NCBI GenBank assembly: GCA_964631935.1
Contig: CAZWAV010000001.1
Location: forward strand, 291,595-355,594
Direction: 5' to 3'
DNA length: 64,000 bases
Origin: an uncultured Candidatus Saccharibacteria bacterium
GTDB taxonomy: Bacteria; Patescibacteriota; Minisyncoccia; Phycocordibacterales; UBA9973
Part shown: positions 1 through 64,000 of the stretch, piece after piece
Layout: every line of letters starts with the position of its first letter
Position numbering within the stretch: position 1 is the first letter of the stretch
Notes under the pieces: model-generated
Told to the model about the DNA's origin: nothing
Seen by the model: only the letters and a program-made list of their open reading frames with translations
Database searches by the model: none
Translations under genes and position numbers: made by a program

Positions 1-100
1 ACAAAAAGCCCAATCTACATTCATATTATAGTTTATATTTGGGGAAAAAAGAAGGAGAAGTTAGTGGAAACTGGGGATAAAATATATTTTTGCGAAAATT

Positions 101-787
101 CTATTCGTTTTTGAGATTTTTCCAAAGATTTATCTTTTTATGATCACCTGAAAGTAAAACTTTTGGTACTTTGTATTTTTTTTTATTAAAAATTAAAACT
201 TCAGGCCTAGTATAAACTTCACTAGAGGATATTCTTTCTTCTTCTCGAGAATCAAAATTACCAAGGACACCTTTGATCTGGCGAGATATAGAATCTACAA
301 GAACCATTGCTGGTATTTCTCCACCAGTAAGAACATAATCCCCTATGGAAAACTTTTTTGTTTTAAGTATTTTATCTACTCGAGCGTCTATGCCCTCATA
401 TCTACCACATATCATAATAATATCTGTATATTTTTTAGAAATATTTTTCGCAATTTTTGTATTAAATTTTTCAGCAGTTGGAACAAAATTAATAGTCAAG
501 GTTTTTGAATTTTTCTTTTTAGAAATTTTCTTTAACACTTGATCTACTGCTTTTATAATCGGTTCGGCCATCATAACCATACCAGGACCTCCAGCATAAG
601 GTCTCTCATCGACTTGAAGTGAGACATTGCCGTCAGGCCAAACTTTCTTATATTTTCCAGACACAAATTGTCTTGGATTTAAAAATGAAACGGAGATTTT
701 TTTCTCCTTTATCGCTCGGCCCAAAATAGACTCTTTTAGATAAGAATCAAACATCTCTGGAAATAAAGTAATGATATGAAAATTCAT
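101..787 (-). CDS. trmD: tRNA (guanine37-N1)-methyltransferase TrmD
   Basis: 228-aa ORF. N-terminal MNFHIITLFPEMF and ICGRYEGIDARV motifs are characteristic of the SPOUT-fold TrmD. It lies downstream of rpsP and the KH gene, as in the classical rpsP-rimM-trmD cluster. Confidence 0.9.
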   Translation of the reverse strand: MNFHIITLFPEMFDSYLKESILGRAIKEKKISVSFLNPRQFVSGKYKKVWPDGNVSLQVDERPYAGGPGMVMMAEPIIKAVDQVLKKISKKKNSKTLTINFVPTAEKFNTKIAKNISKKYTDIIMICGRYEGIDARVDKILKTKKFSIGDYVLTGGEIPAMVLVDSISRQIKGVLGNFDSREEERISSSEVYTRPEVLIFNKKKYKVPKVLLSGDHKKINLWKNLKNE

Positions 788-804
788 GTCGACATCATAA
801 CATA

Positions 805-840
805 AGAAAAGACCTCAGGCGAACACCTGAGGTCTTTTCA
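805..840 (-). terminator. GC-rich inverted repeat (gacctcagg...cctgaggtc) flanked by T/A runs between the KH-protein gene and trmD. It could be an intra-operon attenuator or terminator.
   Basis: Perfect 9-bp stem at 811-819 and 826-834, with a 6-nt loop and U-rich flanks on both strands. Confidence 0.35.
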
Positions 841-848
841 AATTTTTA

Positions 849-1190
849 TTATATTCCTTTTAAATCCTCAAGGGCTGCATCAACACTACGTGATGCTTCT
901 GCTCCTGACATCGGAGATTGTGCTTGTACATGCTCATGAGTACTTCCTTCTGGTTCATTGATTTTCAAATTCACGCGAGCGTTATTTTTCATACCAATAA
1001 CCCGAAGAAGTGTGCGGATTGCTTTTGCAGTATTACCTTGACGGCCAATTATTTTACCCATGTCGGCGCTATTTACAGTCATAGTAATAAGAACCCCCAT
1101 TTCATCTACTGTGCGATCAATTTTTACATCATCTGGATTATCAACTAATGCTTTAACAACGTATTCAAGAAATGCTTTATCGTCTGCCAT
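849..1190 (-). CDS. KH-domain RNA-binding protein (YlqC/UPF0109-like)
   Basis: 113 aa. The GKIIGRQGNTAKAIRTLL segment has the GXXG loop of a type-II KH domain. It occupies the position between rpsP and trmD where ylqC/rimM usually sit. Confidence 0.75.
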   Translation of the reverse strand: MADDKAFLEYVVKALVDNPDDVKIDRTVDEMGVLITMTVNSADMGKIIGRQGNTAKAIRTLLRVIGMKNNARVNLKINEPEGSTHEHVQAQSPMSGAEASRSVDAALEDLKGI

Positions 1191-1287
1191 ATTATAGTAT
1201 TCTCATATTATTCGTAAAGGAGTTCAGTGTATCGACTACAGCCTGACTCAAGAAGAATTATATCACACAGATCAAATCTTATGCAAT

Positions 1288-1317
1288 TTAAAATCCCCAC
1301 AAAATGTGGGGATTTTA
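1288..1317 (-). terminator. Hairpin immediately downstream of the rpsP stop (aaaatccccaca...tgtggggatttt)
   Basis: Perfect 12-bp palindrome arms at 1290-1301 and 1304-1315, followed by A/T runs. It sits between rpsP and the KH gene. Confidence 0.4.
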
Positions 1318-1319
1318 AA

Positions 1320-1625
1320 TTAAGCTTTTTTCAGTTCTTTACGAGCTTTAGTAGGAGATTTTTTAGAAAGAGAATTCTTTTTCTTACCTTCAATAATCTT
1401 CTGGTGAACAAGGAAATTATGAACGGTGTCAGAAGCCTGAGCACCATTATTCATCCAATAAGTTATTCGATCTTTCTTAAAAAGCACTTCTCCACTCTTT
1501 AAATTATATGAGCCAAGTATTTCTTTAAATTTACCACTCTTAGTTGAGTTTTTTGAATCTGTCAAAACAACACGGAAAGCCGAGTCATTCTTGCGACCTA
1601 TTCTTTGTAGTCGTATTTTTAACAT
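1320..1625 (-). CDS. rpsP: 30S ribosomal protein S16 (bS16)
   Basis: 101 aa. The N-terminus MLKIRLQRIGRKNDSAFRVVLTD is the canonical bS16 start. The protein is basic. Confidence 0.9.
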   Translation of the reverse strand: MLKIRLQRIGRKNDSAFRVVLTDSKNSTKSGKFKEILGSYNLKSGEVLFKKDRITYWMNNGAQASDTVHNFLVHQKIIEGKKKNSLSKKSPTKARKELKKA

Positions 1626-3669
1626 AGCGGTATCCTACCATAAAGCACTATATGAATCAAGAGCTCATATTTTATGCTATACTACCTTTGTGAAAAACAA
1701 ACAAATACAAGCAAATACTACCCATAATTCCAAAAAACCTTCTCGGGCCCCAGAAAAGCACACAAGCAGGTATGTAGAAGGAATAATACATATATCACAT
1801 AAAGGTATTGGGAAGGTTAGAATATTTAGAAGCGATGATACAGTGGAGATTGATCATAGTTTTCTTCATACAGCTTGTAATGGTGATACTGTGCGGGTTT
1901 TGTTGTACCCAAAACATAGAGATGGTGAACAGAGCGGTGAAGTTTCAGAAATTATAAGAAGATCAAAGATGGGATTCTCTGGTATTGTAGAGAAAGAAAA
2001 TGATACCTATTTTCTAATACCAAGTGATCTAAAAATGTATTCTGATATAGTTATTCCTTCTGATAAATTAAATGGAGCAAAAGTGGGACAAAAAGTTTTT
2101 GTGACTATAACAGAATGGAAGGATTCAAAAAAGGCTCCTGTCGGTGAAGTAGTAAAAGTTCTAGGTATGCCGATGGAACACAACGCTGAAATGGAGGCTA
2201 TTGCTCTTGAAAAAGGTTTCGACATGATCTTCCCTCCTTCTGTGGACACAGAAGCTAAAAAAATTGCAATCACGGGAATAACTAATAGTGATATTATTGG
2301 CCGTCGGGACATGAGAGAAACTACAACTTTTACTATTGATCCTGAAGATGCTAAAGATTTTGATGATGCATTATCTTTCAAGAAATTACCTAATGGTCAC
2401 TTCGAAATAGGAATACATATCGCCGATGTATCGCACTATGTAAGACCTGGTACAGCCCTTGACGACGAGGCTCGTAGACGAGGCACTTCTGTCTATCTTG
2501 TAGACCGCACAATACCCATGCTTCCAGAAGAACTCTCAAATGGACTCTGCAGTTTAAACCCAAATGTCGACAGACTTACTTTCTCATCAATATTTGAGAT
2601 TGATATAAAAGGCAATATACACAATGAATGGTTTGGAAGAACAGTGATTCACTCAGATCAAAGATTCAGCTATGAGGGCGCTCAAAAAATTCTCGACGAT
2701 AAACAAGGTGTCTTATACAACGAACTTTCAACTTTAAACAGTATCGCAAAAAAACTTTCAAAGAAACGATTCGATGAAGGAGCTATATCTCTAGAGCAAG
2801 ATGAAGTTAAATTTAAACTGGGCCCTGATGGCGTACCTCTTTCTGTCTACACAAAACAACATGACGACACGAATAAATTAATCGAGGAATTTATGCTAAT
2901 GGCAAATCGTCGCGTGGCTGAACACATGTCTCAAAAAAAAGATGGCAAGCAAGGCATCTTTCTCTATCGAATACACGATCTTCCAAATAAAGAAAAAATG
3001 AAGGATTTAGCAGAATTTTTAAAACGCCTTGGATATTCGATGAAACTAAAAGACGGTCTTATTCCTTCTGAAGAAATTAATATACTTGTAGGTAAGCTTG
3101 AACACAATCCCCTTCGTGACACTGTCCACACTGCCATTATAAGAACTATGGCAAAAGCTATTTACTCTACAAAAAATATTGGACATTACGGTCTTGGATT
3201 TAAATTCTACACCCACTTTACATCACCAATTCGTAGATATCCTGACGTAATCGTGCACAGACTACTCGCCTCTTTTCTAGAAGGCAAAACTATTCCAAAA
3301 GAAAAACTTTCTGAATATGAATCTATGAGCACTGAAGCATCAAATAGAGAAAAAGAAGCTGCGGAAGCCGAACGCTCATCAATAAAATACAAACAAGTAG
3401 AGTACATGGCTACACGTATTGGCGATATCTATGAAGGTATCATCACAGGAGTTACAGAATGGGGTCTCTATATAGAAGAACAAAAAACAAAATGTGAGGG
3501 CATGGTGCGTATGCGAGATTTAAAGGATGATTATTATACTTTCGACAAAAAATATATGAGCATAAAAGGTAGTAAAACTCATAAGAAATATACATTAGGA
3601 GATAAAGTGAAGTTCAAAGTTCAAGCAGTTGATAGAAATAAGAAGACAATTGATTACTCAATTATATAA
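1591..3669 (+). CDS. rnr: Ribonuclease R / RNase II-family 3'-5' exoribonuclease (start codon uncertain)
   Basis: 692-aa ORF with N-terminal cold-shock-like/OB region (GKVRIF...GDTVRVLL), an RNB catalytic domain (TIDPEDAKDFDDALS, HYGLGF..YTHFTSPIRRYPD) and a C-terminal S1 domain (GEVYEGIITGVTEWGLYIE). The first 35 nt overlap the divergent rpsP start, so the true start is probably a downstream or non-ATG codon. Confidence 0.85.
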   Translation: MRPILCSRIFNIAVSYHKALYESRAHILCYTTFVKNKQIQANTTHNSKKPSRAPEKHTSRYVEGIIHISHKGIGKVRIFRSDDTVEIDHSFLHTACNGDTVRVLLYPKHRDGEQSGEVSEIIRRSKMGFSGIVEKENDTYFLIPSDLKMYSDIVIPSDKLNGAKVGQKVFVTITEWKDSKKAPVGEVVKVLGMPMEHNAEMEAIALEKGFDMIFPPSVDTEAKKIAITGITNSDIIGRRDMRETTTFTIDPEDAKDFDDALSFKKLPNGHFEIGIHIADVSHYVRPGTALDDEARRRGTSVYLVDRTIPMLPEELSNGLCSLNPNVDRLTFSSIFEIDIKGNIHNEWFGRTVIHSDQRFSYEGAQKILDDKQGVLYNELSTLNSIAKKLSKKRFDEGAISLEQDEVKFKLGPDGVPLSVYTKQHDDTNKLIEEFMLMANRRVAEHMSQKKDGKQGIFLYRIHDLPNKEKMKDLAEFLKRLGYSMKLKDGLIPSEEINILVGKLEHNPLRDTVHTAIIRTMAKAIYSTKNIGHYGLGFKFYTHFTSPIRRYPDVIVHRLLASFLEGKTIPKEKLSEYESMSTEASNREKEAAEAERSSIKYKQVEYMATRIGDIYEGIITGVTEWGLYIEEQKTKCEGMVRMRDLKDDYYTFDKKYMSIKGSKTHKKYTLGDKVKFKVQAVDRNKKTIDYSII

Positions 3670-3671
3670 AA

Positions 3672-4409
3672 GTGTCGAAAAATATGAAAAGATTTATAAA
3701 GATAATTTTAATATCTGGATTAATATTTAACGCAGGAATTCAAACTTCTAATGCGGTAAGTTATACTTCGCACTTTCCATTAATTAAATCTACGTATCAT
3801 ATTAATAAAAGCTTTGATGTAATGCCTAATGATAAAAAGGGTAATAAAAAAGTTGTATTAATAACGATAGATGACGGTCCTACCAAAAGAGCCCCTGAAA
3901 TAATGAATATTATGATGAAACATGACGTGAAAGCCATATTCTTTATAAACGGCATGAACAACAAGACAGCTCCAGGCATAATAGAACAAGAAGCGAAAAA
4001 TGGTTTTACAGTAGGCAATCATACGTGGAGCCATCTTAATTTAAAGAAAGAGAAAAACATAGATAAAATAAAGAGGGAGATTGATGACAACACCAAACTT
4101 ATCACAAAAATTACTGGCTCTAGTCCAAAATTCTTTCGTCCTCCTTATGGAGCAAGCTCTGCTTATGTTCGTGAATTAGTAAGTAAAGATAATATGATAT
4201 TCATGAATTGGTCAGGATCTGCACTTGATTGGGAAAAAAGCGCAAAAGATGAAAAGGTATTTCTAAAAAATGTTCTAGGATCTATCCACGATGGTGAAAT
4301 CATACTCCTACATGAACATCCATGGACAGTAAAATATCTTGATACTCTGATAACAGAAATAAAGCAAAAAGGATATACTATATTAGACCCTAATCAAATA
4401 ACTGAATAA
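3672..4409 (+). CDS. Secreted polysaccharide deacetylase (NodB-homology domain; peptidoglycan/chitooligosaccharide deacetylase family)
   Basis: 245 aa with an N-terminal signal peptide. The ITIDDGP motif and the HTWSH zinc/His motif are typical of carbohydrate esterase family 4. Confidence 0.8.
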   Translation: MSKNMKRFIKIILISGLIFNAGIQTSNAVSYTSHFPLIKSTYHINKSFDVMPNDKKGNKKVVLITIDDGPTKRAPEIMNIMMKHDVKAIFFINGMNNKTAPGIIEQEAKNGFTVGNHTWSHLNLKKEKNIDKIKREIDDNTKLITKITGSSPKFFRPPYGASSAYVRELVSKDNMIFMNWSGSALDWEKSAKDEKVFLKNVLGSIHDGEIILLHEHPWTVKYLDTLITEIKQKGYTILDPNQITE

Positions 4410-4414
4410 ACAAC

Positions 4415-5275
4415 ATGAATTATAAGTCTAAATTTGTAGCGAGCGCTGTAATGATATCTTTTATCGGACTATCAGGTGGGTTTGTTATTGCAAAATCTAT
4501 TACTGTGCAGAAAAATAATACTGCTTCGGCATTAATCCCTATCCAAGAAGAGTTAAATGAAAAAGAGAAAGTTTACATAGATGAGAATTTGGACAACAAC
4601 ACAAACAAAAAGTTACCAGTAGAAGTAACTAAAAAAATAGAGACACCCACCGAAGTGGTCACCTGCCCAAAACCTAAAAAAGTCTATGAAGATGCATCAT
4701 TCCTAGATGTCGGTCAAGACGTACCACTCACAGATACATTTTATATACCCTCTAATTTAGTAAAATTAGATAAAGATATATCAAAATACCATATATGTGT
4801 TAAAGAAGAAGTTGCAGAAGCTCTAAAAAGCATGACAGGAGCTGCGAGCTTAGAGGGATATACGATAATAGTATCATCAGGATTTAGAGATTATTACACA
4901 CAGAAAAGTATCATTGAAAGAGAGACGAAAAATGGCAATCCAAATGTAAATGTAGCCGTTGCAAAACCAGGGTACTCAGAACATCAATTAGGAGTAGCCG
5001 TAGATCTGACAAGTAAGTCTATTGCTTACGCTTCAGCAACAATGAAATTTGGAGACACACCTGAATCTGATTGGCTTGAAAAACATGCGAGTGAATATGG
5101 TTTTATTGAGAGCTACCCAAAAGGCAAAGAGGCTATCACTGGTTATATGTATGAACCATGGCATTATCGTTATGTCGGAATAGAAAACGCCACAGAAATA
5201 GTGAAAAGTGGACAGACCTTAAATGAATATATGAAACAGAAAAAAATTTTGAGTCTAAATAAAAATACTCCGTAA
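4415..5275 (+). CDS. Secreted D-alanyl-D-alanine carboxypeptidase, peptidase M15 (VanY-like)
   Basis: 286 aa with a signal/anchor sequence. The SGFRDY..Q, GYSEHQLGVAVDL and EPWHYRYVG motifs match the zinc-binding H-x6-D...H signature of VanY/M15B. Confidence 0.75.
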   Translation: MNYKSKFVASAVMISFIGLSGGFVIAKSITVQKNNTASALIPIQEELNEKEKVYIDENLDNNTNKKLPVEVTKKIETPTEVVTCPKPKKVYEDASFLDVGQDVPLTDTFYIPSNLVKLDKDISKYHICVKEEVAEALKSMTGAASLEGYTIIVSSGFRDYYTQKSIIERETKNGNPNVNVAVAKPGYSEHQLGVAVDLTSKSIAYASATMKFGDTPESDWLEKHASEYGFIESYPKGKEAITGYMYEPWHYRYVGIENATEIVKSGQTLNEYMKQKKILSLNKNTP

Positions 5276-5285
5276 TGGAGTATTT

Positions 5286-7565
5286 TTATTTAGCGTAAGC
5301 ACTAGCATCTTCTAAGTGTATAGAGAGGAGTTTCGATACTCCCGTAGAATCCATGGTGACACCATAAAGAACACTGGCTCTCGACATCGTTTCTCGATTA
5401 TGGGTTACGACAATGAGCTGTGAATATTTTGAAAGGTTCTCTAGCATATTCCCATATTTACGAGAGTTGGCTTCATCAAGAGCTGCATCGGTTTCATCAA
5501 GGACAAGGAATGGTGGAGGATTTACTTGTGAAATCGCAAAAAGTAGGGCGATAGAAGTGAGTGATCTTTCACCCCCTGATAACATATGCAGGTCTTTAAC
5601 TTTTTTATGTGGTAAGGTTACATTTATTTCTATTCCCCGCTCGAACCCTAATTCTTCTTCCTCTTTACCCTCTCCTTCGATAGATTCATCTTCATCATCG
5701 GTAACAGTTCGTCCCCTCTTATGCTCCATAACAACAGAAAGGAATGCTGATCCTCCCCCAAACATTAGAGCAAAAAAATCTTGAAATTGTTTATTTATCT
5801 TTAATACACCTTCTTTAAATTCTGTATCTAGTGTTTCTTTGAGTTCCTGAATTAGTAAACGCAATGATTCTATACTTTTATTTAAATCATTAATTTCATT
5901 ACCCAAGAATATATCACGCTCTTCTGTGTCTTTATATTCTTTTAGGACATCAGAGCCGTTGCTTGATCCTGCATCTTCTAGTTTAATTTTTATACGTTCA
6001 ATTTTACGACGGAGGTTATCTTGATCTTGACGAATAACCTCCCCAGAAACTTCAATATCTTTGTAGTCCAAAGCTTCTCTACCGATAAGTGCCCCTGCTT
6101 CAGCAAGCTCCATTTCAAATGCATTTTTAATAAGTGAAAGTTTTTCTTCTTCGAAATGCAATGAGTGCTGATTAGAAATTACTTCGTTTTTATCACGAAG
6201 AGCTTCATACAAAACTCTCTCGCTGGAACGTAAATTTATCTGCATTTCTTGCTCTCTTACACGCAAATTAGATATTTCGGAAAGAATAGATTTCTCATTT
6301 TCTGATATTTTTTGTAAATCAGCAATAATCTTATCTCGAACATCTTTCATCTCTTCATACTCTTTGTTTATCTTTGTATCTACACCAGATTCTTTATATT
6401 CTTTCTGTGAATCAAGAGCACTTATCTGCTCTCTCATGGTATGAAGAACTTGTGTAACTTCTTTTAGATCTTCAAGTCTAAGTGCTTCATCAATCTTTTC
6501 TTTAATATTTGATATGATGTTCCTCCATTCACTCTCAGGTATTACCTTTTCACTTTTTTCATTAGTACGAGAAAATTCTCTCTCGAGAGAATCAATAACT
6601 CCCTCGATACGCCCAAGCTTGCGGACAAGTTCATCTTTCATTGAACGCAGATCAAGTATTTTACTATCATATTCCTTTATCTTTCTTGTGTGTTCACTCT
6701 CGACTTCATCTTTTTGTGTATCCTTCTGAAGTTCACTAATACGCTCGTCGAGTAATCTCATTTGAATATCTAGGTCATGATGAACATCATGCAATCTTTT
6801 TGTTTCAATTTTTACATATGTGGATTCGGCAGAAAAATATATCTTATACAGATCTCGTAATTCTTCTCGCATTTCTCGAGCCTTCTCAACTATCTGAACT
6901 TGTTTTTTAAGAAATGCTAAGTGTGGAGCAATCTCGCGACGAGAAGCTTGTATTTCTTTCATATTGAGAATCGTTTTATCAAGCTTTCTTTCTGACTCAC
7001 GAATACGATACTGATATACTTTGAGTCCAAGAGCATCTTCTACCATAGCTCTGCGATCCTTATTTGAGGCATTGAGCACTCTATCAGCTTCACCTTGAGA
7101 TATAATGTGATGCCCAGAACTACCAATATTTACCGATGAGAGTAGGTCAATAATATCTTTTAATCTGACTTCTGTGCCATTAATACTATATTTATTTGCT
7201 CCATCAGCAAAAACTTCACGAGAAATAGAAATTTCATCATAATCAAGTGACACCCCAAGACCACTATTTGTAAATGAAAAAATCTTTTTACTATTATCAA
7301 AAGTAATGGTTACCATGGCACGATTTGAAGATGGAGTTAATTTTGATCCCTTAAAAATAAGATCCACTCCACCTTTTCCTCGAAGAGATTTCATTGATTG
7401 CTCACCCAATACAAAGCGTATAGATTCTACAATATTTGATTTACCAGAACCATTTGGACCCACGACAGCAGTAATGGGAGTCAAAAATGAAACGGTACTT
7501 TTCTTACCGAATGATTTAAACCCCACAAGCTCTATGGACTTTAGTGTCATCATTAGTCTAGCCAA
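5286..7565 (-). CDS. smc: SMC-family chromosome-segregation ATPase, unusually short and lacking a recognisable hinge
   Basis: 759 aa. N-terminal head with Walker A (VVGPNGSGKSNIVESIRFVLGEQS), a long Glu/Lys/Arg-rich coiled-coil middle, and a C-terminal head with the ABC signature and Walker B/D-loop (LSGGERSLTSIALLFAI..FLVLDETDAALD). It lies directly downstream of rnc and overlaps it, the conserved rnc-smc synteny. No Gly-rich hinge segment is seen. Confidence 0.8.
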   Translation of the reverse strand: MARLMMTLKSIELVGFKSFGKKSTVSFLTPITAVVGPNGSGKSNIVESIRFVLGEQSMKSLRGKGGVDLIFKGSKLTPSSNRAMVTITFDNSKKIFSFTNSGLGVSLDYDEISISREVFADGANKYSINGTEVRLKDIIDLLSSVNIGSSGHHIISQGEADRVLNASNKDRRAMVEDALGLKVYQYRIRESERKLDKTILNMKEIQASRREIAPHLAFLKKQVQIVEKAREMREELRDLYKIYFSAESTYVKIETKRLHDVHHDLDIQMRLLDERISELQKDTQKDEVESEHTRKIKEYDSKILDLRSMKDELVRKLGRIEGVIDSLEREFSRTNEKSEKVIPESEWRNIISNIKEKIDEALRLEDLKEVTQVLHTMREQISALDSQKEYKESGVDTKINKEYEEMKDVRDKIIADLQKISENEKSILSEISNLRVREQEMQINLRSSERVLYEALRDKNEVISNQHSLHFEEEKLSLIKNAFEMELAEAGALIGREALDYKDIEVSGEVIRQDQDNLRRKIERIKIKLEDAGSSNGSDVLKEYKDTEERDIFLGNEINDLNKSIESLRLLIQELKETLDTEFKEGVLKINKQFQDFFALMFGGGSAFLSVVMEHKRGRTVTDDEDESIEGEGKEEEELGFERGIEINVTLPHKKVKDLHMLSGGERSLTSIALLFAISQVNPPPFLVLDETDAALDEANSRKYGNMLENLSKYSQLIVVTHNRETMSRASVLYGVTMDSTGVSKLLSIHLEDASAYAK

Positions 7566-8248
7566 TCTTTAATTTCTAATGCGGATCGGGCAGCAGCTTG
7601 TTCAGCCTCTTGTTTGCTTTTGCCTTTTCCGGTCGCAATTTGTTCATCACCAAAGAATACTCCTATAGTAAAATGTTTGTCGTGGTCAGGCCCTGCTTCG
7701 CTTATAACTTTGTATACAGGAGTCACATTGAGATATTCTTGGGATTTCTCCTGAACAAGACTCTTTGCATCACGCCATAATTTCTTGGCAACAATTGTAT
7801 CTATCTTTCCAAAAAGAGTTCGAGATATGAAATCCCGAGCAACATCATACCCTTGATCAATATAGACAGCCCCTACATATGCTTCATAAGTATTTGCAAG
7901 TATGTAGCTTCGAGCACGGCCTGCGTCCTTTGCTTCACCTTTTGAAAGCAATAAATAATCATTCATGCCGATGGCTTGAGCGACTTCACCGATAATAACC
8001 GCATTCACTAGGGCTGAACGATAAGCGGTCAATTCTCCCTCATCGCGATCAGGATATTTGTTATATAAATAATCAGTGATAATAAGTTCAAGGACTGCAT
8101 CTCCTAAAAATTCTAAACGTTCATTGTGAGAAAGTTTTGAGCCAGTGCTTTCATTTATATAAGATCGGTGAATAAAAGCCTGCTCGAGAAGCTTTTTATC
8201 ATTGAAGACTATATTTGTAATTTTCTCAAATGCTGATAAATCAACCAT
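7553..8248 (-). CDS. rnc: Ribonuclease III
   Basis: 231 aa. The RNase III signature ERLEFLGDAVLEL is present, with a C-terminal dsRBD (KDHDKHFTIGV...GKGKSKQEAEQAAARSAL). Confidence 0.9.
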   Translation of the reverse strand: MVDLSAFEKITNIVFNDKKLLEQAFIHRSYINESTGSKLSHNERLEFLGDAVLELIITDYLYNKYPDRDEGELTAYRSALVNAVIIGEVAQAIGMNDYLLLSKGEAKDAGRARSYILANTYEAYVGAVYIDQGYDVARDFISRTLFGKIDTIVAKKLWRDAKSLVQEKSQEYLNVTPVYKVISEAGPDHDKHFTIGVFFGDEQIATGKGKSKQEAEQAAARSALEIKDWLD

Positions 8249-8252
8249 GTTA

Positions 8253-9158
8253 TTATTTATCTCTAGTTAATATTTCGACAGCTTTAGTCAGGAGCGGAAT
8301 CATGTTGTCGTACATTTTAAGTCCTGCAACTTCTTCCAATGGGAACCATTTCACATCATCAAGCCCCCCAGATTTGTTATGAAGCGAAAGTTCGCCATAA
8401 GGAGCTTCGGCCAAGAAAAATGTAACTTGCTTACGAATCTTTCCTTTTTCTGGATGTGAAGCTATGTACTCATTTTGTCCAAGAATTTGTTCTATTTTTA
8501 TATCAATACCAAGTTCTTCTTTTATTTCTCTTATAGCACCAGCTTCTACATCTTCTCCGTCTTCAACTCCACCCTTTGAAAGAGTCCAGTAGCCGAAAAC
8601 ATCATGAACAAAAGCAAAGTAAATAGTATCTTCATGTTTAGTGTAAATAACTGCGCCAGCCTTTTTCTCTATTGGAAACTTGGCAGGATCTGTCTCGAAA
8701 TGCTTTGCGGATTTTTTCTTACTTACATCATCTTTGCCAGGCTCGCCGATTTCTTTATAGACTCCACCGAGGACTCCGTTGATAAATTTACTAGAATTCT
8801 CTCCTCCGAAGCTTTTAGCAAGTTCGATAGACTCATTGATAGCAACTTTGGGCGGGACTTGTGTGCGGTCACCAAAAAGAAGCTCATATAATCCAATACG
8901 GAGAATATTACGATCGACAACTGAGATCTTATCAATAGGCCAATCTGGCGCAGCTTTTTCTATAATTTCATCTATAATCGCTTTCTTCTTCACAACGCCA
9001 AGAAAGAGCTCACTCATAAAAGAGGAATCATCAAGCCCTGGACCAAACTCCTCTATATTACGATCAAGCATGTCCTTTGGTTCTGTTTTCTCAACAGCAA
9101 AATCCCACTCGAAGAGTGTTTGAAGAACAATTGAACGTGAAAGGTGCCTGTTTGCCAT
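8253..9158 (-). CDS. nusB: NusB-like antitermination domain fused to a Nudix hydrolase domain
   Basis: 301 aa. Residues ~1-140 show NusB hallmarks (RHLSRSIVLQTLFEWDF, DRNILRIGLYELLF, AINESIELAKSFGGENSSKFINGVLG). The C-terminal half carries a perfect Nudix box GX5EX7REUXEEXGU (GGVEDGEDVEAGAIREIKEELGI). Confidence 0.75.
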   Translation of the reverse strand: MANRHLSRSIVLQTLFEWDFAVEKTEPKDMLDRNIEEFGPGLDDSSFMSELFLGVVKKKAIIDEIIEKAAPDWPIDKISVVDRNILRIGLYELLFGDRTQVPPKVAINESIELAKSFGGENSSKFINGVLGGVYKEIGEPGKDDVSKKKSAKHFETDPAKFPIEKKAGAVIYTKHEDTIYFAFVHDVFGYWTLSKGGVEDGEDVEAGAIREIKEELGIDIKIEQILGQNEYIASHPEKGKIRKQVTFFLAEAPYGELSLHNKSGGLDDVKWFPLEEVAGLKMYDNMIPLLTKAVEILTRDK

Positions 9159-9221
9159 AAAAATTGGTTTTATAGCTTATGCGCGTCTATTTGCAAATAT
9201 TTGCAAGGAGACGTCCCTAAG

Positions 9222-9440
9222 CTATTTGTTTTTAGCCTTCTTTTTAGCTTGTTTCTTTTCTACCTTCTTGACCACATCTACGACTTTGCGTCCTCGGTAA
9301 AATCCACAATGTGTGCAGACTACGTGAGTCTCTTTAGGTTTCTGACAGTTAGAGCAAGCTCCAAAAGTCTTCGCCACGAGAGCGTGGTGGCTTCGGCGGT
9401 TCCCAGTATGAGAACGTGTATGTCGCATTCGTATAACCAT
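9222..9440 (-). CDS. rpmF: 50S ribosomal protein L32 (bL32), zinc-ribbon type
   Basis: 72 aa. The RRSHHAL motif and a Cys4 zinc ribbon (CSNC...CTHC) are present, with a Lys-rich tail. Confidence 0.8.
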   Translation of the reverse strand: MVIRMRHTRSHTGNRRSHHALVAKTFGACSNCQKPKETHVVCTHCGFYRGRKVVDVVKKVEKKQAKKKAKNK

Positions 9441-9477
9441 TTAGATAGTATAGCTATTTTTGAATAAAATGCAAATA

Positions 9478-9513
9478 AAAGCCCCATTTGCTTTAAGCAA
9501 ACGGGGTTTTATG
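9478..9513. terminator. Imperfect hairpin (gccccatttgc...gcaaacggggt) with T-runs in the divergent rpmF/thrS intergenic region
   Basis: 10-11 bp stem with one G-U pair and U-rich flanks on both strands. Its function is unclear: it could terminate an upstream unit or act as a leader element. Confidence 0.3.
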
Positions 9514-9654
9514 TATTTATATTTTTCCTTGTGGGTTAGCAGATGTGGCAAGGCCATTTATTAATCTACCATTGTGTACATAATACCATATATTTATTAT
9601 ATTGTCAATAATAATACTTCTTTTAAAATAAGGCTTTTATGCTATTATGAAAAG

Positions 9655-11403
9655 ATGGAAAATAATGAACATTTGGCACATATTCGCCACTCACTCGCCC
9701 ACTTACTAGGTGCATCTGTTATGGAACTCTACCCAGGATCTAAGCTAACGCTTGGTCCTGCCATAGATAATGGTTTCTATTACGACATAGATGTAGCGGG
9801 AAAAATAACCGATAGCGACCTAGAAAAGATCGAGACTAAAATGCGTGAACTTCTAAAGACTTGGAATGGCTTTGAGAAAAAAGTTACAACAAAGAAAGAT
9901 GCCGATCAAATATTTGCTGGTAATGAATATAAAGAAGAGTTGATAAAAGGAATAGTAGAGAAGGGTGAAGAGATAACACTCTATACTTCAGGAAATTTTA
10001 CTGATCTATGTCGTGGTGGTCACGTAGAGAGCCCAGTCAAAGATATTAAACCAGATTCATTCAAGCTTGATCGAGTGGCTGGCGCATATTGGCGAGGAAG
10101 TGAAGAAAATAAAATGCTTACTCGTGTTTATGGTCTCGCATTTGAAACTAAAAAAGACTTAGAGGATTATATTGCATTGCAAGAAGAAGCAAAAAAACGC
10201 GACCATAGAAAGCTTGGGGCTGAAATGGAAATATTCTCTTTCTCCGACTACGTTGGGCCAGGACTTCCGCTTTGGTTACCAAATGGTGCAGCAATTACCG
10301 AAGAATTAGAAAAACTAGCAAAAGAAACTGAATTCCTTGGAGGATACAAACAAGTTCGTACTCCTCATATTGCCAAGGAGTCTATGTATGTAACTTCTGG
10401 CCACCTTCCCTACTACGAAGAATCAATGTACCCTCCGATGGAATACGAAGGTGGTAAGTATTATTTAAAAGCCATGAATTGCCCGCATCACCACCAGATA
10501 TTTGCAGCTGGAGCACGAAGTTACCGTGATTTACCTCTTAGACTTGCTGAATATGGGACTGTATATCGCCATGAAAAATCTGGAGAACTTTTTGGTCTTA
10601 TGCGAGTACGATCACTGTCTATGAACGACGCACATATATATTGTACCGAGGATCAATTCGCCGATGAATTCCGTGCAGTGAATGATATGTACTTAAAATA
10701 TTTTAAAATTTTCGGTATTGATAAGTACGTCATGCGATTCTCTACTCATGACCCAGAGAAATTGGGAGAAAAATATGTAGATGATGCAAAACTTTGGAAA
10801 AAAACAGAAGATATGGTTCGCAATGTTTTAATTGAATCAAAAATCCCATACATCGAAGTCCCTAACGAAGCAGCTTTCTACGGTCCAAAAATCGACGTAC
10901 AGGTATGGAGCGCAATTGGTCGTGAATTTACTCTTGCAACAAATCAAGTAGACTTTGCCGTACCAGCACGATTCGGACTTACCTATGCGTCATCTGAAGG
11001 TAAAGCAGAGACACCCCTTTGTATTCATCGTGCACCTCTTGGTACCCATGAGAGATTTACAGGATTCCTTATTGAACACTATGCAGGAATATTTCCAACA
11101 TGGCTCTCACCTGTCCAAGCATCTATTATCCCTGTCCGAGAAGAACATGCAGATGAAGCAGAGAAAGTCTTCACTGCGCTTCATAATGAATTCATCCGTG
11201 TAGAAAAAATTGGCGGTAATGATTCATTAGGAAAAAGAATACACCAGGCTAAAAAAATGAATACTCCATATGTAATAATCTTGGGAGATAAAGAAAAAGA
11301 ATCCGGAATGCTAACAATAGAAAAGCGTGATGGAACAAAAGTTCAAATGACACTAGAAGACTTCACTACTCACATAAAACAAGAAATTAAAAACCGCTCG
11401 TAA
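9655..11403 (+). CDS. thrS: Threonyl-tRNA synthetase lacking the N-terminal TGS domain
   Basis: Starts at internal Met (MENNEHLAHIRHSLAHLLG, the HxxxH editing-domain motif). Class II motifs are present (HRKLG, RVRSLSMNDAHIY) plus a C-terminal anticodon-binding domain. The 27 codons upstream in the track ORF look non-coding. Confidence 0.85.
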   Translation: MENNEHLAHIRHSLAHLLGASVMELYPGSKLTLGPAIDNGFYYDIDVAGKITDSDLEKIETKMRELLKTWNGFEKKVTTKKDADQIFAGNEYKEELIKGIVEKGEEITLYTSGNFTDLCRGGHVESPVKDIKPDSFKLDRVAGAYWRGSEENKMLTRVYGLAFETKKDLEDYIALQEEAKKRDHRKLGAEMEIFSFSDYVGPGLPLWLPNGAAITEELEKLAKETEFLGGYKQVRTPHIAKESMYVTSGHLPYYEESMYPPMEYEGGKYYLKAMNCPHHHQIFAAGARSYRDLPLRLAEYGTVYRHEKSGELFGLMRVRSLSMNDAHIYCTEDQFADEFRAVNDMYLKYFKIFGIDKYVMRFSTHDPEKLGEKYVDDAKLWKKTEDMVRNVLIESKIPYIEVPNEAAFYGPKIDVQVWSAIGREFTLATNQVDFAVPARFGLTYASSEGKAETPLCIHRAPLGTHERFTGFLIEHYAGIFPTWLSPVQASIIPVREEHADEAEKVFTALHNEFIRVEKIGGNDSLGKRIHQAKKMNTPYVIILGDKEKESGMLTIEKRDGTKVQMTLEDFTTHIKQEIKNRS

Positions 11404-11416
11404 GAGCGGTTTTTAA
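11390..11416 (+). terminator. Rho-independent terminator of thrS (aaaccgctc-gtaa-gagcggttttt)
   Basis: Stem at 11393-11399 and 11404-11410 encloses the thrS stop codon, followed by a T5 run. Confidence 0.5.
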
Positions 11417-11419
11417 TTT

Positions 11420-11905
11420 CTATAGATAATTTATTTTTATACCTAGGCGTTGTGCTTCGTTATGTTCCCATTTAGCACCTTTTGATGTTTCCCAATTTGG
11501 CATAAAATAAAACTCTGATACATAACCGGACTCAAATATTGGTATATAAAAGTCAGTCATAATACTATCTGGATATACTCCCTTTGAGAGGTTAAACTTT
11601 ATTACTTGCATTGGCCATTCAAATGGCATTTGATCAAAAACATTTAACCCTTTGTCTTGGAGAGATCTTATGGTCTCATCAAAAGCTTTTAAATTATCCT
11701 CAACATTACCCAATCCTCCAGTTCCAATAGGGCCACAAACCTGCACTATCGGTTGAGGCATTATTTTCAAAATTTTATCAGCAATTAAATATAACTCTTT
11801 AAAATCTTTAGCATTCTTCACGGCCTCAAGGTCTACTTCGGTCCAATATTTTGCTGTGTGATAATTATCTACCATCCTAGATATCCAAGTTTGCCATCTT
11901 GGCAT
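11420..11905 (-). CDS. Hypothetical protein, possibly of the nucleoside 2-deoxyribosyltransferase-like (DUF4406-like) fold
   Basis: The start is set at the internal Met (MPRWQ...) to avoid translating through the gyrB 3' end. The core IVQVCGPIGTGGLGNVEDNLKAFDETIRSLQDKGLNVFDQMPFE resembles the Rossmann-like signature of DUF4406/NDT-like proteins. This assignment is weak. Confidence 0.4.
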   Translation of the reverse strand: MPRWQTWISRMVDNYHTAKYWTEVDLEAVKNAKDFKELYLIADKILKIMPQPIVQVCGPIGTGGLGNVEDNLKAFDETIRSLQDKGLNVFDQMPFEWPMQVIKFNLSKGVYPDSIMTDFYIPIFESGYVSEFYFMPNWETSKGAKWEHNEAQRLGIKINYL

Positions 11906-13994
11906 TAGATTGTATGAAGGCTTTACGAGGGGGGACTTCAGAACCCATGAGCATATCAAATACTTTATTAGCATCTTCGGCGTCTGTGATAGCCACTTGC
12001 TTAAGTATTCGTCGAGCAGGATCCATCGTAGTTTCCCATAGTTCTTCAGAGTTCATCTCTCCGAGACCTTTATATCTTTGAATATGTATCTTATTCTTTT
12101 TCTTTGCTTTTTTATCTTCTTCCTCTGGTTCTTCTTGTTCGCTCTCCCCTGCTTCATTCTCTTCATTTGCGGATTCTGTTAGAAGTTCTTCAAGTGATGG
12201 AGCATCTTTACCAAGAAGCAAATCTCTTTCTTCGTCAGAATAAGCATAGAGTATTTCTTTGCCTATTTTTATTTTAAACAATGGAGGTTGTGCAATATAT
12301 ACATACCCTGCATCAAGCACAGCTCTGAAGTATCGATACATTAGAGTAAGAATAAGAGTACGGATGTGTGCTCCGTCTACGTCGGCATCTGTAGCAATGA
12401 TTATCTTGTGATAGCGCATCTTACCAAGATCAAAAGTATCCCCAATAGAAGTACCCATAGCGATAACAAGATTTTTAATCTGCTCAGAACCAAGCATACG
12501 ATCAAGACGTGCGCGTTCAACGTTAAGAATTTTTCCACGGAGAGGAAGAATAGCTTGCGTCTTTCTATCACGTCCCATTTTAGCTGTACCACCCGCTGAA
12601 TCTCCCTCCACAATGAATAGTTCAGAATCCTCAGCACTCTTACTCTGACAGTCAGCAAGCTTACCTGGAAGAGTCATTCCTTCAAGAGCACCCTTACGGA
12701 GCACTGAATCTTTGGCAGCTTTAGCAGCTTTACGCGCACGGAGAGCAAGAATTGATTTATTTATTATGTATTTAGCTTCATCTGGATTCTCCTCTAAGAA
12801 GTTCGAGAAAGCATCACCAAAAACGGTTGCAACTGCACCTTGGGCTTCAGTGGATCCGAGCTTTGCTTTTGTTTGACCTTCAAATTGGATTTCGCGAAGT
12901 TTTACAGAAACTACAACCATAAGACCTTCCAATACGTCATCTCCAGTAAAAGCTCCATCTGCCTCTTTAATCATATTGTTTTTCTTACTGTATGTGTTGA
13001 GTACGCGAGTAAGAGCAGTCTTAAATCCTGTTATATGTGTACCACCTTCTGGGTTATAGATATTGTTCGCAAATGGCACAATATGAGCATTCACGTCATC
13101 TACATACTGGAGAGCTATTTCCACGCCAACATCATCAAGTTCGCGTTCGACATAAAATACTGTTTGGTGTATAACTTTTTGTGTTTTATTATAAAATTTT
13201 ACAAGTGACACCAATCCCCCTTCGAAATAAAATGTGGTCTTAGGAACCTCAAGACCCATCTCAGAAAACCAGTAAACATCTTCATCATTAAGGATTCCTT
13301 TATCTTTTGTGAGTGTTGCTTTAGCGAAAGATTCATCGCGAGCATCTATAATATCAATACGTAGGCCCTTCACAAGATAAGCTTGCTGGCGTAGGTGGTT
13401 TATTATTGTGTTCCAGTCAAATTTAACTTGTTTAAAAATTTCTTCATCTGGAGTAAATGTTATTATTGTACCGTGATTTTTAGAAATGCCAACTTTCTTT
13501 ACAGCAGCCTTTCTTAAACCTTTCGAATATTCTTGGATATATTTACCTCCGTCGCGATGGACTTCAGCTTTTGTATATATAGATAGTGCATTAACCACTG
13601 ACGCTCCGACCCCATGAAGACCTCCCGATACTTTATATCCACTATCATCTCCGCCGAATTTACCCCCAGCATGAAGAGTGGTCATAACAGTTTCTAACGC
13701 TGAAACTTTTGTTTTTGAATGCACATCAACAGGTATACCGCGACCATTGTCTACTACTCGAACAGAATTACCTGGCAAAAGAGTAACCTCAATATGATCA
13801 GCAAATCCACCCATGGCTTCATCTCGTGAGTTATCGAAAATTTCCCAGACTAAGTGATGTAGTCCATCAATACCAGTTGAACCAATATACATTCCTGGGC
13901 GACGACGTACCGGTTCAAGACCTTCTAGGACTGAAATCTGGTCGGCTCCGTAATTAGGGTCTTTTTTTTTCTTTTTTTCTTCTTCTTTGGCCAT
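11877..13994 (-). CDS. gyrB: DNA gyrase subunit B
   Basis: 705 aa. GHKL ATPase motifs (LHHLVWEIFDNSRDEAMGG, VVDNGRGIPVD, GLHGVGASVVNALS), Toprim (FIVEGDSAGG, IIIATDADVDGAHI) and a C-terminal acidic insertion are present. No gyrA is adjacent. Confidence 0.9.
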   Translation of the reverse strand: MAKEEEKKKKKDPNYGADQISVLEGLEPVRRRPGMYIGSTGIDGLHHLVWEIFDNSRDEAMGGFADHIEVTLLPGNSVRVVDNGRGIPVDVHSKTKVSALETVMTTLHAGGKFGGDDSGYKVSGGLHGVGASVVNALSIYTKAEVHRDGGKYIQEYSKGLRKAAVKKVGISKNHGTIITFTPDEEIFKQVKFDWNTIINHLRQQAYLVKGLRIDIIDARDESFAKATLTKDKGILNDEDVYWFSEMGLEVPKTTFYFEGGLVSLVKFYNKTQKVIHQTVFYVERELDDVGVEIALQYVDDVNAHIVPFANNIYNPEGGTHITGFKTALTRVLNTYSKKNNMIKEADGAFTGDDVLEGLMVVVSVKLREIQFEGQTKAKLGSTEAQGAVATVFGDAFSNFLEENPDEAKYIINKSILALRARKAAKAAKDSVLRKGALEGMTLPGKLADCQSKSAEDSELFIVEGDSAGGTAKMGRDRKTQAILPLRGKILNVERARLDRMLGSEQIKNLVIAMGTSIGDTFDLGKMRYHKIIIATDADVDGAHIRTLILTLMYRYFRAVLDAGYVYIAQPPLFKIKIGKEILYAYSDEERDLLLGKDAPSLEELLTESANEENEAGESEQEEPEEEDKKAKKKNKIHIQRYKGLGEMNSEELWETTMDPARRILKQVAITDAEDANKVFDMLMGSEVPPRKAFIQSNAKMANLDI

Positions 13995-14046
13995 TGGAAT
14001 AATTTAAAAATACTCATCAATTATAGCAAAAATCAATGCTAAAAGA

Positions 14047-14062
14047 AAGGGCTTAAGCCCTT
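14047..14062 (-). terminator. Perfect palindrome aagggctt/aagccctt downstream of the surface-operon SBP gene and upstream of gyrB
   Basis: 16-nt perfect inverted repeat with a U-rich tract on the minus strand. Confidence 0.35.
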
Positions 14063-14097
14063 ATGTAGCAACACTTTTTTAGTAATTTGGCACCATG

Positions 14098-15201
14098 CTA
14101 ACCTTGAATGTCTTTTATCTTTTCTTTGATGTCTTGCTCAAGATCTTTAACATGATTTAACTCGTCCATAAGCCCAGCGCTTGTACTCTCAAGCTCAGCT
14201 ATTTCTTCTTTGAGTTCGCTAACTGCATTTGTCTTTCTACTATATCTAAATGGAAAGTATCCACTTCTTCTTCGTAAAGAAAAAATTACCACCAAGATAA
14301 TAATACCCAATAATAAATATATTATAATCGTATTCATATTTTCTAATATATATGAGATGAATGGATTTTTGTTTGTCTTTTCATTCGGTAAGACAACCCA
14401 TTTGTCATTTAGAATTTTGCGATCATTAGTGCTTATTTGCTGTAAGCCTTTATCTAATATTGATTGTAATATCTCTTTATCTTTTGGTACAGCGAAAGAT
14501 AGTTTATATTCAAAACCAGTACTTCCTACAACTTTCACACTATTTAGGACTTGCTTAGAAAGATAGTAAGACAGAGATGTAATATCCATAATGGCCGCAT
14601 CAACTTCACCGAGCACTACTTGCTGGAGACCTGACTCATCGTCTATGACTGACTCAATAACAACCCTTGGATTATTTGTACGTACAAATCCTTCAACTGC
14701 ATAATCTTTGCCTATCGCTACTTTTTTGCCAGAAAGGTCGCCTAGGGTCACAGTATTCCCTTCATCTAGATCTTTACGGACGACAATAACCGCAGGGCTA
14801 GTAACATAATTATCCGAGAAATATAAAATATCTTCCCTTTCTTTTGTGCTCGCCAGAGAACTAATAATATCTCCTTTTTTGTTTTGTCTGACATCGTCAA
14901 GTATCTGAGATAGCGGTCGAGCAGGTAGGTACTCAATTTTCGCTCCTATTTTCTTTGCAATTAATTCAATATAATCAATAGATAGACCTTGTGGTGCACC
15001 GGATGAATTTTGATAAGAGTATGGCGGAAAATTTTTCTCAGGATATACAACAATAGTATTATTGCGAGATTTAAGCCACAAATTCTCTTGTGGATTTAGA
15101 ATGGTATTTTCAGCATTTCCAGTAAAAGGAATGGCTAATAAGAAAAAGAGTGCAAGTAAAGTATGGCCAAAAAGTCGCCTCATATCAGAATATTCTATCA
15201 T
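14098..15201 (-). CDS. Membrane-tethered solute-binding protein (SBP family 3, amino-acid-binding type) with C-terminal TM helix and coiled-coil tail
   Basis: 367 aa with an N-terminal signal peptide. The periplasmic-binding fold (IVVYPEKNFPPYSY..GLSIDYIELIAKKIG) is followed by a hydrophobic helix (IIIYLLLGIIILVVIFSL) and a charged coiled-coil (ELKEEIAELESTSAGLMDELNH). It is the last gene of the surface array. Confidence 0.65.
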   Translation of the reverse strand: MIEYSDMRRLFGHTLLALFFLLAIPFTGNAENTILNPQENLWLKSRNNTIVVYPEKNFPPYSYQNSSGAPQGLSIDYIELIAKKIGAKIEYLPARPLSQILDDVRQNKKGDIISSLASTKEREDILYFSDNYVTSPAVIVVRKDLDEGNTVTLGDLSGKKVAIGKDYAVEGFVRTNNPRVVIESVIDDESGLQQVVLGEVDAAIMDITSLSYYLSKQVLNSVKVVGSTGFEYKLSFAVPKDKEILQSILDKGLQQISTNDRKILNDKWVVLPNEKTNKNPFISYILENMNTIIIYLLLGIIILVVIFSLRRRSGYFPFRYSRKTNAVSELKEEIAELESTSAGLMDELNHVKDLEQDIKEKIKDIQG

Positions 15202-15203
15202 AT

Positions 15204-16319
15204 TTAATACTTTTTTTCAGCATCAAACACCGCTTGTTTATCGTCGGCCATAGCCTTATCTTGGCGTTCCAATTTATGTTGAGTTAGTTCAATCTCCTCT
15301 TCCTCTAATCCCATTTTTCTCTTCATAATTCTCATGCGTCTTGATGAATACCAAGGTATAAAGTAGACAATCATAGCAAGGCCAACAATAGGTATGAGTA
15401 GTATTAATATATTTATAAACACGATGAGGCCTTTGATAATTTTACTATCATTAACAAATAGTTGGACTCCGAGACCTGGCTTATCTGTATTAGTGTCGCT
15501 ATCTACAAGAAAGGGAGTTGCATTATAAACTCCGGCTACTAAATTGTTTGGTGTAGTATATTCAAACAATCCTTTTTCATTATTCTTTACTAAGACATCA
15601 GAAAGTCTTTTCTTTTTTGATTGGATGAAATCCATAAACTGTTCACCAAATGATTTATGAGAAACATCTTCAAAAGAAATTTTAGTTAAAGCATCCGGTT
15701 CCCCTTTACCTTTTAGATAAACTTTATCTTTAGAATTAACAGCAGGAGAATAATCTGTGATGACAGGCAGGGCTAATGTCTTTTTTGTATTTGATTGAGC
15801 AATTGGTTTATTGGTAATTAAATCTAGAGCTCCAGACCCTAAAATATTAAAGCTCGTAGGATTTAGGCTAGCTATTATATTAGTACCTAATCCATCATTA
15901 GCAAGAAGTGCCCCGTCTGAAAATGACACTGTAGCAAATCCTCTTTTCTTAGCTTGAAAAGTAACATGGAAAATAGTCCCCTTTTCACCTTGATATCCAG
16001 GATTAAGTATGACACCTTCAAATGAAATTTTGTTACGTTGAATTAGTGGATCACGAGTCCAAATGTTTAAAATACTATTATCTCTTGAGATAGATATTGT
16101 TTTTAGTAAATCTTCTGGGAATGTCAGTGTACCTGAGACTGCATTGATAGCTTGGTTTGGAGATCCTACTTTGACGTCAATTGTTATAGACTCACCTTCA
16201 CTTACGCTAACAGAGGACTTTGTTATAAAAAGAGAAGCAGATGAAGCATAGGTAGTGGTAGTACTACATAAAATTGTTATTAAAACACTATAGACTATAG
16301 CTTTTATGTAATATTTCAT
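15204..16319 (-). CDS. Type-I membrane protein with N-terminal cohesin-like beta-sandwich domain
   Basis: Start chosen at internal MKYYIK, which gives a 4-nt overlap with the upstream stop. Signal peptide is present, then a cohesin-like pattern (ITIDVKVGSP.QAINAVSGTLTFPEDLL...ISFEGVIL...IFHVTFQAKKRGFATVSFSDGALLANDG), a C-terminal TM helix and a charged cytoplasmic tail. It is a paralog of the next gene. Confidence 0.55.
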   Translation of the reverse strand: MKYYIKAIVYSVLITILCSTTTTYASSASLFITKSSVSVSEGESITIDVKVGSPNQAINAVSGTLTFPEDLLKTISISRDNSILNIWTRDPLIQRNKISFEGVILNPGYQGEKGTIFHVTFQAKKRGFATVSFSDGALLANDGLGTNIIASLNPTSFNILGSGALDLITNKPIAQSNTKKTLALPVITDYSPAVNSKDKVYLKGKGEPDALTKISFEDVSHKSFGEQFMDFIQSKKKRLSDVLVKNNEKGLFEYTTPNNLVAGVYNATPFLVDSDTNTDKPGLGVQLFVNDSKIIKGLIVFINILILLIPIVGLAMIVYFIPWYSSRRMRIMKRKMGLEEEEIELTQHKLERQDKAMADDKQAVFDAEKKY

Positions 16320-17194
16320 CTTCTTCTTTTTACCACAAAAAATATAAAGTAACAAGCTCCACATAGAATTATTATTATAAATAACTGCAAACTAGACAAT
16401 ATTCCAGGTATTTCTATTTCGGCTTGTTGTGCATTACCATAGAAATCAAGAGCTCGTATCGTGAGTGTCGTTTTCACTAATCCTTTTGAAGTAGGTAGCG
16501 GACTTGTAACATCTTTCCATGAATTATTTCCTTGGTGCATTTGGTATTTTTCTACGCCAGAACTTTTGTCTGTAGTCATGAAAATAACCATAGATGGTGT
16601 TCTTGAGAAAAGACCTTCTTCGATATATTCTATGGTGAACGGTTCAGGTGGTTCTGTGTCTTTGATTTCAGTTTTATCTATAGGTAAATCATTAGGTAAT
16701 ATTGTGATTTGGGTATTATTATTCTGATGCAGAAGAGGAGCACCTAACCCATCATTCTTTAGAATTAGAGAATCAGTTATTACAAATTTTGCATCTCCAG
16801 GTTTTTCAGCTAGGAAAAGTAATTGAATTATGGGTACTGGTTGCAATCCTTCCTTGTCTGGGTCATAAAGACCATCTATGCCTCCAGGTATAATCCCGCT
16901 AAAATGTATCAATCCACCTGATTCAACAGGAGTTACTAACCATAATTTTTTTATAGAACCTTCTTCTTTGTAACCTTTAAATGTTAATAAATCTTTAGGG
17001 TAAGACATAGTTATATCTACAGAATTTATCGGCACACCATCTGTATCTAAATTAACAGATATAGAAAAAGTCTTTCCTGTATTTAAGTTATCAGGTGCGA
17101 CAATAGACAAGTCGGCAGCAATAGCCATAGACTTGTAACTAAAAAATATTATTATGATGAGTAGAAATTTTTTCATAAATATTAACCAGTCCAA
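16316..17194 (-). CDS. Type-I membrane protein with cohesin-like domain (paralog)
   Basis: 292 aa. Signal peptide, cohesin-like segment (FSISVNLDTDGVPINSVDITMSYPKDLLTF...IHFSGIIPGG...LLFLAEKPGDAKFVITDSLILKNDG) and a C-terminal TM helix followed by KRRR. Confidence 0.55.
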   Translation of the reverse strand: MDWLIFMKKFLLIIIIFFSYKSMAIAADLSIVAPDNLNTGKTFSISVNLDTDGVPINSVDITMSYPKDLLTFKGYKEEGSIKKLWLVTPVESGGLIHFSGIIPGGIDGLYDPDKEGLQPVPIIQLLFLAEKPGDAKFVITDSLILKNDGLGAPLLHQNNNTQITILPNDLPIDKTEIKDTEPPEPFTIEYIEEGLFSRTPSMVIFMTTDKSSGVEKYQMHQGNNSWKDVTSPLPTSKGLVKTTLTIRALDFYGNAQQAEIEIPGILSSLQLFIIIILCGACYFIFFVVKRRR

Positions 17195-18063
17195 TAAAAA
17201 GCGAGAATCGAGAAGTCGACAAGGTTGATAATATTGTCATTATTTGTATCTATGCAAGCAGGTGAATTTGATTTACCGTACCAAAAAGCCATAACTGAAA
17301 AATCAACTAAATTAATGACCTGATCGGCATTACAATCTCCTGGTATATTTGTAATTAGATCAATACTAGGTATATTCAAATCTCCAACTGTAAAACTGAC
17401 AACTTTACTAATTCTTTTGTCATCTTTATAATTTACATGTAAATTATAATTCCCTTTTTGTAGATCTAGTAGCGGTATAGTGATTTGATATACACCATCT
17501 GTATTGCTTGTAAGACTAAAGTCCTTATCTTGTAATCCATAAATAGAAAGGTCTATTTTTTGGTTTGGCTGAGCATATCCAGATACTGTTATATAATCAC
17601 CAAATTTAACTTCTGTTTTATCTATTGAAATAGTTGGCGCGAAACGAATACCAGAAACTTGTGTCATGTACCCAGTTTTTATAACAATGGGATAGTTTAA
17701 AAGCAATGACCTTCTGTTTAATTTATCAAAAGCATAGAGTGTGTAGAGTGCATTAGGACTATATACCTCACCTAATGTAATCGTAAAATATCCACTATTG
17801 TCAGCTGTAGTTGTTGTCTTAGGAGTACCATCTTTCCACACATGAACAACAGCCTGGGGATAAGCATAGCCTGAAAAAGTTAAGCTCGTGAGGGAACCAC
17901 TACCACCTCCATTATCTGTCGTTGGTGTAGAAGTTGTTGCTCCTACAGTAGCAGACACATTTACTAATGCTGTATCGATAATATCTGTCGCAAAAACTAT
18001 TTGCGTATTAAGCACAAACAATATCAAACATATGAGTATGTTGAAATATTTTTTACTATACAT
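17182..18063 (-). CDS. Secreted protein with two Ig/carboxypeptidase-regulatory-like beta domains and a C-terminal type-I dockerin module
   Basis: 293 aa. The C-terminus has two canonical Ca-binding loops DxNxDxxIxxxD followed by helices (DCNADQVINLVDFSVMAFWYG and DTNNDNIINLVDFSILAFYWTG). It overlaps both neighbours, indicating translational coupling. Confidence 0.7.
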   Translation of the reverse strand: MYSKKYFNILICLILFVLNTQIVFATDIIDTALVNVSATVGATTSTPTTDNGGGSGSLTSLTFSGYAYPQAVVHVWKDGTPKTTTTADNSGYFTITLGEVYSPNALYTLYAFDKLNRRSLLLNYPIVIKTGYMTQVSGIRFAPTISIDKTEVKFGDYITVSGYAQPNQKIDLSIYGLQDKDFSLTSNTDGVYQITIPLLDLQKGNYNLHVNYKDDKRISKVVSFTVGDLNIPSIDLITNIPGDCNADQVINLVDFSVMAFWYGKSNSPACIDTNNDNIINLVDFSILAFYWTG

Positions 18064-19087
18064 GGTTGGCTTCGTTTTGTGTATTGTTCATACCAACACG
18101 AGCCTTTTGTATAATATGTCTATTGTATCGTCGTATAAGCTTTCTTCCTCCCCAAAATACGATTATAAATATAACAAGAAGACATATGAGTAGCTGCCAT
18201 GGGAACACAAAGAAGAATGCTGTTTTACTAACACGCGTAGCATTTGTTCCGTACAAAAGGCTCATCTTTGCAAAATAAGGGCCGAAAGCAAAGTTGTGCC
18301 ATTCATAAAGTGCTTGATTAAAAAATTGATTAATCTTTCCAGTAGGGGCAACATAATCTTTGTCTCGCGGATTTTTCACCCAGTCTACAGTAAAATGACG
18401 AGTGCTATTGGGTAAAATGTTACCCGATCCAGGGTTTGCATCTATTTTATCTTCAGGAATATATACTATGTCATGCATAGTAATTTTACCGACAGGTTTG
18501 ATACGATCTCCCCCATCGTTTTTGAAGCGATACTCAAAAGATACAGGCAATGTTGTATACCAAGTTTTATGATTTAGAGTAGAAAAAGATACTAAGCCAC
18601 CAGCTTCTTTTACATCGCCTGACACAGACAAAAGTACTAACATTCCAATTTTTGCACCAATAGAAACAGAAGATGCCCCTGTAACATTTGGAGTTGTCCC
18701 CCAAAAGACTGCAGCAAAATGACCCCCTGCTTCAGCGGTATTGGGAATATTTATACTAACTGGAACAATAATACTTTGTCCGGGTTTTAGAGCTACTGAT
18801 GTTTCAGTAGACATCCATTTATCAAGATCATCTTTGGATTCAGTGAATGCTGGATTGCCTGTTTCCCCTTGAGCTTCAAAGTTTGCAAATGATGAGTAGA
18901 AAATTTGAGTATTCTTCGTATCGTTTGTGAGTGTCATATCCTGCTTTACCGTCTCACCAGGATTCCCTTGTAACTCAACACGAGGAGGAGAAATAGATAG
19001 AGCATCCACCCTAAAAGGCCCTAGCAAAAGAACACCCGATATGATCGCAATCTGTAGAAGTATGCTTTTTGCAATTCGAGTGTTCAT
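18056..19087 (-). CDS. Secreted beta-rich protein with C-terminal TM anchor (DUF916-like architecture)
   Basis: 343 aa. Signal peptide, then LSISPPRVELQGNPGETVKQDMTLTNDTKNTQIFYSS, which resembles the N-terminus of DUF916/DUF3324 cell-surface proteins. A C-terminal hydrophobic helix is followed by a basic tail (RKLIRRYNRH). Confidence 0.45.
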   Translation of the reverse strand: MNTRIAKSILLQIAIISGVLLLGPFRVDALSISPPRVELQGNPGETVKQDMTLTNDTKNTQIFYSSFANFEAQGETGNPAFTESKDDLDKWMSTETSVALKPGQSIIVPVSINIPNTAEAGGHFAAVFWGTTPNVTGASSVSIGAKIGMLVLLSVSGDVKEAGGLVSFSTLNHKTWYTTLPVSFEYRFKNDGGDRIKPVGKITMHDIVYIPEDKIDANPGSGNILPNSTRHFTVDWVKNPRDKDYVAPTGKINQFFNQALYEWHNFAFGPYFAKMSLLYGTNATRVSKTAFFFVFPWQLLICLLVIFIIVFWGGRKLIRRYNRHIIQKARVGMNNTQNEANHV

Positions 19088-19108
19088 TATTCCCTGAATT
19101 CTATTTAA

Positions 19109-20224
19109 TTAGTATGTAGCAGTAGCGACGTACGTATGACTTGCAGTATATGTACCAGCTTCAGTCACAGGAGCAATGTTTGCCATGTAGCGAACAGAGT
19201 ATGTTGTGGTTGCTGATGGAGTAGTAGAAGAAGCAACTTGAGCAGGAGTTGATGCTGTTCCAGTGTATGCATAACCTGCTGCTGCGTATGGTGCAGTTAC
19301 TGAACCAGAACCTCCAGATGCAGTAAGTCTTATACCAAATTGTTCTGTACCAGGAGAAGATGCTGTGTTAGAAGCTAGAGCTGTTATAGTATTTGCTCCA
19401 GAAGTGAGAGTTGCGCCTTGGACAGTTATAATATATCCAGATGTTGCATTTGTTCCAGCTGTCATATTGAAAGCTTCTGTTTCTGCTGTTGTTGGACATG
19501 TTACAGCTCCAGGATCAGTACCTTGAGCGAAACATATACCTGCTGTACGAAGATTACCGTAGAATATTGTATTGTCAGATATCGTAAATGAAATAGTAGG
19601 CTGAACAAGAGCATTAACTACCACAACATCGTCAGCAATTATTGGAATACCTATTGTACCTGTATCACCAAAAGCTCCAGATATAGCAAGCAATGTTGTT
19701 CCAGCTCCCCCATTTGTTATTTGGAAAGTACCAGTTCCACCTGTTGTGGCATTTGTTCCTATTCTAATTGTTATCACAGAGCCAGCAGCGATAGCTGTAC
19801 CTGAAGTCTGAGAATCAAATGTTATGACAGTTGAAGATGTTCTCACTACCTTATAAGTAGACGCTCCTGCAGTTCCGGCGAGAGTTATAGGAGCACCGTC
19901 ATCTTCTAGGTCAATATCAGCAAATGTAAGTCCTACTGGAATACTTGTTGAGTTATCAAAAGTTAGAACTATTGCACCAACAGTACTATTGGCTACACCT
20001 GTAGGAGTAGTAAATACTATAGTATGGTTGGCTACAGTTGATGCTTTTTCAGCATTAAATGCACCTGTAGCAGGTGAGAGTGTATCTTTGAGAGCTGTAA
20101 GAGCGGCAGCATTAGCGACCTTTATCACTTGTGGAGCAAATGATGTAAACATAACGAGGGTAATTATAACCAGGGCACTTGTTATCTTTGAAAACGAGGA
20201 TTTTTTCATTCTTAATATCTTCAT
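19109..20224 (-). CDS. Secreted Thr/Ser/Gly/Ala-rich beta-strand protein with a conserved C-terminal domain (paralog A)
   Basis: 371 aa. Signal peptide (..VANAAAL). Low-complexity TGT/GAT-rich body. The C-terminal ~140 aa are shared with the next gene (PTISFTISDN..FYGNL, EQFGIRLTASGGSGSVTAPYAAAGYA, TTYSVRYMANIAPVTEAGTYTASHTYVATATY). No Trp, so it is not a WxL domain. Confidence 0.6.
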   Translation of the reverse strand: MKILRMKKSSFSKITSALVIITLVMFTSFAPQVIKVANAAALTALKDTLSPATGAFNAEKASTVANHTIVFTTPTGVANSTVGAIVLTFDNSTSIPVGLTFADIDLEDDGAPITLAGTAGASTYKVVRTSSTVITFDSQTSGTAIAAGSVITIRIGTNATTGGTGTFQITNGGAGTTLLAISGAFGDTGTIGIPIIADDVVVVNALVQPTISFTISDNTIFYGNLRTAGICFAQGTDPGAVTCPTTAETEAFNMTAGTNATSGYIITVQGATLTSGANTITALASNTASSPGTEQFGIRLTASGGSGSVTAPYAAAGYAYTGTASTPAQVASSTTPSATTTYSVRYMANIAPVTEAGTYTASHTYVATATY

Positions 20225-20330
20225 AATAAATTGCTAATAATTGATAATTGTATACATACTACTTTATGTGTTTATTTTAACATATTTAATAGGTAAAAGA
20301 TACGAAAATAATCACTCTGTGGATAACTTA

Positions 20331-21347
20331 CTAGAAGGTTCCTGTAACTATATAAGTGAGCATTGAAGTATATGTACCAGCAGCAGTGGTCGGGCTAATA
20401 TTACCTAAATACCTAACGGAATAAGTCGTTGTAGTGCCATCCCCTGCACCACTTGCTACCTGACTCGGGAACCCTGCTGTATCAAGAGCAAAACCAGATG
20501 CAGCATAAGGGGCAGTTACCGAACCAGAACCAGTTGCTACCATGCGTAAACCGAATTGCTTTGTTCCTATGCTTGGAGCTGTGTTTGTGTTTCCTATTGC
20601 TGTAATAGTATTTACTCCAGAGGTTAAAGTATTACCACTAACAGTTACGACATAACCACTTGTAGCATTTGTACTCGCAGAAATAGTATGAGCTTGGACT
20701 TCTGTAGCACTACCTGTACTAGTATCGGCATAACGCGACGCGCTAGAAGAAAGTGATCCGAAATTCACTGAATTTGTAGAAATAGAGAAACTAATAGAAG
20801 GAGTGAAAACTTTAGCACAAGCCTTTATTGTATAAGCACTACCATCACCCACATGTGCATTGTCTATTGATGACATTGAAAAAAGAGTCGTGTCATAACC
20901 GGTGCAGTTCGTGTTTTGATAACCAGTAGTTATTATATCTCCAAAAGTTGTATCCGAAAGACAGACATTTGTACCATATGTATTTACACTACTCTGCTGT
21001 GTTGTGCCATTGGTTGAGCCTGAAATACGAGCAATACTTTTAAAATTACCAGAGCAAGAATTTCCTATAGCAGAAGCGCTCGAGCAACAAACTACATTAC
21101 TTGCGTAATTTGCATTTGATTGACTTGGTAATTCAGTGTGAGCGTTAGTAGAACCAGACATACGTAGGAGAACAACAGAGCCACCAGTACAAGCCGCCGC
21201 TGTAGTAACAGAGCAAGAAAGCGCCGCATATATTGTAGATATGGGATAGAAAAATAGAGCTGATAGTACTACGATAAGTAAGTACTTAGAAACTCTTGTC
21301 TTTGATTGGATCTGATGTAGTCTCAGGTGGTGTAGTATTTTGATCAT
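20331..21347 (-). CDS. Secreted Thr/Ser/Gly-rich, Cys-containing beta-strand protein with the same conserved C-terminal domain (paralog B)
   Basis: 338 aa. Signal peptide, then a Cys-rich N-terminal half (about 12 Cys). The C-terminal block KQFGLRMVATGSGSVTAPYAASGFA...TTTYSVRYLGNISPTTAAGTYTSMLTYIVTGTF is colinear with paralog A. The 62-nt overlap with the upstream gene suggests the start may be downstream or non-ATG. Confidence 0.6.
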   Translation of the reverse strand: MIKILHHLRLHQIQSKTRVSKYLLIVVLSALFFYPISTIYAALSCSVTTAAACTGGSVVLLRMSGSTNAHTELPSQSNANYASNVVCCSSASAIGNSCSGNFKSIARISGSTNGTTQQSSVNTYGTNVCLSDTTFGDIITTGYQNTNCTGYDTTLFSMSSIDNAHVGDGSAYTIKACAKVFTPSISFSISTNSVNFGSLSSSASRYADTSTGSATEVQAHTISASTNATSGYVVTVSGNTLTSGVNTITAIGNTNTAPSIGTKQFGLRMVATGSGSVTAPYAASGFALDTAGFPSQVASGAGDGTTTTYSVRYLGNISPTTAAGTYTSMLTYIVTGTF

Positions 21348-21750
21348 TTGTAGGATTACTTATAGGCGCAGTTTCTATAATTTTATCTATACTAGGACGA
21401 TAAAGCACTGCGCGCCCTGCTTTACTAAAAATAAGAACCTTATCCCCTTTTTGAGATTGAGTAAAAAAAGATTGATTCTTGAGCGCTGTTGGATCAGAAA
21501 CAGTTGCGATAGTTGGTTCTTCACCAGTGGGTATCAAATATAATCTTGCAACTTTACCAAGTAAGTCTTTTGCTTCTTGTTTACTTTTATCATTTACAGC
21601 TATGTCTTTTTGTATGGTATGTAGTTTGTAATAGAAATACCCACTCAAACAAAGAGCAATGACTACAATTATCATCATAACAAGATTTATAAATTTTTGT
21701 TTAGTCATTGGAATTTTTAGTTTAGTTGTATCTATGTCTATAGATGTCAT
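21286..21750 (-). CDS. Small single-pass membrane protein
   Basis: 154 aa. N-terminal TM helix (LVMMIIVVIALCLSGYFYY), a periplasmic domain and a Pro/Thr-rich C-terminus. It lies between the giant gene and the TS-rich paralogs. Confidence 0.45.
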   Translation of the reverse strand: MTSIDIDTTKLKIPMTKQKFINLVMMIIVVIALCLSGYFYYKLHTIQKDIAVNDKSKQEAKDLLGKVARLYLIPTGEEPTIATVSDPTALKNQSFFTQSQKGDKVLIFSKAGRAVLYRPSIDKIIETAPISNPTNDQNTTPPETTSDPIKDKSF

Positions 21751-21816
21751 ATAAGGTATGAAGTCATTATAAGATAGATATACGATTTCAGCAATTGAAT
21801 ATTCAACGCGAAACTC

Positions 21817-24800
21817 TTATAGATATTTTCTGAAAATACTGAGACCAAAAGGTTCTGAAAATACGAGCATCCTTTTTATTTTATATAAAAATCCTATATC
21901 ACCACCAGAACCTCCGCCGCCTCCGCCTCCGCCAGTAGTAGGACAATTGCTATTAAACACCACAGAAGGAACAGTAGTATAGTTTGACCCACCATTATCT
22001 ACTGTCACGCTTGATACTGCGTCACCGGTCAAAACTGCTGTGCCTAAAGCACCTGACCCTCCGCCTCCACAGAATAATACCGTTGGAACAGATGTATAAC
22101 CACTACCACCAGAATTTATAGTTACACTCTGTACAATATTTGAAGAGACTACTGCTGTAGCGATTGCTGTAGTAGCTCCACCTCCACCAGAACCTCCGCC
22201 ACCGCCACCGCCTTGATCTCCATCTGGAGTAGCTGAAGATTCTATATTTCCACCACCACCACTTTTAGTGATAGTAATGAAAGACCAACACACGCCATTA
22301 TTACCATAATCATATATATTAGTACTCGCTCCTACAGTATTACCACCACTACATCCAGAATCTTTTACTTTTAAATAAGATATGGAGCTGGAGCCTGACA
22401 GTGTCATCAACCATTGAGAAGTCGGGGTGTCAGAATTTATTGAAATAGGATTTCCTTCAATTCCAGTCAAGGTTAATGTGTTTGCAAAAGTATAAGTATT
22501 ACCAGCTTTAAACTGCAAAGTTGAACCAGCCGTGGTGTTTGTTAGATTATAAAAAGTAGTATTTGAACTGCCTAAAATATTTGCAGTTAATGTAGAGTTA
22601 GTTGGTACAAAAGTTACCGTACCATTACTGTGTGTAAATGTGCCGCTATTACTAAAATCTCCATTAATGGTTAGACTTGTTGGTGCTACAAAAGTACCAT
22701 CTGAAATAGTTAAGTTTCCACCAATTGTCGTTACGCCAGTTAGGGTCAGGGTCCCGAGGCCAGCCTTAGTAAGTCCGCCAGCTGAGCCGACAGTACCAGC
22801 GATACTTACACTATTTCCATTTGTATCAATTGTGCCATTTCCAGTGAGTGTAACTGCACGAGTAGAAAGAGAGGTGATCGTTCCTGATGCCTGCAGAGTA
22901 CCACCGTTGAAAATTAGGGTATTAGTAGAAGTTCCATCACCAAGTGCAGCTGTAGCGTTGGCGACAATTGTTCCTCCAAGTATCATAGTAGGTCTACTGT
23001 AAGTGTTGGCTCCAGAGAGCGTCAGTGTGCCCGCCCCATCCTTAGTGAGGTTACCACTGGTAGTACTTATGATACCGGTGACCGATGTACTTCCAGCACC
23101 ACCAAAGATAGCGTTGAATGTATTTCCAGACATTGTTGGAAATGTTAGTGTTCCAGAATCAGAATTAATACGGACATTTGTTGTACCGAGTGTAACGTTT
23201 GCACTAATTGTATTCGAGTCAGCAACATTTCTAATCGCACCAGTATTATTAACACCAGTACCATTAGCTGTTATAAGTTTTGTGCTTGGTAAAGTAATAT
23301 TATTTTGTAATTCTAGTGTCGCCCCACCAGAAATAGTCGTAGTCAGTGAAGTTCCAGAAGCACCCAATGCGTTACTATGTTGAAGATTTAAATAGCCGGC
23401 GTTTAAAGCAATAGAGGTGCTCGTAAAACTATTGTCACCCGAGAGAATAACCCGACCAGCGGTATTTTTCGCCATTCCACCAGCTAACGCACTCCCTAGT
23501 ACTGCACTAATCGTCCCTTTTTCAAGAATGAATTGTTGTGTCGATGTAAGTGTTGCCGCTCCGCCAGTACTTACAATTGAGCCATCAATTAATGTAACCG
23601 TCGAAATATTTGTTTCATTAAATCCTTTTAAATCCAAGGTTCCACCAGCCACGCTTACAGTTGGCGTAGAGAGTGCATCAGCTATACCGTACGCAAGTGT
23701 CCCCTCGTTAATGCGCACTCCACCGGAAGCACCTGTGTTAGCGGCAGTGAGTGTAAGGGTACCCGCACCATATTTAGTTAACACTATACCAGCAGTACCC
23801 ATATTACCAGAGATAGTTGTCGGACCAGATCCGCCAACCCAAAAAGATGAAGCCCCAGAAACAGCGCCTGTAATTGTCAGTACCCCAGCTCCATTATTCA
23901 CAATACGGGAACTTGTTTGAGAAAGAGTAGCAAACGTACTACCTGTGGAAGAGTTACTAATCAATGCTCCCCCATTCAAAAGACCACTACCAGCGAGCGT
24001 CAAAGGCTCCCATGTCGAAGCTCCTCCAACACTATAAGTAGATAGGTCGAGCACTGCCCCAGCAGAAACAGTAACACCTCCAGCAATTGTACCAAAAGGG
24101 GTGTTCGTAGCGCCGCCGTTTGCTCCAAGCTGGAGTGTCCCTGTACTCACCGTCATTGCGCCAGTCATGGTGTTTTGCCCAGCCAAAATAAGAGTCCCCG
24201 AACCTTCTTTTGTGAGAGTACCAGAACCTGACCACACACTGTTTGTAGATTGAGTAAAATTACCCACCGCCACCACGGTAAGTGCGAAGTTCCCCGAAAT
24301 ATTACCAGTCAACGTCGTCATTCCAGTACCATGGTTAGCAATACGTGAAGCAGCACCTAGGGTGACAGCTCCAGTATATGATATTGAATTATTAGAACTA
24401 TTTATAAATGCACCTGTGTTTGCAATACCACTTCCGTTAATCGTGATGGGCTCAGCAGTACCAAGAGTAAAGCCATTCAAATCCAACATCGCACTACTTG
24501 CAACAGTGGTCGCTCCAGCAGTTGTGCCGAGTGGTGTGTTGGTTGCTCCACCGGCTGCGCCCAATCTTAGTAATCCGAAACTAACAGTGGTTACTCCAGT
24601 ATAGTTACTATCTCCCCAGATCTCCCATGTCCCTGCATCATTTTTAACAAGTGATCCCGCAGTTGATGTATTGACTTGAGTTTTAAGGACGCCATTTCCA
24701 AGACCTCTCAGTGTCAAAGCAAATCCAGTCCCTGTCATGCTTCCCGTGTTTGAAAGAGTCATAGTGCCATAGTTAGCAGTGATGGTCGCAGCCGCACCAA

Positions 24801-27800
24801 GAGTAATGAGCCCACTGTATGTGACGGCTGTTGATGATGTGTTCATGAGAGCCCCTTTCCCACCAACACCAGTACCACTAATAGTGAGTGCTTCAGCTGT
24901 ACCTAAGGTAAATCCATTTAGGTCAAGAGAGAATCCGCTTGCAACAGTAGTACCTGCAGCAGTTGTACCTAGTGGTGTATTGGTTGCTCCACCAGCAGCA
25001 CCCAGTCTTATCGTACCAGCACTAATTGTAGTTAATCCTGTATACGTATTACTACCAGCTAGTTCCAATACTCCAGCACCAGCTTTTCCAAAAGTAAATC
25101 CGCCACTTATCACTGCAGATATAACTGCGTCATTATCCATAAGTCCGTCACCAATAGTAAACGTTGCATTAGCTCCAAGACCCAAATTCCCTGTTATTAT
25201 TGAAGCAACATTGTTATTGGCAATCGTGGTAAATGTTCCATTGCCAGTAAGAGTACCTGCACCAGTAGCGATACTACCAGCGTTAATAGTAATGGTACCA
25301 ACCGTGTCAGAGTTGGCATTAAGGTTATACATACCTCCTACTATTGTTACCCCTCCACTAGAAATAACATTGCTTGCGCCAGCGGTAAGTGTTGCATTAT
25401 TAATAAATGTCGTACTTGTATAAAGGTTAGCAGCGCTAAGTGTGACATTGCCAGACCCACTTAATACAACTGACCCTGTTGTAGCCGTACCAATTACGGC
25501 AGAAATAGTTGAAGTATTTGTTGCTAAAATATCTAATTCAAGTGCACCAATACCGAGTGTTGTGTTTGCTCCAGCAATATTTGTGGCTGAGTTTATTAAA
25601 ATATTTCCTGCTAAAGAAGCCTGGGAAATCGTAATAGTAGCTGCACTTCCCGGGTTCGTTATAGCAAAACCGTTAAGTATAAGAGAGTTAATACTCACCG
25701 TACTTGCCGTAGTGTCAGCTGAGAGCTTTACGTTTGTATTTGTTGTTAGACTTGTAGAATATTCACCAGAGAAACCAGCACCATTGAGTAATCGAAGACC
25801 ATTGGTATTACCAAGGCTGTAAGTTACCATATCAGTACCTGTTCCACTTAAAGAATTGTCTCCAAAAGCACCTTTGATGACGCTTGCAGTAGTACTGTTG
25901 GCTGCTCCGGCAGCACCGGTCAATAAACCAGTTGAGGTAGTAAACATTAAAGTAGAAACATTGGCAGCAGGAGTAGAACCAAAGCTTGTACCACGGAAAA
26001 GTATCGTCGCTCCAGCGGTACGAGAGAAGGATGCGAAAGTCATCGTCGTTGATCCGCCAGCGCCAGGAGTGATGGTGACGACACTATGACCAGACGAAGG
26101 GGCAAGTGCACCTGTTGTTTCAGAAGAAGCCCCAGAAGCATTACCAATGAAGTTAAAGTTACCACCGTTGAGAGTTAGAGCGAGCGCATCACCAAGACGA
26201 CTTGCAACAGCTGTAGCACTATTATCTAGAGTTAATGTACCGCCTAAGTTTACTGTAATTGTAGTACTTACAGCTGAGCCTGATCCACTCAAAGTGAGTG
26301 TCCCCGCATTGATTGCTGTCCCACTACTAATAGTATTTGCGCCTGTCAACGTAACCGTATTGTTCGTATTTTTTGCGACTGGAATTGCTCCAGCCAAAAC
26401 TGCGCTAATTGTTCCACTTTCCAATGTATAGGAAGCTGCAGCGGTGAGTGTACCGTTTTGAATTGTTCCACCAACAAGAGTGACTGAACCGATAGTATCA
26501 GTACTTGCAGCCATATCAAATATTCCCCCAGCCACTGTTAAGTTTGTAGCTGCCAGCACCGTGACGTTACTCCCGTAAGCAAACGTCCCCGCATCAACTC
26601 TCGTTGCACCAGTATACGTCTCCGTCCCTGTTAGTGTCAGTGTACCGGAACCCTGCTTTGTTACCGTACCGGCACCAATACCAATAACACCAGTACTAAA
26701 CGCGATATTACTTGTCCCACTAAGATAGAGTGCAAAGGCCCCCGATGCTCCACCGGTGAATGTTACGAGTCCTGATCCAGAGTTTGCAATACGAGTGTCA
26801 GTCGCTTGAGTGATCGCACCACTATACGTGAGTGCACCACCGGAATTAACGATGGCTCCCCCATCACTTATTCCCCGTCCGTTCGTTGTTAGTGGTTCGG
26901 CAGCAGTCAATGTAAAGCCGTTCAAATCGAGTACTGCCCCACTCAGCACAGAAGTAGCTCCAGCAATAACACCAAGCGGGGTGTTTGTCGTACTCCCTGT
27001 CGCACCCATCTTAAGCGTTCCAACGTTAATACTCGTCGCGCCGGTAAAGGTACTCGCGCCAGAGAGTGTCCATGTTCCAGCACCAATCTTAGTAAGTGTT
27101 CCTCCAGTAGTACCGATGATACTAGAGAGTGTTCCGTTACCTGTTCCTCCTAATACTAGCCCGGTATTGGCTCCTGTTATAGTACCTGCAGCTGTTAGAT
27201 TAATAGTCCCTGAATCCGCCTTGATAGTAGTCGCAGAACCAAGTGTAATTAATCCACTATATGTCACAGTTGAACCAGAACTATTCATTAATGCGCCACT
27301 TGCAAAATCGCCGAGTCCGTAGCCGACACCGTTTAGTGTCAGTGGCTCCGCTATTCCAAGGCTGTATCCATTGAGATCAAGTCGTGCACCAGTAGCTACG
27401 GTTGTGATACCTGCAGTTGTACCAAGAGGTGAGTTTGTCCCACCAACAGAGACTGCACCAAGTTTTACAGTACCAACACTGATAGTAGTTGCCCCCGTAT
27501 ATGATGAGTTACCATTTGAAAGGGTAAGTGTACCTATTCCATCTTTAGTTAAAGTACTCGTACCAGACCTTACTCCTGAATACGTAATATCACTAAATCC
27601 TCCGAAGGTTAGTGCAAAGTTTCCAGATATATCACTACTGATTGTCATCGTCCCAGCATCAGCATTGATACGTGCTGCGGCGGTAAGTGTCAGAGCACCG
27701 CTGTACGTTGCAGGTGAAGCTGAACTATTCATGATTGCACCCATATTACTACCACCTGAAGCACCAAAACCTGTTCCAGCTAAAGATGTTATTGCTTCAG

Positions 27801-30800
27801 CCGTACCAAGAGTGTAGCCATTTAGATCTAATGCTCCTCCATTTGCAATAGTTGTTCCAGTACCAGTCGTACCCAGTGGTGTATTGGTTCCGCCCCCGGT
27901 TCCTCCAAGTTTTAAAATACCACTAGTGATAGTAGTTACTCCAGTGTAAGTATTGTCGCGAGTAAGAGTGACAACACTATCAGCTGCTGCACTTGTCGCA
28001 ATGCGTGTTACAGTAGCAGCTCCACCACCTAAGATTGCGCTAACTGTACCTTCACGTAAACTATAAGAAGTTCCAGAGAGTATTCCTGACGTTCCAGTTA
28101 TGGTTCCATTTTGCAACGTAACTGCTCCAACCGTATCAGAATTGCCAGCAATATCTAATGTTCCCCCTACTACCGTAACTCCCCCACTCGAAAGTACATT
28201 GCTTGCACCATATGTCAGTGTTGCATTATTGACTGCTGTTAAACCAGTAAAAGCGTTCGCCGCAGAAAGGGTGATATTCCCCGATCCACTGAGCGTTAGT
28301 GAGCCTGCTACGGCAGTTCCAATGACAGCAGAAATCGTTGAGTTTGCGGTTGCTAAAATATCAAGTTCGTTGGTTGTAATACCAATAGTGGTACTAGCCC
28401 CTGCGATATTATTTGCAGAGTTTATTAAAATATTTCCTGCCAGTGACGCTGATGCCATCGTGATAGTCGCACTTGCGTTTGTGATATCGTAGCCATTCAA
28501 TATGAGCGAGTTAATACTCACCGTACTTGCTGCAGTATCAGCGATGAGCTTTACGTTTGTATTTGTTGTTAACGTAGAAGAATACTCTCCAGAAAAACCA
28601 GTACTATTAAGTAATCGTAATCCGTTAGTGTTCCCTACGTTATACGTCACCATGTCAGTACCTGTACCACTCAAAGAGTTATCACCGAAGGCACCTTTGA
28701 TGACACTGATTGTTGAGGAGTTGGCTGCTCCGGCAGCACCAGTGAGTGTTGGAGCAGTTGTAAATAGTACAGTAGACACATTGGCGGCAGGAGGCGAACC
28801 AAGACTTGTACCCCTGAACAATACTGTCGCACCAGCAGTACGAGAAAGACTCGCAAACGTCATCGTCGTTGATCCTCCAGCGCCAGGAGTAACCGTGACG
28901 ACATTGTGACCAGACGCGGGAGTAAGGGCACCGGCTGTTTCGTATGCAGTACCAGAAGTGTTACCGATGAAGTTAAAGTTACCGCCGTTCATCGTGAGAG
29001 CTGCTGTATCACTAATACGGTTGAGAATTGTTGTGGATGTATTATCAAGTGTCAGAGTTCCACCACTACCTATCGTAATAGTCGAATTCGGTATAGCCCC
29101 CGCACTATTAAGTACAATCTCTCCTCGACTAAGGTTGGTAGCCCCCGTAAAGTTACTGAACCCTTCCATGGTTAATACTCCAGTATCATTTTTTGTGAGC
29201 GTCGCAGTAGTACCGTAGATAGGTGCAGTCTCCGTAAATGTTACGTTACCTGCACCACCGACAACAAGCCCTAAAGTTGTTGCTGATAAGCCTTTACTAT
29301 CAATAGTTAGCGTAGTACCCGTATCAGACTCAATCATATTTGCAGTACCACTAATTGTCAGCAGACCAGTTATAGTGTTGTCCCCAGTCATATTACGAAT
29401 TGCTCCAGTGTAGAGATGTCCTGTTCCAGAAAAGGTTATGTATTCAGGGACAGAGAGACCGCTCCCATCGATTTGTAGTGTCGCGCCGGAAGTTACCGTA
29501 GTGACACCATCGATAAGACCGAGGGCTGTACTGTCTTGAATTTTCAAGATACCAGCAGCAACACTAGTGTTACCAGTATAAAGATTTGGGCGTGTCAGAG
29601 TTACTGTTCCTAGAGTATTTTTGGTCAACGACGATCCGTCACCAGCGATAATAGCGCTGATTGTCCCTGCGTTGAGTGTCCAACTGACGGCTGATAGCAC
29701 CCCTGTAGTACCGGTGATTGTACCACTGGATAAATCAGTTGTACCGAGAGTTACCGTTCCTCCGAGCATGTCAGAGTACGAGGCGATATCAAGTGTGCCA
29801 GCATTAACAGTAACACTACTCGAAAGAAGAGCGTTATCAATACCATATAGAAGAATTCCTGCATTTATGAATGTTGTCCCAGTATAGGTATTGGGGAAAT
29901 TGTATTTGAGTGTACCAGAACCATTTTTGGTAACGGTACCAGAACCAATACCAATAGGTGCTGTTGTGTACGTGATATCGCCTGCACCATCAATGACAAG
30001 AGGAAATGCACCGCTCATACCGCCAGTAATGGTAAGTGTGCCTGAGTCTGAATCTATTTCAGCACCACCCGCAATCATAGTAATCAGTCCCCCAAATGTA
30101 TTGTTGTCACTAACGTTACGCAATGCGCCCCCATTAGAAACACCATAACCACGCAATGCCAATGCTTCATACCCGATGTTTATAGTCCCCTGTAACTCTA
30201 GCGCTGCACCACCGACAACTTCAGTACCATTAGTGGTAGACCCGTTAGTACCGAGCGCTCTATCGTTTTGAGCATTAACGACACCGACGTTAATTTTTAA
30301 AACTCCACCAAATGTATTTGCCCCAGAGAGCACGAGCTCCCCTGTTCCTTCTTTGTTGATACCACCAACACCTGCGATTCTCCCACTGATCGTCAATGTC
30401 TCTGCAGTATTGGTCACGACAATATCTCGAGTGACATCGAGACGAATATCTAATGCAATTGTATTTCCTCCGGATGCTACACTATCGGTGATTCCAGCAA
30501 GACCTGCTCCGAGTATAATCGGATTACCAGAAAGAGTATAACCACTCCCCGAAAAGGTAATAGAGTTGAAAATTGTGTTTTCAATAAAATCGTTGGTATT
30601 GGAAAGATTTGAAGCACCGTTTGGAAATACAAGATCGTCTCCTGTAACAGGAGCAGTGCCACCACTCCAGTTGCTCCCAACAGACCATGCAGTACTCGTT
30701 GTACCAGTCCAGGTTCTTGTTGCAGCTTCCGCTCTGTTTACATTCAGAGACAAGGAAAAAGCGATAGCAAAAAAGATTGCGAAAATTCGTATTGGATTTG

Positions 30801-30894
30801 TAAAAATTTTTTTCACAGGCTCGTACTTTGGTAAACTAGATAGATAGTCGACTAAAGTTAGTATTGATAGAGATACTACGTAATTATACCCCAA
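21817..30894 (-). CDS. Giant (3025 aa) surface protein built from autotransporter-associated/PATR-type beta-helix repeats
   Basis: N-terminal hydrophobic segment (IRIFAIFFAIAFSLSL) then AEAATRTWTG. Dozens of repeats of the form (GxGTLTLSGANTYTGxTTINAGTLxLG..NALG). The composition is heavily Gly/Thr/Ser/Ala/Asn-biased and Cys-free. There is a long internal duplication and poly-Gly tracts near the C-terminus. The + strand Pro/Val-rich ORFs across this interval are antisense shadows. Confidence 0.8.
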   Translation of the reverse strand: MGYNYVVSLSILTLVDYLSSLPKYEPVKKIFTNPIRIFAIFFAIAFSLSLNVNRAEAATRTWTGTTSTAWSVGSNWSGGTAPVTGDDLVFPNGASNLSNTNDFIENTIFNSITFSGSGYTLSGNPIILGAGLAGITDSVASGGNTIALDIRLDVTRDIVVTNTAETLTISGRIAGVGGINKEGTGELVLSGANTFGGVLKINVGVVNAQNDRALGTNGSTTNGTEVVGGAALELQGTINIGYEALALRGYGVSNGGALRNVSDNNTFGGLITMIAGGAEIDSDSGTLTITGGMSGAFPLVIDGAGDITYTTAPIGIGSGTVTKNGSGTLKYNFPNTYTGTTFINAGILLYGIDNALLSSSVTVNAGTLDIASYSDMLGGTVTLGTTDLSSGTITGTTGVLSAVSWTLNAGTISAIIAGDGSSLTKNTLGTVTLTRPNLYTGNTSVAAGILKIQDSTALGLIDGVTTVTSGATLQIDGSGLSVPEYITFSGTGHLYTGAIRNMTGDNTITGLLTISGTANMIESDTGTTLTIDSKGLSATTLGLVVGGAGNVTFTETAPIYGTTATLTKNDTGVLTMEGFSNFTGATNLSRGEIVLNSAGAIPNSTITIGSGGTLTLDNTSTTILNRISDTAALTMNGGNFNFIGNTSGTAYETAGALTPASGHNVVTVTPGAGGSTTMTFASLSRTAGATVLFRGTSLGSPPAANVSTVLFTTAPTLTGAAGAANSSTISVIKGAFGDNSLSGTGTDMVTYNVGNTNGLRLLNSTGFSGEYSSTLTTNTNVKLIADTAASTVSINSLILNGYDITNASATITMASASLAGNILINSANNIAGASTTIGITTNELDILATANSTISAVIGTAVAGSLTLSGSGNITLSAANAFTGLTAVNNATLTYGASNVLSSGGVTVVGGTLDIAGNSDTVGAVTLQNGTITGTSGILSGTSYSLREGTVSAILGGGAATVTRIATSAAADSVVTLTRDNTYTGVTTITSGILKLGGTGGGTNTPLGTTGTGTTIANGGALDLNGYTLGTAEAITSLAGTGFGASGGSNMGAIMNSSASPATYSGALTLTAAARINADAGTMTISSDISGNFALTFGGFSDITYSGVRSGTSTLTKDGIGTLTLSNGNSSYTGATTISVGTVKLGAVSVGGTNSPLGTTAGITTVATGARLDLNGYSLGIAEPLTLNGVGYGLGDFASGALMNSSGSTVTYSGLITLGSATTIKADSGTINLTAAGTITGANTGLVLGGTGNGTLSSIIGTTGGTLTKIGAGTWTLSGASTFTGATSINVGTLKMGATGSTTNTPLGVIAGATSVLSGAVLDLNGFTLTAAEPLTTNGRGISDGGAIVNSGGALTYSGAITQATDTRIANSGSGLVTFTGGASGAFALYLSGTSNIAFSTGVIGIGAGTVTKQGSGTLTLTGTETYTGATRVDAGTFAYGSNVTVLAATNLTVAGGIFDMAASTDTIGSVTLVGGTIQNGTLTAAASYTLESGTISAVLAGAIPVAKNTNNTVTLTGANTISSGTAINAGTLTLSGSGSAVSTTITVNLGGTLTLDNSATAVASRLGDALALTLNGGNFNFIGNASGASSETTGALAPSSGHSVVTITPGAGGSTTMTFASFSRTAGATILFRGTSFGSTPAANVSTLMFTTSTGLLTGAAGAANSTTASVIKGAFGDNSLSGTGTDMVTYSLGNTNGLRLLNGAGFSGEYSTSLTTNTNVKLSADTTASTVSINSLILNGFAITNPGSAATITISQASLAGNILINSATNIAGANTTLGIGALELDILATNTSTISAVIGTATTGSVVLSGSGNVTLSAANLYTSTTFINNATLTAGASNVISSGGVTIVGGMYNLNANSDTVGTITINAGSIATGAGTLTGNGTFTTIANNNVASIITGNLGLGANATFTIGDGLMDNDAVISAVISGGFTFGKAGAGVLELAGSNTYTGLTTISAGTIRLGAAGGATNTPLGTTAAGTTVASGFSLDLNGFTLGTAEALTISGTGVGGKGALMNTSSTAVTYSGLITLGAAATITANYGTMTLSNTGSMTGTGFALTLRGLGNGVLKTQVNTSTAGSLVKNDAGTWEIWGDSNYTGVTTVSFGLLRLGAAGGATNTPLGTTAGATTVASSAMLDLNGFTLGTAEPITINGSGIANTGAFINSSNNSISYTGAVTLGAASRIANHGTGMTTLTGNISGNFALTVVAVGNFTQSTNSVWSGSGTLTKEGSGTLILAGQNTMTGAMTVSTGTLQLGANGGATNTPFGTIAGGVTVSAGAVLDLSTYSVGGASTWEPLTLAGSGLLNGGALISNSSTGSTFATLSQTSSRIVNNGAGVLTITGAVSGASSFWVGGSGPTTISGNMGTAGIVLTKYGAGTLTLTAANTGASGGVRINEGTLAYGIADALSTPTVSVAGGTLDLKGFNETNISTVTLIDGSIVSTGGAATLTSTQQFILEKGTISAVLGSALAGGMAKNTAGRVILSGDNSFTSTSIALNAGYLNLQHSNALGASGTSLTTTISGGATLELQNNITLPSTKLITANGTGVNNTGAIRNVADSNTISANVTLGTTNVRINSDSGTLTFPTMSGNTFNAIFGGAGSTSVTGIISTTSGNLTKDGAGTLTLSGANTYSRPTMILGGTIVANATAALGDGTSTNTLIFNGGTLQASGTITSLSTRAVTLTGNGTIDTNGNSVSIAGTVGSAGGLTKAGLGTLTLTGVTTIGGNLTISDGTFVAPTSLTINGDFSNSGTFTHSNGTVTFVPTNSTLTANILGSSNTTFYNLTNTTAGSTLQFKAGNTYTFANTLTLTGIEGNPISINSDTPTSQWLMTLSGSSSISYLKVKDSGCSGGNTVGASTNIYDYGNNGVCWSFITITKSGGGGNIESSATPDGDQGGGGGGGSGGGGATTAIATAVVSSNIVQSVTINSGGSGYTSVPTVLFCGGGGSGALGTAVLTGDAVSSVTVDNGGSNYTTVPSVVFNSNCPTTGGGGGGGGSGGDIGFLYKIKRMLVFSEPFGLSIFRKYL
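25250..26250. repeat. Copy 2 of an ~1-kb intragenic segmental duplication inside the giant gene (about 85% identical to 28080-29080; offset ~2.82 kb)
   Basis: Antisense ORFs 24779..25423, 25442..25822, 25856..26089 and 26147..26431 are colinear and highly similar to 28100..28492, 28502..28909 and 28958..29218. In the sense protein the blocks LTLDN..GGNFNFIGN(T/A)SG...GHxVVT(V/I)TPGAGGSTTMTFAS(L/F)SRTAGAT(V/I)LFRGTS..LAGNILINSA.NIAGA.TT(I/L)GI occur twice, about 940 aa apart. Confidence 0.7.
28080..29080. repeat. Copy 1 of the intragenic segmental duplication
   Basis: See the partner entry. The constant ~2.82-kb offset between matching antisense ORF segments indicates a near in-frame duplication. 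Confidence 0.7.
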
Positions 30895-30964
30895 ATATAC
30901 TACATATGTATAGTAAATATAGTGTTAATAAACCTATTAGTATATAATATTTCATAGAACAGAT

Positions 30965-31669
30965 ATGACTAGTGAAATATATAAAACAATTGAAAGTGAA
31001 AGCATCCGTAGACAATGGGATAAGGAGAAGAATATTTGGTACTTCTCTGTGGTAGATGTCATAGGTATAGTTACTAGTAGTACTGACGCTAGAAATTATT
31101 GGAAAGTACTAAAGAATAGATTAAATAAGGCTAATCCGGAGTTGGTTACAAGATGTAACCAACTGAAAATGCCATCAAGCGACGGTAAAAGTTACCTGAC
31201 TGATGTTGCAGACAGTGAGACTATATTAGAGATTATCCGAGCAATTTCTATCCCCTATGTTGCCCCTTTTAGAAGATGGTTTAATGATATTGAATCACAG
31301 TCTAGTCCTAAAAATGAATACGAAGAAGAAACAGAAAAGGCTGAGCTTACAATAGATGCATACGAGACAGACAAAGATATAATTTTAGAATCTATGGTCG
31401 CAGGTGTATCAATAGAAAATTTATCTATCTCTATAACTTTGAGCGAGGTTATTATTTCAGGTAAACGATTAATTCCAGAGAATATATCTCACCTAGATTA
31501 TGTAATCCAGGAAATTTATTGGGGGGCATTCTCTCGCACGATTCCCTTGCCTTCCGAAATAGATATAGATGAGGCGCAAGCGAGTATAGAGCATGGATTG
31601 CTTAAAATAAAGTTACCAAAAATAAATAAACTTCGCACAAGAATAATAAAAATAAAATCACTTGGCTAA
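30965..31669 (+). CDS. Two-domain protein: Bro-N-like N-terminal domain fused to a C-terminal alpha-crystallin/Hsp20 domain
   Basis: 234 aa. The N-terminus (IRRQWDKEKNIWYFSVVDVIGIVT) resembles the Bro-N/KilA-N DNA-binding fold. The C-terminal ~100 aa are a clear sHSP alpha-crystallin domain (IDAYETDKDIILESMVAGVSIENLSISI...ISG.R........Y...E...GAFSRTIPLPSEIDIDEAQASIEHGLLKIKLPK). Confidence 0.6.
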   Translation: MTSEIYKTIESESIRRQWDKEKNIWYFSVVDVIGIVTSSTDARNYWKVLKNRLNKANPELVTRCNQLKMPSSDGKSYLTDVADSETILEIIRAISIPYVAPFRRWFNDIESQSSPKNEYEEETEKAELTIDAYETDKDIILESMVAGVSIENLSISITLSEVIISGKRLIPENISHLDYVIQEIYWGAFSRTIPLPSEIDIDEAQASIEHGLLKIKLPKINKLRTRIIKIKSLG

Positions 31670-31690
31670 TTAGCCAAGTGATTTTATTTT
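31653..31690. terminator. Bidirectional rho-independent terminator between convergent genes (aaaatcacttggctaa/ttagccaagtgatttt)
   Basis: Perfect 16-bp inverted repeat at 31655-31686 with A/T runs on both sides. It sits exactly between the stop of the Hsp20-fusion gene and the stop of the beta-lactamase-like gene. Confidence 0.6.
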
Positions 31691-32640
31691 TATTTACTAG
31701 TATTGTACGCATGCTCTGAAATTTCTTTCATTAGTCCTCTTGCCCAAGCTCTCGTTTCTTCTGTGGAATCTTTTCCTTTAATTATGACAGTAATCATATA
31801 TGGTTTCCCTGGAATATATACAATCCCTGAATCTGCAAAAATATTGTACTCTATGTTCTCGCCATACTTATGTGCAAATTTAACATTAGAAGGAATACCT
31901 TGCGATAGGTAATCTTTGAATGTCGCTTTGGACATGTAATCTAAGATTTTTTCAGATAATTCTGGACGTAGAAAGTTTGAAGTATAAAGTACTCGCAGTA
32001 GACGTGTATATTCTTTTGCGGAAACAAATCCTTTCTCATTATACAAATCCTGTAAGCCTACTTTTTCCTGAAAAACAATATAATCAGAAAAATCTAGTTG
32101 GTGTTTAAATATATTTTGAGCAGTATTGTCTGAGTTAACTAGTAACTCTTCTAATAGTTTTTCTACTGTTATCGGCTTATCCCCGATAGTTTTATACAGA
32201 GCCCCTGAATCAGAAGAGAGATCAGCTGGGTCTGCTTTAAGCTCTGTACTCCAAGACAAAGCTCCACTTTCAACCTTTTTTGCAATAAGTATTGCTTGTA
32301 CAAGTTTACTTAAAGATGCAGGAAATAGATGCAGATCTTTATTTACGCTTATGTTTGCTCCAGAGTTAATATTTTCATAATAAATAGAGATATTGTCTGG
32401 ATTTTTTTTACCAAAATCCATTAAATATGAACGTAAATCCTCTATGTTAGTTAAATAATTTTCTTGTGGAATAAACTTTTGAAGTGGGTCGAGCATCGGA
32501 AATTCTGTATCTTTGACTGGGTTAAGGCCAAAATATTGTGGTGAAAACCATGCAGCTATTGGTATGCACAAAGCAAGTATGAGCATAAAGATTCTTTGCT
32601 TTTTAAGTTCTTTAGATAATCTTTCAATTTCCTTATTCAT
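31690..32640 (-). CDS. Membrane-anchored serine hydrolase of the class-A beta-lactamase / penicillin-binding-protein fold
   Basis: Start set at internal MNKEIERL (ATG at 32638-32640), followed by a TM helix. The SxxK motif (PASLSKLV), the SDN motif (NSDNTA) and a KTG-like KYG motif are present. The upstream Gln/His/Leu-rich 72 codons of the track ORF overlap the giant gene's Pro-Thr tail and are judged non-coding. Confidence 0.65.
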   Translation of the reverse strand: MNKEIERLSKELKKQRIFMLILALCIPIAAWFSPQYFGLNPVKDTEFPMLDPLQKFIPQENYLTNIEDLRSYLMDFGKKNPDNISIYYENINSGANISVNKDLHLFPASLSKLVQAILIAKKVESGALSWSTELKADPADLSSDSGALYKTIGDKPITVEKLLEELLVNSDNTAQNIFKHQLDFSDYIVFQEKVGLQDLYNEKGFVSAKEYTRLLRVLYTSNFLRPELSEKILDYMSKATFKDYLSQGIPSNVKFAHKYGENIEYNIFADSGIVYIPGKPYMITVIIKGKDSTEETRAWARGLMKEISEHAYNTSK

Positions 32641-32683
32641 AATATGAGTATTATCTTTAATTAGTAAAACCAATTTAATTGTA

Positions 32684-35600
32684 TTAAGCAGATGTGGTTG
32701 AATTAGTATCAGGTGTTGGTTCTGGTGTAGGTACAGGATCTGGGGTTGGAGTTGGTGTTGGGTCTGGTGTAGGAGTTGGAGTAGGTGTCGGTTCAGGAGT
32801 TGGCACAGGATCTGGGGTTGGAGTTGGTGTTGGATCTGGTGTAGGAGTTGGGTCAATTATTATGCCTTCGATAACACTCTGGAATACTTGAGGATCACGA
32901 ACAGAGAGTGCGTTCCACGAGAATCGTATATCACGTGGAGCTGGTTTATTTAGTAGTATTGTAAATCCTGTTTGATCTTTTGATACGATTATAAATCGTA
33001 CGTCATTAGTAAATAGTGCGGTAGCCTGAGTATCGTCTACATTATCAGAACTTTCAAATGTTACAGATGTATTTACGACAGGTGTTGCTATGTATGCCTG
33101 ACTAAATACTACATGGACTCTCCTATCACCTTGTTTAACTAGAGCATATCCTGCAGTATCTTTATTATAAAGTGGTGGGACTACAAATTCAGTTTGACTA
33201 TTGAAAGTAGAATTATTTGCAAAGTTTATAAGACCATTGAATGTGGTATCTCCACTAAATGTTGCTCCACCTGTAACAGTAAGCGTATTCGTATTGAGAG
33301 TATTTAGAGCACTAAATGCATTCGCAGCAAGAAGTGCTTCGACAGCTTGGAGTCGTGTATTTATATCTGTACCGCTTGCAACAAGTCCTGAGACTGTTGT
33401 ATTCGTACCATCAACATCTGCTTTGAGTTGAGCAACATCTGCTTGCACTACTGTAAGCGCTCCTGATAGAGTGTTCATGACTGATGCAGTAAGGGTGAAA
33501 GCTTCTTGGCCTTGCGTAAGATTATTTATCTGATCAGTGATAGCTTGAATACCCGCAAGATCAGCAACTTGGATTTTCTTTGCTGTCACTGTGCCAGCAA
33601 ATGTAGCATTACCTAAACTATCAAAAGTTATCGCTGGTGTGGTTGTCTGTCCACCAATTGTAAACTTACCATTATCGCCAAGAATCAGACCTACATCTTT
33701 ACTCTCTCCGGCGCTAATCTTATTAACCTCCACATTATCAGCGACAACTTTCGGAGTAATCACGACACCAGCTGCAAGCCTATCTAGTAGAAGTTCGGAT
33801 GAAGAAGAATTACCGCTCTGTCCATTTTCTAAGAACTTCTGTAGTACTTGTCTTGCAAATACTCCATTGTCAATTACAGAAATTCCAGCAAATTCACTTA
33901 TGCTTTGGCCATCATAGAAACCTTGTTCAACATATACCATTACAGTAGAAGATCCAGAATTTGGTGTCCATGCTTCAAGTGCCTTACCTATAACGAAACC
34001 TCCCTTTGTGGCTTTTGTTGCCTTACCTCCTTCATCTGACGTAGTGACGTAGTCTCCAGGTGCTATAGATTCTGATGAAGAAGAGACTTTTACAGGCACG
34101 CGACCATTAAGCGCAATAGGCATAGGATTATCAGAATCTTTTATATTATGTCCAGCAGAAGTAAAGTCTCCATAGTTATCAGCGACAATACCAATGACAT
34201 TTCTCTGATATTTCTTATTTGATTTTACTAATCGAGTAACTTTACCTTTTACTTTGGTCCAATCGACATTACCATCGGTACTATCATAAGTATTTACCAT
34301 TTCTGTACCAGTAGTGACAATATCTCCATATTGTGTACCACTCTCTACTGGATACATCTCGGCGTAGTCAGCAGCCGGAGCTGCATTACAATCTCGGATT
34401 TCATATGCAGTACCAGCCGTAGGAGCAGTAGTATTCGCCAAGCTAGAACATACAGCATTTGTACTTGCTGTACCAGAGAGACCCATACTTACTACACCAG
34501 CACTTGTGACTTTAAATTTTAGAACACTCGCATTTTTGAAATCAAGGAAGTTTCCTGTAAAGGAAGTTGATCCACCACTTACTGCCATATCCATCAAGAG
34601 TGCATCTCCAGTAAACGCTGATGTATCATGATAGACTTGAAGCATTGATGGTGCAGAAGTCATAGAGCCAGTATAAAATCTTGCAACATCTCCTTGGGTT
34701 GTTCCTGTATTTTCTGCATACAAAGCAGCGGGCAATGCTACTCCTCCTGCAGAACCGTTAGTAAGAGCTTGGACGCCAAACGTTGCTCCAGTTGATCTGA
34801 TACCAGTGTTTGTACCTGCCGTATTACTACCAGCATTTGAAACAATTTCAATTCCGCGCACAAGGTTTGCAAGAGATGTATTATCTACTGTTCTTATTAC
34901 TTCCCCGACCATCGTATTGGCATTGGTCGTTGGCGCATTATTAAAAACAAAACGATTACCCACTTGTACATAACTAGCAGTACCTCCATTATTAAATGTG
35001 TAGTCACCGTGAATTCCGGCTATTGCAGTAGTCGATCCAGTTGAAGCCATAGTGGAAACGATGTTTAATTTCGCGAGCGTTCCTGAAGATAGTGTGGTAC
35101 CACCGAGGAGTGTCTGTCCTGCATCAACATTGAGTGCAAGATTTGTAGTACCACCAGATGCTGTTGTATAGAGACCGACATTCGTCGTAGCTGCTCCAGT
35201 ATTTGAGAAATATCCAGCATAGTCAGTACCAGTAGTTCCACCAGTTTGACCGATGTTGAGTGCTTTGTTTGATGCAGTAGTTGATGCAGTAGTTGCTCCG
35301 AGGGTTGTCCCGTCGTAAGTAAAGTTTGCACTTTCAGATAATATATTTGAACCGTTTTCGTACAAGACACGATTTGTAGAACCACTAGTTATAGCAGTTG
35401 TACCGACAGTAAGCCCACCTCCTGACCCACAAGCCGAAGCTGCAGCCGTTATGACTCCGGCATTATCTGTCTGTACACATTTTGTTCCCCCGCCACCGAG
35501 ACCAGAGAATGTAATTGTTCCTGATGATGTGATACCAGCCGCAGCAGCAATCACTCCGCTCGAATTAACCTGGAAGAGATCTCCGCTTCCAACAGTAAGA

Positions 35601-38600
35601 AGTGCATTTGGAGAAGTGTCACCTATACCGACATTACCTCCATCAAATATTCCGGCATAGTTTGTGTCTCCACCTGAGGCAGTTACATATATACCAATAT
35701 TTTTCAAAATGTTACTACCTGCAACTTCTGTAGCTGTTGCATTGAAATATCCAGCATAAGCGACAGCATCCCCTGTTGTTGTATTTATAGAAGCATTACT
35801 TGTATCTCCATAGATACCGTAACCAGTCACAACTCCTGAACCAGAACCTTGATATGATCCCCATATAGCATATCCACCATCGCCCGAGGCAAAACCTTTA
35901 ACTCCAGCAGAACCAGCTCCTGTGCCTGCATCTCCAGCAACACCAACTGCACTCGAAGTAAACCCAATAGCTGTTCCTGATACACCAATATGTCCTTTAC
36001 CCCAGACACCGTAGTTATTATTTGAGTTTATTGTAGCTTCACCATATACTCCATAATTCTGTGATGTACCAGCTGACGCTACAGCATATAGACCATAATC
36101 TTTTGAAGTTGTACCATCGTGAGCATTTGAAATATAAGCACCATATGTAATTTGGTTTGAAGTAGCATTTGTACCAGAGAGTGATATATTTAATCCTTTT
36201 TGGGTATTTGATGCGGCAGCAGTTGAAGTCGATGAAATGTTTAATCCTGTACCTGAAGAGAGACCGTTAACCACAATTGACTGACCGATACCTGTTGTTA
36301 ATCCAGAATACGTTTGTAAGAATTGTGTACCTGCAGTTGAGGCCGTTGACGATAAATCAAGCAATGCACCTGTAGTCGTAGATGTATCAACTGATGTTGA
36401 TGTTAGTTTTAGAAGTGATCCGCCGTTTGCAATGACGGAAGTCGTATGCGAAAGAAGTAATTCCTGGCCAGTAGTTAGTGAATTATTTATTATATTGAGA
36501 CCAGTCTGGGTTGTCGCAGTCCAGGTCATAGTTTGTGCTGTTGTACCAAAGGCTATGTCGGCACCTGTCGACGGATCGCCAATTGCATCCCAAGCAGTTG
36601 CTCCGCCAGATCCACAAGCTGCGGCGGCGGCCGAAATCACTCCAGAGTTATCCGTTTGAAGACATTTTGTTCCACCACCTGCAAGACTCGATGCAGTAAG
36701 AGTGCCAGTACTACCAATTCTTAATTTTTCTGACATTGCTGTACCACCTGACTGTGTGAGGAAGATGAGGTCACCTGTTTCAGAACCAGCAGTATTCGTA
36801 AGGTTAGTAATTTGAATACCAGCACGAGAGACTCTGTTGGTACCGTTAGTTGCCGTAAATATAAGTTGATTTGTATTGTCTAGAGATACTCCAATTACTC
36901 CGGTTGTCGCTGCAATCGTGTTGGTAGATATTAGTGGTGTCACATTTCCCCCAGCGTTAGTCGTTTTATATGTCACAGCAGAAATCCCAGAACTTCCTCC
37001 TAATAGTTGGGAACTCGCCGATGATACACCTGTTACTGAAAAACTAGCACTTGCTGCCAGTAAGTCGCTAAAAGTAAAGCTAGGATTTCCTCCTACACCA
37101 TCAAACGTAACTATTCCTCCGGTACTAACGGTCGTTGAATAATAATTAGATACGTCATAACCAACTCGCAATTGTTCAGTTGTATTTAAAATATGTAGCG
37201 ATGCTGATGGTGCTGTTGTGCCAATACCCACATTTCCTGCATCAAAGATGCCGGCGTAATTATTTGAGCCACCTGTCGCTGTTGCGTAAAGTCCCACATT
37301 TGTTGATGTTCCTGAGTGTGTATTTGAAATTCTTGCACCATATGTTGTCTGAGCTCCGGTACCGTTAACACCGGTAGTGAGAATATTGAGTGCAGTTTGA
37401 TTGGTAAGAGATCCCGTACTTGAAATTTGGAGATCAACAAGTTTTCCAGAAGTAAATGTATTTCCGGCTGCGGCGTAGAATCCTGTACCTGTTGTGAGAG
37501 AACTTCCATTCAATGCAACGATAGAGGATGTCGTTGTCTGGCTATTGTTTGCAGAGTTAAGAGATACATTACCGGCAGAACTTACTTGGAATTCAGAACC
37601 TCCTCCAACAGAGAAGAGGGCTGATGGAGAAACAGTGCCTATACCAACATTCCCTCCGTTTGTCACAAGTGCGTAATTAAGAGACCCTCCACTTGCAGCA
37701 AGTTTGAGGCCGTAGTTTGTACCAGAGCCTCCATGTGCATTTAAAATATTCGCCCCATAAGTAGCTTGAGCGCCAGTCGCATTGACTCCTGAAAATTGAA
37801 TATTGAGACCTGTCTGGTTTGTCGCAGCTGCAGTTCCACCAACTGAAATGTCAATTATTCTACCACTTGTAAGTGATGTTGATTCCAAATACATACTGGT
37901 ACCGGTAGTGAGAGAATTTTCTGCGATTGAAAATGCTGATGATGTACCTGTTTGTGTTGTAAATCCTGAGCTCTGGTTATACTGACCATAAATAAAAGCG
38001 CTACCAGTATAAAGATTGCTCCATGGAGCACCTGAGCTACCTAGGTCGTAAGTAAGTCCTGCATTAGGAATAAGTGATTGATTAATAGATGTCGTAGTGA
38101 GATTTGAGAGCGCAGTGTTTGCGGCACTTCCTCCTCCATTGGAGTGAACCATCAACCAATCCGTACCATTTGATTGCCAAGAAATTTTTTCGAGTGGTTG
38201 TAAAGTATAATTTGAAACAAGAGCTCCTGTCTGGTCTTCAACTCTTCCGGCTCCTCCATCAATAACATCTACAGCTTTAGTTGACGTATTTTTCACTATC
38301 GTATATATACGATTTGTCACAGTTGTTGCGTCAGGGAGAATTACACGAAAACCAGCACTTACTGATGAATTGATATTGTAGACATACCCTGGATCAGTCG
38401 TGACGTTGTAGTCAGCACCGAGAACGTCGAAGTCTACGTATTTATATTTCGCACCGAGAGTTCCGTTAATATCAACTGATGATAATGGTGTAGCGGTATT
38501 AATACCAAATGATCCATTACTACCAGTATTAGTAAAATATGCCTTTGAATTCACATCATCAATAGTAAAAAAATTTCCATTACCTATAGCATCAATATCA

Positions 38601-39217
38601 CCAAATTTATAAAGATTACTAGAAGTATCAATAACAAATAGATTATTACCACTATTTTGAATAGAAAAATTATTACCACCTGCTTCTATTAGCGCATTAC
38701 TAGTAAGTGTTCCCCCCAAGTCAACCGCAGTCCCGTTTGCTGTTGTACCAGAGCCATTCGTTAATGCGAAGGAACTACATGTTGACCAGGATGGAGCAGA
38801 CGAAGTATTACCGACTAGACATTGGCCAGTTGTACCAGCAGCGGTGACTTGAATAGCGGATGTACTATTTCCATACAAGATTCCATTTGAAGTAAATGAT
38901 CCTGCGCCAGTTCCTCCTTGGCCGACAGTTACGAGAGCATTGGTTGTGAGTATTGTCGCGTTCGCATCTGGGAATGTATAAGTACGAACTGCGGTCTGGT
39001 TGTTTGTAACCGCAAATACTCCATCACCAACTTCAATCCATGGGTGACCAGGGTTTGGAGTTGTCGCAGAAGCAAGGCTTACAAGAGAAAAAACAACTAG
39101 GAGAGAAAGTACTGTATATGCAACATAGTGAAACGAAAATCGCGGACGAAGTTTTCGTAAAATTTTCTTCACAAATGTTAGGAATTGTTGATTGTTGTTT
39201 TCAAACATAAAATACAA
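32684..39217 (-). CDS. Giant (2177 aa) secreted/anchored fibre-like protein with NVGIGT-type motifs and a C-terminal Pro-Thr repeat tail
   Basis: N-terminal signal-anchor (VAYTVLSLLVVFSLVSLASA). Long Gly/Thr/Ser/Asn/Ala-rich beta-rich body. Three copies of GGNVGIGT(V/T/D)SPSAL-like motifs, as found in phage tail-fibre or endosialidase-chaperone-type proteins. A globular C-terminal region is followed by a coiled-coil-like segment and (PTPTPDPTPTPTPDPVPTPE)n. Confidence 0.75.
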   Translation of the reverse strand: MYFMFENNNQQFLTFVKKILRKLRPRFSFHYVAYTVLSLLVVFSLVSLASATTPNPGHPWIEVGDGVFAVTNNQTAVRTYTFPDANATILTTNALVTVGQGGTGAGSFTSNGILYGNSTSAIQVTAAGTTGQCLVGNTSSAPSWSTCSSFALTNGSGTTANGTAVDLGGTLTSNALIEAGGNNFSIQNSGNNLFVIDTSSNLYKFGDIDAIGNGNFFTIDDVNSKAYFTNTGSNGSFGINTATPLSSVDINGTLGAKYKYVDFDVLGADYNVTTDPGYVYNINSSVSAGFRVILPDATTVTNRIYTIVKNTSTKAVDVIDGGAGRVEDQTGALVSNYTLQPLEKISWQSNGTDWLMVHSNGGGSAANTALSNLTTTSINQSLIPNAGLTYDLGSSGAPWSNLYTGSAFIYGQYNQSSGFTTQTGTSSAFSIAENSLTTGTSMYLESTSLTSGRIIDISVGGTAAATNQTGLNIQFSGVNATGAQATYGANILNAHGGSGTNYGLKLAASGGSLNYALVTNGGNVGIGTVSPSALFSVGGGSEFQVSSAGNVSLNSANNSQTTTSSIVALNGSSLTTGTGFYAAAGNTFTSGKLVDLQISSTGSLTNQTALNILTTGVNGTGAQTTYGARISNTHSGTSTNVGLYATATGGSNNYAGIFDAGNVGIGTTAPSASLHILNTTEQLRVGYDVSNYYSTTVSTGGIVTFDGVGGNPSFTFSDLLAASASFSVTGVSSASSQLLGGSSGISAVTYKTTNAGGNVTPLISTNTIAATTGVIGVSLDNTNQLIFTATNGTNRVSRAGIQITNLTNTAGSETGDLIFLTQSGGTAMSEKLRIGSTGTLTASSLAGGGTKCLQTDNSGVISAAAAACGSGGATAWDAIGDPSTGADIAFGTTAQTMTWTATTQTGLNIINNSLTTGQELLLSHTTSVIANGGSLLKLTSTSVDTSTTTGALLDLSSTASTAGTQFLQTYSGLTTGIGQSIVVNGLSSGTGLNISSTSTAAASNTQKGLNISLSGTNATSNQITYGAYISNAHDGTTSKDYGLYAVASAGTSQNYGVYGEATINSNNNYGVWGKGHIGVSGTAIGFTSSAVGVAGDAGTGAGSAGVKGFASGDGGYAIWGSYQGSGSGVVTGYGIYGDTSNASINTTTGDAVAYAGYFNATATEVAGSNILKNIGIYVTASGGDTNYAGIFDGGNVGIGDTSPNALLTVGSGDLFQVNSSGVIAAAAGITSSGTITFSGLGGGGTKCVQTDNAGVITAAASACGSGGGLTVGTTAITSGSTNRVLYENGSNILSESANFTYDGTTLGATTASTTASNKALNIGQTGGTTGTDYAGYFSNTGAATTNVGLYTTASGGTTNLALNVDAGQTLLGGTTLSSGTLAKLNIVSTMASTGSTTAIAGIHGDYTFNNGGTASYVQVGNRFVFNNAPTTNANTMVGEVIRTVDNTSLANLVRGIEIVSNAGSNTAGTNTGIRSTGATFGVQALTNGSAGGVALPAALYAENTGTTQGDVARFYTGSMTSAPSMLQVYHDTSAFTGDALLMDMAVSGGSTSFTGNFLDFKNASVLKFKVTSAGVVSMGLSGTASTNAVCSSLANTTAPTAGTAYEIRDCNAAPAADYAEMYPVESGTQYGDIVTTGTEMVNTYDSTDGNVDWTKVKGKVTRLVKSNKKYQRNVIGIVADNYGDFTSAGHNIKDSDNPMPIALNGRVPVKVSSSSESIAPGDYVTTSDEGGKATKATKGGFVIGKALEAWTPNSGSSTVMVYVEQGFYDGQSISEFAGISVIDNGVFARQVLQKFLENGQSGNSSSSELLLDRLAAGVVITPKVVADNVEVNKISAGESKDVGLILGDNGKFTIGGQTTTPAITFDSLGNATFAGTVTAKKIQVADLAGIQAITDQINNLTQGQEAFTLTASVMNTLSGALTVVQADVAQLKADVDGTNTTVSGLVASGTDINTRLQAVEALLAANAFSALNTLNTNTLTVTGGATFSGDTTFNGLINFANNSTFNSQTEFVVPPLYNKDTAGYALVKQGDRRVHVVFSQAYIATPVVNTSVTFESSDNVDDTQATALFTNDVRFIIVSKDQTGFTILLNKPAPRDIRFSWNALSVRDPQVFQSVIEGIIIDPTPTPDPTPTPTPDPVPTPEPTPTPTPTPDPTPTPTPDPVPTPEPTPDTNSTTSA
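32694..32891. repeat. Imperfect tandem DNA repeat (period ~18/36 nt) encoding the Pro-Thr linker
   Basis: Repeating ggtgttgg(a/g)tctggtgtaggagttgg units. The antisense frame reads GVGSGVG, which is the spurious + ORF 32694..32891. Confidence 0.7.
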
Positions 39218-39460
39218 CTATATTATATCATAGTTGTACGTGGGAAACAGGCAAAAAACCGTGTTATTTATTCATTTTTATTGAAAACTGTGGATAACTT
39301 TTTCACTTTTTAAAAAAATTATTATTTTGTGATCGTAAATTGAAATCTGACTAAAACTCACGCATAAATTATAGCATATTTATGATAAAAATATGGCTCT
39401 TCCCCACTAATTTTTGATTAAAATTGTGGATAACATTTTTAGGTAATTTTAGGAGATTTT

Positions 39461-41299
39461 TTAGCGAACTTCGAAACCTATAGAAGATAATTTTTCTGTA
39501 ATATGAGACATTATCAAATTCACTTCTTCGATGGTCAGAGTGCGATCGTAAGATTGGAAAATTAATCGGAAAGCATACGATGTTCTTCCCTCTTTTGTGA
39601 ATGTATCTACAAGCCGAGGCTCACCTTGCAAAAGTTCCGTACCAAATTCTTTGTAAATTTCAGATAGTGTTTCTGCTTTCACTTCTTCTGGTACCCAGAC
39701 GGCAATGTCACGAGTGATGAATGGGTACGCGCTCCAGATTTTGAAAAAAGAATCATTTACGAAGTCAGAAGAAAGATTCGACAAATGGTCTGGTTGAGCC
39801 GAAGGCGACCCGAGGACCTGAGTCGAACTTTCTTCTGACGAAGTACTAGAAATGAATTTATCCAATGTCATATCTTTAACTTCTTTTTTATTTGCAAATC
39901 CAACATGTACTTCTTCTCCATCTTTTGTAAAAATAGTTCCGATTTCAAAAATTTTAATTTCATCTATACCAAGAAGTGGTGCATTTAGTTTGTTTAGTTC
40001 ATATGATTGTTTCAATCCATCTGTTAGATTTGTTCGCAAGAATTTCTTGTCAGACGCTGACGCAAGTACTTCAATATCTCCTTTATCCACAAAGGTATAA
40101 GTCATGACTTCTCTGTACCCTGCTTCTACTAAAATACCCCGTGCTTGTGATATCTTTTCATACACCTCGTTTTTCTTTAGATCCACAATAATGCTTGGCA
40201 ATATTGGCTTTATTTTATCTAGCCCATATATACGGCCTATCTCTTCAGCCATATCTTCCTTGCTTACAAGGTCGAGTCGTAGTAGTGGCACAAAGATCAT
40301 GTATTCACCATTTTCTTCTTTGTATTGATATCCGTATCGCATTAGAATATTCGAAATATCATTCTCTGGAACTTCTGTTCCAAGAAGTTTTTCTATGTAG
40401 GATTTTGAAAACTCCAATGTTCGTGACTCTTGTTTATTCGGATATATATCCACCACATCTTCAAATATTGCATCAGGTAGAATTTCTAAAATCATACCCG
40501 TAAGTTCAAGCATTCCAAAATCACAAAGTGATGGGGACAAATCATTTTCAAATCTTTTTGCTGAGTCAGAAAGTAGTCCGAGCCTGCGTGCAGTTTTACG
40601 AACTGCAATAGGATCAAAGTTCGCAACTTCAAGAACAATGTCAGTCGTCATATCGCTTATGCCAGAGTCTAATCCCCCCTTCACTCCACCGAGCGCAAGA
40701 TTCTTTTCCCCATCAGTAATGACAAGGTCGCTATCTTTAAGTTTTGCCACAATTCCATCGCGCCCAACAACTGGAAGCTCTACTCCTTCTTTTGCATTTG
40801 TGATAACAATTTTCTCGCTGGCTAATTTCGCAAGGTCAAATGCATGACATGGCTGACCGCAATCATACATGACAATGTTTGTCGCATCTACGATATTGTT
40901 TATACTTCTCTGGCCGATTGATTCTAAATGCTTTACTACCCACTCTGGTGATGGACCAATTTTTACATTGCGTATTATTCGTGCGGAATATCTCCGACAA
41001 CTTTCTGATTGTATTTCTACTTTCAAATTTGTCGGATTTGAAACTGGAACCTTATACATAGAAGAAGGATCATTGTATTTAATACCAAGTAACCCAGAGA
41101 GCTCGCGAGCTACTCCGTGGTGCGATAGTAAGTCATGAGCGCGGTTCGGCAAAATTCCTAGATCAAAAACGTGATCACCGTCCGCCAACTTTTCAACTGA
41201 TTCAACTTCACAAATATGATATGTGAAAATGTCAGCCAGAGCATTCGGTTCTGGAATTTCAGGCACATACCATTTAAGCCAATTGTAAGAAATTTTCAT
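39461..41299 (-). CDS. pheT: Phenylalanyl-tRNA synthetase beta subunit (shortened form)
   Basis: 612 aa. The canonical N-terminus is MKISYNWLKWYV. B3/B4, B5 and core domains are recognisable. It is about 190 aa shorter than typical bacterial PheT. Confidence 0.85.
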   Translation of the reverse strand: MKISYNWLKWYVPEIPEPNALADIFTYHICEVESVEKLADGDHVFDLGILPNRAHDLLSHHGVARELSGLLGIKYNDPSSMYKVPVSNPTNLKVEIQSESCRRYSARIIRNVKIGPSPEWVVKHLESIGQRSINNIVDATNIVMYDCGQPCHAFDLAKLASEKIVITNAKEGVELPVVGRDGIVAKLKDSDLVITDGEKNLALGGVKGGLDSGISDMTTDIVLEVANFDPIAVRKTARRLGLLSDSAKRFENDLSPSLCDFGMLELTGMILEILPDAIFEDVVDIYPNKQESRTLEFSKSYIEKLLGTEVPENDISNILMRYGYQYKEENGEYMIFVPLLRLDLVSKEDMAEEIGRIYGLDKIKPILPSIIVDLKKNEVYEKISQARGILVEAGYREVMTYTFVDKGDIEVLASASDKKFLRTNLTDGLKQSYELNKLNAPLLGIDEIKIFEIGTIFTKDGEEVHVGFANKKEVKDMTLDKFISSTSSEESSTQVLGSPSAQPDHLSNLSSDFVNDSFFKIWSAYPFITRDIAVWVPEEVKAETLSEIYKEFGTELLQGEPRLVDTFTKEGRTSYAFRLIFQSYDRTLTIEEVNLIMSHITEKLSSIGFEVR

Positions 41300-41703
41300 A
41301 ATTTTAGTTTAATATTATCTCTTATTTTTTCTAACTCTTGATCAGTAAGAATTTCAATATTCTCTTTGTTAAAAGATGATTTCGGAGCAATATCATCACC
41401 ATGATAAACTGGTACAATATGGATATGAGTATGACTCACATCAAAACCAGCAATCCAGAACTCAATCTTTTTTGGTAAATATATGTTATTGAGTATAGTA
41501 GCAAACTTTTGAGCAATAGAACTTATATATTCGAATATTTTTTTATTCACTTTCCAAAAATCAGGTTCATGAATTTTGGGAATAACCAGTAAATGTCCAG
41601 GATTAATTGGGCGTCTATCGGGAATCACAAAACATTTTTCATCTTCATAAATGATTCGATGAGCTATTTCATGGTCTTCAATTTTACAGAATATGCAATC
41701 CAT
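41296..41703 (-). CDS. HIT-family (histidine triad) nucleotide hydrolase
   Basis: 135 aa. Histidine triad HTHIHIVP and a CFVIPD upstream motif are present. It is inserted between pheS and pheT with 4-nt overlaps. Confidence 0.8.
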   Translation of the reverse strand: MDCIFCKIEDHEIAHRIIYEDEKCFVIPDRRPINPGHLLVIPKIHEPDFWKVNKKIFEYISSIAQKFATILNNIYLPKKIEFWIAGFDVSHTHIHIVPVYHGDDIAPKSSFNKENIEILTDQELEKIRDNIKLKL

Positions 41704-41706
41704 AAA

Positions 41707-42402
41707 TTAAAACTGATTCAATCTTAAATCTCCTTGGTAAAATAAGCGCACATCAGGAATATTCCATCGAATCATGGCGATACGATCGAGCCCTCCACCG
41801 AAGGCAAATCCTTGAACTTTTTCTGGATCAAGCCCGGCATTACGCAAAACATTCGGATGTATCATTCCCCCTCCCATCATTTCGAGCCACTTGCCATTAA
41901 ACTTAGCATGGACTTCTACCGACGGCTCCGTAAAAGGAAAGAAGCTTGGACGAAATTCTATTTCCACATCTTCTCCAAGCACTTTTTTATAAAATTCCAC
42001 GAGCACACCTTTCATATGTGAAAGATTTACATTCTCTCCAACCATACATCCATCGATCTGGAAGAATTGCATCTCGTGAGTAATATCAGTCGCTTCGTTT
42101 CTGAAAACTTTCCCGATAGAAATAGATGCGAGTTCTTTTATATTTTCTTTGGCCACTCGCTCAAGTGTTCGAGCTGTGACATTTGTCGCATGGGTACGGA
42201 GCACTTGCTCAGGATTTCCTTTCACATAAAATGTATCCTGCATATCACGAGCCGGGTGATCTTTCGGCACATTGAGTGCATCGAAGTTGTACCAGAGAGT
42301 TTCAAGCTCTGGACCTGTCGCAATTTCAAATCCAAGCTTTGAAAACAGCGAATATGCCTCTTCTTGAAGAATTGTAAGCGGATGTTGGCTGCCTTTAGAC
42401 AT
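41707..42402 (-). CDS. pheS: Phenylalanyl-tRNA synthetase alpha subunit (catalytic core only)
   Basis: 231 aa. Class II motifs (FRPSFFPFTEPSVEV, GGGLDRIAM) are present. The N-terminal coiled-coil extension is absent. Confidence 0.85.
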   Translation of the reverse strand: MSKGSQHPLTILQEEAYSLFSKLGFEIATGPELETLWYNFDALNVPKDHPARDMQDTFYVKGNPEQVLRTHATNVTARTLERVAKENIKELASISIGKVFRNEATDITHEMQFFQIDGCMVGENVNLSHMKGVLVEFYKKVLGEDVEIEFRPSFFPFTEPSVEVHAKFNGKWLEMMGGGMIHPNVLRNAGLDPEKVQGFAFGGGLDRIAMIRWNIPDVRLFYQGDLRLNQF

Positions 42403-42455
42403 AGATAGAATATAGCATTTTATAGTTTTTTTTCAAAAAATGTATTTTGTTTAAT

Positions 42456-42484
42456 TTGACATAATATAGATAAGTGATAATGTA
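42456..42484 (+). promoter_or_regulatory. Candidate sigma70-type promoter for the 42598 gene (TTGACA-16 nt-TGaTAATGT)
   Basis: A -35 TTGACA at 42456-42461 and an extended -10-like TGaTAATGT at 42475-42483, within a 195-nt AT-rich divergent intergenic region. Confidence 0.3.
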
Positions 42485-42597
42485 AGGCTAAATCACACTC
42501 TTTTAAAATTCTGCTTTTAAAGTTATTTGCCTTCTGCTTCTTATGGTTTATAGGATACAGGGGGCAAATAATTTTACTAACAAAAAAAATAACCACC

Positions 42598-43293
42598 ATG
42601 ACTACTAATCCTTTAGTTCAGATACATGCTGACATCGTAGAAAAAACATTAAAAAATTTCTATGCTTACAACTTAGTAAATATGACGGACTTCAATGTCC
42701 ATGAATCTATTTACATTAATTCAAGACTTATTGAAATACCCATTGAAAAACTCGCAGCGATTTATGGTTTCGATGAAGATATGGTAAACAACATCCTTTA
42801 TTGCAGAGAAATAAAGAAGAGATGCAGAGCTGAATTTGATAAAATTAGTAAAGGTATAAATCACCCTAAAAAAAGAGTGCTTAACCTATACAAAGTACCA
42901 GGAGAAAAGACAGATGAATCAAAAGTTTTCCTTTTGATATTCCCTTCCTATTACAACAACGGTTTTGATTATCCTATCGTAAAATACTTGGAAGATAAGG
43001 GATTCTCCGGATCGACGGTAATTAGAGTACCCGCAATAAGTGGCTATGGGCTCAGCCATATGCTCCACAAGCAGCTAAAGGAGAAAAAAATAAATGTCAT
43101 AATAAATTTCTATGGTGATGGTGCCAGTGAGAACAGCTGGTATGATTTTGAGCACATACTCTACTCTGACCTTAAAGAACCGGAAAAGACTGAGTTGGAA
43201 AAAATGCTCAAAAATATCCCTAAAAATCAGGTATATAGTGAATTTGGGGGCTTCGATATAGCAGAAGTTAATATACTATTACAGAAATTGTAA
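42598..43293 (+). CDS. Hypothetical protein (no recognisable motif)
   Basis: 231-aa ORF in an intergenic-flanked position. It is convergent with the helicase-nuclease gene. Confidence 0.4.
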   Translation: MTTNPLVQIHADIVEKTLKNFYAYNLVNMTDFNVHESIYINSRLIEIPIEKLAAIYGFDEDMVNNILYCREIKKRCRAEFDKISKGINHPKKRVLNLYKVPGEKTDESKVFLLIFPSYYNNGFDYPIVKYLEDKGFSGSTVIRVPAISGYGLSHMLHKQLKEKKINVIINFYGDGASENSWYDFEHILYSDLKEPEKTELEKMLKNIPKNQVYSEFGGFDIAEVNILLQKL

Positions 43294-43343
43294 GAAAATA
43301 AATTATCAGAAAAGGGTTATTGGAAAAATTTCCAATAACCCTT

Positions 43344-46319
43344 TTATTTTTTATAGATCTTTGCTTTTTCACAATATTCGCATTCTGTAGAATCCGTGCC
43401 GTATGGTTTAAAGTGGCATTCGCGCGATACCCATGTACCGCTTGAAAGTGATTCGTCATAATCTTTTATATCACGAATCAGTAAATCGATTTCTTCATTT
43501 GTTATATGGATGTCATACACAGCATTCTTATCTTTCGGATCTTCTTCAAGAAAAAGTAGTCGCGAATGTGAAATTTTTTGTCCAGAAAGCAAATATGAAT
43601 ACATCGCAAGCTGGCGAAGCAAAGAACTTAATCTTCCCTCTTCATCACGCTTCTCAATAATACTTTTTGTTTTTGATCCACCAGTTTTAAAGTCAGTAAC
43701 TACGATACCGTCATCATAGTTCTCTGTAAGATCAATCTTGCCATACATACTTAAGTGTGGGAAATTCTTATCATGATAAGAGACCGATCTTTCTGTTATA
43801 TAACTCTTGTGGATATGTGGGTAATAATTCTCTATCCAAGTACTTAAAATACTTTGTGCATTTTTATGAATTCGTGTCCTGAGTAATTTATCACGAACCA
43901 ATTCTTTATCAAGCGATAGATCAATGATGGTGGTAAGTATTTTTTCTGTTGTTTTTATTTTATCCTTCAATATTTTTTCAATACTGAAGTGCACCACACT
44001 TCCGAGTATTAGGCTCTCAGTCTTTGGAGTTGGAAGTTGGAGTAAACTATTGAAATACCATTTCCAAGGACATTCAAAAAAGTTATTGAGCAGTGTAACA
44101 GAGACATTTTTATCTATATATTCATGGGCTGTAATTTTAATAAGTTCTTTAATGCCTATAGATTCCTCGATTTGATTACTCTCTATGTATGCAAGCGGAT
44201 CAACGCTCGCAATAATTCCTATGGAATCTTCAACCGTTTTTTGAGTTATATGAGTCTCTGGAATTTCTGAAATTATATGTGCCATTTCGAGAGACGCACC
44301 AGAGAGCGATTCTTCTGCAAATGAAAGACTACAGAAACGTTTCGCTCTTGTAATCGCAACGTATAATTCCCTTTTGGCTGTTAACTCATCTTTCTTTTCA
44401 GCCATATTTTCGATTGATTCAGGTAGTGTAAAACCTTTGCGTCTACCATTCATAAGAGTATTTTCATTCATGTGAGCAATATGCACAGCTTCAAATTCAA
44501 GACCTTTCGATCCATGAAGAGTCATGACTTGGATACCACTATCACTGCCAATGATAGCAAGCGGAATATGATGACTATATGATTCTAAGCGATCTAAATA
44601 TTCCAAGAAATCTGAAAGTTTAGAATGTGGATGTTTTTCTAATTGAGCTACAGCTAGGTGTAGATACGTTCGTACAATTTCAGCATAACGAGTAATGGAT
44701 GTGTGGTCTGTCGCATTGCTAATAAAATATTCTTTGCCGATAGTTTGTATGAGTGAGTAAATATCATCACTAGAATTTTTATTAATCCATGATTCTATAT
44801 TTTTACCTAGCACCCTTATACTATTTGAATCAGAAAATAGATCGTCACTTTTGCCTTCTGCATATGAGAGCAAATCAGGCAGTGATAAATTTCTAGTATT
44901 TAAACTTCGCAAGAAAGAATGAGCCATAAGTGGAGAAATTTTAGAAGTATCGACAAATAGCAATTCTCCCAAAGCCACAGAATCGTATGGGTCATTAACA
45001 GCCTTTAATATATTTTTAAAAGTATAAGTTTCAGGTAAATCAAAGAAAGAGCTATTGTTACCAGCACTTACCGGTAAGCCCATATCGCGCAGTATCCGTA
45101 TTGCAGATCTGACATTTCTATTCTTTGGCACGAGAAGTGCGCAATCATCTGGAGCAATTCCACTTTTAATATTTTCTTTAAACAACTTCCCTGCTAGCAA
45201 TATTTCATCACGCTCGTATTCACATGGATATAAGGATATATCATTTAAGTCTTTTGTATTACTCTTCAGTGCCCCACTTGCAATGCTACTTTTTAGAAGC
45301 ACATCTGCAGTATCTAATATTGTCTGTGTTGATCTATAATTTTCAATAAGACTTATCAAGTGGGCTTTGCCAAATGTGTGCTTAAATCCTTCAAAGTAAG
45401 ATATATCAGCTCCACCGAATCCATAGATAAGCTGGCGATCATCACCTACGACGAAAATATTTGGTCGCTCAGTGTCACCCCAAATCGCTTTAAGGAATTC
45501 ATTTTGAATACCACTGGAATCTTGGTGTTCATCTATAAGTATGTATTGATTTTCTTCCTTTATGCTTGATCTTGCATCATCTGATACTTTTACAATTTGA
45601 AGAGCATATGAAAGTACATCATCGTAATCCATATAACTTTGCTTTTTCTTCTGTTCTTCGTATATGGAATAGAATTTCACTGCCTCTTTTGAGCGCTCAA
45701 GTGAATCAATTTTCTTCTCTATTTCCTTTTTTATCTTACCTTTGCTTTCTCCTCGACTTGAAATACTCTCTGGGTCATTTTTTATATCTTCAATCTCTTT
45801 ATCGATAGTTTTTCCAAAATTATCTACACTAATATTTTCTCTTTTCAGAAGCGATATTAGAGATTTTAAATCATGAAAGTATTGTGATGGATTATTGCGA
45901 GGACGTAAATATTCCCATTCATTGTTGTGGAGGATTTCATCAAATAATAGAACAGATGCCTGCTCATCTAGAATGGTTGGTATTTTATCCATATCTAGTA
46001 TTTCAAAATTCTTCTCGACTATTCTCTGTGCAAAGCTATGAAAGGTAAAAACCTTAACTTCATTTGAAGCTCCTCCTATATATCTTTTCAACCTCTCTCT
46101 CATGGCTTTCACTCCAGAGTTTGTAAAAGTCAGACAGAGCACCCCTTCCGCTCCTATATCGGTCTTTATTAAAATGTGAGCAATACGAAGAGCTAGGACT
46201 TCTGTCTTGCCTGTCCCCGGCCCTGCGACTACCATTACAGGCCCATCTATCATTTCTACAGCCTCTTTTTGGGCAGTATTGAGCGTTTTATAAGCTTTAT
46301 CGAAGGCATCCGTATTCAT
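43344..46319 (-). CDS. UvrD/PcrA-type SF1 helicase fused to a C-terminal PD-(D/E)xK (RecB/AddB/Cas4-like) nuclease domain
   Basis: 991 aa. Helicase motif I (VVAGPGTGKTEVL) and motif II/DEAH-like (ILIDEHQDS) are present. The C-terminus has the nuclease motifs GKIDL..D..VVTDFKTGG and QLAMYSYLL (QxxxY), plus a terminal Cys cluster (CHF...CEYC). Confidence 0.75.
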   Translation of the reverse strand: MNTDAFDKAYKTLNTAQKEAVEMIDGPVMVVAGPGTGKTEVLALRIAHILIKTDIGAEGVLCLTFTNSGVKAMRERLKRYIGGASNEVKVFTFHSFAQRIVEKNFEILDMDKIPTILDEQASVLLFDEILHNNEWEYLRPRNNPSQYFHDLKSLISLLKRENISVDNFGKTIDKEIEDIKNDPESISSRGESKGKIKKEIEKKIDSLERSKEAVKFYSIYEEQKKKQSYMDYDDVLSYALQIVKVSDDARSSIKEENQYILIDEHQDSSGIQNEFLKAIWGDTERPNIFVVGDDRQLIYGFGGADISYFEGFKHTFGKAHLISLIENYRSTQTILDTADVLLKSSIASGALKSNTKDLNDISLYPCEYERDEILLAGKLFKENIKSGIAPDDCALLVPKNRNVRSAIRILRDMGLPVSAGNNSSFFDLPETYTFKNILKAVNDPYDSVALGELLFVDTSKISPLMAHSFLRSLNTRNLSLPDLLSYAEGKSDDLFSDSNSIRVLGKNIESWINKNSSDDIYSLIQTIGKEYFISNATDHTSITRYAEIVRTYLHLAVAQLEKHPHSKLSDFLEYLDRLESYSHHIPLAIIGSDSGIQVMTLHGSKGLEFEAVHIAHMNENTLMNGRRKGFTLPESIENMAEKKDELTAKRELYVAITRAKRFCSLSFAEESLSGASLEMAHIISEIPETHITQKTVEDSIGIIASVDPLAYIESNQIEESIGIKELIKITAHEYIDKNVSVTLLNNFFECPWKWYFNSLLQLPTPKTESLILGSVVHFSIEKILKDKIKTTEKILTTIIDLSLDKELVRDKLLRTRIHKNAQSILSTWIENYYPHIHKSYITERSVSYHDKNFPHLSMYGKIDLTENYDDGIVVTDFKTGGSKTKSIIEKRDEEGRLSSLLRQLAMYSYLLSGQKISHSRLLFLEEDPKDKNAVYDIHITNEEIDLLIRDIKDYDESLSSGTWVSRECHFKPYGTDSTECEYCEKAKIYKK

Positions 46320-46373
46320 TGGTCCATTATACTAGGTAGTAGATAAAAACGGAAAATACGCTATAATCTAGCA

Positions 46374-48113
46374 ATGCAAATACTTTATTCATATCTCAAG
46401 AACTACTGGAAAATCCTAGTCCTTACATTATTCCTAGCTACTACTAACCAAGTTTTCTCTTTACTTGATCCTCTTATATTCCGTCATGTTATCGATGGCT
46501 ACGCGACTAAATTCGACCAATATACATTTCATCAATTTGTCAGGGGTGTCGGGCTACTACTTGGTCTTGCTGTCGGAGCTGCGTTCGTCTCACGTGTTGC
46601 GAAAAACTTCCAAGATTTCTATGTAAATACTATTACACAGAGAATGGGGGCAAAGATGTACGCCGATGGTATCAAGCACTCACTTGAGCTTCCCTATGCG
46701 CAATTTGAAGATGAGCGGAGTGGAGAAACATTGGGAAAGATTCAGAAGGTCCGTACAGACACACAGCTTCTCATCACTTCAGTTATTAATGTCATATTCA
46801 CAACTCTTGTCGGATTCGTATTCGTCATGATTTATTCTATAAATATATACTGGGCTATTGCACCACTATATTTACTAACTATTCCACTTATTGGAGGAGT
46901 ATCATTACTTCTTTCAAAGAAAATCAAAAAAGTTCAGCAAGTTATTTTTGCTGAGACGGCTGCCCTTGCAGGTACGACAACTGAATCACTTCGCAATATT
47001 GAGCTTGTAAAAAGTCTCGGTTTGTCTGAACAAGAAATTAATCGACTCAATAATTCGACAGAGAAAATATTGGCCCTAGAACTTAAAAAAGTAAAATATG
47101 TCCGCAGTCTTGCGTTCGTCCAAGGTACCATTGTGAACTTGGTGCGTACAACAATATTATTCATAATGCTCTATCTAATATTTATACAGAAAATTACTTT
47201 TGGTGAATTTTTCTCACTTTGGATTTATTCATTCTTCCTATTTGGGCCACTACAAGATTTAGGCACAATTATAGGTACATATCGTGAAAGCCAAGCTAGC
47301 CTTGATAACTTCAAGAAAATCCTTGAAACTCCTATTGAGCATAAGCCACAAGGAGCTAAAGGTATAGGCGCAATAGAATCATTAGGCTTTAAAGATGTGG
47401 CATTCAAGCATAAATCAGGCACCACAGAAGCTCTTGGTGGAGTATCCTTTGATGTTCACAAGGGGGAAACCATCGCATTTGTCGGCCCGTCAGGATCTGG
47501 TAAGACTACACTAGTGAAACTCCTTGTCGGTCTATACCAACCACTTCGTGGAAATATTTTGTATAATAAAATTCCTAATACAGAAATAGACATAGAGACC
47601 GTTCGTTCCCAGATAGGCTTTGTAACCCAAGACACTCAACTCTTTGCTGGTACTATCCGTGAGAATCTACTCTTCGTAAACCCAGATGCGACAGATGAGA
47701 TGTGCATGGAAGCACTTGAGAAAGCAGCCTGTCAATCACTCCTTGCTCGCGCAGAAAAAGGTTTGGACACACTCATAGGTGAAGGCGGAGTAAAAGTTTC
47801 AGGGGGTGAGAAGCAACGCCTATCTATTGCCCGAGCCCTCCTTCGCAAGCCAAAGCTTTTGGTATTTGATGAAGCAACAAGTTCACTTGACTCTATAACA
47901 GAAGAAGAAATTTCAAAGACTGTGCAATCTATAAGTGAAGCTAAGGAGCACATAACCGTACTCATCGCTCATCGACTCTCTACTATTATGCATGCTGACC
48001 GTATCTACGTCCTTGAAAAGGGCCTTGTAGCAGAGAGCGGAACTCACTCAAAACTTATAGAACAAAAAGGTCTCTATGCTGCTATGTGGAGACAGCAGAT
48101 TGGGGAGAAATAG
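46374..48113 (+). CDS. ABC transporter, fused permease/ATP-binding protein (type I exporter, MsbA-like)
   Basis: 579 aa. Six predicted TM helices, then the NBD with Walker A (GPSGSGKTT), signature (VSGGEKQRLSIARAL) and Walker B (LLVFDEATSSLD). Confidence 0.85.
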   Translation: MQILYSYLKNYWKILVLTLFLATTNQVFSLLDPLIFRHVIDGYATKFDQYTFHQFVRGVGLLLGLAVGAAFVSRVAKNFQDFYVNTITQRMGAKMYADGIKHSLELPYAQFEDERSGETLGKIQKVRTDTQLLITSVINVIFTTLVGFVFVMIYSINIYWAIAPLYLLTIPLIGGVSLLLSKKIKKVQQVIFAETAALAGTTTESLRNIELVKSLGLSEQEINRLNNSTEKILALELKKVKYVRSLAFVQGTIVNLVRTTILFIMLYLIFIQKITFGEFFSLWIYSFFLFGPLQDLGTIIGTYRESQASLDNFKKILETPIEHKPQGAKGIGAIESLGFKDVAFKHKSGTTEALGGVSFDVHKGETIAFVGPSGSGKTTLVKLLVGLYQPLRGNILYNKIPNTEIDIETVRSQIGFVTQDTQLFAGTIRENLLFVNPDATDEMCMEALEKAACQSLLARAEKGLDTLIGEGGVKVSGGEKQRLSIARALLRKPKLLVFDEATSSLDSITEEEISKTVQSISEAKEHITVLIAHRLSTIMHADRIYVLEKGLVAESGTHSKLIEQKGLYAAMWRQQIGEK

Positions 48114-48117
48114 AAAG

Positions 48118-48864
48118 TTATATATTATGAAAAAAGACTTTCATATTTTCTAAATCAGAACCTGAGGTGAAAATCTCAGGTTCTTTTTTATTATCGCTCG
48201 GTGAGATATTATTCTCCTTTACTAATTGCTCTACCCTCTTCACCACAGCCGGCGCAGGATCTATAATATTTACTTTATCTCCAACAATTTTTTTAATGCG
48301 ATTTATAAGAAATGCATAGTGGGTACAACCGAGCACTAGCTGGTCTATAGTTTTTTGTAAAAGTGGTGTTAGATATTCTCTCAATAGCATTTCTGCTTCA
48401 TCGCTATCTGCTTTTCCCTCTTCTACGAGCTCTACTAATCCGTAGCCGATAACCGTATGTACTTCTACATCGTGGGCATAGTGTTCAATGCTTTCTTGTA
48501 ACTTTTGGCCTTCGGCTGTCACTTTCGTAGCAAGTACTCCTATGTGTTTTGTATTAGATAATTCACTGGCTGGCTTTATAGCTGGCTCAATACCAACAAA
48601 AGGCACATTGTATTGCTCACGTAGTGTTTTGATGGCAGCAGATGTAGCAGTATTACAAGCTATAACAATTAGCTTGCAATCTTTTTCTAACAAAAAATCT
48701 ACAACATCAGAAGAAAATTTTATTATTTCTTTTGGCTCTTTTGTGCCATATGGCAAATGTTCTTGATCAGCATAGTATATAAAGTTATAGCCTGGTAAGG
48801 TTTCTTCTAGATATTTGAGTATCCATAATCCTCCAATCCCTGAATCAAATACGCCAATATTCAT
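48118..48864 (-). CDS. murI: Glutamate racemase
   Basis: 248 aa. The VFDSGIGGL, IVIACNTATS and LVLGCTHY motifs are present. Confidence 0.85.
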   Translation of the reverse strand: MNIGVFDSGIGGLWILKYLEETLPGYNFIYYADQEHLPYGTKEPKEIIKFSSDVVDFLLEKDCKLIVIACNTATSAAIKTLREQYNVPFVGIEPAIKPASELSNTKHIGVLATKVTAEGQKLQESIEHYAHDVEVHTVIGYGLVELVEEGKADSDEAEMLLREYLTPLLQKTIDQLVLGCTHYAFLINRIKKIVGDKVNIIDPAPAVVKRVEQLVKENNISPSDNKKEPEIFTSGSDLENMKVFFHNI

Positions 48865-48869
48865 ATAAC

Positions 48870-49556
48870 TTATCTTATCACAATAAGCTCCTTTGGTGAT
48901 TTAGTCAGCGGTATGCAACCCTTTTTAGTTATTAAGCATGTATCTTCTATGCGTATCCCTATCTTATTCTTAATATATATACCCGGCTCAATAGTTATAA
49001 ACATATTCTCTTTAAGGACTGGTTTGGTGAGCTTATGGTAGAGTCGCGGAGCTTCATGAATTTTCGTACCTACCCCATGGCCTAGCATATGAATAAAATA
49101 TTTTTTATATTTACCAAGAGAATTGCGGACTACCTCATCTATATGGGCACATTTTATTCCTACTTTTGAAATATCTATTCCCTTCTCTTCTCCTTTTAGG
49201 ACCAAATTGTATAAAAATTTATCTTCTTTATTGGGTGTGCCAATAAAAATAGTGCGTGTCATGTCAGACATATACTTTTCATAAACAACACCAAAATCAA
49301 CAATCGCAAAACCTTTTAATTTTGAATCGGTAGGTTGTGGATGTATTTCATTTCCAGCATTTTTACTTGAGGTGACGATAGGTTTAAAACTTGGTCGTAG
49401 TCCTCTTTTTTTAATTTGAAGAAGAATAAAATCACGAAGCTCAATCTCGGTCATATTTTTTAAATCTTTTTTGAGAATAACCGAAAAAATGGCATCAGTG
49501 ACTCTGCATGCCATTTTTATTTTCTTTATCTCATCTCTATTCTTAACCTGCGCCAT
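48870..49556 (-). CDS. M24-family metallopeptidase, catalytic pita-bread domain only (MetAP/prolidase-like)
   Basis: 228 aa. Metal-ligand pattern D..D...HGVG...E...E (IVDFG, SDMTRT, HMLGHGVG, IEPGIY, RIEDT) is present. Confidence 0.65.
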   Translation of the reverse strand: MAQVKNRDEIKKIKMACRVTDAIFSVILKKDLKNMTEIELRDFILLQIKKRGLRPSFKPIVTSSKNAGNEIHPQPTDSKLKGFAIVDFGVVYEKYMSDMTRTIFIGTPNKEDKFLYNLVLKGEEKGIDISKVGIKCAHIDEVVRNSLGKYKKYFIHMLGHGVGTKIHEAPRLYHKLTKPVLKENMFITIEPGIYIKNKIGIRIEDTCLITKKGCIPLTKSPKELIVIR

Positions 49557-49557
49557 C

Positions 49558-49983
49558 TTACTGCCAACTTCCTAGAATTACACCGAACACAATGAATGTC
49601 ACCAGTTGAGCACCAGTTGAAATGAAAAACATTTTCCAAGCTATTTTGCTAGGCTTTCCACTCCAGAGAGCGGCACCTGCTTCGGTTGTCATAATGAAAC
49701 CAAACCAAGTGCATATAGCGACACCTAATGCGGTCTCACTTCCTGCCCAATTGGCAATATGATAATCAAGAACACCAGCAGTTATAAGAGAGAGAATAAA
49801 TTGCAAGAAATACATTCCCCACATACTTTTCTTCATAGCTTCCTTTTGCTCGAGAGACATAGTGTCTGCGCCCATTATTTGCATCCAAGCTTTACCAAAC
49901 AAAGGGCCATACCATAGAAAGCCCACGGCCATAGCTGCCACACCACATACTATGATAGCTAAATAATTTACTTCCATAATCAT
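49558..49983 (-). CDS. Small membrane protein, DUF1761-like
   Basis: 141 aa with 4 TM segments. The FLWYGPLFGKAW motif is present. Confidence 0.5.
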   Translation of the reverse strand: MIMEVNYLAIIVCGVAAMAVGFLWYGPLFGKAWMQIMGADTMSLEQKEAMKKSMWGMYFLQFILSLITAGVLDYHIANWAGSETALGVAICTWFGFIMTTEAGAALWSGKPSKIAWKMFFISTGAQLVTFIVFGVILGSWQ

Positions 49984-49993
49984 AAATTTATAA

Positions 49994-52900
49994 TTAATTA
50001 CTAATAGTTACACTAACCGCTGGTGAAGTCGCGGTGTTTCCTAGATTGTCTGTTGCTTTAGCAGTAAGAGAGTACGTACCATTTGCTATCTGGGTACTGT
50101 TGTAACCAGTTCCACCATCGATATCAAATGGACTTTGTCCTGATATGTCATGACCTATATATGTTGTATCTAGATAGAAATCAACAGTAGTAATAGTGTT
50201 AGGACTTGTGATTGCAATTGATGGAGCAAAGACACCACCTGAGTTTTGATTGATGACAAATGGTGAGAATGCGAAGCTCCCACTACTCGCCCCCACTACA
50301 ACACTCACATTGTCAGTACCTGTTCCACCTTGATTGTCAGTAACTTTTAGTTTGAATACTGATGTACCTTGGGTTAGTCCTGTTATTGTAGTTGTGGCTT
50401 GATTTGGAGTTGTGATAGTTCCAGAACCTGAGACTCTAGTCCAAAGATATGTTGAGATAGTTCCATCAATATCTGTGCCTGATCCTGAAAGAGTAACAGA
50501 GTTTGTAGGTAGAGTGATTGATTGATCAGGACCTGCATTTGCTGTTGGTGTATCGTTTTGAGTAACTCCACCTGGCATAGCGTTTAAGATGACTGATGCT
50601 AGGTTATTAGTTGTATTTGTCTCTCCTCCTGAAGGTGTTCTGATACGGACACTAATCGTCGTCTTTGAAGAGTTTGTACCGGTCTTGGTATATCTCATAG
50701 TGATTGGACTTGTTCCTGATGCAGGGATTATTGCACTTGAAGATAGAGTGTAGTAACTAGAGTTACTAGAGTCTAGTGTCCAGTTTGGACTCGTAACCAG
50801 TGCAGCTGAGAAGCCACTAATCTTTGGAATTCTAATTGTGATTGGAGCTGTTGTGGCTTTACCTGCTATCTCTTTAACATTGATTGATAGATCAGCTGTA
50901 CCTCCTTGAGTAGAGAGTAGTATTGGGTTTGGTGAGAGAGCGAGTGTTAGGTCGGGAACGGTACCGCCAGAGGTTGTATTACTGACTATTAAGTTAATAG
51001 CTGTACTTGTTGCTACGTTAGGTGTTGGAGAAGCTGTATCGTAGGCTTTTGCTGTAATTGAGTATGTACCATTAGCAACTGTAGTTGTATTCCAAGTTAT
51101 TGAAAATACTGAACCTGGCCCTGAAGTTTGTGTACCTAAAAGTGTTGAACCTTGATAGAATTCGACTTTTTGCATTGCGTTATTGTCTGTTGCATTAGCA
51201 GACAAAGTAACAGATGATCCCGATATAGTTGAGCCTGATGTTGGAGCAATAACTGATACTACTGGCGGTACATTATCTACATTCTGCACATTCACACTAA
51301 CCACAGATGAGATACCTGAGTTACCAGCAGCATCATAGGCTTTAGATGTAATTGTGTGGGTACCGTTTGAGACTGTTGTAGTGTTCCAGATACATAGATA
51401 TGGTGATGTAGTGTCTGGGTTTGGAGTACAGTTTAGTAATGTAGTTGTACCATCTATGTAGAACTCTACTTTAGTGACACCTACATTATCTGTAGCATTA
51501 GCTGCTACTTGTTGTGTGGTACCGAGGACTGTTGTACCTGTTGTTGGGGATGTGAGGGAGGTGGTAGGAGCAAAGGTGTCGGAAGTTCCATATTCGTAGG
51601 CACCGAGGTCGGGTTTGGTGCCGTTGAAAGGGATAGTTACTCCATTTAAGTTATTAATGATTGTTCCTTTATCGATAAACTTAGAGGTTGCTGAAAGTTT
51701 CAAGAACGGAAGATTAGGAAGCGACCCATCTGCCTGACGAGGACCGTCAACACCTGTTGAATCAAGACTTTGGAAGTCAGATGCTGCGATTTGAAAAGAT
51801 GTAGATTGTAGGTTTCCAAAATTGAGCTGATATTGTGTGTGCCAATAGTTTGTTGAAATACTTGGAACACTAGTGCCATTAGTAGTACTAGTACCATTGA
51901 TTCCATCAAAAACGAAGTCTCCTCCTGAATCACCCCTGTTGTTGTTCCAGGCAATATTGTTCATGAAGATGTGTGCGATACTTGGATTACTTGATCGTCC
52001 TGCACCAAAGCCAAAACCGTCATTTCCATTACCCCAAGCAATGTTGTTTACGAGTTGCATTTTGTGTGCGTAAACTGCATCCATATTTTCTTGGAACCCT
52101 CCACCCGTATTTTCAAAAGAAACGTTATTGTAGACAAATTTTCTCAGACTATTTGGATCTCCAATGTTTGGAAGACTTGGATTATGTCCACCAAGTTTGA
52201 ATCCTTCACCTGCCCATGCGGGAGTCGAGTAAAGATAGTTAATTATATTTGACCATCCACCTGGTGTCATGCTAGCAGTAGGAGTAGTGGAAGTGGTGTT
52301 AGCAGCATCTACTGGAACATCTATATTATTTTTCCACGGCTTCACACCATTCCAAAATGACCAGTTGCCGATATAGGTGATTTTACTTCCTGCCCAGTCG
52401 AATGAATCTATGCCATCATCAGAGTTGAGATACATTCTATTTCCTTTGAACGTATTGCCAGTTGATGTGTCTCCTCCTGTTCCAACTGAGAATCCATCTC
52501 CTGTATTCCATGCACCATATCCTGTATCATATCCTTCTCCATTGTGATGTGAATCGTTGTTTAGAATAAGATTATTGTTTGAGTTTTCAACATTAAAACC
52601 AGTACCAGCAATGTTGTAGACATTTAGTTGCTCAACAGTGTTGTTATCGGAGTTGCTAATGAGAAACCCTCGTGAGATACCGAGCCCTGTTGTTCCTGAG
52701 TGTGCTTGTCTAAGGTTTCGGATGACAAGACCTTTGAGATCCACATACGTCGAATTAGCAAGGATTACACCCCATGGATTTGCGTTTGTTGGAAAACCCA
52801 CATTATATAAATCAAAGATTGGAACTTCGCCAGGATAATTAGCAATGGTTATCATGTTGCCTGATGCTCCATGCTGATCATGGATATTTAGATGGACATA

Positions 52901-53218
52901 TGCACTTGCTCCTTTTGTACTTGTATATATACCACCACGGAGATAGACAATGTCTCCTGGGTTGAGGGTGATTGATTCTAGTTTTGTTAAACCCCATGGA
53001 GCAGAAATAGTACCTGATGCTGAGTTACTTCCTGTTGGAGAGATATAGTATGTATTAAAAGCGCTAACTTGAGTTGAGGAGATGATGCTTGCGACTGTAA
53101 ACAAAACTGTAAATACAAGCAAGCCATAGTGAACAATTTTGTGGAAACCTGTCTCGTGCCAATGCTTATACCAAGCTAAATTATCCGAAAGATGCTGGTG
53201 AAGTTTTTTCATTTTCAT
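49994..53218 (-). CDS. Large (1074 aa) surface protein: N-terminal anchor, right-handed parallel beta-helix (pectate-lyase/carbohydrate-active-like) domain, then tandem Ig-like/PKD-like domains
   Basis: Signal-anchor at the N-terminus. Asn/Gly-rich beta-helix repeats (NNIAWGNGNDGFGFG, NVSFENTGGGF). Two Big-like domains (KVEFYIDGTT...SKAYDAAGNSG; KVEFYQGSTLLG..AKAYDTAS). A PKD-like segment (TYLWTRVSGSGTITTP...FKLKVTDNQGG). Confidence 0.7.
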   Translation of the reverse strand: MKMKKLHQHLSDNLAWYKHWHETGFHKIVHYGLLVFTVLFTVASIISSTQVSAFNTYYISPTGSNSASGTISAPWGLTKLESITLNPGDIVYLRGGIYTSTKGASAYVHLNIHDQHGASGNMITIANYPGEVPIFDLYNVGFPTNANPWGVILANSTYVDLKGLVIRNLRQAHSGTTGLGISRGFLISNSDNNTVEQLNVYNIAGTGFNVENSNNNLILNNDSHHNGEGYDTGYGAWNTGDGFSVGTGGDTSTGNTFKGNRMYLNSDDGIDSFDWAGSKITYIGNWSFWNGVKPWKNNIDVPVDAANTTSTTPTASMTPGGWSNIINYLYSTPAWAGEGFKLGGHNPSLPNIGDPNSLRKFVYNNVSFENTGGGFQENMDAVYAHKMQLVNNIAWGNGNDGFGFGAGRSSNPSIAHIFMNNIAWNNNRGDSGGDFVFDGINGTSTTNGTSVPSISTNYWHTQYQLNFGNLQSTSFQIAASDFQSLDSTGVDGPRQADGSLPNLPFLKLSATSKFIDKGTIINNLNGVTIPFNGTKPDLGAYEYGTSDTFAPTTSLTSPTTGTTVLGTTQQVAANATDNVGVTKVEFYIDGTTTLLNCTPNPDTTSPYLCIWNTTTVSNGTHTITSKAYDAAGNSGISSVVSVNVQNVDNVPPVVSVIAPTSGSTISGSSVTLSANATDNNAMQKVEFYQGSTLLGTQTSGPGSVFSITWNTTTVANGTYSITAKAYDTASPTPNVATSTAINLIVSNTTSGGTVPDLTLALSPNPILLSTQGGTADLSINVKEIAGKATTAPITIRIPKISGFSAALVTSPNWTLDSSNSSYYTLSSSAIIPASGTSPITMRYTKTGTNSSKTTISVRIRTPSGGETNTTNNLASVILNAMPGGVTQNDTPTANAGPDQSITLPTNSVTLSGSGTDIDGTISTYLWTRVSGSGTITTPNQATTTITGLTQGTSVFKLKVTDNQGGTGTDNVSVVVGASSGSFAFSPFVINQNSGGVFAPSIAITSPNTITTVDFYLDTTYIGHDISGQSPFDIDGGTGYNSTQIANGTYSLTAKATDNLGNTATSPAVSVTISN

Positions 53219-53295
53219 GATTTTAGTTATTTATATTAATAAAGTAATTATATAAAGGTTTGGGGGGTATGTCTATAGATACATATGGGTATAAA

Positions 53296-53326
53296 TAAAA
53301 CCCCCTTAATTAAGGGGGTTTTATTT
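53296..53326 (-). terminator. Rho-independent terminator (aaaaccccc-ttaattaa-gggggtttt) ending the msrB/small-peptide unit
   Basis: G/C-only 5-bp core extended by A/T pairs, followed by ttatttat. It begins 10 nt after the small ORF stop. Confidence 0.5.
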
Positions 53327-53335
53327 ATAGTTTAA

Positions 53336-53440
53336 TTACGCTGCGGCTTCTTCTGTACTAGGAGCTTCTGTGCCTTCGTGCATAGTACATCCACCCGCGC
53401 AAGCCTCACAATTATCACATGTTTTTACTTCTTCTTCCAT
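53336..53440 (-). CDS. Unannotated small Cys-rich peptide (34 aa): MEEEVKTCDNCEACAGGCTMHEGTEAPSTEEAAA
   Basis: Hand translation of the minus strand (ATG at 53438-53440, TAA at 53336-53338). It carries a CxxCxxCxxxC motif. It lies 54 nt downstream of msrB on the same strand, immediately before the terminator hairpin. It falls below the ORF-track size cutoff. Confidence 0.4.
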   Translation of the reverse strand: MEEEVKTCDNCEACAGGCTMHEGTEAPSTEEAAA

Positions 53441-53493
53441 AAAATTTCGTCTATTAAATAATAAAACCAACCCATATACAGTATACCATTATC

Positions 53494-53883
53494 TTATTCA
53501 TTTTTGTCGAGATCCAGAGCGCAAGAATTCATGCAATAGTGCTTGCCTGTTTTCGCTTCAGCATCATCGAATATATGACCTAGGTGTGATTTGCACTTAG
53601 TACACACTACTTCAGTACGATGCATACCCATACTATTATCCTCTAAATATTCAACACTCCCAGGAATAGACTGGTCAAAGCTTGGCCAGCCAGCAAGGCC
53701 AGGCATATCTGAATGATATTTTGATTCGGATGAAAACAAAGGATTACCGCATACTTTACAGTTATATGTTCCTTCCGCTGTCTCTTTATAATACTTACCA
53801 GAAAATGGAGCTTCTGTTCCCTTCTCTTGGGTCACGTGATATTCTTCGGCTGTTAACTTTTGTTTTAATTCTTCTTTATCCAT
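53494..53883 (-). CDS. msrB: Peptide-methionine (R)-S-oxide reductase MsrB (zinc-binding type)
   Basis: 129 aa. Two CxxC zinc pairs (CKVCGNPLF, CTKCKSHLGHIF) and the catalytic RYCMNS motif are present. Confidence 0.85.
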   Translation of the reverse strand: MDKEELKQKLTAEEYHVTQEKGTEAPFSGKYYKETAEGTYNCKVCGNPLFSSESKYHSDMPGLAGWPSFDQSIPGSVEYLEDNSMGMHRTEVVCTKCKSHLGHIFDDAEAKTGKHYCMNSCALDLDKNE

Positions 53884-53899
53884 ATTTTTATTATATCAA

Positions 53900-54583
53900 T
53901 TATTTTTGTAAGTAAGCTAGCCAGTAGTCGCGTTTATAAATGCGATCATTGAAAGTTGTATAGCTCGTCTTCTTCTCAAGGTAAAGTATTTTAAAAAATT
54001 GACTATATAGCTTTATAAAATCTTCTTTACTGAAAACTCTCTCCGTAAGACCGATCTCTTTTATCATATACGTATCATATTCTTTGCCAGGACTTTGCTT
54101 TAATAAATTCTTTACATTTTTATTGCCATCTTTACACAGCGCTCGGACAAACATATACCCACCATTCTTTAATACACGAGCAGACTCTCTCAAGTACACT
54201 TCCCTTCCTTTTTTATCTAATGAGTTAGAGCTCGTAATGTCTAAAATAATATCTATCGAGTCATCTTTTATATCATAAGGTGAACCTATATCACCTATTC
54301 TATAATCAACACTTAAGCCTAATTCTTTTGCTCGAGCTTTTGCAATATCGAGTGCATTTTTTGATATTTCAATACCTATAACACTATTATCTTCGGCTAA
54401 GTAATTTGAGTTACGCCCAGTACCACAACCAAGATCAAGGATAGATTTATTTTCAATCTTATATTTTTGTTCTTTTTTTAAGAATTTGAGGAAGCGTAAC
54501 GTGTCAGCTTGTGGGCCATCTTTCTTTGTGACAAGTTTAGGATTTCTATATTCTTTTTCCCAGGCTAAACCTTGATGGGCCAT
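53900..54583 (-). CDS. Class I SAM-dependent methyltransferase
   Basis: 227 aa. SAM-binding motif I is ILDLGCGTGRNS. Confidence 0.7.
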   Translation of the reverse strand: MAHQGLAWEKEYRNPKLVTKKDGPQADTLRFLKFLKKEQKYKIENKSILDLGCGTGRNSNYLAEDNSVIGIEISKNALDIAKARAKELGLSVDYRIGDIGSPYDIKDDSIDIILDITSSNSLDKKGREVYLRESARVLKNGGYMFVRALCKDGNKNVKNLLKQSPGKEYDTYMIKEIGLTERVFSKEDFIKLYSQFFKILYLEKKTSYTTFNDRIYKRDYWLAYLQK

Positions 54584-54584
54584 A

Positions 54585-55835
54585 TTATGCTTTAGTTATA
54601 TCACGTGGGTAGAAAATATTTAAAGTCCAGTCGATAACTATTTTAATTCTCTTAGAGGAAGATAAGAATTTAAAGAGGTAGACAGTACGCCAAATGAACC
54701 ATGCAAGAGGTCCAGAAAACCTAATCCCGTATATATCAGCCACAGCTCTCCACTGGCCTAGTGACACAAGACCGCCTTTGGATTTATAAGAGAAAGGTAA
54801 AAGTTTTTTACCTTTCATTAATCTTTTGATATTTTGCGCTGTATGTGCGCCCTGTTCAACAGCAACTTGGGCGAGCATCGGTAGAGGCTTACCTTCTGTA
54901 CCAGAGGCAAGACTTGCTATGTCTCCAACAACAAAAACATCTGGACATCCTTCTATCTGAAGTGAAGAATTAGTAATAATGCGTCCCCAATTATCTAGAG
55001 GTACAGGGTGTGTGAAGATTGGAGTATTTGGTTTTACTCCGGCAGTCCAAATAACACGATTGACTGGTAAAATAGAATCATCTAGAAGAACAACCGCATC
55101 ACTACGAACTTCTTTGACTCCAGTACTCAGCATTACCTTGACTCCACTTTCTTTAATAACCTTGAGGGCATTTTTGCGCAAAGATTCATGAAATGGCCCT
55201 AAAACTTGTGTATCTCGATTAATTAAATAGAGAGAAATATCTTCGTATTTAATGAGCCCATGGTAATACTTTAGGAATGTATCATGCACAAGCTCGGCAA
55301 TCTCTGTAATAAGCTCTACTCCTGTTGGACCACCACCAATAACAGCATAAGAGAGTTCTTTGCGACGTACATCTTGATCTTTCATTTCTGAAGCTTTTTC
55401 AAATGAATCTATAAGCATTCTGCGAATCTTGATAGCATCGTGTAGATCTTTTAAGACCATACTATGCTCTTCTGCTCCTGGAGCATTAAAGAAGTTTGTG
55501 GTCGCTCCGAGTGCTACAACAAGTATGTCATAAGGTAGTTCATCGATGCTCGTCTTAACTACGTGCTTTTCGCAATCTATAGACTGTAGTTCAGCTACGT
55601 GGAGCTTGTCATTAGTTTTGTATATAACCTGACGTATTGATTCTACAACCTGATGATGCTCTATACCACCTGTAGCTACTTCATGCAGGAGTGGTGTAAA
55701 AAGAAAGTAATTCGTACGATTTACAATCGTGATGTCTATCTCATCATGTTTAAAATATTTATATAAACCCTTGTACGTATAAAGACCCCCGAATCCTCCT
55801 CCAAGTATTACAATCTTTTTCTTTTCTTTCTTCAT
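54585..55835 (-). CDS. ndh: Type II NADH dehydrogenase (NDH-2) / FAD-dependent pyridine-nucleotide-disulfide oxidoreductase
   Basis: Start set at internal MKKEKKKIVILGGGFGGLY (first GxGxxG). The NDH-2 hallmark FTPLLHEVATG, a second dinucleotide fold (YAVIGGGPTGVEL) and a C-terminal amphipathic/membrane segment are present. Confidence 0.7.
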   Translation of the reverse strand: MKKEKKKIVILGGGFGGLYTYKGLYKYFKHDEIDITIVNRTNYFLFTPLLHEVATGGIEHHQVVESIRQVIYKTNDKLHVAELQSIDCEKHVVKTSIDELPYDILVVALGATTNFFNAPGAEEHSMVLKDLHDAIKIRRMLIDSFEKASEMKDQDVRRKELSYAVIGGGPTGVELITEIAELVHDTFLKYYHGLIKYEDISLYLINRDTQVLGPFHESLRKNALKVIKESGVKVMLSTGVKEVRSDAVVLLDDSILPVNRVIWTAGVKPNTPIFTHPVPLDNWGRIITNSSLQIEGCPDVFVVGDIASLASGTEGKPLPMLAQVAVEQGAHTAQNIKRLMKGKKLLPFSYKSKGGLVSLGQWRAVADIYGIRFSGPLAWFIWRTVYLFKFLSSSKRIKIVIDWTLNIFYPRDITKA

Positions 55836-55950
55836 AATATAGTAGTATTCTATGCTAAATTGGCATTTACCACAAATGTTGATTTTCTCAATTTTCATCG
55901 TAGTATATGTTTTCTATGACATATGGTAAAATATAAAAAAACCTCGAAAT

Positions 55951-56574
55951 ATGAGAAAGCTTAATATAAACCCGCCGACAATCTTTCTGACCACTCTTGT
56001 CAGAGATGAAAATTTCAAATTCCTGTTTGGTAAAAAAAGTGATGAATTTAATGATTTCTTTTATTTGCCAGATGGGGCTTTCGAGGAATTCTTCGAAAGA
56101 AAAGAATTTTTAATCGTTGAATATTCTGATGCATTATTGGCTTATGGAGGTCATCTTCATGGAACAACATGGTTAAAGAGTATAAATTTAATGCTCGAAG
56201 AAATAAACTATCTAACAAGATTTGATCTGCCAATAGTAGTTCTCACAGAAGAACAGTATCTCCCGGAACTGATTCCCATCATACAAGACCACTATGAGAA
56301 AATGGGCGTTGAAATATACGATGTGAGGTTTTATGATAAGCTTTGGCACGGTTTGGTTTTACCAAAAGACATGTATGGTTTCTTTTCTTTTGGAGATGAG
56401 ATTGATCAAGCAGGTAATAGATCAGAGCCACAGGGAAAAGACTGTGTTACTGAGTCAGAAAACTCCGAAGTTAAAAAAGAATTGGTGATGCCATATTACA
56501 TCGCTCCATTTATTGAAATTGATAAAGCAATACAAGGAGACAATTATTTAGAATCAATAGCTTCTCTTCAGTAA
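55951..56574 (+). CDS. Hypothetical protein
   Basis: 207-aa ORF followed by a terminator hairpin. No recognisable motif. Confidence 0.4.
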   Translation: MRKLNINPPTIFLTTLVRDENFKFLFGKKSDEFNDFFYLPDGAFEEFFERKEFLIVEYSDALLAYGGHLHGTTWLKSINLMLEEINYLTRFDLPIVVLTEEQYLPELIPIIQDHYEKMGVEIYDVRFYDKLWHGLVLPKDMYGFFSFGDEIDQAGNRSEPQGKDCVTESENSEVKKELVMPYYIAPFIEIDKAIQGDNYLESIASLQ

Positions 56575-56590
56575 AATGAAGAAACAAAAA

Positions 56591-56618
56591 AGGTAGTTAT
56601 AATAACTGCCTTTTTTTA
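56591..56618 (+). terminator. Terminator hairpin (ggtagttat-aat-ataactgcc) followed by a T7 run
   Basis: 9-bp stem with one mismatch, followed by tttttttatt. It lies downstream of the 55951 gene. Confidence 0.45.
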
Positions 56619-56644
56619 TTAAAAACTCATTTACATAAACAGAG

Positions 56645-56731
56645 CAGAGGGTAGGAGATTCGAACTCCTGAGGGTTGTAACACCCTACCACCTTTCCAAG
56701 GTGGCGCACTAGACCGCTATGCGAACCCTCT
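56645..56731 (-). tRNA. tRNA-Ser (anticodon GGA), type II with long variable arm, no encoded CCA
   Basis: The reverse complement folds by hand into a tRNA. Acceptor stem AGAGGGT/ACCCTCT with G73 discriminator. D-arm GCA/TGC. Anticodon stem CCACC/GGTGG with loop TTGGAAA (anticodon GGA). Long variable stem-loop AGGGT-GTTACA-ACCCT. T-arm AGGAG-TTCGAAT-CTCCT. Confidence 0.8.
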
Positions 56732-56735
56732 GTAT

Positions 56736-57302
56736 TTATTTACTCTCATCCATAACACCCCACAGATGAAGCGACAAGTACGTACGCTCGCCAATATGAG
56801 GCCTGGCAAGTAAAACCATCTTCTCATGAGACGGCTCACTACGCAAGCCAAAGACTTTCATAAATCCTTTACGGATAGCTAAATCCCCTGTCGGCAAGAT
56901 ATCAGGTCTATTAAGAGCAAATATAAGGAACATATGTGCAGTCCAAGTGCCAATACCTTTGACTCGAACAAGATGCTCTTCTATTTCAGAATCAGACATT
57001 TTGGAAAACTTTTTTGGATTAATAGTTCCATCTAAAAATTTTATAGAGAGGTCGCGAAGATAAGATGCTTTTTGTGCTGATACTCCAGCGCCCTTAAATT
57101 GCGAATCAGTAAGTTTCAAAATATCTTCTGGTTTTGGAAATTTCTTATCTGGCCATAGGCCAACAAATTTATTTAATATTGAAGTCGCAGCTTTACCGGA
57201 GAGCTGTTGAAATATTATTGATCGCACGAGTGACTGGAATGGATTCTTGGTCGGTTCTAGTGTCCGTAGCTTCTTCTTATTAATTTTGATCTTTTTGATC
57301 AT
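56736..57302 (-). CDS. HhH-GPD superfamily DNA glycosylase (AlkA / 3-methyladenine glycosylase II-like)
   Basis: Start set at internal MIKKIKI, which avoids overlap with the TPM gene. Helix-hairpin-helix + Gly/Pro-rich loop + Asp (VKGIGTWTAHMFLIFALNRPDILPTGDLAIRKG) is present. Its stop is 4 nt from the tRNA-Ser 5' end. Confidence 0.7.
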   Translation of the reverse strand: MIKKIKINKKKLRTLEPTKNPFQSLVRSIIFQQLSGKAATSILNKFVGLWPDKKFPKPEDILKLTDSQFKGAGVSAQKASYLRDLSIKFLDGTINPKKFSKMSDSEIEEHLVRVKGIGTWTAHMFLIFALNRPDILPTGDLAIRKGFMKVFGLRSEPSHEKMVLLARPHIGERTYLSLHLWGVMDESK

Positions 57303-57306
57303 AAAA

Positions 57307-58194
57307 TTACCATGAGCCTGATGATCCACCACCCCCTGATGATCCACCACCAAATCCACCGAAGCCTCCCCCACCACGGCCACCTAATCCACCTCCGCCA
57401 ATAAACCATGGCATTCTCCCTCCTTGTGATTTATATTTCTCGTAATTTTTAGATACAAAATAATCTAAAATCAAACCTATAGCACCAAATATTATTGAGC
57501 AAACAATACCAACTATTAGAGTAAAAACAAAACCTAGTATGATACCCCCAATAATACCCACAACACCACCTGCCCACCAAGATTTTGAACGCGCAAGAAT
57601 TGCAAAAATCCATTGAATAGCAATTAAGACAAAAAATACTATTTGTAATATTGCATTAGCATTAATAGGCTTTGAGTTATTAGGTGTATAATCAGACGGC
57701 ACAGAATCCCCTCCGTTTATAAGACCAATCATTTTGTCAACTGCACCATTTATACCGAGAGCATAATCTCCCGCTTTAAATGCAGGGCTTACTATTTCGC
57801 TCTGTATATAAGATGTACCTATATCAGTAAGTGCCCCTTCGAGTCCGTAGCCAGTGTGAATACGAGTCTTATGCTCAGCCATCGCTATAAGAAATAGAGC
57901 TCCGTTATTTTTATCTTTCTTTCCTATGCCCCACGCTGTAAATATTTCCTGTGCTACATTTTCTATAGTGTCTCCATCAAGTGATGGAATTATTACTACA
58001 GAAATTTCATTACTAGTTTGTTTTTCGAAATTTGAAAGCTTCGTTTCAATATTACTTTCATCTTGCTGGTTTAGAGTATTTGCGTAATCATTTACGAAAC
58101 CTGTTGGTTTAGGGGGTACAGTAAAGGCCAACACCACTCCCGGCAGAATGATTATCGCGAGGACGAGTGAAAGTACTTTGAAACGGATGTTCAT
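57307..58194 (-). CDS. TPM-domain (TLP18.3/Psb32/MOLO-1) membrane protein with Gly-rich C-terminal tail
   Basis: 295 aa. Signal peptide, TPM domain (FVNDYANTL...ISVVIIPSLDGDTIE..A...GIGKKDKNNGALFLIAMAEHKTRIHTGYGLEGALTD), TM helices and a GGGFGGFGGGSSGGGG tail. Confidence 0.8.
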   Translation of the reverse strand: MNIRFKVLSLVLAIIILPGVVLAFTVPPKPTGFVNDYANTLNQQDESNIETKLSNFEKQTSNEISVVIIPSLDGDTIENVAQEIFTAWGIGKKDKNNGALFLIAMAEHKTRIHTGYGLEGALTDIGTSYIQSEIVSPAFKAGDYALGINGAVDKMIGLINGGDSVPSDYTPNNSKPINANAILQIVFFVLIAIQWIFAILARSKSWWAGGVVGIIGGIILGFVFTLIVGIVCSIIFGAIGLILDYFVSKNYEKYKSQGGRMPWFIGGGGLGGRGGGGFGGFGGGSSGGGGSSGSW

Positions 58195-58778
58195 TATTCT
58201 TGAGTGAAGTTTATCTTTGGATTTTCTTTTGCAGTTTCAGACACTTGGAAGTATTCACGTGCACCAAAACCAAATATTGAAGCAATAATATTTGATGGGA
58301 AAGTTTTACGACTAACATCATAAGCTTTTACGAAATCATTGTACTTCATACGTTCAACAGAAATGCGATTCTCTGTACCTTCAAGAGACGTCATAAGATC
58401 ACGGAAGGACTGTGATGACTGAAGGGTAGGATAATTTTCTGTAATAACAAGCAACCGAGCAATTGCAGATTCATACTCTCCTGCTGCTTTTGCTTTAGCA
58501 TCTACTGTAGTCGCACCTGCGTAACGAGTTCTTGCATCAGCAATCATACCGAAGACGTCTTTCTCTTGTTTTGCAATACCCTTGACTGTAGCTTCTAAGT
58601 TCGGAATAAGATCAAATCTGCGTTGTAGTTGGTTTTCAACTTGTGCCCATTGGTTATCAATACTTGCATTCTTTGATACAAAGCCGTTATAACCACCAGC
58701 AAGCCATAAAGCAATAACCACGATAATACCTACAATCCATATAGTTTTTTTGTTTTTTTGAAAAAATGTTTGTTCCAT
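58194..58778 (-). CDS. LemA-family membrane protein
   Basis: 194 aa. N-terminal TM helix and the LemA core (NQWAQVENQLQRRFDLIPNL). Its stop overlaps the TPM start, the usual LemA-TPM pair. Confidence 0.8.
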   Translation of the reverse strand: MEQTFFQKNKKTIWIVGIIVVIALWLAGGYNGFVSKNASIDNQWAQVENQLQRRFDLIPNLEATVKGIAKQEKDVFGMIADARTRYAGATTVDAKAKAAGEYESAIARLLVITENYPTLQSSQSFRDLMTSLEGTENRISVERMKYNDFVKAYDVSRKTFPSNIIASIFGFGAREYFQVSETAKENPKINFTQE

Positions 58779-58856
58779 AAATAATTAAGAAATAATTCTA
58801 TTAATACGCTGATTATAGCATAAAGTTAGGAAAAATTAAGTTACAAATATAGCCTA

Positions 58857-59357
58857 TTATTTCTTTATATGGTAGAAATCTACGAATGTACCACTATCAT
58901 TAGGACCATACACAACCTTACAGTTAGCGAGCTGTGAACACTGCGGGGCTGTCATTATTTGATTTGGGGAACCAGCAGGACGACGGCCTCCCCCACAAGA
59001 TCCAGCAAACTCACCATTTTTGTTGTATAGCAGATTGTCTCCATCTACATATGAATTCATGACTTCAAAATAACTTTCCCCTTCTGCTATACATTCCTGG
59101 ACTGGAATACCAGAAGACGCGTCTGCGTTAATAAATTTTCTTAATACTACTGCTTTGGTATTTTCTTTTATGTCGGACTGTTTTATAGGGGGAGTTTTTT
59201 CTTGTAATTGATAATCCTGTCCAAAAGATTGGTCTCTTACTTGTGTTCCATACATTTGCTTATTACCCCACATCCACCTTAAGGCAATTATCATTAATAT
59301 AATAAGTATTACGAGTAGTCCTGTATTTAATTTTGAAATAGGAAACTTATTTTGCAT
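58857..59357 (-). CDS. Membrane-anchored hypothetical protein with Cys-containing C-terminal domain (paralogous N-terminal anchor)
   Basis: Start set at internal MQNKFPISKLNTGLLVILIIL. The ectodomain has 5 Cys. The N-terminal ~35 aa are near-identical to those of the next gene. Confidence 0.45.
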   Translation of the reverse strand: MQNKFPISKLNTGLLVILIILMIIALRWMWGNKQMYGTQVRDQSFGQDYQLQEKTPPIKQSDIKENTKAVVLRKFINADASSGIPVQECIAEGESYFEVMNSYVDGDNLLYNKNGEFAGSCGGGRRPAGSPNQIMTAPQCSQLANCKVVYGPNDSGTFVDFYHIKK

Positions 59358-59361
59358 TTTA

Positions 59362-60123
59362 TTATATAACTTTAATATAGTAATTTTCATTACCGACAAT
59401 AGTATAATCTCCTCCTGTACCATCTTTTTCTCCATATACTTCAACTTTTACCCCTATCTTTAGCTCCCCTTCGACATTACCTATCGGTAAATGATTCAAA
59501 TTGCGTCCTATGTTGTAGGTAACCCAAGCTTTATTATCTATTTGTATTTTACAAATACCATCTGACCAGCAACCATTATCTAGGGCTGTTATTTTGCCAG
59601 TCAAATGTTGTTCATCGCTTGTGGTCTGTGGTGAGCCGACAAATTTAAAAGTTGCTAGTTGCTTTTTATCTATATCGCCAGAAAATTCATACCCAACATT
59701 ACCTTGCTTAAGCCAATAGAAAGTTAATCCGCTATATGTATACACTTTAAATTTCGTTGCACCTATTTGTTCATCCTTTACATATGTGTAACTTGGTAAA
59801 TTATATTTTTCCCAATTAGAAACAAGTGTATAAACAACACCTCCTTTAGGTAAACTAATAAACAAACCGGGCCCGCCTTCTCCTTCTGTTTCAGTTGGAA
59901 TATATCCATTCGGTAATTCAATGCTAAACCCGTGGTTTGTATAAGTATAAGTACCTTTTACACTTTCTTCATTTACTTTTTTTTCTATTGATTGCTCTTG
60001 ATTAATCTGGGGAAAATAAACTTGCTTATTTTTAGACATCCATATGAGAGCTATTATAATCAATATGATAAGAATAGAGAGTAGTGTCGTATTTAGTTTC
60101 GAATTAAAGAATTTATTTTGCAT
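59362..60123 (-). CDS. Membrane-anchored hypothetical protein (paralog by N-terminus)
   Basis: Start likely at MQNKFFNSKLNTTLLSILIILIIIAL. The beta-rich ectodomain ends in a Cys pair (DNGCWSDGIC). Confidence 0.45.
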   Translation of the reverse strand: MQNKFFNSKLNTTLLSILIILIIIALIWMSKNKQVYFPQINQEQSIEKKVNEESVKGTYTYTNHGFSIELPNGYIPTETEGEGGPGLFISLPKGGVVYTLVSNWEKYNLPSYTYVKDEQIGATKFKVYTYSGLTFYWLKQGNVGYEFSGDIDKKQLATFKFVGSPQTTSDEQHLTGKITALDNGCWSDGICKIQIDNKAWVTYNIGRNLNHLPIGNVEGELKIGVKVEVYGEKDGTGGDYTIVGNENYYIKVI

Positions 60124-60124
60124 G

Positions 60125-60604
60125 TTATTTAATAACAATTGGAATTAGAATTTGCTTCATGACAGCACCTCCTCTCTCAGATACATCACGAGGATCATCT
60201 TGCGTAATTTTTATGAAAGCTTTTCCTTTTGGCATTTTAGAAAAATCAAAAGTGGTCTTAAATGATACTGGGCCAGTAGTCATCCAGTCAGTAGTTGCAG
60301 TACCATGGCCTGGGCCATAATTGGTAGGATTTTGATTATCATCTAGGATTGTAATCGGAAGATTACCTTCAAAAAAGTAGCCACCTTTTAAAACTCCAGT
60401 TGCTTCAACAATACCTGAAACTTCTTGACCATGCTTAATCGAGAATGAGATTAAATCGTCTTCATTACCTCCAACTTTTGGAATATCATTGGTTGAAGCC
60501 CCATCCTTTATCGGCGCAATAGCACTATTTGGTCTAAAAAATAATGGAACTATTATTATAAGGGCAACAAGCGTTACTATGGTTATGATTGTTTTTTTGT
60601 TCAT
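60125..60604 (-). CDS. Membrane-anchored protein with a Gmad2-like immunoglobulin-like domain
   Basis: 159 aa. N-terminal TM helix, then ISFSIKHGQEVSGIVEATGVLKGGYFFEGNLPITILDDNQN...WMTTGPVSFKTTFDFS...AFIKITQDDPRD, which resembles the Gmad2 Ig-like pattern. Confidence 0.45.
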   Translation of the reverse strand: MNKKTIITIVTLVALIIIVPLFFRPNSAIAPIKDGASTNDIPKVGGNEDDLISFSIKHGQEVSGIVEATGVLKGGYFFEGNLPITILDDNQNPTNYGPGHGTATTDWMTTGPVSFKTTFDFSKMPKGKAFIKITQDDPRDVSERGGAVMKQILIPIVIK

Positions 60605-60647
60605 AAAATTATGATTTTAGTTCATTAATATATAAGCTCATTATATC

Positions 60648-60680
60648 AAAAAAGCTTCTGGTATACCAGAAGCTTTTTTG
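60648..60680 (-). terminator. Rho-independent terminator after secF (agcttctgg-tata-ccagaagc-tttttt)
   Basis: Perfect 9-bp stem at 60653-60661 and 60666-60674 with A5/T6 flanks, which makes it bidirectional. Confidence 0.5.
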
Positions 60681-60699
60681 ACTGTCAAGAACAGATATT

Positions 60700-61584
60700 T
60701 TACTTATTTTTAGCTAAATTCCTATTAAACATTACAAGAAGCGGAGATGCTAAAAATATTGATGAGTATGTTCCCAAAAACATTCCAGCAGTGAGCATCA
60801 TTGCGAAAACCTTTGTGCTTGATGGGCCAAAGAATACTAACGCCAAAAGTACAATTATAACAGTAGATGATGTAGTGATTGAGCGAGTATATACTTGCTC
60901 AAGACTTTTACCAACAGTCTCTTCAAATTCCTTAAAGTGACCTACGCGAATATTTTCACGGATACGATCAAATACAACAATAGTATCTGAGACAGAGAGG
61001 CCAAGGATAGTAAGGACAGCAACCACAAAGAGAGTATCGACTTCTGTACCATATGTGTGACTAAGGAAAGCAAATACCCCTACTGGAATAATAATATCGT
61101 GTATGAGAGTAATGATAGCAATGAATCCATATTTCCAAGAAGAAACTGGTTTAGAAACTTTACGGAATGAAAATGCAATGAAGAAAATAATTCCGAGTGA
61201 CACAAGGATAAATGACAGTATCGATTTTCGAACAAGCTCAGCCCCAACAGATGGACCAATAGAAGTGAAACTCTTTTCTGTAGCATCGGCACCTAGAGCT
61301 TTTATGATTCCTGCACGTTCTGCTTCTGTAACTGCACGAGTCTTAATACTATAACCTTTATCCCCTGTAGGTTGAATAATAATCTCACCTAAAGAAAGAG
61401 GTTTAAGGTCTTCTTCTATAGTTTTCTGTTCTGGGCGAGTAGTCTTGTACTCTATTTCAGAAAGAGAACCACCTTTGAAATCAATACCGAGTTTTAACCC
61501 AAAGTAACCTATTGAACCAAGTGAAAGTATCACAAGAACAATTGAAATAATAACGAATATTTTTTTGTGTTTAATTACGAACAT
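60700..61584 (-). CDS. secF: Protein translocase subunit SecF
   Basis: 294 aa. The GIDFKGGS motif and 6 TM helices are present. It is immediately downstream of secD. Confidence 0.9.
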   Translation of the reverse strand: MFVIKHKKIFVIISIVLVILSLGSIGYFGLKLGIDFKGGSLSEIEYKTTRPEQKTIEEDLKPLSLGEIIIQPTGDKGYSIKTRAVTEAERAGIIKALGADATEKSFTSIGPSVGAELVRKSILSFILVSLGIIFFIAFSFRKVSKPVSSWKYGFIAIITLIHDIIIPVGVFAFLSHTYGTEVDTLFVVAVLTILGLSVSDTIVVFDRIRENIRVGHFKEFEETVGKSLEQVYTRSITTSSTVIIVLLALVFFGPSSTKVFAMMLTAGMFLGTYSSIFLASPLLVMFNRNLAKNK

Positions 61585-61587
61585 AAA

Positions 61588-62976
61588 TTATTTTTGTTGT
61601 GCACGAGCTGAGCTAAATCCCGACCCGAATAAAAAGTTAGTAAATTTTGTCGTCTTCTTTATGTTTAAAGTAGAAAGGAAAAGACGAGTGATAGATATAG
61701 CAGAAATCATAGAAACAAGTACTCCAATAAGGAATGTTAATGCGAAACCTTTAATAAGAGAAGTTCCGAACCAGAACAAGATTATTGCTGTAATCATACT
61801 TGAGATGTTTGAATCTCGAATTGAAAACCAAGCTCTTGAGAAACCATGCTTTATTGATTCAACGATATTATTACCACTACGCAATTCTTCCTTAATACGT
61901 TCAAAGATTAGAACATTGGCGTCAACTGCTATACCGATAGATATAATAAACCCAGCTATGCCAGCAGCAGTAAGAGTCACAGGGACAAGTTTAAATATCG
62001 CAAGCATTATAGTCACATACATAGACAGAGCGAGAACTGCAACAAGGCCAGGCAATCTGTACCATATTATTAGAAAAAGGGCGATTGCAAGGAATCCAAT
62101 GATGGCTGCTTTAACTCCAGCAGTAGTTGCTTGAGCGCCAAGTGATGGGCCAATAGTTTGCGTTGAAACAAGTTCAATAGGCACAGGAAGTGCACCAGAA
62201 TTTAATCGTCCGACAAGTAACTTTGCTTCTTGTGGTGTGAAGCTACCAGTGATCTGGGCCTTACCTCCAGTAATAGTATCGTTTACAGTAGGTACAGATA
62301 TTGGTTCACCGTCTAGGAAAATTGCCACTGGCTTACCGATATTCTCTTTTGTTATTTTTTCAAATAAAGCAGATCCAGTGTCATCAAATTGAAGAGCAAC
62401 AACTGGCTCACCTGTAGTCTGATTAAACTCAAGCGTTGCTTTAGATAGATATCTTCCAGTGAGTTCTGTAGATACATATAGTTCTTTTGTCTTAATAGGT
62501 TGTGCAACTCCATTTTCATCTACTGTTAGCTCTTGCACATCCCCCGGTTTATTGTTGAGTGTTTTAAATTCGAGTAAAGGAGTTTGACCTATCATAGCTG
62601 TAGCTTTTGCTACATCTGTAACTCCAGGCAAATCTACAATAAGACGCTCTTCTCCAAGATTAGAAAAACCTCCATCTTGTACTTGAACAACTGGTTCTGA
62701 AACACCGAATGTATTAACACGGCGTTCAATAACATCACGTAGTGCGTCCATTGAGTTCTTGATTTCACCTGAAGCAACTTTTGAAACATCAGCATGATAG
62801 ACCAAATGAGTACCACCTGATAGGTCGAGACCTAATCGGAATGGGAACTTTGCTATTCCATGAGCAACCGCATCCTGGGCAAGGTTTCTATGCCTAACTT
62901 CTGACTTATAAACAAATATTCCGACCCCTACGCCTAGTAAGAGAATGAGTAATGCTGTAATTCTGGTTTTCCACAT
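61588..62976 (-). CDS. secD: Protein translocase subunit SecD
   Basis: 462 aa. The GLDLSGGTHLVY motif, a periplasmic domain and a C-terminal 6-TM bundle are present. Confidence 0.9.
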   Translation of the reverse strand: MWKTRITALLILLLGVGVGIFVYKSEVRHRNLAQDAVAHGIAKFPFRLGLDLSGGTHLVYHADVSKVASGEIKNSMDALRDVIERRVNTFGVSEPVVQVQDGGFSNLGEERLIVDLPGVTDVAKATAMIGQTPLLEFKTLNNKPGDVQELTVDENGVAQPIKTKELYVSTELTGRYLSKATLEFNQTTGEPVVALQFDDTGSALFEKITKENIGKPVAIFLDGEPISVPTVNDTITGGKAQITGSFTPQEAKLLVGRLNSGALPVPIELVSTQTIGPSLGAQATTAGVKAAIIGFLAIALFLIIWYRLPGLVAVLALSMYVTIMLAIFKLVPVTLTAAGIAGFIISIGIAVDANVLIFERIKEELRSGNNIVESIKHGFSRAWFSIRDSNISSMITAIILFWFGTSLIKGFALTFLIGVLVSMISAISITRLFLSTLNIKKTTKFTNFLFGSGFSSARAQQK

Positions 62977-62988
62977 AATGGGGTTATT

Positions 62989-63513
62989 TTATAGGGTTTT
63001 AACAAAAAAAGCAACCAGGAAGCCAATGGCATATCCCCCAATGATATCAACAGGAAAATGGACTCCGGAAGCGACTCGAGCAAGTCCTATAAGTAACGCA
63101 GCTACCATGCATATGTAGCCTAGCTTCTTATTTTTAAAGTAAACAGACATAGAAAGAGCTGCTATTGTCGCAGAGTGTCCAGATGGAAAAGCATAACCAG
63201 TTTCAGTAAATAAAGAGTTGATATTTGAGAGAGCTATGAATGGTCGATCTGTATGAATAACTATTTTTAAAACATATGCAATAGTATAAGCAAATCCAGC
63301 AGAAAAAAATATCTTAGCTATATCTTTTCCTTTCCCTTCAAGCAAACTGGTAATATTTTTTGTCTTAAGGATATCGTAATTTACAAAAAAATAAACAGCA
63401 ACAATAATAATCATTATATAAATAAAAGGTACTGCGAAAAACCATATAATGCCATCGAGCCATTGGTATTGAAAAGCAAAACTGTGCAAGAAATAAAAAA
63501 TTGATATATTCAT
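62989..63513 (-). CDS. PAP2-family phosphatase (undecaprenyl-diphosphatase/phosphatidate phosphatase-like)
   Basis: 174 aa. Motifs KIVIHTDRP, PSGHSA and SGVHFPVDIIGG (PAP2 motifs 1-3) are present. Confidence 0.8.
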   Translation of the reverse strand: MNISIFYFLHSFAFQYQWLDGIIWFFAVPFIYIMIIIVAVYFFVNYDILKTKNITSLLEGKGKDIAKIFFSAGFAYTIAYVLKIVIHTDRPFIALSNINSLFTETGYAFPSGHSATIAALSMSVYFKNKKLGYICMVAALLIGLARVASGVHFPVDIIGGYAIGFLVAFFVKTL

Positions 63514-63516
63514 GGA

Positions 63517-64000
63517 TTATTTTTGCTCTGCAACAGTCAGAACATTACGGAGAAGTATTGCGACAGTCACAGGACCAACACCTCCAGGCGTCGGCGAAAC
63601 GAATGAGGCCACTTTTTCCACTGATAATAAATCGACATCCCCCACCACAGAACCATTGTCTTCTGATGTTCCTGCGTCTATAACAATAGCACCCTCCTTT
63701 AATTTATCACCAGTGATAAATTTACCGTGGCCAATACCAGAGATAACAACATCGGCTTTTTTTAATAGCTCATCTGTATTTTCTGTTTTATTATTTACAG
63801 ACGAAACATTAAGCCCTCGTGCTTCTAGCAAGTGAGCAACTGGTTTACCTACAAGAGTCCCTCGCCCTAAAACTACGATATTTTTATTTTCCAAATCAAC
63901 CCCAATAGAATCAAGGACTTTCATACAAGCAAGCGCTGTAGGGAAACCAATCTTGCTTTCGTTATTATAAAATAGTTCCCCTGTTTTAGATCCTAGACAA
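63517..64000 (-). CDS. folD: Bifunctional methylenetetrahydrofolate dehydrogenase/cyclohydrolase FolD, C-terminal part (gene continues beyond window end)
   Basis: The NAD(P)-binding domain (VVLGRGTLVGKPVAHLL) and the conserved C-terminal PGGVGPVTVAILL are present. The upstream half must lie beyond position 64000. Confidence 0.8.
   Translation of the reverse strand, partial: CLGSKTGELFYNNESKIGFPTALACMKVLDSIGVDLENKNIVVLGRGTLVGKPVAHLLEARGLNVSSVNNKTENTDELLKKADVVISGIGHGKFITGDKLKEGAIVIDAGTSEDNGSVVGDVDLLSVEKVASFVSPTPGGVGPVTVAILLRNVLTVAEQK

What the first reader, a model, noticed from the sequence alone, without database searches (positions are those of the whole stretch)
30965..31669. Bro-N-like DNA-binding domain fused to an Hsp20/alpha-crystallin domain
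The C-terminal 100 aa are a clear small heat-shock-protein alpha-crystallin domain. The N-terminal 110 aa resemble the Bro-N/KilA-N fold (IRRQWDKEKNIWYFSVVDVIGIV) that is typical of phage antirepressors. A Bro-N-sHSP fusion is an unusual architecture. It could be a phage-derived regulator or chaperone. It lies between two giant surface-protein genes, and its own divergent promoter region is only 70 nt long.
Basis: partly seen in the sequence, partly recalled or inferred. Interest (0 to 1): 0.5.

Follow-up and report, generated by a model that had tools for sequence, protein, structure and literature searches.

The report
Small heat-shock protein with Bro-N head
This gene encodes a small heat-shock protein whose usual floppy N-terminal arm has been replaced by a folded, probably DNA-binding Bro-N domain. 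The architecture is shared by a whole family in ultra-small (Patescibacteria/CPR) bacteria, has not been reported in the papers searched, and is annotated in the databases only as "Hsp20".

Summary
ORF 30965-31669 (+, 234 aa) has a genuine alpha-crystallin domain (Pfam HSP20 43.5 bits) and a canonical C-terminal I-x-I tail. It also has a confidently folded N-terminal domain of about 100 aa.

That N-domain scores just below Pfam's Bro-N cut-off (20.5 vs 25.6 bits). It is nevertheless 41-58% identical to stand-alone DinD / PDC-S13-type proteins that pass the cut-off. Its model matches BRO and antirepressor proteins and the KilA-N/APSES/DdrC winged-helix fold.

The ACD half is 45-59% identical to ordinary ~154-aa Patescibacterial sHSPs. 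Their N-terminal "FFERL" arm has been replaced here by Bro-N plus a linker.

The fusion is a family, not a one-off: about 55 clusters at 50% identity, seen only in Patescibacteria-labelled genomes and never on viral contigs. It almost always sits alone on its strand between giant surface-protein genes. Sister proteins at the same locus have lost the ACD but keep the sHSP I-x-I tail, which argues that the Bro-N/sHSP link is functional.

Best guess (inferred): an sHSP scaffold that displays several DNA-binding heads. Rivals are a conflict/defence module, a local regulator of the giant genes, or a client-specific chaperone. It is a new variant of known kinds, of moderate interest.

The parts
30965..31669 (+). 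Complete CDS of the Bro-N/sHSP fusion protein (234 aa plus stop)
   Evidence: The ORF list and sequence show it. An identical protein occurs on 7 public contigs.
30986..31294 (+). Bro-N-class head (aa 8-110): beta-hairpin, three helices, beta-hairpin wing, two helices
31295..31342 (+). Acidic, low-confidence linker (aa 111-126); variable in length across the family
   Evidence: pLDDT is below 50 at aa 116-121. Linker length is 7-57 aa in the family with mean net charge -3.9.
31343..31621 (+). Alpha-crystallin domain (aa 127-219) with the F-x-R and G-x-L signature residues (F189, R191, G211)
   Evidence: Pfam HSP20 scores 43.5 bits. The fold matches solved sHSPs. It is 45-59% identical to plain Patescibacterial sHSPs.
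31622..31666 (+). Basic C-terminal extension (aa 220-234) carrying the I-x-I motif I228-K-I230 (31646-31654)
   Evidence: The sequence shows it. The same 'IKIKSL' tail is found in 123 of 124 plain Patescibacterial sHSPs. The motif's role is described in PMC9800568.
30943..30948 (+). Probable -10 box (TATAAT) 16 nt before the ATG, implying a very short or absent leader with no Shine-Dalgarno sequence
   Evidence: The sequence shows it. An equivalent -10 box lies 13-20 nt before the ATG in nearly all of the 11 orthologous loci inspected.
30883..30912 (-). Promoter-like site (TATACA-18-TATAAT) for the divergent giant gene; the TATAATT -10 box is the only motif shared by nearly all loci
   Evidence: The consensus scan finds it. 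AATTATA is present in 12 of 16 upstream regions, above the shuffle maximum.
31647..31692 (.). Perfect 20-bp inverted repeat spanning the stop codon; a bidirectional terminator shared with the convergent Beta-lactamase2-like gene
   Evidence: The terminator scan finds 4 sites against 0.5 expected. The sequence confirms it.
21817..30816 (-). Upstream, divergently transcribed giant secreted protein (2999 aa from GTG 30816; PATR repeats; signal peptide)
   Evidence: Orthologues at 64-77% identity hold the same position in L007, L012, L014, L015, L055, L090, L138 and L140.
31690..32640 (-). Downstream, convergent Beta-lactamase2-like gene (316 aa)
   Evidence: Pfam PF13354 scores 124.8 bits. A member of this family lies next to the Bro-N gene, on either side, in most loci.
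32684..39217 (-). Downstream giant protein (2177 aa), whose region around aa 1190-1890 recurs downstream of the Bro-N gene in nearly all related loci
   Evidence: tblastn finds 30-80% identity in 14 loci.

Best explanation
**What is shown.** The gene is a chromosomal, Patescibacteria-specific member of the small heat-shock protein family. The short, disordered, hydrophobic N-terminal region of the ordinary sHSP ('KRSFFERLTG...') has been replaced by a folded Bro-N-class winged-helix-like head of the DinD / PDC-S13 type plus an acidic linker. The alpha-crystallin domain and the C-terminal I-x-I tail are kept.

**What is inferred.**
- The ACD dimerises, and the I-x-I tail docks into the beta4/beta8 groove of neighbouring ACDs. 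The protein therefore forms dimers or larger sHSP-type assemblies, possibly mixed with the cell's plain sHSP.
- These assemblies display several Bro-N heads on flexible linkers.
- The heads bind DNA. Their near-invariance across phyla suggests a generic or structure-specific DNA feature rather than a private operator.
- The result would be a multivalent assembly associated with the nucleoid or with stress. It would couple the sHSP scaffold, and possibly its temperature- or client-dependent assembly state, to DNA.
- Because the classical substrate-binding N-terminal arm is missing, it is probably not a general holdase on its own.
For: - **Architecture.**
- **Clean two-parent origin.** The head is 41-58% identical to stand-alone Bro-N proteins. 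These are DinD-like or PDC-S13-type proteins of 270-294 aa that pass Pfam Bro-N. The ACD plus tail is 45-59% identical to ~154-aa Patescibacterial sHSPs.
- **N-terminal region swapped.** An FFERL-type motif is present in 107 of 124 plain sHSPs but in 1 of 160 fusions.
- **Single origin likely.** Neighbour-joining trees split {89 plain sHSPs} from {70 fusions + 1}, and {72 stand-alone heads} from {70 fusions + 18}.
- **The head is the most constrained part.** It averages 61% identity to the query against 46% for the ACD, with 19 invariant residues. These include K47, K50 and R52 on helix 2 and K68 and K75 on the wing.
- **DNA-binding precedent for this fold.**
  - Bro-N and KilA-N are regarded as DNA-binding domains (PMC8096241).
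  - A relative of the head is fused to a DinD-type C-terminal domain (E 3.8e-56). DinD is SOS-regulated and acts on RecA-DNA filaments (PMC6590174, PMC4849656).
- **The link between head and sHSP is selected.** 16 of 184 ACD-less relatives keep the linker motif (S/T)YPQ and end in the sHSP-type tail (KKIKIKSI, KKIKMKSI or KITKMRTI). One such gene, P0154 at locus L055, occupies the orthologous slot in a close relative. The only known role of that tail is docking onto an ACD (PMC9800568).
Against: - No experiment of any kind exists; DNA binding, oligomerisation and co-assembly are all inferred.
- The head is only mildly basic (pI 7.7; family mean net charge +1.9).
- Bro-N domains in antirepressors may bind proteins rather than DNA.
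- No family-wide operator-like motif was found upstream.
- No heat-shock control element (CIRCE) was found in the window.
- About 9 of 56 family members lack the whole C-terminal tail, and 14 of 56 fail the tail pattern. These could form at most dimers.
- I could not test whether the same genomes also encode a plain sHSP; none lies within 10 kb of any locus.
- AF2 gives no defined orientation between the two domains (pTM 0.55).
Confidence: 0.4

Rival explanations
1. It is a conflict (anti-phage or anti-mobile-element) module. The head is the sensor or targeting domain of a DinD / PDC-S13-type candidate defence protein. In Patescibacteria its helical C-terminal effector has been exchanged for an sHSP scaffold, which would oligomerise or sequester a target on infection.
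For: - The head hits PADLOC candidate systems PDC-S13 (1.7e-37) and PDC-S04 (2.5e-24).
- Stand-alone relatives are scattered across phyla, archaea and viral contigs, as mobile genes are. One lies beside ResIII helicase, T5orf172 and metallophosphatase genes.
- The gene is often less conserved (40-54% identity) than its flanks (58-80%).
- The locus is mosaic. The closest homologue (80% identity, L139) has different flanks, and close relatives carry ACD-less forms.
Against: - PDC systems are candidates only, with no tested function. No paper mentions PDC-S13.
- The putative effector half of PDC-S13 is exactly what is missing here.
- The locus is not a defence island: it holds giant surface proteins, PheS/PheT and HIT.
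- In L140 the gene and its flanks are equally conserved, at 75-77%.
- GC3 is ordinary for the region.
- Other stand-alone homologues sit in metabolic contexts.
Confidence: 0.2
2. It is a local transcription factor for the neighbouring giant surface-protein genes. The Bro-N head binds the shared 148-nt divergent promoter region. The ACD provides dimerisation and possibly temperature-sensitive assembly, so that giant-adhesin expression follows stress or temperature.
For: - The gene is always alone on its strand.
- It is divergent from a giant gene, or from a ~330-370-aa gene preceding one, and convergent with another. This holds in the 11 long-contig homologue contexts and most of the GTDB loci.
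- The arrangement persists when the Beta-lactamase2-like gene changes side.
- The arrangement also persists when the ACD is lost.
- One subclade shares a TGTGGATAAA motif just upstream of the -10 box.
Against: - The carriers are related. Their giant proteins are 64-77% identical, so the shared gene order may simply be inherited.
- No motif is shared across the family apart from the two -10 boxes.
- A head that stays 41-58% identical to proteins of Bacteroidota, Clostridia, Nanoarchaeota and phages is unlikely to read a lineage-private operator.
- 280-aa relatives in other CPR genomes are not next to giant genes.
Confidence: 0.15
3. It is a client-specific chaperone or adaptor. The Bro-N head binds a protein, as antirepressor heads are thought to do. 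That protein could be a giant secreted protein or an envelope enzyme encoded next door, and the head would hand it to the sHSP system.
For: - The gene is conserved next to giant proteins and a Beta-lactamase2-like gene (same calls as the local-regulator rival).
- The ACD and I-x-I tail are fully canonical.
- ACD-less variants that keep the tail look like adaptors docking onto sHSPs.
Against: - The neighbours carry signal peptides and act outside the cytoplasm.
- The head's closest relatives (DinD-like, DdrC-like fold) point to DNA transactions.
- The head is far more conserved across phyla than any of the putative clients.
Confidence: 0.15

Closest known systems
Ordinary Patescibacterial small heat-shock proteins (~154 aa, Hsp20/IbpA family; e.g. 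P0249 Parcubacteria, P0252 Yonathbacteria)
   Same: The ACD and C-terminal extension are 45-59% identical. The signature residues match, as does the 'IKIKSL' I-x-I tail.
   Different: Their ~45-aa N-terminal region with the FFERL motif is absent here. It is replaced by a folded 100-aa Bro-N head plus an acidic linker.
DinD-like / PADLOC PDC-S13 (and PDC-S04) proteins: Bro-N head plus a helical C-terminal domain of about 170 aa
   Same: The head is 41-58% identical, with the same invariant 'RNYWKVLKNRL...VT.CNQLK...DGK.Y.TD' core.
   Different: The helical C-terminal domain, DinD-type or 'NLRDNMTNLELVLNMLAE'-type, is wholly replaced by an ACD. Those proteins are scattered over many phyla and viruses in variable contexts. 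The fusion was found only in Patescibacteria-labelled genomes and at one locus type.
Deinococcus DdrC (damage-induced nucleoid-associated protein; PDB 7qvb, 8u1j)
   Different: There is no detectable sequence similarity to the window protein itself. DdrC dimerises through a domain-swapped four-helix bundle, not an ACD.
Viral BRO proteins and phage antirepressors (Pfam Bro-N PF02498; KilA-N/APSES fold class)
   Different: There is no Bro-C, ANT or KilA-C domain and no phage context. The Pfam score is below the gathering threshold.
E. coli IbpA as a nucleic-acid-binding sHSP that represses its own mRNA and is titrated away by aggregates (from my own knowledge, not checked here)
   Same: It is a possible functional analogy: an sHSP whose assembly or client state is coupled to nucleic-acid binding.
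   Different: IbpA has no separate folded nucleic-acid-binding domain. The analogy is untested here.

Membership tests
Small heat-shock proteins (Hsp20 / alpha-crystallin family) | Alpha-crystallin domain scoring above the Pfam gathering threshold | tested here: met
   PF00011 scores 43.5 bits against a 20.8-bit cut-off, over aa 134-230. All 56 homologues tested hit it.
Small heat-shock proteins (Hsp20 / alpha-crystallin family) | Beta-sandwich ACD fold with a long beta5-beta7 loop of the non-metazoan, beta6-swapping type | tested here: met
   The AF2 strands are 130-134, 138-144, 153-157, 161-168, 187-194, 205-209 and 212-219. The 169-186 loop has low confidence. Foldseek TM-target is 0.6-0.85 to Hsp16.5, Hsp16.9, HspA and others.
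Small heat-shock proteins (Hsp20 / alpha-crystallin family) | C-terminal I-x-I/V motif for docking onto a neighbouring ACD | tested here: met
   I228-K229-I230 is present in a basic tail. It is conserved in most of the family, but about 9 of 56 members lack the tail entirely.
Small heat-shock proteins (Hsp20 / alpha-crystallin family) | Short, disordered, hydrophobic N-terminal region used for substrate binding and assembly | tested here: not met
   It is replaced by a folded domain (pLDDT 92.8). An FFERL-type motif is found in 107 of 124 plain relatives but in 1 of 160 fusions.
Small heat-shock proteins (Hsp20 / alpha-crystallin family) | Oligomer formation, ATP-independent holdase activity, stress induction | not testable with these tools
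   This needs biochemistry or transcriptomics. No CIRCE element is in the window and the leader is too short for an RNA thermometer.
Bro-N domain (Pfam PF02498; KilA-N/APSES fold class) | Score above the Pfam gathering threshold | tested here: not met
   The score is 20.5 bits against 25.6 (E 7.7e-4), although the alignment spans profile positions 2-92 of 96. Only 8 of 56 family members show the match at E<=0.01, with a best E of 7.9e-5.
Bro-N domain (Pfam PF02498; KilA-N/APSES fold class) | Homology to proteins that do pass the threshold | tested here: met
   It is 50-58% identical to stand-alone proteins scoring 30-51 bits on PF02498.
Bro-N domain (Pfam PF02498; KilA-N/APSES fold class) | Characteristic fold: beta-hairpin, helical core, beta-hairpin wing, C-terminal helices | tested here: met
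Bro-N domain (Pfam PF02498; KilA-N/APSES fold class) | DNA binding | not testable with these tools
   This is inferred only from relatives (PMC8096241, PMC9303277).
DinD / PADLOC PDC-S13 candidate defence proteins | N-terminal head of the family | tested here: met
   PDC-S13 scores 127 bits (E 1.7e-37), aa 4-113 to profile positions 5-114 of 286.
DinD / PADLOC PDC-S13 candidate defence proteins | Helical C-terminal domain of about 170 aa (DinD-type or PDC-S13-type) | tested here: not met
   The match stops at profile position 114 of 286 and an ACD follows. NCBIfam DinD does not hit the window protein.
DinD / PADLOC PDC-S13 candidate defence proteins | Location in defence islands or mobile contexts | tested here: not met
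   The flanks are giant surface-protein genes, a Beta-lactamase2-like gene, PheS/PheT, HIT and an AddA-like helicase. GC3 is ordinary.
Phage antirepressors (Ant / KilA type) | C-terminal ANT, KilA-C or Bro-C domain and a phage or prophage context | tested here: not met
   No such Pfam hit was found. There are no phage genes nearby. The fusion is absent from 43 viral loci and 50,697 phage records.

The most novel reading that the evidence does not exclude
Patescibacteria have a previously unrecognised system that recruits a DinD-type DNA-binding head onto sHSP assemblies. The recruitment happens in two ways: in cis, as the Bro-N-ACD fusion found here, and in trans, through ACD-less Bro-N proteins that keep only the (S/T)YPQ linker motif and the I-x-I docking tail. 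Such a system would tether the sHSP machinery to DNA, or conversely make DNA binding depend on proteostasis or infection state. It would be genetically tied to the giant surface-protein loci of these episymbionts.
Probability: 0.2. Interest if true: 0.7.

Novelty: new variant of a known kind. Interest (0 to 1): 0.5.

Why it matters
- **For the sHSP field.** sHSPs are defined by an ACD flanked by disordered arms, and the N-terminal arm is thought to be essential for client binding and assembly. A sizeable natural family has replaced that arm with a folded, strongly conserved, probably DNA-binding domain. Its sister proteins have dropped the ACD but kept the docking tail. Together they give a ready-made natural experiment on what the ACD/I-x-I scaffold can do on its own.
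- **For a possible DNA link.** The family suggests a direct connection between the sHSP system and DNA in organisms with minimal genomes.
- **For annotation.** Well over a hundred database proteins labelled only 'Hsp20/IbpA' hide a Bro-N head that sits just under the Pfam threshold.
- **For the stand-alone relatives.** The work ties the uncharacterised PADLOC candidate PDC-S13 to the DinD family, and more weakly to DdrC.
- **For CPR biology.** The gene's fixed position between giant surface-protein genes marks a conserved but mosaic locus worth attention.

Tried and rejected
- **Profile of the head against PDB sequences.** No credible hit; the best E was 0.36. The fold search was needed instead.
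- **afdb50 fold library.** It was not available, so I could not check whether the two-domain architecture is present and named in AlphaFold DB.
- **Literature.** Searches for 'Bro-N'+'Hsp20', 'alpha-crystallin domain'+'Bro-N', 'Saccharibacteria'+'Hsp20' and 'PDC-S13' found no papers. A search on sHSP domain architecture with KilA-N gave nothing relevant. One search was swamped by 'Clavien-Dindo'.
- **Heat-shock control.** No CIRCE element is in the window, even allowing 3 mismatches. The -10 box lies 13-20 nt from the ATG in the orthologous loci, which leaves no room for an RNA thermometer.
- **Shared operator.** A k-mer search of 16 upstream regions found only the two -10 boxes above the shuffle expectation. 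Palindromes seen by eye in AT-rich DNA (TACATATGTA and similar) were not pursued as evidence.
- **Phage-borne fusion.** Rejected. All viral and phage matches stop at the head, and a six-frame ACD HMM scan of the 43 viral loci found nothing.
- **Paralogues in the window.** None for either domain.
- **A plain sHSP gene beside the ACD-less variants or the fusions.** None within 10 kb.
- **'The fusion always evolves faster than its flanks'.** This is only partly true. It holds for L007, L012, L014, L015 and L138. It does not hold for L140, where conservation is equal, or for L139 and L005, where the upstream giant genes differ. I therefore describe the locus as mosaic rather than claim accelerated evolution.
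- **Recent horizontal transfer by composition.** There is no signal: GC3 is 0.285 against 0.235-0.371 in the neighbours.
- **Taxonomy of the window.** It could not be fixed. Cluster look-up returned no organism names. The MAGs with 64-74% identical giant proteins are variously labelled Saccharibacteria, Nomurabacteria, Paceibacterota and Minisyncoccia. I therefore say only Patescibacteria/CPR.
Full report
**1. The observation**

The C-terminal half is an unambiguous alpha-crystallin domain (ACD).
- Pfam HSP20 scores 43.5 bits against a cut-off of 20.8.
- There are sequence hits to solved sHSPs such as S. pombe Hsp16.
- Foldseek of the AlphaFold2 model returns more than 100 sHSP chains.
- The classical signature residues are present and conserved in the family: F189-x-R191, G211 in 'HGLL', 'LPK'.
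- The last 15 residues are a basic tail with an I-x-I motif, I228-K-I230.

The N-terminal half aligns end to end with Pfam Bro-N (profile 2-92 of 96). It scores only 20.5 bits (E 7.7e-4), under the 25.6-bit gathering threshold.

**2. Is the N-terminal part really a Bro-N domain?**

Yes, on three independent grounds.

(a) Other profile libraries see it strongly: PHROG 15286 at E 2.9e-30, and PADLOC PDC-S13 at E 1.7e-37 and PDC-S04 at E 2.5e-24.

(b) A profile of the domain retrieves thousands of proteins. The best are stand-alone proteins 50-65% identical to it, and most carry a precomputed Bro-N annotation. Seven of the ten that I rescanned score 30-51 bits on PF02498.

(c) The domain folds with high confidence (pLDDT 92.8, pTM 0.83) as beta-hairpin, three helices, beta-hairpin wing, two helices.
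- Foldseek against viral models returns BRO-family, 'Bro-N domain-containing', 'repressor domain' and antirepressor proteins.
- DdrC's N-terminal domain is described as a beta-hairpin followed by a wHTH and a helix, the same order of elements (PMC9303277).

**3. Where the two halves come from**

The head's nearest relatives are 270-294-aa proteins found in Bacteroidota, Clostridia, Proteobacteria, Melainabacteria, Nanoarchaeota, CPR and on viral contigs.
- They share the near-invariant core 'RNYWKVLKNRL...VT.CNQLK...DGK.Y.TD'.
- They have one of two helical C-terminal domains.
- One type matches NCBIfam DinD at E 3.8e-56. The other, the 'NLRDNMTNLELVLNMLAE' type, matches DinD and DdrC only weakly.
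- PADLOC groups both under PDC-S13.
- DinD is a LexA-regulated protein that removes RecA filaments (PMC6590174, and PMC4849656 citing Uranga et al. 2011).

The ACD plus tail is 45-59% identical to ordinary ~154-aa sHSPs of Parcubacteria, Yonathbacteria, Paceibacterota and others.
- These start with 'KRSFFERLTG' and end with the same 'IKIKSL' tail.
- An FFERL-type motif occurs in 107 of 124 plain sHSPs and in 1 of 160 fusions.

The fusion is therefore a clean swap: the sHSP's N-terminal region has been replaced by a DinD-type head plus an acidic linker of variable length (7-57 aa).

Neighbour-joining trees place the fusions on one side of a single split in both domains, which is compatible with one origin.

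**4. How big and how restricted the family is**

An exhaustive HMMER search of 1.84 billion cluster representatives finds about 55 clusters at 50% identity that cover both domains. At 90% clustering, the best 120 hits are all full length. Of the proteins fetched, 160 carry both domains.

In species-representative genomes, full-length matches were seen only in MAGs labelled Saccharibacteria, Minisyncoccia or Patescibacteria, plus one unclassified 'bacterium'.

No viral contig and no phage record has the fusion. A six-frame ACD scan of all 43 viral loci was negative.

Within the family the head is the most conserved part: mean 61% identity to the query against 46% for the ACD, with 19 invariant positions.

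**5. Genomic setting**

In the window the gene stands alone on the + strand.
- **Upstream and divergent:** a 2999-aa PATR-repeat secreted protein. Its likely start is GTG 30816, which gives the signal peptide MKKIFTNPIRIFAIFFAIAFSLSLNVNRAEA. The intergenic region is then 148 nt, not 70 nt.
- **Downstream and convergent:** a 316-aa Beta-lactamase2-like gene, then a 2177-aa giant protein.
- **Further out:** PheS/PheT, a HIT protein and an AddA-like helicase-nuclease. There is nothing phage-like.
- **Terminator:** a perfect 20-bp inverted repeat spans the stop codon and serves both convergent genes.
- **Promoter:** a TATAAT box lies 16 nt before the ATG, and similarly in nearly all of the 11 orthologous loci inspected. 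This implies a leaderless or near-leaderless mRNA.
- **Heat-shock element:** no CIRCE element was found in the window.

The same layout recurs in the 11 long-contig homologue contexts examined, across 42-80% protein identity. In each, the gene is alone on its strand and is flanked on the other strand by very large genes (1450-5580 aa, or cut by the contig end) wherever the contig extends past the gene. It also recurs in most GTDB loci.
- A homologue of the downstream giant (its region around aa 1190-1890) is present in 14 loci.
- A Beta-lactamase2-like gene lies next to the Bro-N gene on either side.

Caution is needed, because the carriers are related: their giant proteins are 64-77% identical. 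Inherited gene order could explain much of this.

The locus is also mosaic.
- The gene is less conserved than its flanks in L007, L012, L014, L015 and L138.
- It is equally conserved in L140.
- The closest homologue (80% identity, L139) has a different upstream giant gene.

GC3 gives no sign of recent transfer.

**6. The most informative side result**

Among head-only proteins that cluster with the fusions, 16 of 184 have the head, a linker with a conserved (S/T)YPQ motif, no ACD, and a C-terminus of KKIKIKSI, KKIKMKSI or KITKMRTI. That C-terminus is the sHSP I-x-I tail.

Two ACD-less genes occupy the orthologous slot between the same giant genes in close relatives of the window organism.
- L055 encodes P0154 (180 aa, with tail). 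Its upstream giant is 72% identical over 2965 aa.
- L090 encodes P0191 (151 aa, no tail).

The only known role of the I-x-I motif is to dock into the beta4/beta8 pocket of a neighbouring ACD (PMC9800568). Its retention without an ACD therefore argues that these heads are meant to sit on sHSP assemblies: in cis in the fusion, in trans in the ACD-less forms.

**7. Mechanism**

Shown: the architecture, the two parentages, the loss of the canonical N-terminal region, the retention of the ACD and tail, the conservation pattern, and the locus.

Inferred:
- The ACD dimerises by the non-metazoan beta6-swap. The long 169-186 loop has low confidence in the monomer model.
- The tail links dimers, possibly including plain sHSP subunits.
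- The heads bind DNA.

The basis for the DNA-binding inference is as follows.
- The fold class and the DinD and DdrC relatives point to DNA.
- Invariant basic residues sit on helix 2 (K47, K50, R52) and on the wing (K68, K75).
- The head is so conserved across phyla and viruses that its ligand should be universal, which fits DNA or a DNA-protein filament better than a lineage-specific operator.

I therefore favour a multivalent, DNA-associated sHSP-type assembly, at confidence 0.4. The rivals are:
- a conflict or defence module (0.2), resting on the PDC-S13 kinship, the mosaic locus and domain loss;
- a local regulator of the giant genes (0.15), resting on the divergent arrangement and a subclade-specific TGTGGATAAA motif;
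- a client-specific chaperone or adaptor (0.15).

Points against the favoured model:
- there is no experiment;
- the head is only mildly basic;
- no shared operator was found;
- some members lack the tail;
- co-occurrence with a plain sHSP in the same genome is unknown.

**8. Comparison with known families, and novelty**

It is a member of the sHSP family by its ACD and tail, but it fails the 'disordered N-terminal region' feature.

It belongs to the Bro-N class by homology and fold, but not by the Pfam threshold.

It shares only the head with DinD / PDC-S13, and it is not a phage antirepressor.

No paper in the searchable library links Bro-N with Hsp20 or the ACD, or mentions PDC-S13. Source annotations say only 'Hsp20/IbpA'.

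I rate it a new variant of known kinds, with interest 0.5. It is a tidy and sizeable example of an sHSP scaffold re-used to display a folded nucleic-acid-binding head. The ACD-less, tail-retaining sisters make the idea directly testable. Its function is wholly inferred.

Noticed in passing
Related proteins P0123, P0125-P0127, P0130, P0136, P0138, P0140, P0141, P0148, P0151, P0154, P0158, P0160, P0182, P0220; locus L055 9983-10525: These are ACD-less sister proteins of 155-180 aa. Each has the Bro-N head, a linker with a conserved (S/T)YPQ motif, and an sHSP-type I-x-I tail (KKIKIKSI, KKIKMKSI or KITKMRTI). One of them, P0154 at L055, sits in the orthologous slot between the same giant genes.
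   Followed up: partly
Linker of many fusion homologues (alignment A1 columns ~190-200); not present in the window protein: A short (S/T)(Y/F)P(Q/H/E/N) motif just before the ACD occurs in 58 of 160 fusions and 26 of 184 head-only relatives. It occurs in only 3 of 124 plain sHSPs. It may be a second docking motif, but its role is unknown.
   Followed up: partly
window 31690-32856 (-) versus 31690-32640 (-): The 388-aa ORF in the mechanical list is an artefact of 5' extension. Its first ~72 codons overlap the 3' end of the giant gene, reading its Pro/Thr-rich repeat in another frame. The real Beta-lactamase2-like gene is 316 aa, as called by JGI and matched by Pfam.
   Followed up: yes
window 30816-30894 (-): The upstream giant ORF as listed starts at TTG 30894. 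GTG 30816 gives a textbook signal peptide (MKKIFTNPIRIFAIFFAIAFSLSLNVNRAEA), agrees with the JGI call, and leaves the predicted minus-strand -10 box (30883-30888) upstream of the gene.
   Followed up: yes
Upstream regions of L010, L016, L136, L137 (about 25-30 nt before the -10 box): A conserved GTGTGGATAAA motif is shared only by the subclade whose proteins lack the I-x-I tail (P0109, P0102, P0097 and the L016 protein). It could be a subclade-specific -35 region or an operator.
   Followed up: partly
window 32684-39217 (-), protein region around aa 1190-1890; loci L005-L016, L055, L090, L135-L138: The central to C-terminal part of the downstream giant protein is conserved at 30-80% identity in every related locus but has no Pfam family. 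Near its C-terminus there is a 'DYAEMY...GD(I/V)V' stretch. From memory this resembles intramolecular-chaperone or auto-cleavage domains of phage tail-fibre-like proteins. This was not tested.
   Followed up: no
L048 9971-10816; L112 8001-8444 (viral contig): The PADLOC candidate defence family PDC-S13 appears to be the DinD family in a broad sense. A viral member matches NCBIfam DinD at E 3.8e-56. The commoner 'NLRDNMTNLELVLNMLAE' type weakly matches both DinD (1.5e-4) and Deinococcus DdrC (3.4e-4) in its C-terminal half.
   Followed up: partly
Loci L012-L015, L055, L090: MAGs whose giant proteins are 64-74% identical to those of the window carry conflicting submitter labels: Saccharibacteria, Minisyncoccia, Nomurabacteria and Paceibacterota. 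At least some of these labels are probably wrong.
   Followed up: no
window 31647-31692: The perfect 20-bp inverted-repeat terminator overlaps the last seven codons, so the conserved C-terminal 'IKIKSLG' peptide and one terminator arm are encoded by the same bases.
   Followed up: no

What the first reader, a model, noticed from the sequence alone, without database searches (positions are those of the whole stretch)
32684..39217. Second giant protein (2177 aa) with phage-fibre-like NVGIGT motifs and a Pro-Thr repeat tail
The protein has three spaced GGNVGIGT(x)SPSAL(F/L) motifs. In my recollection these are typical of tail-fibre or endosialidase-chaperone-type trimeric fibre proteins. It also has a globular C-terminal region (DYAEMYPVE...IGKALEAW), a short coiled-coil-like segment and a (PTPTPDPTPTPTPDPVPTPE)n tail. 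It is separated from the first giant gene only by a Bro-N/Hsp20 gene and a beta-lactamase-like gene. Together the two giants devote more than 15 kb to surface fibres.
Basis: partly seen in the sequence, partly recalled or inferred. Interest (0 to 1): 0.5.

Follow-up and report, generated by a model that had tools for sequence, protein, structure and literature searches.

The report
Phage-fibre-like surface fibre of a CPR bacterium
This 2174-residue gene of an ultrasmall (Patescibacteria/CPR) bacterium most likely encodes a secreted, three-chain surface fibre built from the same modules as phage tail fibres, ending in a sugar-binding-type tip; it is a plausible host-attachment device and not a prophage gene.

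Summary
The likely start is ATG 39208, giving 2174 aa.

The gene is chromosomal. It lies in a housekeeping neighbourhood, and the order pheS-pheT-giant-beta-lactamase-like-Bro/Hsp20-second giant recurs in many of the Patescibacteria MAG loci examined. No phage genes are present.

- **NVGIGTxxPxxxL motif.** It matches the motif stretches of the solved beta-helix domains of Bdellovibrio 'MAT' surface fibres. These stretches correspond to the capping loops their authors describe. A profile of the module hits Bd2133 at E 9e-9.
- **Position of that domain.** In phage contigs the same module sits about 120 aa from the C-terminus of tail-fibre proteins. Here it is internal. It is followed by a coiled coil, an H-type-lectin-like domain and a Pro/Thr tail.
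- **Relatives.** Some share the N-terminal module but carry S74 instead.

Verdict: a MAT-like trimeric adhesin fibre, a new variant of a known kind. Trimerisation, cleavage, surface location and ligand are inferred, not shown.

The parts
32684..39208 (-). Coding sequence of the giant protein (2174 aa from ATG 39208; the ORF as reported runs to TTG 39217)
   Evidence: Homologues align from codon 4. An identical 2174-aa gene call was made in a JGI metagenome.
39065..39208 (-). Sec-type signal peptide or signal anchor (aa 4-51): basic n-region KKILRKLRPR, a 21-residue hydrophobic core, then ASA before TTPNPGHPW
   Evidence: Read directly from the sequence. The junction ...A-TTPNPGHPW is conserved in 10 relatives. 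No signal-peptide predictor was available, so cleavage is inferred.
38768..39064 (-). Conserved N-terminal module (aa 52-150: PGHPW...TFPDANAT...VGQGGTG...GQCLVGNTSSAPSWSTC). Proposed cell-proximal docking module.
   Evidence: BLAST HSPs covering roughly aa 4-147 are 46-75% identical (most 50-75%) in more than 30 relatives, including ones whose C-terminal modules differ. The function is inferred by analogy with MAT fibres.
34370..38767 (-). Variable shaft (aa 151-1616), rich in Thr/Gly/Ser/Ala/Asn and made of repeated modules ending in capping-loop motifs
   Evidence: Composition. The module profile hits solved MAT-fibre beta-helices. The shaft is poorly conserved and non-colinear even in the closest relative. 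The AF2 monomer model was inconclusive.
38474..38515 (-). Degenerate capping-loop motif GSFGINTATPLSSV (aa 235-248)
   Evidence: Regular-expression search.
37607..37654 (-). Capping-loop motif 1, GNVGIGTVSPSALFSV (aa 522-537)
37190..37237 (-). Capping-loop motif 2, GNVGIGTTAPSASLHI (aa 661-676)
35591..35638 (-). Capping-loop motif 3, GNVGIGDTSPNALLTV (aa 1194-1209)
   Evidence: This stretch is 71-76% identical to stretches in S74-bearing relatives P0047 and P0056.
34367..34372 (-). Predicted autoproteolytic site A1616|D1617 (codons of both residues)
   Evidence: hhalign places AADYAEMY on gp12 WS|DFAEYF. Mature gp12* ends at residue 691. D and E are invariant. Cleavage itself is not shown.
33893..34369 (-). 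Beta-tulip, phi29-gp12-D4-like (Peptidase_G2-like) autochaperone/trimerisation domain (aa 1617-1775)
33323..33550 (-). Predicted long alpha-helices, a probable trimeric coiled coil (aa ~1890-1965)
   Evidence: AF2 helices at model residues 316-373 and 378-390, block-mean pLDDT about 44-77.
32882..33172 (-). H-type-lectin-like beta-sandwich (aa ~2016-2112), the proposed glycan-binding tip
32687..32857 (-). Pro/Thr-rich low-complexity tail (aa 2121-2177), a 72-nt unit x 2.0
   Evidence: Most of the 27 relatives listed end in different Pro/Thr/Glu/Asp-rich tails, and a few in acidic, Pro-poor ones. The query has no LPxTG.
31690..32640 (-). Conserved neighbour: membrane-anchored Beta-lactamase2-family protein (316 aa)
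   Evidence: Pfam 4.9e-36. Start. Syntenic in relatives.
30965..31669 (+). Conserved neighbour: Hsp20-domain protein with a sub-threshold Bro-N match
   Evidence: Syntenic in relatives.
21817..30894 (-). Conserved neighbour: first giant protein with 16 PATR repeats
   Evidence: 69-74% identical orthologues lie at the same position in many of the MAG loci.

Best explanation
The gene encodes a Sec-exported, homotrimeric, phage-tail-fibre-like surface fibre of a Patescibacteria (CPR) cell. It is the functional counterpart of the Bdellovibrio 'mosaic adhesive trimer' (MAT) fibres.

Proposed working, with the status of each step:
1. **Export.** A signal peptide sends the chain across the membrane. 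The sequence features are shown. Cleavage of the signal peptide is inferred.
2. **Docking.** A conserved ~100-aa N-terminal module docks the fibre to the envelope. This is inferred by analogy.
3. **Shaft.** About 1450 variable residues form intertwined triple beta-helix modules, each closed by a GNVGIGTxxPxxxL capping loop. Homology to solved MAT beta-helices is shown. The trimer is inferred.
4. **Nucleation of folding.** Folding and registration of the three chains start at the beta-tulip domain (aa 1617-1775), which is related to the phi29 gp12 D4 autochaperone. The fold and motif are shown. The chaperone role is inferred.
5. **Cleavage.** The invariant D1617/E1620 pair probably catalyses self-cleavage between A1616 and D1617, as at S691|D692 of gp12. 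This is inferred, at roughly even odds.
6. **Distal module.** A coiled coil carries a trimeric H-type-lectin-like domain that binds a glycan on the partner or host cell. The fold resemblance is shown. The ligand and the orientation are inferred. A disordered Pro/Thr tail follows.

The variable shaft, and the alternative C-terminal modules in relatives (S74 or beta-tulip), point to module swapping that diversifies specificity.
For: **Cellular, not viral.**
- Neighbours are pheS, pheT, HIT, an AddA-like helicase, gyrB, thrS, nusB, RNase R, SMC and SecDF.
- All 29 genome relatives are Patescibacteria MAGs.
- The order pheS-pheT-giant-blaC-like-Bro/Hsp20-giant1 is conserved in many of them.

**Fibre shaft.** The module profile hits Bd2133 (8OND) at E 9.1e-9, Bd3182 at 4.7e-4, Bd1334 at 7.4e-4 and Bd2439 at 2e-3. 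The alignments fall on the GxVGxGTxAPxxxLHV stretches, which correspond to the capping loops described in PMC10769870. All 29 Foldseek matches of the shaft model are non-significant, and nearly all are trimeric beta-helix fibres.

**Beta-tulip domain.**
- hhalign aligns AADYAEMY to WS|DFAEYF and IGIVADN to IGVISET, P 1.9e-4.
- D and E are invariant in 29 sequences.
- A DxAE-type string was found in 139 of 139 representatives with a loose pattern search.
- Pfam Peptidase_G2 is weak in 3 relatives and in one phage homologue.

**Phage link.** In 20 viral ORFs examined, the module starts with a DxAE string (DLAExY in 18) that lies 119-127 aa from the C-terminus in 19 of them. Several of these ORFs hit tail-fibre PHROGs, collagen repeats or the T7 tail-fibre N-terminal domain.

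**Module swapping.** Relatives that share the N-terminal or motif modules carry either S74 or the DxAE domain. None of the 13 with a recorded PF13884 hit also has the DxAE string.

**MAT architecture.** The published MAT description is a signal peptide, a conserved ~130-aa N-domain, a beta-helix, and an S74 or alternative tip.
Against: - No direct evidence exists for trimerisation, surface exposure, cleavage or sugar binding.
- The monomer AlphaFold model of the shaft has mean pLDDT 68 and no DSSP strands. Its fold matches are non-significant, E >= 0.26.
- The query itself has no above-threshold Pfam, NCBIfam or PHROG hit. The beta-tulip and lectin profiles find nothing in the PDB by sequence alone.
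- About 560 residues follow the putative cleavage site, including the putative binding tip. Cleavage as in phages would therefore detach the tip from the shaft, so either cleavage does not happen or the orientation or role differs from the model.
- gp12 cleavage is recalled to be ATP-dependent (my memory of Xiang 2009, not checked here). That would be awkward for an extracellular protein.
- Homology of the N-terminal module to the MAT N-domain could not be tested.
Confidence: 0.62

Rival explanations
1. One reading: this is a prophage or phage tail-fibre gene with an S74 (endosialidase-type) C-terminal intramolecular chaperone that is cut off after folding.
For: The motif modules are shared with S74-bearing proteins that sources name 'tail fiber domain-containing protein'. 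Distant homologues of the C-terminal domain occur in viral contigs.
Against: - No S74 profile hit at any threshold. The only SDxxxK string is unconserved.
- No match by tblastn in 50,697 phage genomes.
- No phage genes in the 64 kb window.
- The locus is syntenic next to pheST across Patescibacteria MAGs.
- A Sec signal peptide is present.
- The chaperone-like domain is internal.
Confidence: 0.03
2. It is a MAT-like fibre in which the beta-tulip domain is a permanent, non-catalytic trimerisation clamp, as in capsid decoration proteins. The chain stays intact, and the coiled coil and lectin domain form the distal tip. The conserved D/E pair serves folding or metal binding, not proteolysis.
- Weak Pfam hits go to XM1_gp53 and Phage_cement_2.
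- The domain is internal in cellular proteins, with a median of 402 aa following it. An uncleaved joint explains that position most simply, and it keeps the lectin tip attached.
Against: - D and E are strictly invariant exactly at the domain's N-terminal edge, aligned with the gp12 cleavage site.
- In phage homologues the domain is terminal, like a disposable chaperone.
Confidence: 0.28
3. It is a structural envelope component, such as an S-layer-associated or spacing fibre, or a sheath element, with no role in partner-cell recognition. The lectin-like domain and Pro/Thr tail bind the cell's own wall polymers, which would make the C-terminus the anchor and the N-terminus distal.
For: - The locus is conserved and vertically inherited beside housekeeping genes.
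- Both ends are conserved and the middle is variable.
- Pro/Thr-rich C-terminal regions are typical wall-spanning segments in monoderm surface proteins (general knowledge).
Against: - The query has no wall-sorting motif (no LPxTG), and no SLH or other known wall-binding domain was detected.
- The closest characterised relatives, the MAT fibres, are adhesins with a proximal N-terminus.
- The tails are not conserved in sequence.
Confidence: 0.12

Closest known systems
Bdellovibrio bacteriovorus MAT (mosaic adhesive trimer) fibres, e.g. Bd2133, Bd3182, Bd1334, Bd2439 (Caulton et al. 2024, PMC10769870)
   Same: - Both are cellular (not viral) proteins built from phage-fibre modules in a bacterium that lives on other bacteria.
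- Both have a signal peptide followed by a conserved N-terminal module.
- Their beta-helix shaft modules are related in sequence and share the same capping-loop motif.
- Both families have members that end in S74 and members that end in other tip domains.
   Different: - This protein is 2-3 times longer.
- It comes from Patescibacteria, which are generally regarded as lacking an outer membrane (general knowledge), not from a diderm predator.
- It carries a G2-like beta-tulip domain, a coiled coil, an H-lectin-like domain and a Pro/Thr tail.
- Homology of the N-terminal modules was not tested.
- There are no experimental data.
phi29 gp12 (pre-neck appendage) D4 autochaperone, MEROPS/Pfam Peptidase_G2 (PF11962), PDB 3GQH
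- The D-x-A-E motif sits at the domain's N-terminal edge and aligns with S691|D692-F-A-E695.
- The IGxxS and GxxGxxxV motifs are also shared.
   Different: - Sequence similarity is below Pfam thresholds: no hit for the query, and about 5e-4 in 3 relatives.
- The domain is internal rather than C-terminal.
- The upstream part is a thin fibre rather than a right-handed beta-helix enzyme.
C-terminal 'DLAExY' module of uncultivated phage tail fibres (PHROGs 19602, 22593, 6427)
   Same: Homologous domain, about 30% identical over aa 23-172 of the domain. It has the same D..E, GRV.V.V and IGKALE motifs.
   Different: In phages it lies 119-127 aa from the C-terminus in 19 of the 20 ORFs examined, with nothing after it. 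Its function is uncharacterised there too.
S74 intramolecular-chaperone fibres (K1F endosialidase, T5 pb1, MyRF)
   Same: According to PMC10769870, these have a triple beta-helix shaft similar to that of Bd3182, and the capping-loop motif also occurs in the S74 protein MyRF. Relatives of this protein use S74 in the same architectural slot.
   Different: This protein has no S74 domain and no conserved Ser-Lys dyad motif.
H-type lectins (Helix pomatia agglutinin, discoidin II, SLL-2) and lectin-fold phage/pyocin fibre tips
   Different: The query scores below the Pfam cut-off (13.1 bits against 24). Sugar-binding residues were not examined.

Membership tests
Peptidase_S74 / endosialidase-type intramolecular chaperone (PF13884) | Profile match to the S74 domain | tested here: not met
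   No PF13884 hit for the whole protein at E<=1 or for six segments at E<=10. The precomputed PF13884 hits are only in other relatives.
Peptidase_S74 / endosialidase-type intramolecular chaperone (PF13884) | Conserved Ser-Lys catalytic motif (SDxxxK) at the cleavage site | tested here: not met
   One SDEGGK string occurs at aa 1727, inside the beta-tulip domain. Its D and K are not conserved among 29 homologues.
Peptidase_G2 / phi29 gp12 D4 autochaperone (PF11962) | Profile match above the Pfam cut-off | tested here: not met
   The query has no hit. Three of 29 relatives hit weakly, best 4.7e-4, as does one phage homologue at 4.2e-4. The profile finds nothing in the PDB by sequence.
Peptidase_G2 / phi29 gp12 D4 autochaperone (PF11962) | Beta-tulip fold of the D4 domain | tested here: met
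Peptidase_G2 / phi29 gp12 D4 autochaperone (PF11962) | Asp and Glu at the N-terminal edge (cleavage before Asp) | tested here: met
   hhalign puts D1617 and E1620 on gp12 D692 and E695. Both are invariant. Mature gp12* ends at residue 691.
Peptidase_G2 / phi29 gp12 D4 autochaperone (PF11962) | C-terminal position and release after folding; autoproteolysis | tested here: not met
   Position: 560 residues follow the domain. Among 139 cellular representatives a median of 402 residues follow it. Proteolysis itself cannot be tested with these tools.
MAT (mosaic adhesive trimer) fibres | Beta-helix shaft modules with capping-loop motif | tested here: met
   Profile A4 hits Bd2133 at 9.1e-9, Bd3182 at 4.7e-4, Bd1334 at 7.4e-4 and Bd2439 at 2e-3, aligned at the motif. 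The motif is described.
MAT (mosaic adhesive trimer) fibres | Signal peptide followed by a conserved ~130-aa beta-rich N-terminal domain | tested here: inconclusive
   This family has a signal peptide and a conserved ~100-aa module.
MAT (mosaic adhesive trimer) fibres | Homotrimer on the cell surface that binds prey or host | not testable with these tools
   Only monomer prediction was available, and the shaft model was inconclusive.
H-type lectin (PF09458) | Profile match above the cut-off | tested here: not met
   The query scores E 0.11, 13.1 bits against a cut-off of 24. Thirteen of 18 relatives hit weakly, best 4.6e-5.
H-type lectin (PF09458) | H-lectin beta-sandwich fold | tested here: inconclusive
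Prophage / phage tail fibre gene | Located in a phage genome or prophage | tested here: not met
   The neighbourhood is housekeeping. Chromosomal synteny is conserved. There is no tblastn hit in phage genomes.

The most novel reading that the evidence does not exclude
The internal G2-type beta-tulip domain is an active self-cleaving switch. After it has templated trimer folding, it cuts the fibre at A1616|D1617 into a cell-bound ~1570-aa shaft and a ~560-aa trimeric piece (beta-tulip, coiled coil, lectin). That piece is either released as a soluble host-binding factor or held non-covalently as a detachable tip. This would be a fibre design not described for phages or for MAT fibres. The module would be shared by gene flow between CPR cells and phages: about 27,000 domain representatives exist, and the phage versions are terminal.
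Probability: 0.2. Interest if true: 0.65.

Novelty: new variant of a known kind. Interest (0 to 1): 0.45.

Why it matters
[quoted passage not shown] Work so far has centred on type IV pili and a few adhesins.

This locus gives a concrete, widely conserved candidate for partner recognition. It is a phage-tail-fibre-like fibre with a swappable shaft and tip, of the kind shown to mediate prey handling in Bdellovibrio.

It also draws attention to a very large domain family that no Pfam model captures above threshold. A profile of the 'DxAE' beta-tulip domain finds 27,045 cluster representatives. The family links the phi29-type autochaperone, phage tail-fibre C-termini, capsid decoration proteins and cellular giant proteins.

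If the domain cleaves, the family would greatly extend the known range of G2-type glutamic peptidases.

Tried and rejected
- **Whole-protein family scans.** Pfam, NCBIfam and PHROG scans gave only low-complexity noise.
- **Whole-protein search of the PDB.** phmmer matched only the Pro/Thr tail, to internalin K.
- **Profiles against the PDB by sequence.** The beta-tulip profile (A1) and the lectin-like profile (A5) found nothing.
- **tblastn of the beta-tulip domain** against 50,697 phage genomes: no match.
- **The search for related loci with alignment A1** on genome contigs failed because no stretch was conserved enough. It was redone with a single protein.
- **Self-BLAST** did not report the internal repeats. 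The repeats were seen instead through homologues that align to several query positions.
- **A combined alignment of aa 45-720** for structure prediction was discarded. MAFFT stretched fragments across the repeats. Only aa 405-720 were modelled.
- **The aa 405-720 monomer model** was of limited use: no secondary structure and non-significant fold matches.
- **A homologue search with the N-terminal module** returned only short fragments and no annotated relatives.
- **The Xiang 2009 phi29 gp12 paper** is not held. The ATP dependence and mutational data for gp12 therefore rest on memory.
- **Rejected readings:**
  - Prophage: the genomic context speaks against it.
  - S74 membership: no profile hit and no conserved motif.
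  - Polymorphic toxin or CDI-type effector: no toxin-like domain was detected in the family scans or fold searches.
  - Sortase anchoring: the query has no LPxTG.

Full report
**1. Observation**

The ORF 32684..39217 on the minus strand is real, with 2177 codons from a TTG. Relatives align from codon 4 onward. A metagenome gene call on 100% identical DNA gives 2174 aa. The start is therefore most likely ATG 39208.

Three GNVGIG motifs lie at aa 522, 661 and 1194, and a degenerate copy lies at aa 235. From the protein's composition 0.0013 such hexamers are expected.

- the 'DYAEMY...IGKALEAW' region, starting at D1617;
- long predicted helices at about aa 1890-1965, at moderate confidence;
- a Pro/Thr tail at aa 2121-2177, encoded by a 72-nt unit present 2.0 times.

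The neighbours are as described:
- an Hsp20-domain protein with a sub-threshold Bro-N match;
- a Beta-lactamase2-family protein, whose true start is probably ATG 32640;
- a 3025-aa giant with 16 PATR repeats.

**2. Genomic setting**

The window is ordinary chromosome. It encodes pheS, pheT, a HIT protein, an AddA-like helicase-nuclease, an ABC exporter, gyrB, thrS, nusB, RNase R, SMC, SecD/SecF and NDH-2, plus one tRNA-Ser. No phage gene was seen.

All 29 relatives fetched from species-representative genomes are Patescibacteria MAGs, titled Paceibacterota, Nomurabacteria, Minisyncoccia, Wolfebacteria or 'Saccharibacteria'. In these loci the order pheS-pheT-giant2-beta-lactamase-like-Bro/Hsp20-giant1-small ORFs recurs in many of them, at 45-80% protein identity.

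The gene is thus a vertically inherited cellular gene of a CPR lineage, not prophage cargo.

**3. Family and architecture**

A database search returned 73 giant proteins of 1200-3700 aa. Conservation is concentrated at the two ends:
- aa 4-147, the signal peptide plus a 'TTPNPGHPW...VGQGGTG...C-x16-C' module, at 46-75% identity (most 50-75%);
- aa ~1570-1840 and ~2004-2120.

The shaft between them is divergent and non-colinear even in the closest relative (P0001: 74% identity over aa 1193-2121, but only scattered 32-54% matches elsewhere).

The N-terminus has a basic n-region, a 21-residue hydrophobic core and an ASA motif immediately before the conserved TTPNPGHPW. I read this as a Sec signal peptide. 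No predictor was available, so that reading is an inference.

**4. The NVGIGT motif**

A second search with aa 380-718 found 66 proteins, all under 600 aa. Ten carry Peptidase_S74, one of them named 'tail fiber domain-containing protein'. One carries Peptidase_G2.

A profile of this module (alignment A4) hits four solved structures, all beta-helix domains of Bdellovibrio bacteriovorus fibres:
- Bd2133 (8OND), E 9.1e-9;
- Bd3182 (8OJN), E 4.7e-4;
- Bd1334 (8OML), E 7.4e-4;
- Bd2439 (8OL4), E 2e-3.

The alignments fall on GNLGLGTAAPTSALHV, GRVGVGTTAPTSALHV, GNVGIGATAPTAKLEV and similar stretches. In the paper that solved these structures, loops R656-H669 and F752-H765 of Bd3182 are the 'capping loops' at the edges of the trimeric beta-helix. 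By position in the crystallised construct, they correspond to the aligned stretches. The authors report a related consensus in other MAT fibres and in the S74 protein MyRF, and they liken the Bd3182 helix to those of T5 pb1 and the K1F endosialidase (PMC10769870).

An AlphaFold monomer model of aa 405-720 was not decisive. Its mean pLDDT is 68 and it has essentially no DSSP strands. Such a result could be expected if the strands pair between chains, but it proves nothing. Its 29 Foldseek matches are all non-significant (E >= 0.26). Nearly all are trimeric beta-helix fibres, namely HylP1/HylP2 and the Bd fibres.

**5. The 'DYAEMY' domain**

An alignment of 29 homologous segments has D1617, E1620, the G of IGIV, GR of NGRVPVKV, GD of PGDY, and one Ser and one Gly invariant.

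Pfam gives only sub-threshold hits:
- XM1_gp53 minor capsid protein, in 10 members;
- Peptidase_G2, in 3 members, best 4.7e-4;
- phage cement proteins.

These are beta-tulip proteins. The gp12 D4 region is a tandem beta-tulip 'autochaperone' needed for trimer assembly (bioRxiv 10.1101/216911).

I translated gp12 from the phi29 genome. hhalign places AADYAEMYPVES on WS|DFAEYFESLD and IGIVADNYGDF on IGVISETAGFV, with P 1.9e-4. Mature gp12* ends at residue 691 (PMC6542822). D1617 and E1620 therefore correspond to D692 and E695, and the predicted scissile bond is A1616|D1617. That D692 and E695 are the catalytic pair of family G2 is my recollection and was not checked here.

S74 membership fails. 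There is no profile hit, and the only SDxxxK string is unconserved.

**6. Distribution of the domain**

The domain profile finds 27,045 cluster representatives at E <= 1e-3 among 1.84 billion. Of these, 21,234 have E <= 1e-10. In the 150 best matches the domain mostly sits near the C-terminal end of long proteins. A loose pattern search found a DxAE-type string in 139 of 139 of the best representatives examined, with a median of 402 residues between it and the C-terminus.

In viral contigs, 58 loci encode distant relatives at about 30% identity. In the 20 ORFs examined, the module starts with a DxAE string (DLAExY in 18). In 19 of them it lies 119-127 residues from the C-terminus and the ORF ends in ...IGKALE.F.G..G.IEV.VGR. 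Several of these ORFs hit tail-fibre PHROGs, collagen repeats, the T7 tail-fibre N-terminal domain or Mtd_N.

Phages therefore use the module at the position of a disposable C-terminal chaperone, whereas the CPR giants use it internally.

Among the 73 relatives, the S74 and DxAE domains occupy a comparable C-terminal position. None of the 13 proteins with a recorded PF13884 hit also has the DxAE string. Some S74 relatives (P0036, P0046) share the N-terminal module. This pattern indicates module swapping, as proposed for MAT fibres.

**7. The distal part**

After the beta-tulip come, in order:
- a short helix;
- a poorly predicted stretch;
- long helices at about aa 1890-1965, probably a coiled coil;
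- a confident beta-sandwich at aa ~2016-2112.

- AP22 gp53;
- the C-terminal domains of several tailspikes.

The search does not report aligned ranges, so this assignment is an inference.

Pfam H_lectin matches 13 of 18 homologous segments weakly (best 4.6e-5) and the query at E 0.11, covering profile positions 2-61 of 67.

Most of the 27 relatives listed end in Pro/Thr/Glu/Asp-rich low-complexity tails of unrelated sequence, and a few end in acidic, Pro-poor tails. The query has no LPxTG.

**8. Interpretation**

The best-supported reading is a Sec-exported trimeric surface fibre of the MAT / phage-tail-fibre kind. Its parts, from N- to C-terminus, are:
- a conserved N-terminal docking module;
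- a variable triple-beta-helix shaft with capping loops;
- a beta-tulip autochaperone that nucleates trimer folding;
- a coiled coil;
- a lectin-like domain for glycan recognition on a partner cell.

What is shown:
- the gene's cellular context;
- sequence homology of the shaft module to solved MAT beta-helices;
- the beta-tulip fold, with a conserved D..E pair aligned to the gp12 cleavage site;
- the lectin-like fold resemblance;
- the alternative S74 and DxAE modules in relatives.

What is inferred: trimerisation, surface display, orientation, autoproteolysis, ligand and biological role.

The main internal tension concerns cleavage. If cleavage occurs as in phages, it would separate the putative tip from the shaft. 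I therefore give cleavage roughly even odds and list the uncleaved 'clamp' version as the chief rival.

**9. Novelty and score**

Phage-fibre-like adhesins in bacteria are known from the MAT family. Xiang et al. already noted homology of gp12 D4 to 'some bacterial adhesion proteins', as cited. This is therefore not a new kind of system.

What is new is the variant and its setting:
- a conserved Patescibacteria locus;
- an internal G2-like beta-tulip in place of a terminal S74;
- a coiled coil and an H-lectin-like module after it;
- membership of a very large domain family that no Pfam model captures above threshold.

In the keyword searches I ran, none of the listed papers links Patescibacteria to tail-fibre-like adhesins.

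Interest is moderate at 0.45. The locus is a good, testable candidate for partner recognition in CPR bacteria, but all functional claims are inferential.

Noticed in passing
window 49994..53218 (-): A third large surface-type protein (1074 aa). It has a Pel9A-like right-handed beta-helix, two Big_7 Ig domains and a PKD domain. It may be a secreted polysaccharide-degrading or adhesive enzyme.
   Followed up: no
window 21817..30894 (-): The first giant carries 16 PATR (passenger-associated transport) repeats. This repeat is typical of autotransporter passengers of diderm bacteria, yet here it sits in a CPR genome. Orthologues at 69-74% identity occupy the same position in many of the MAG loci.
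   Followed up: partly
window 30965..32640 and loci L059-L082: A membrane-anchored Beta-lactamase2-family protein and an Hsp20-domain protein are conserved between the two giants in many Patescibacteria MAGs. This may be a functional cassette for wall remodelling or chaperoning of the fibres. The Bro-N match is sub-threshold (20.5 bits against a cut-off of 25.6).
   Followed up: partly
window 39222..39230 (-): An extended -10-like TGATATAAT ends only 13 nt upstream of ATG 39208, and no obvious Shine-Dalgarno sequence lies between them. The mRNA may have a very short leader or none.
   Followed up: no
window 17182..21750 (-): Five ORFs downstream of giant1: 21286..21750, the ~50% identical paralogues 20331..21347 and 19109..20224, 18056..19087 and 17182..18063. 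They have no Pfam hits or only faint Ig-like ones, and they are syntenic in relatives. They may be accessory surface or export components.
   Followed up: partly
viral loci L002-L052 (e.g. L005 7422..8384, L021 6291..8390): Uncultivated phage tail-fibre ORFs end in a compact ~120-aa 'DLAExY ... IGKALE ... IEVVVGR' module. It matches PHROGs 22593, 6427 and 19602, two of which have no assigned function. It looks like an undescribed class of C-terminal fibre chaperone related to Peptidase_G2.
   Followed up: partly
window 41707..42402 and 39461..41299 (-): pheS (231 aa) and pheT (612 aa) are both shorter than I recall for typical bacterial versions (the comparison is from memory and was not tested). 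An HIT-family gene is inserted between them. The same arrangement appears in two other assemblies of identical DNA.
   Followed up: no
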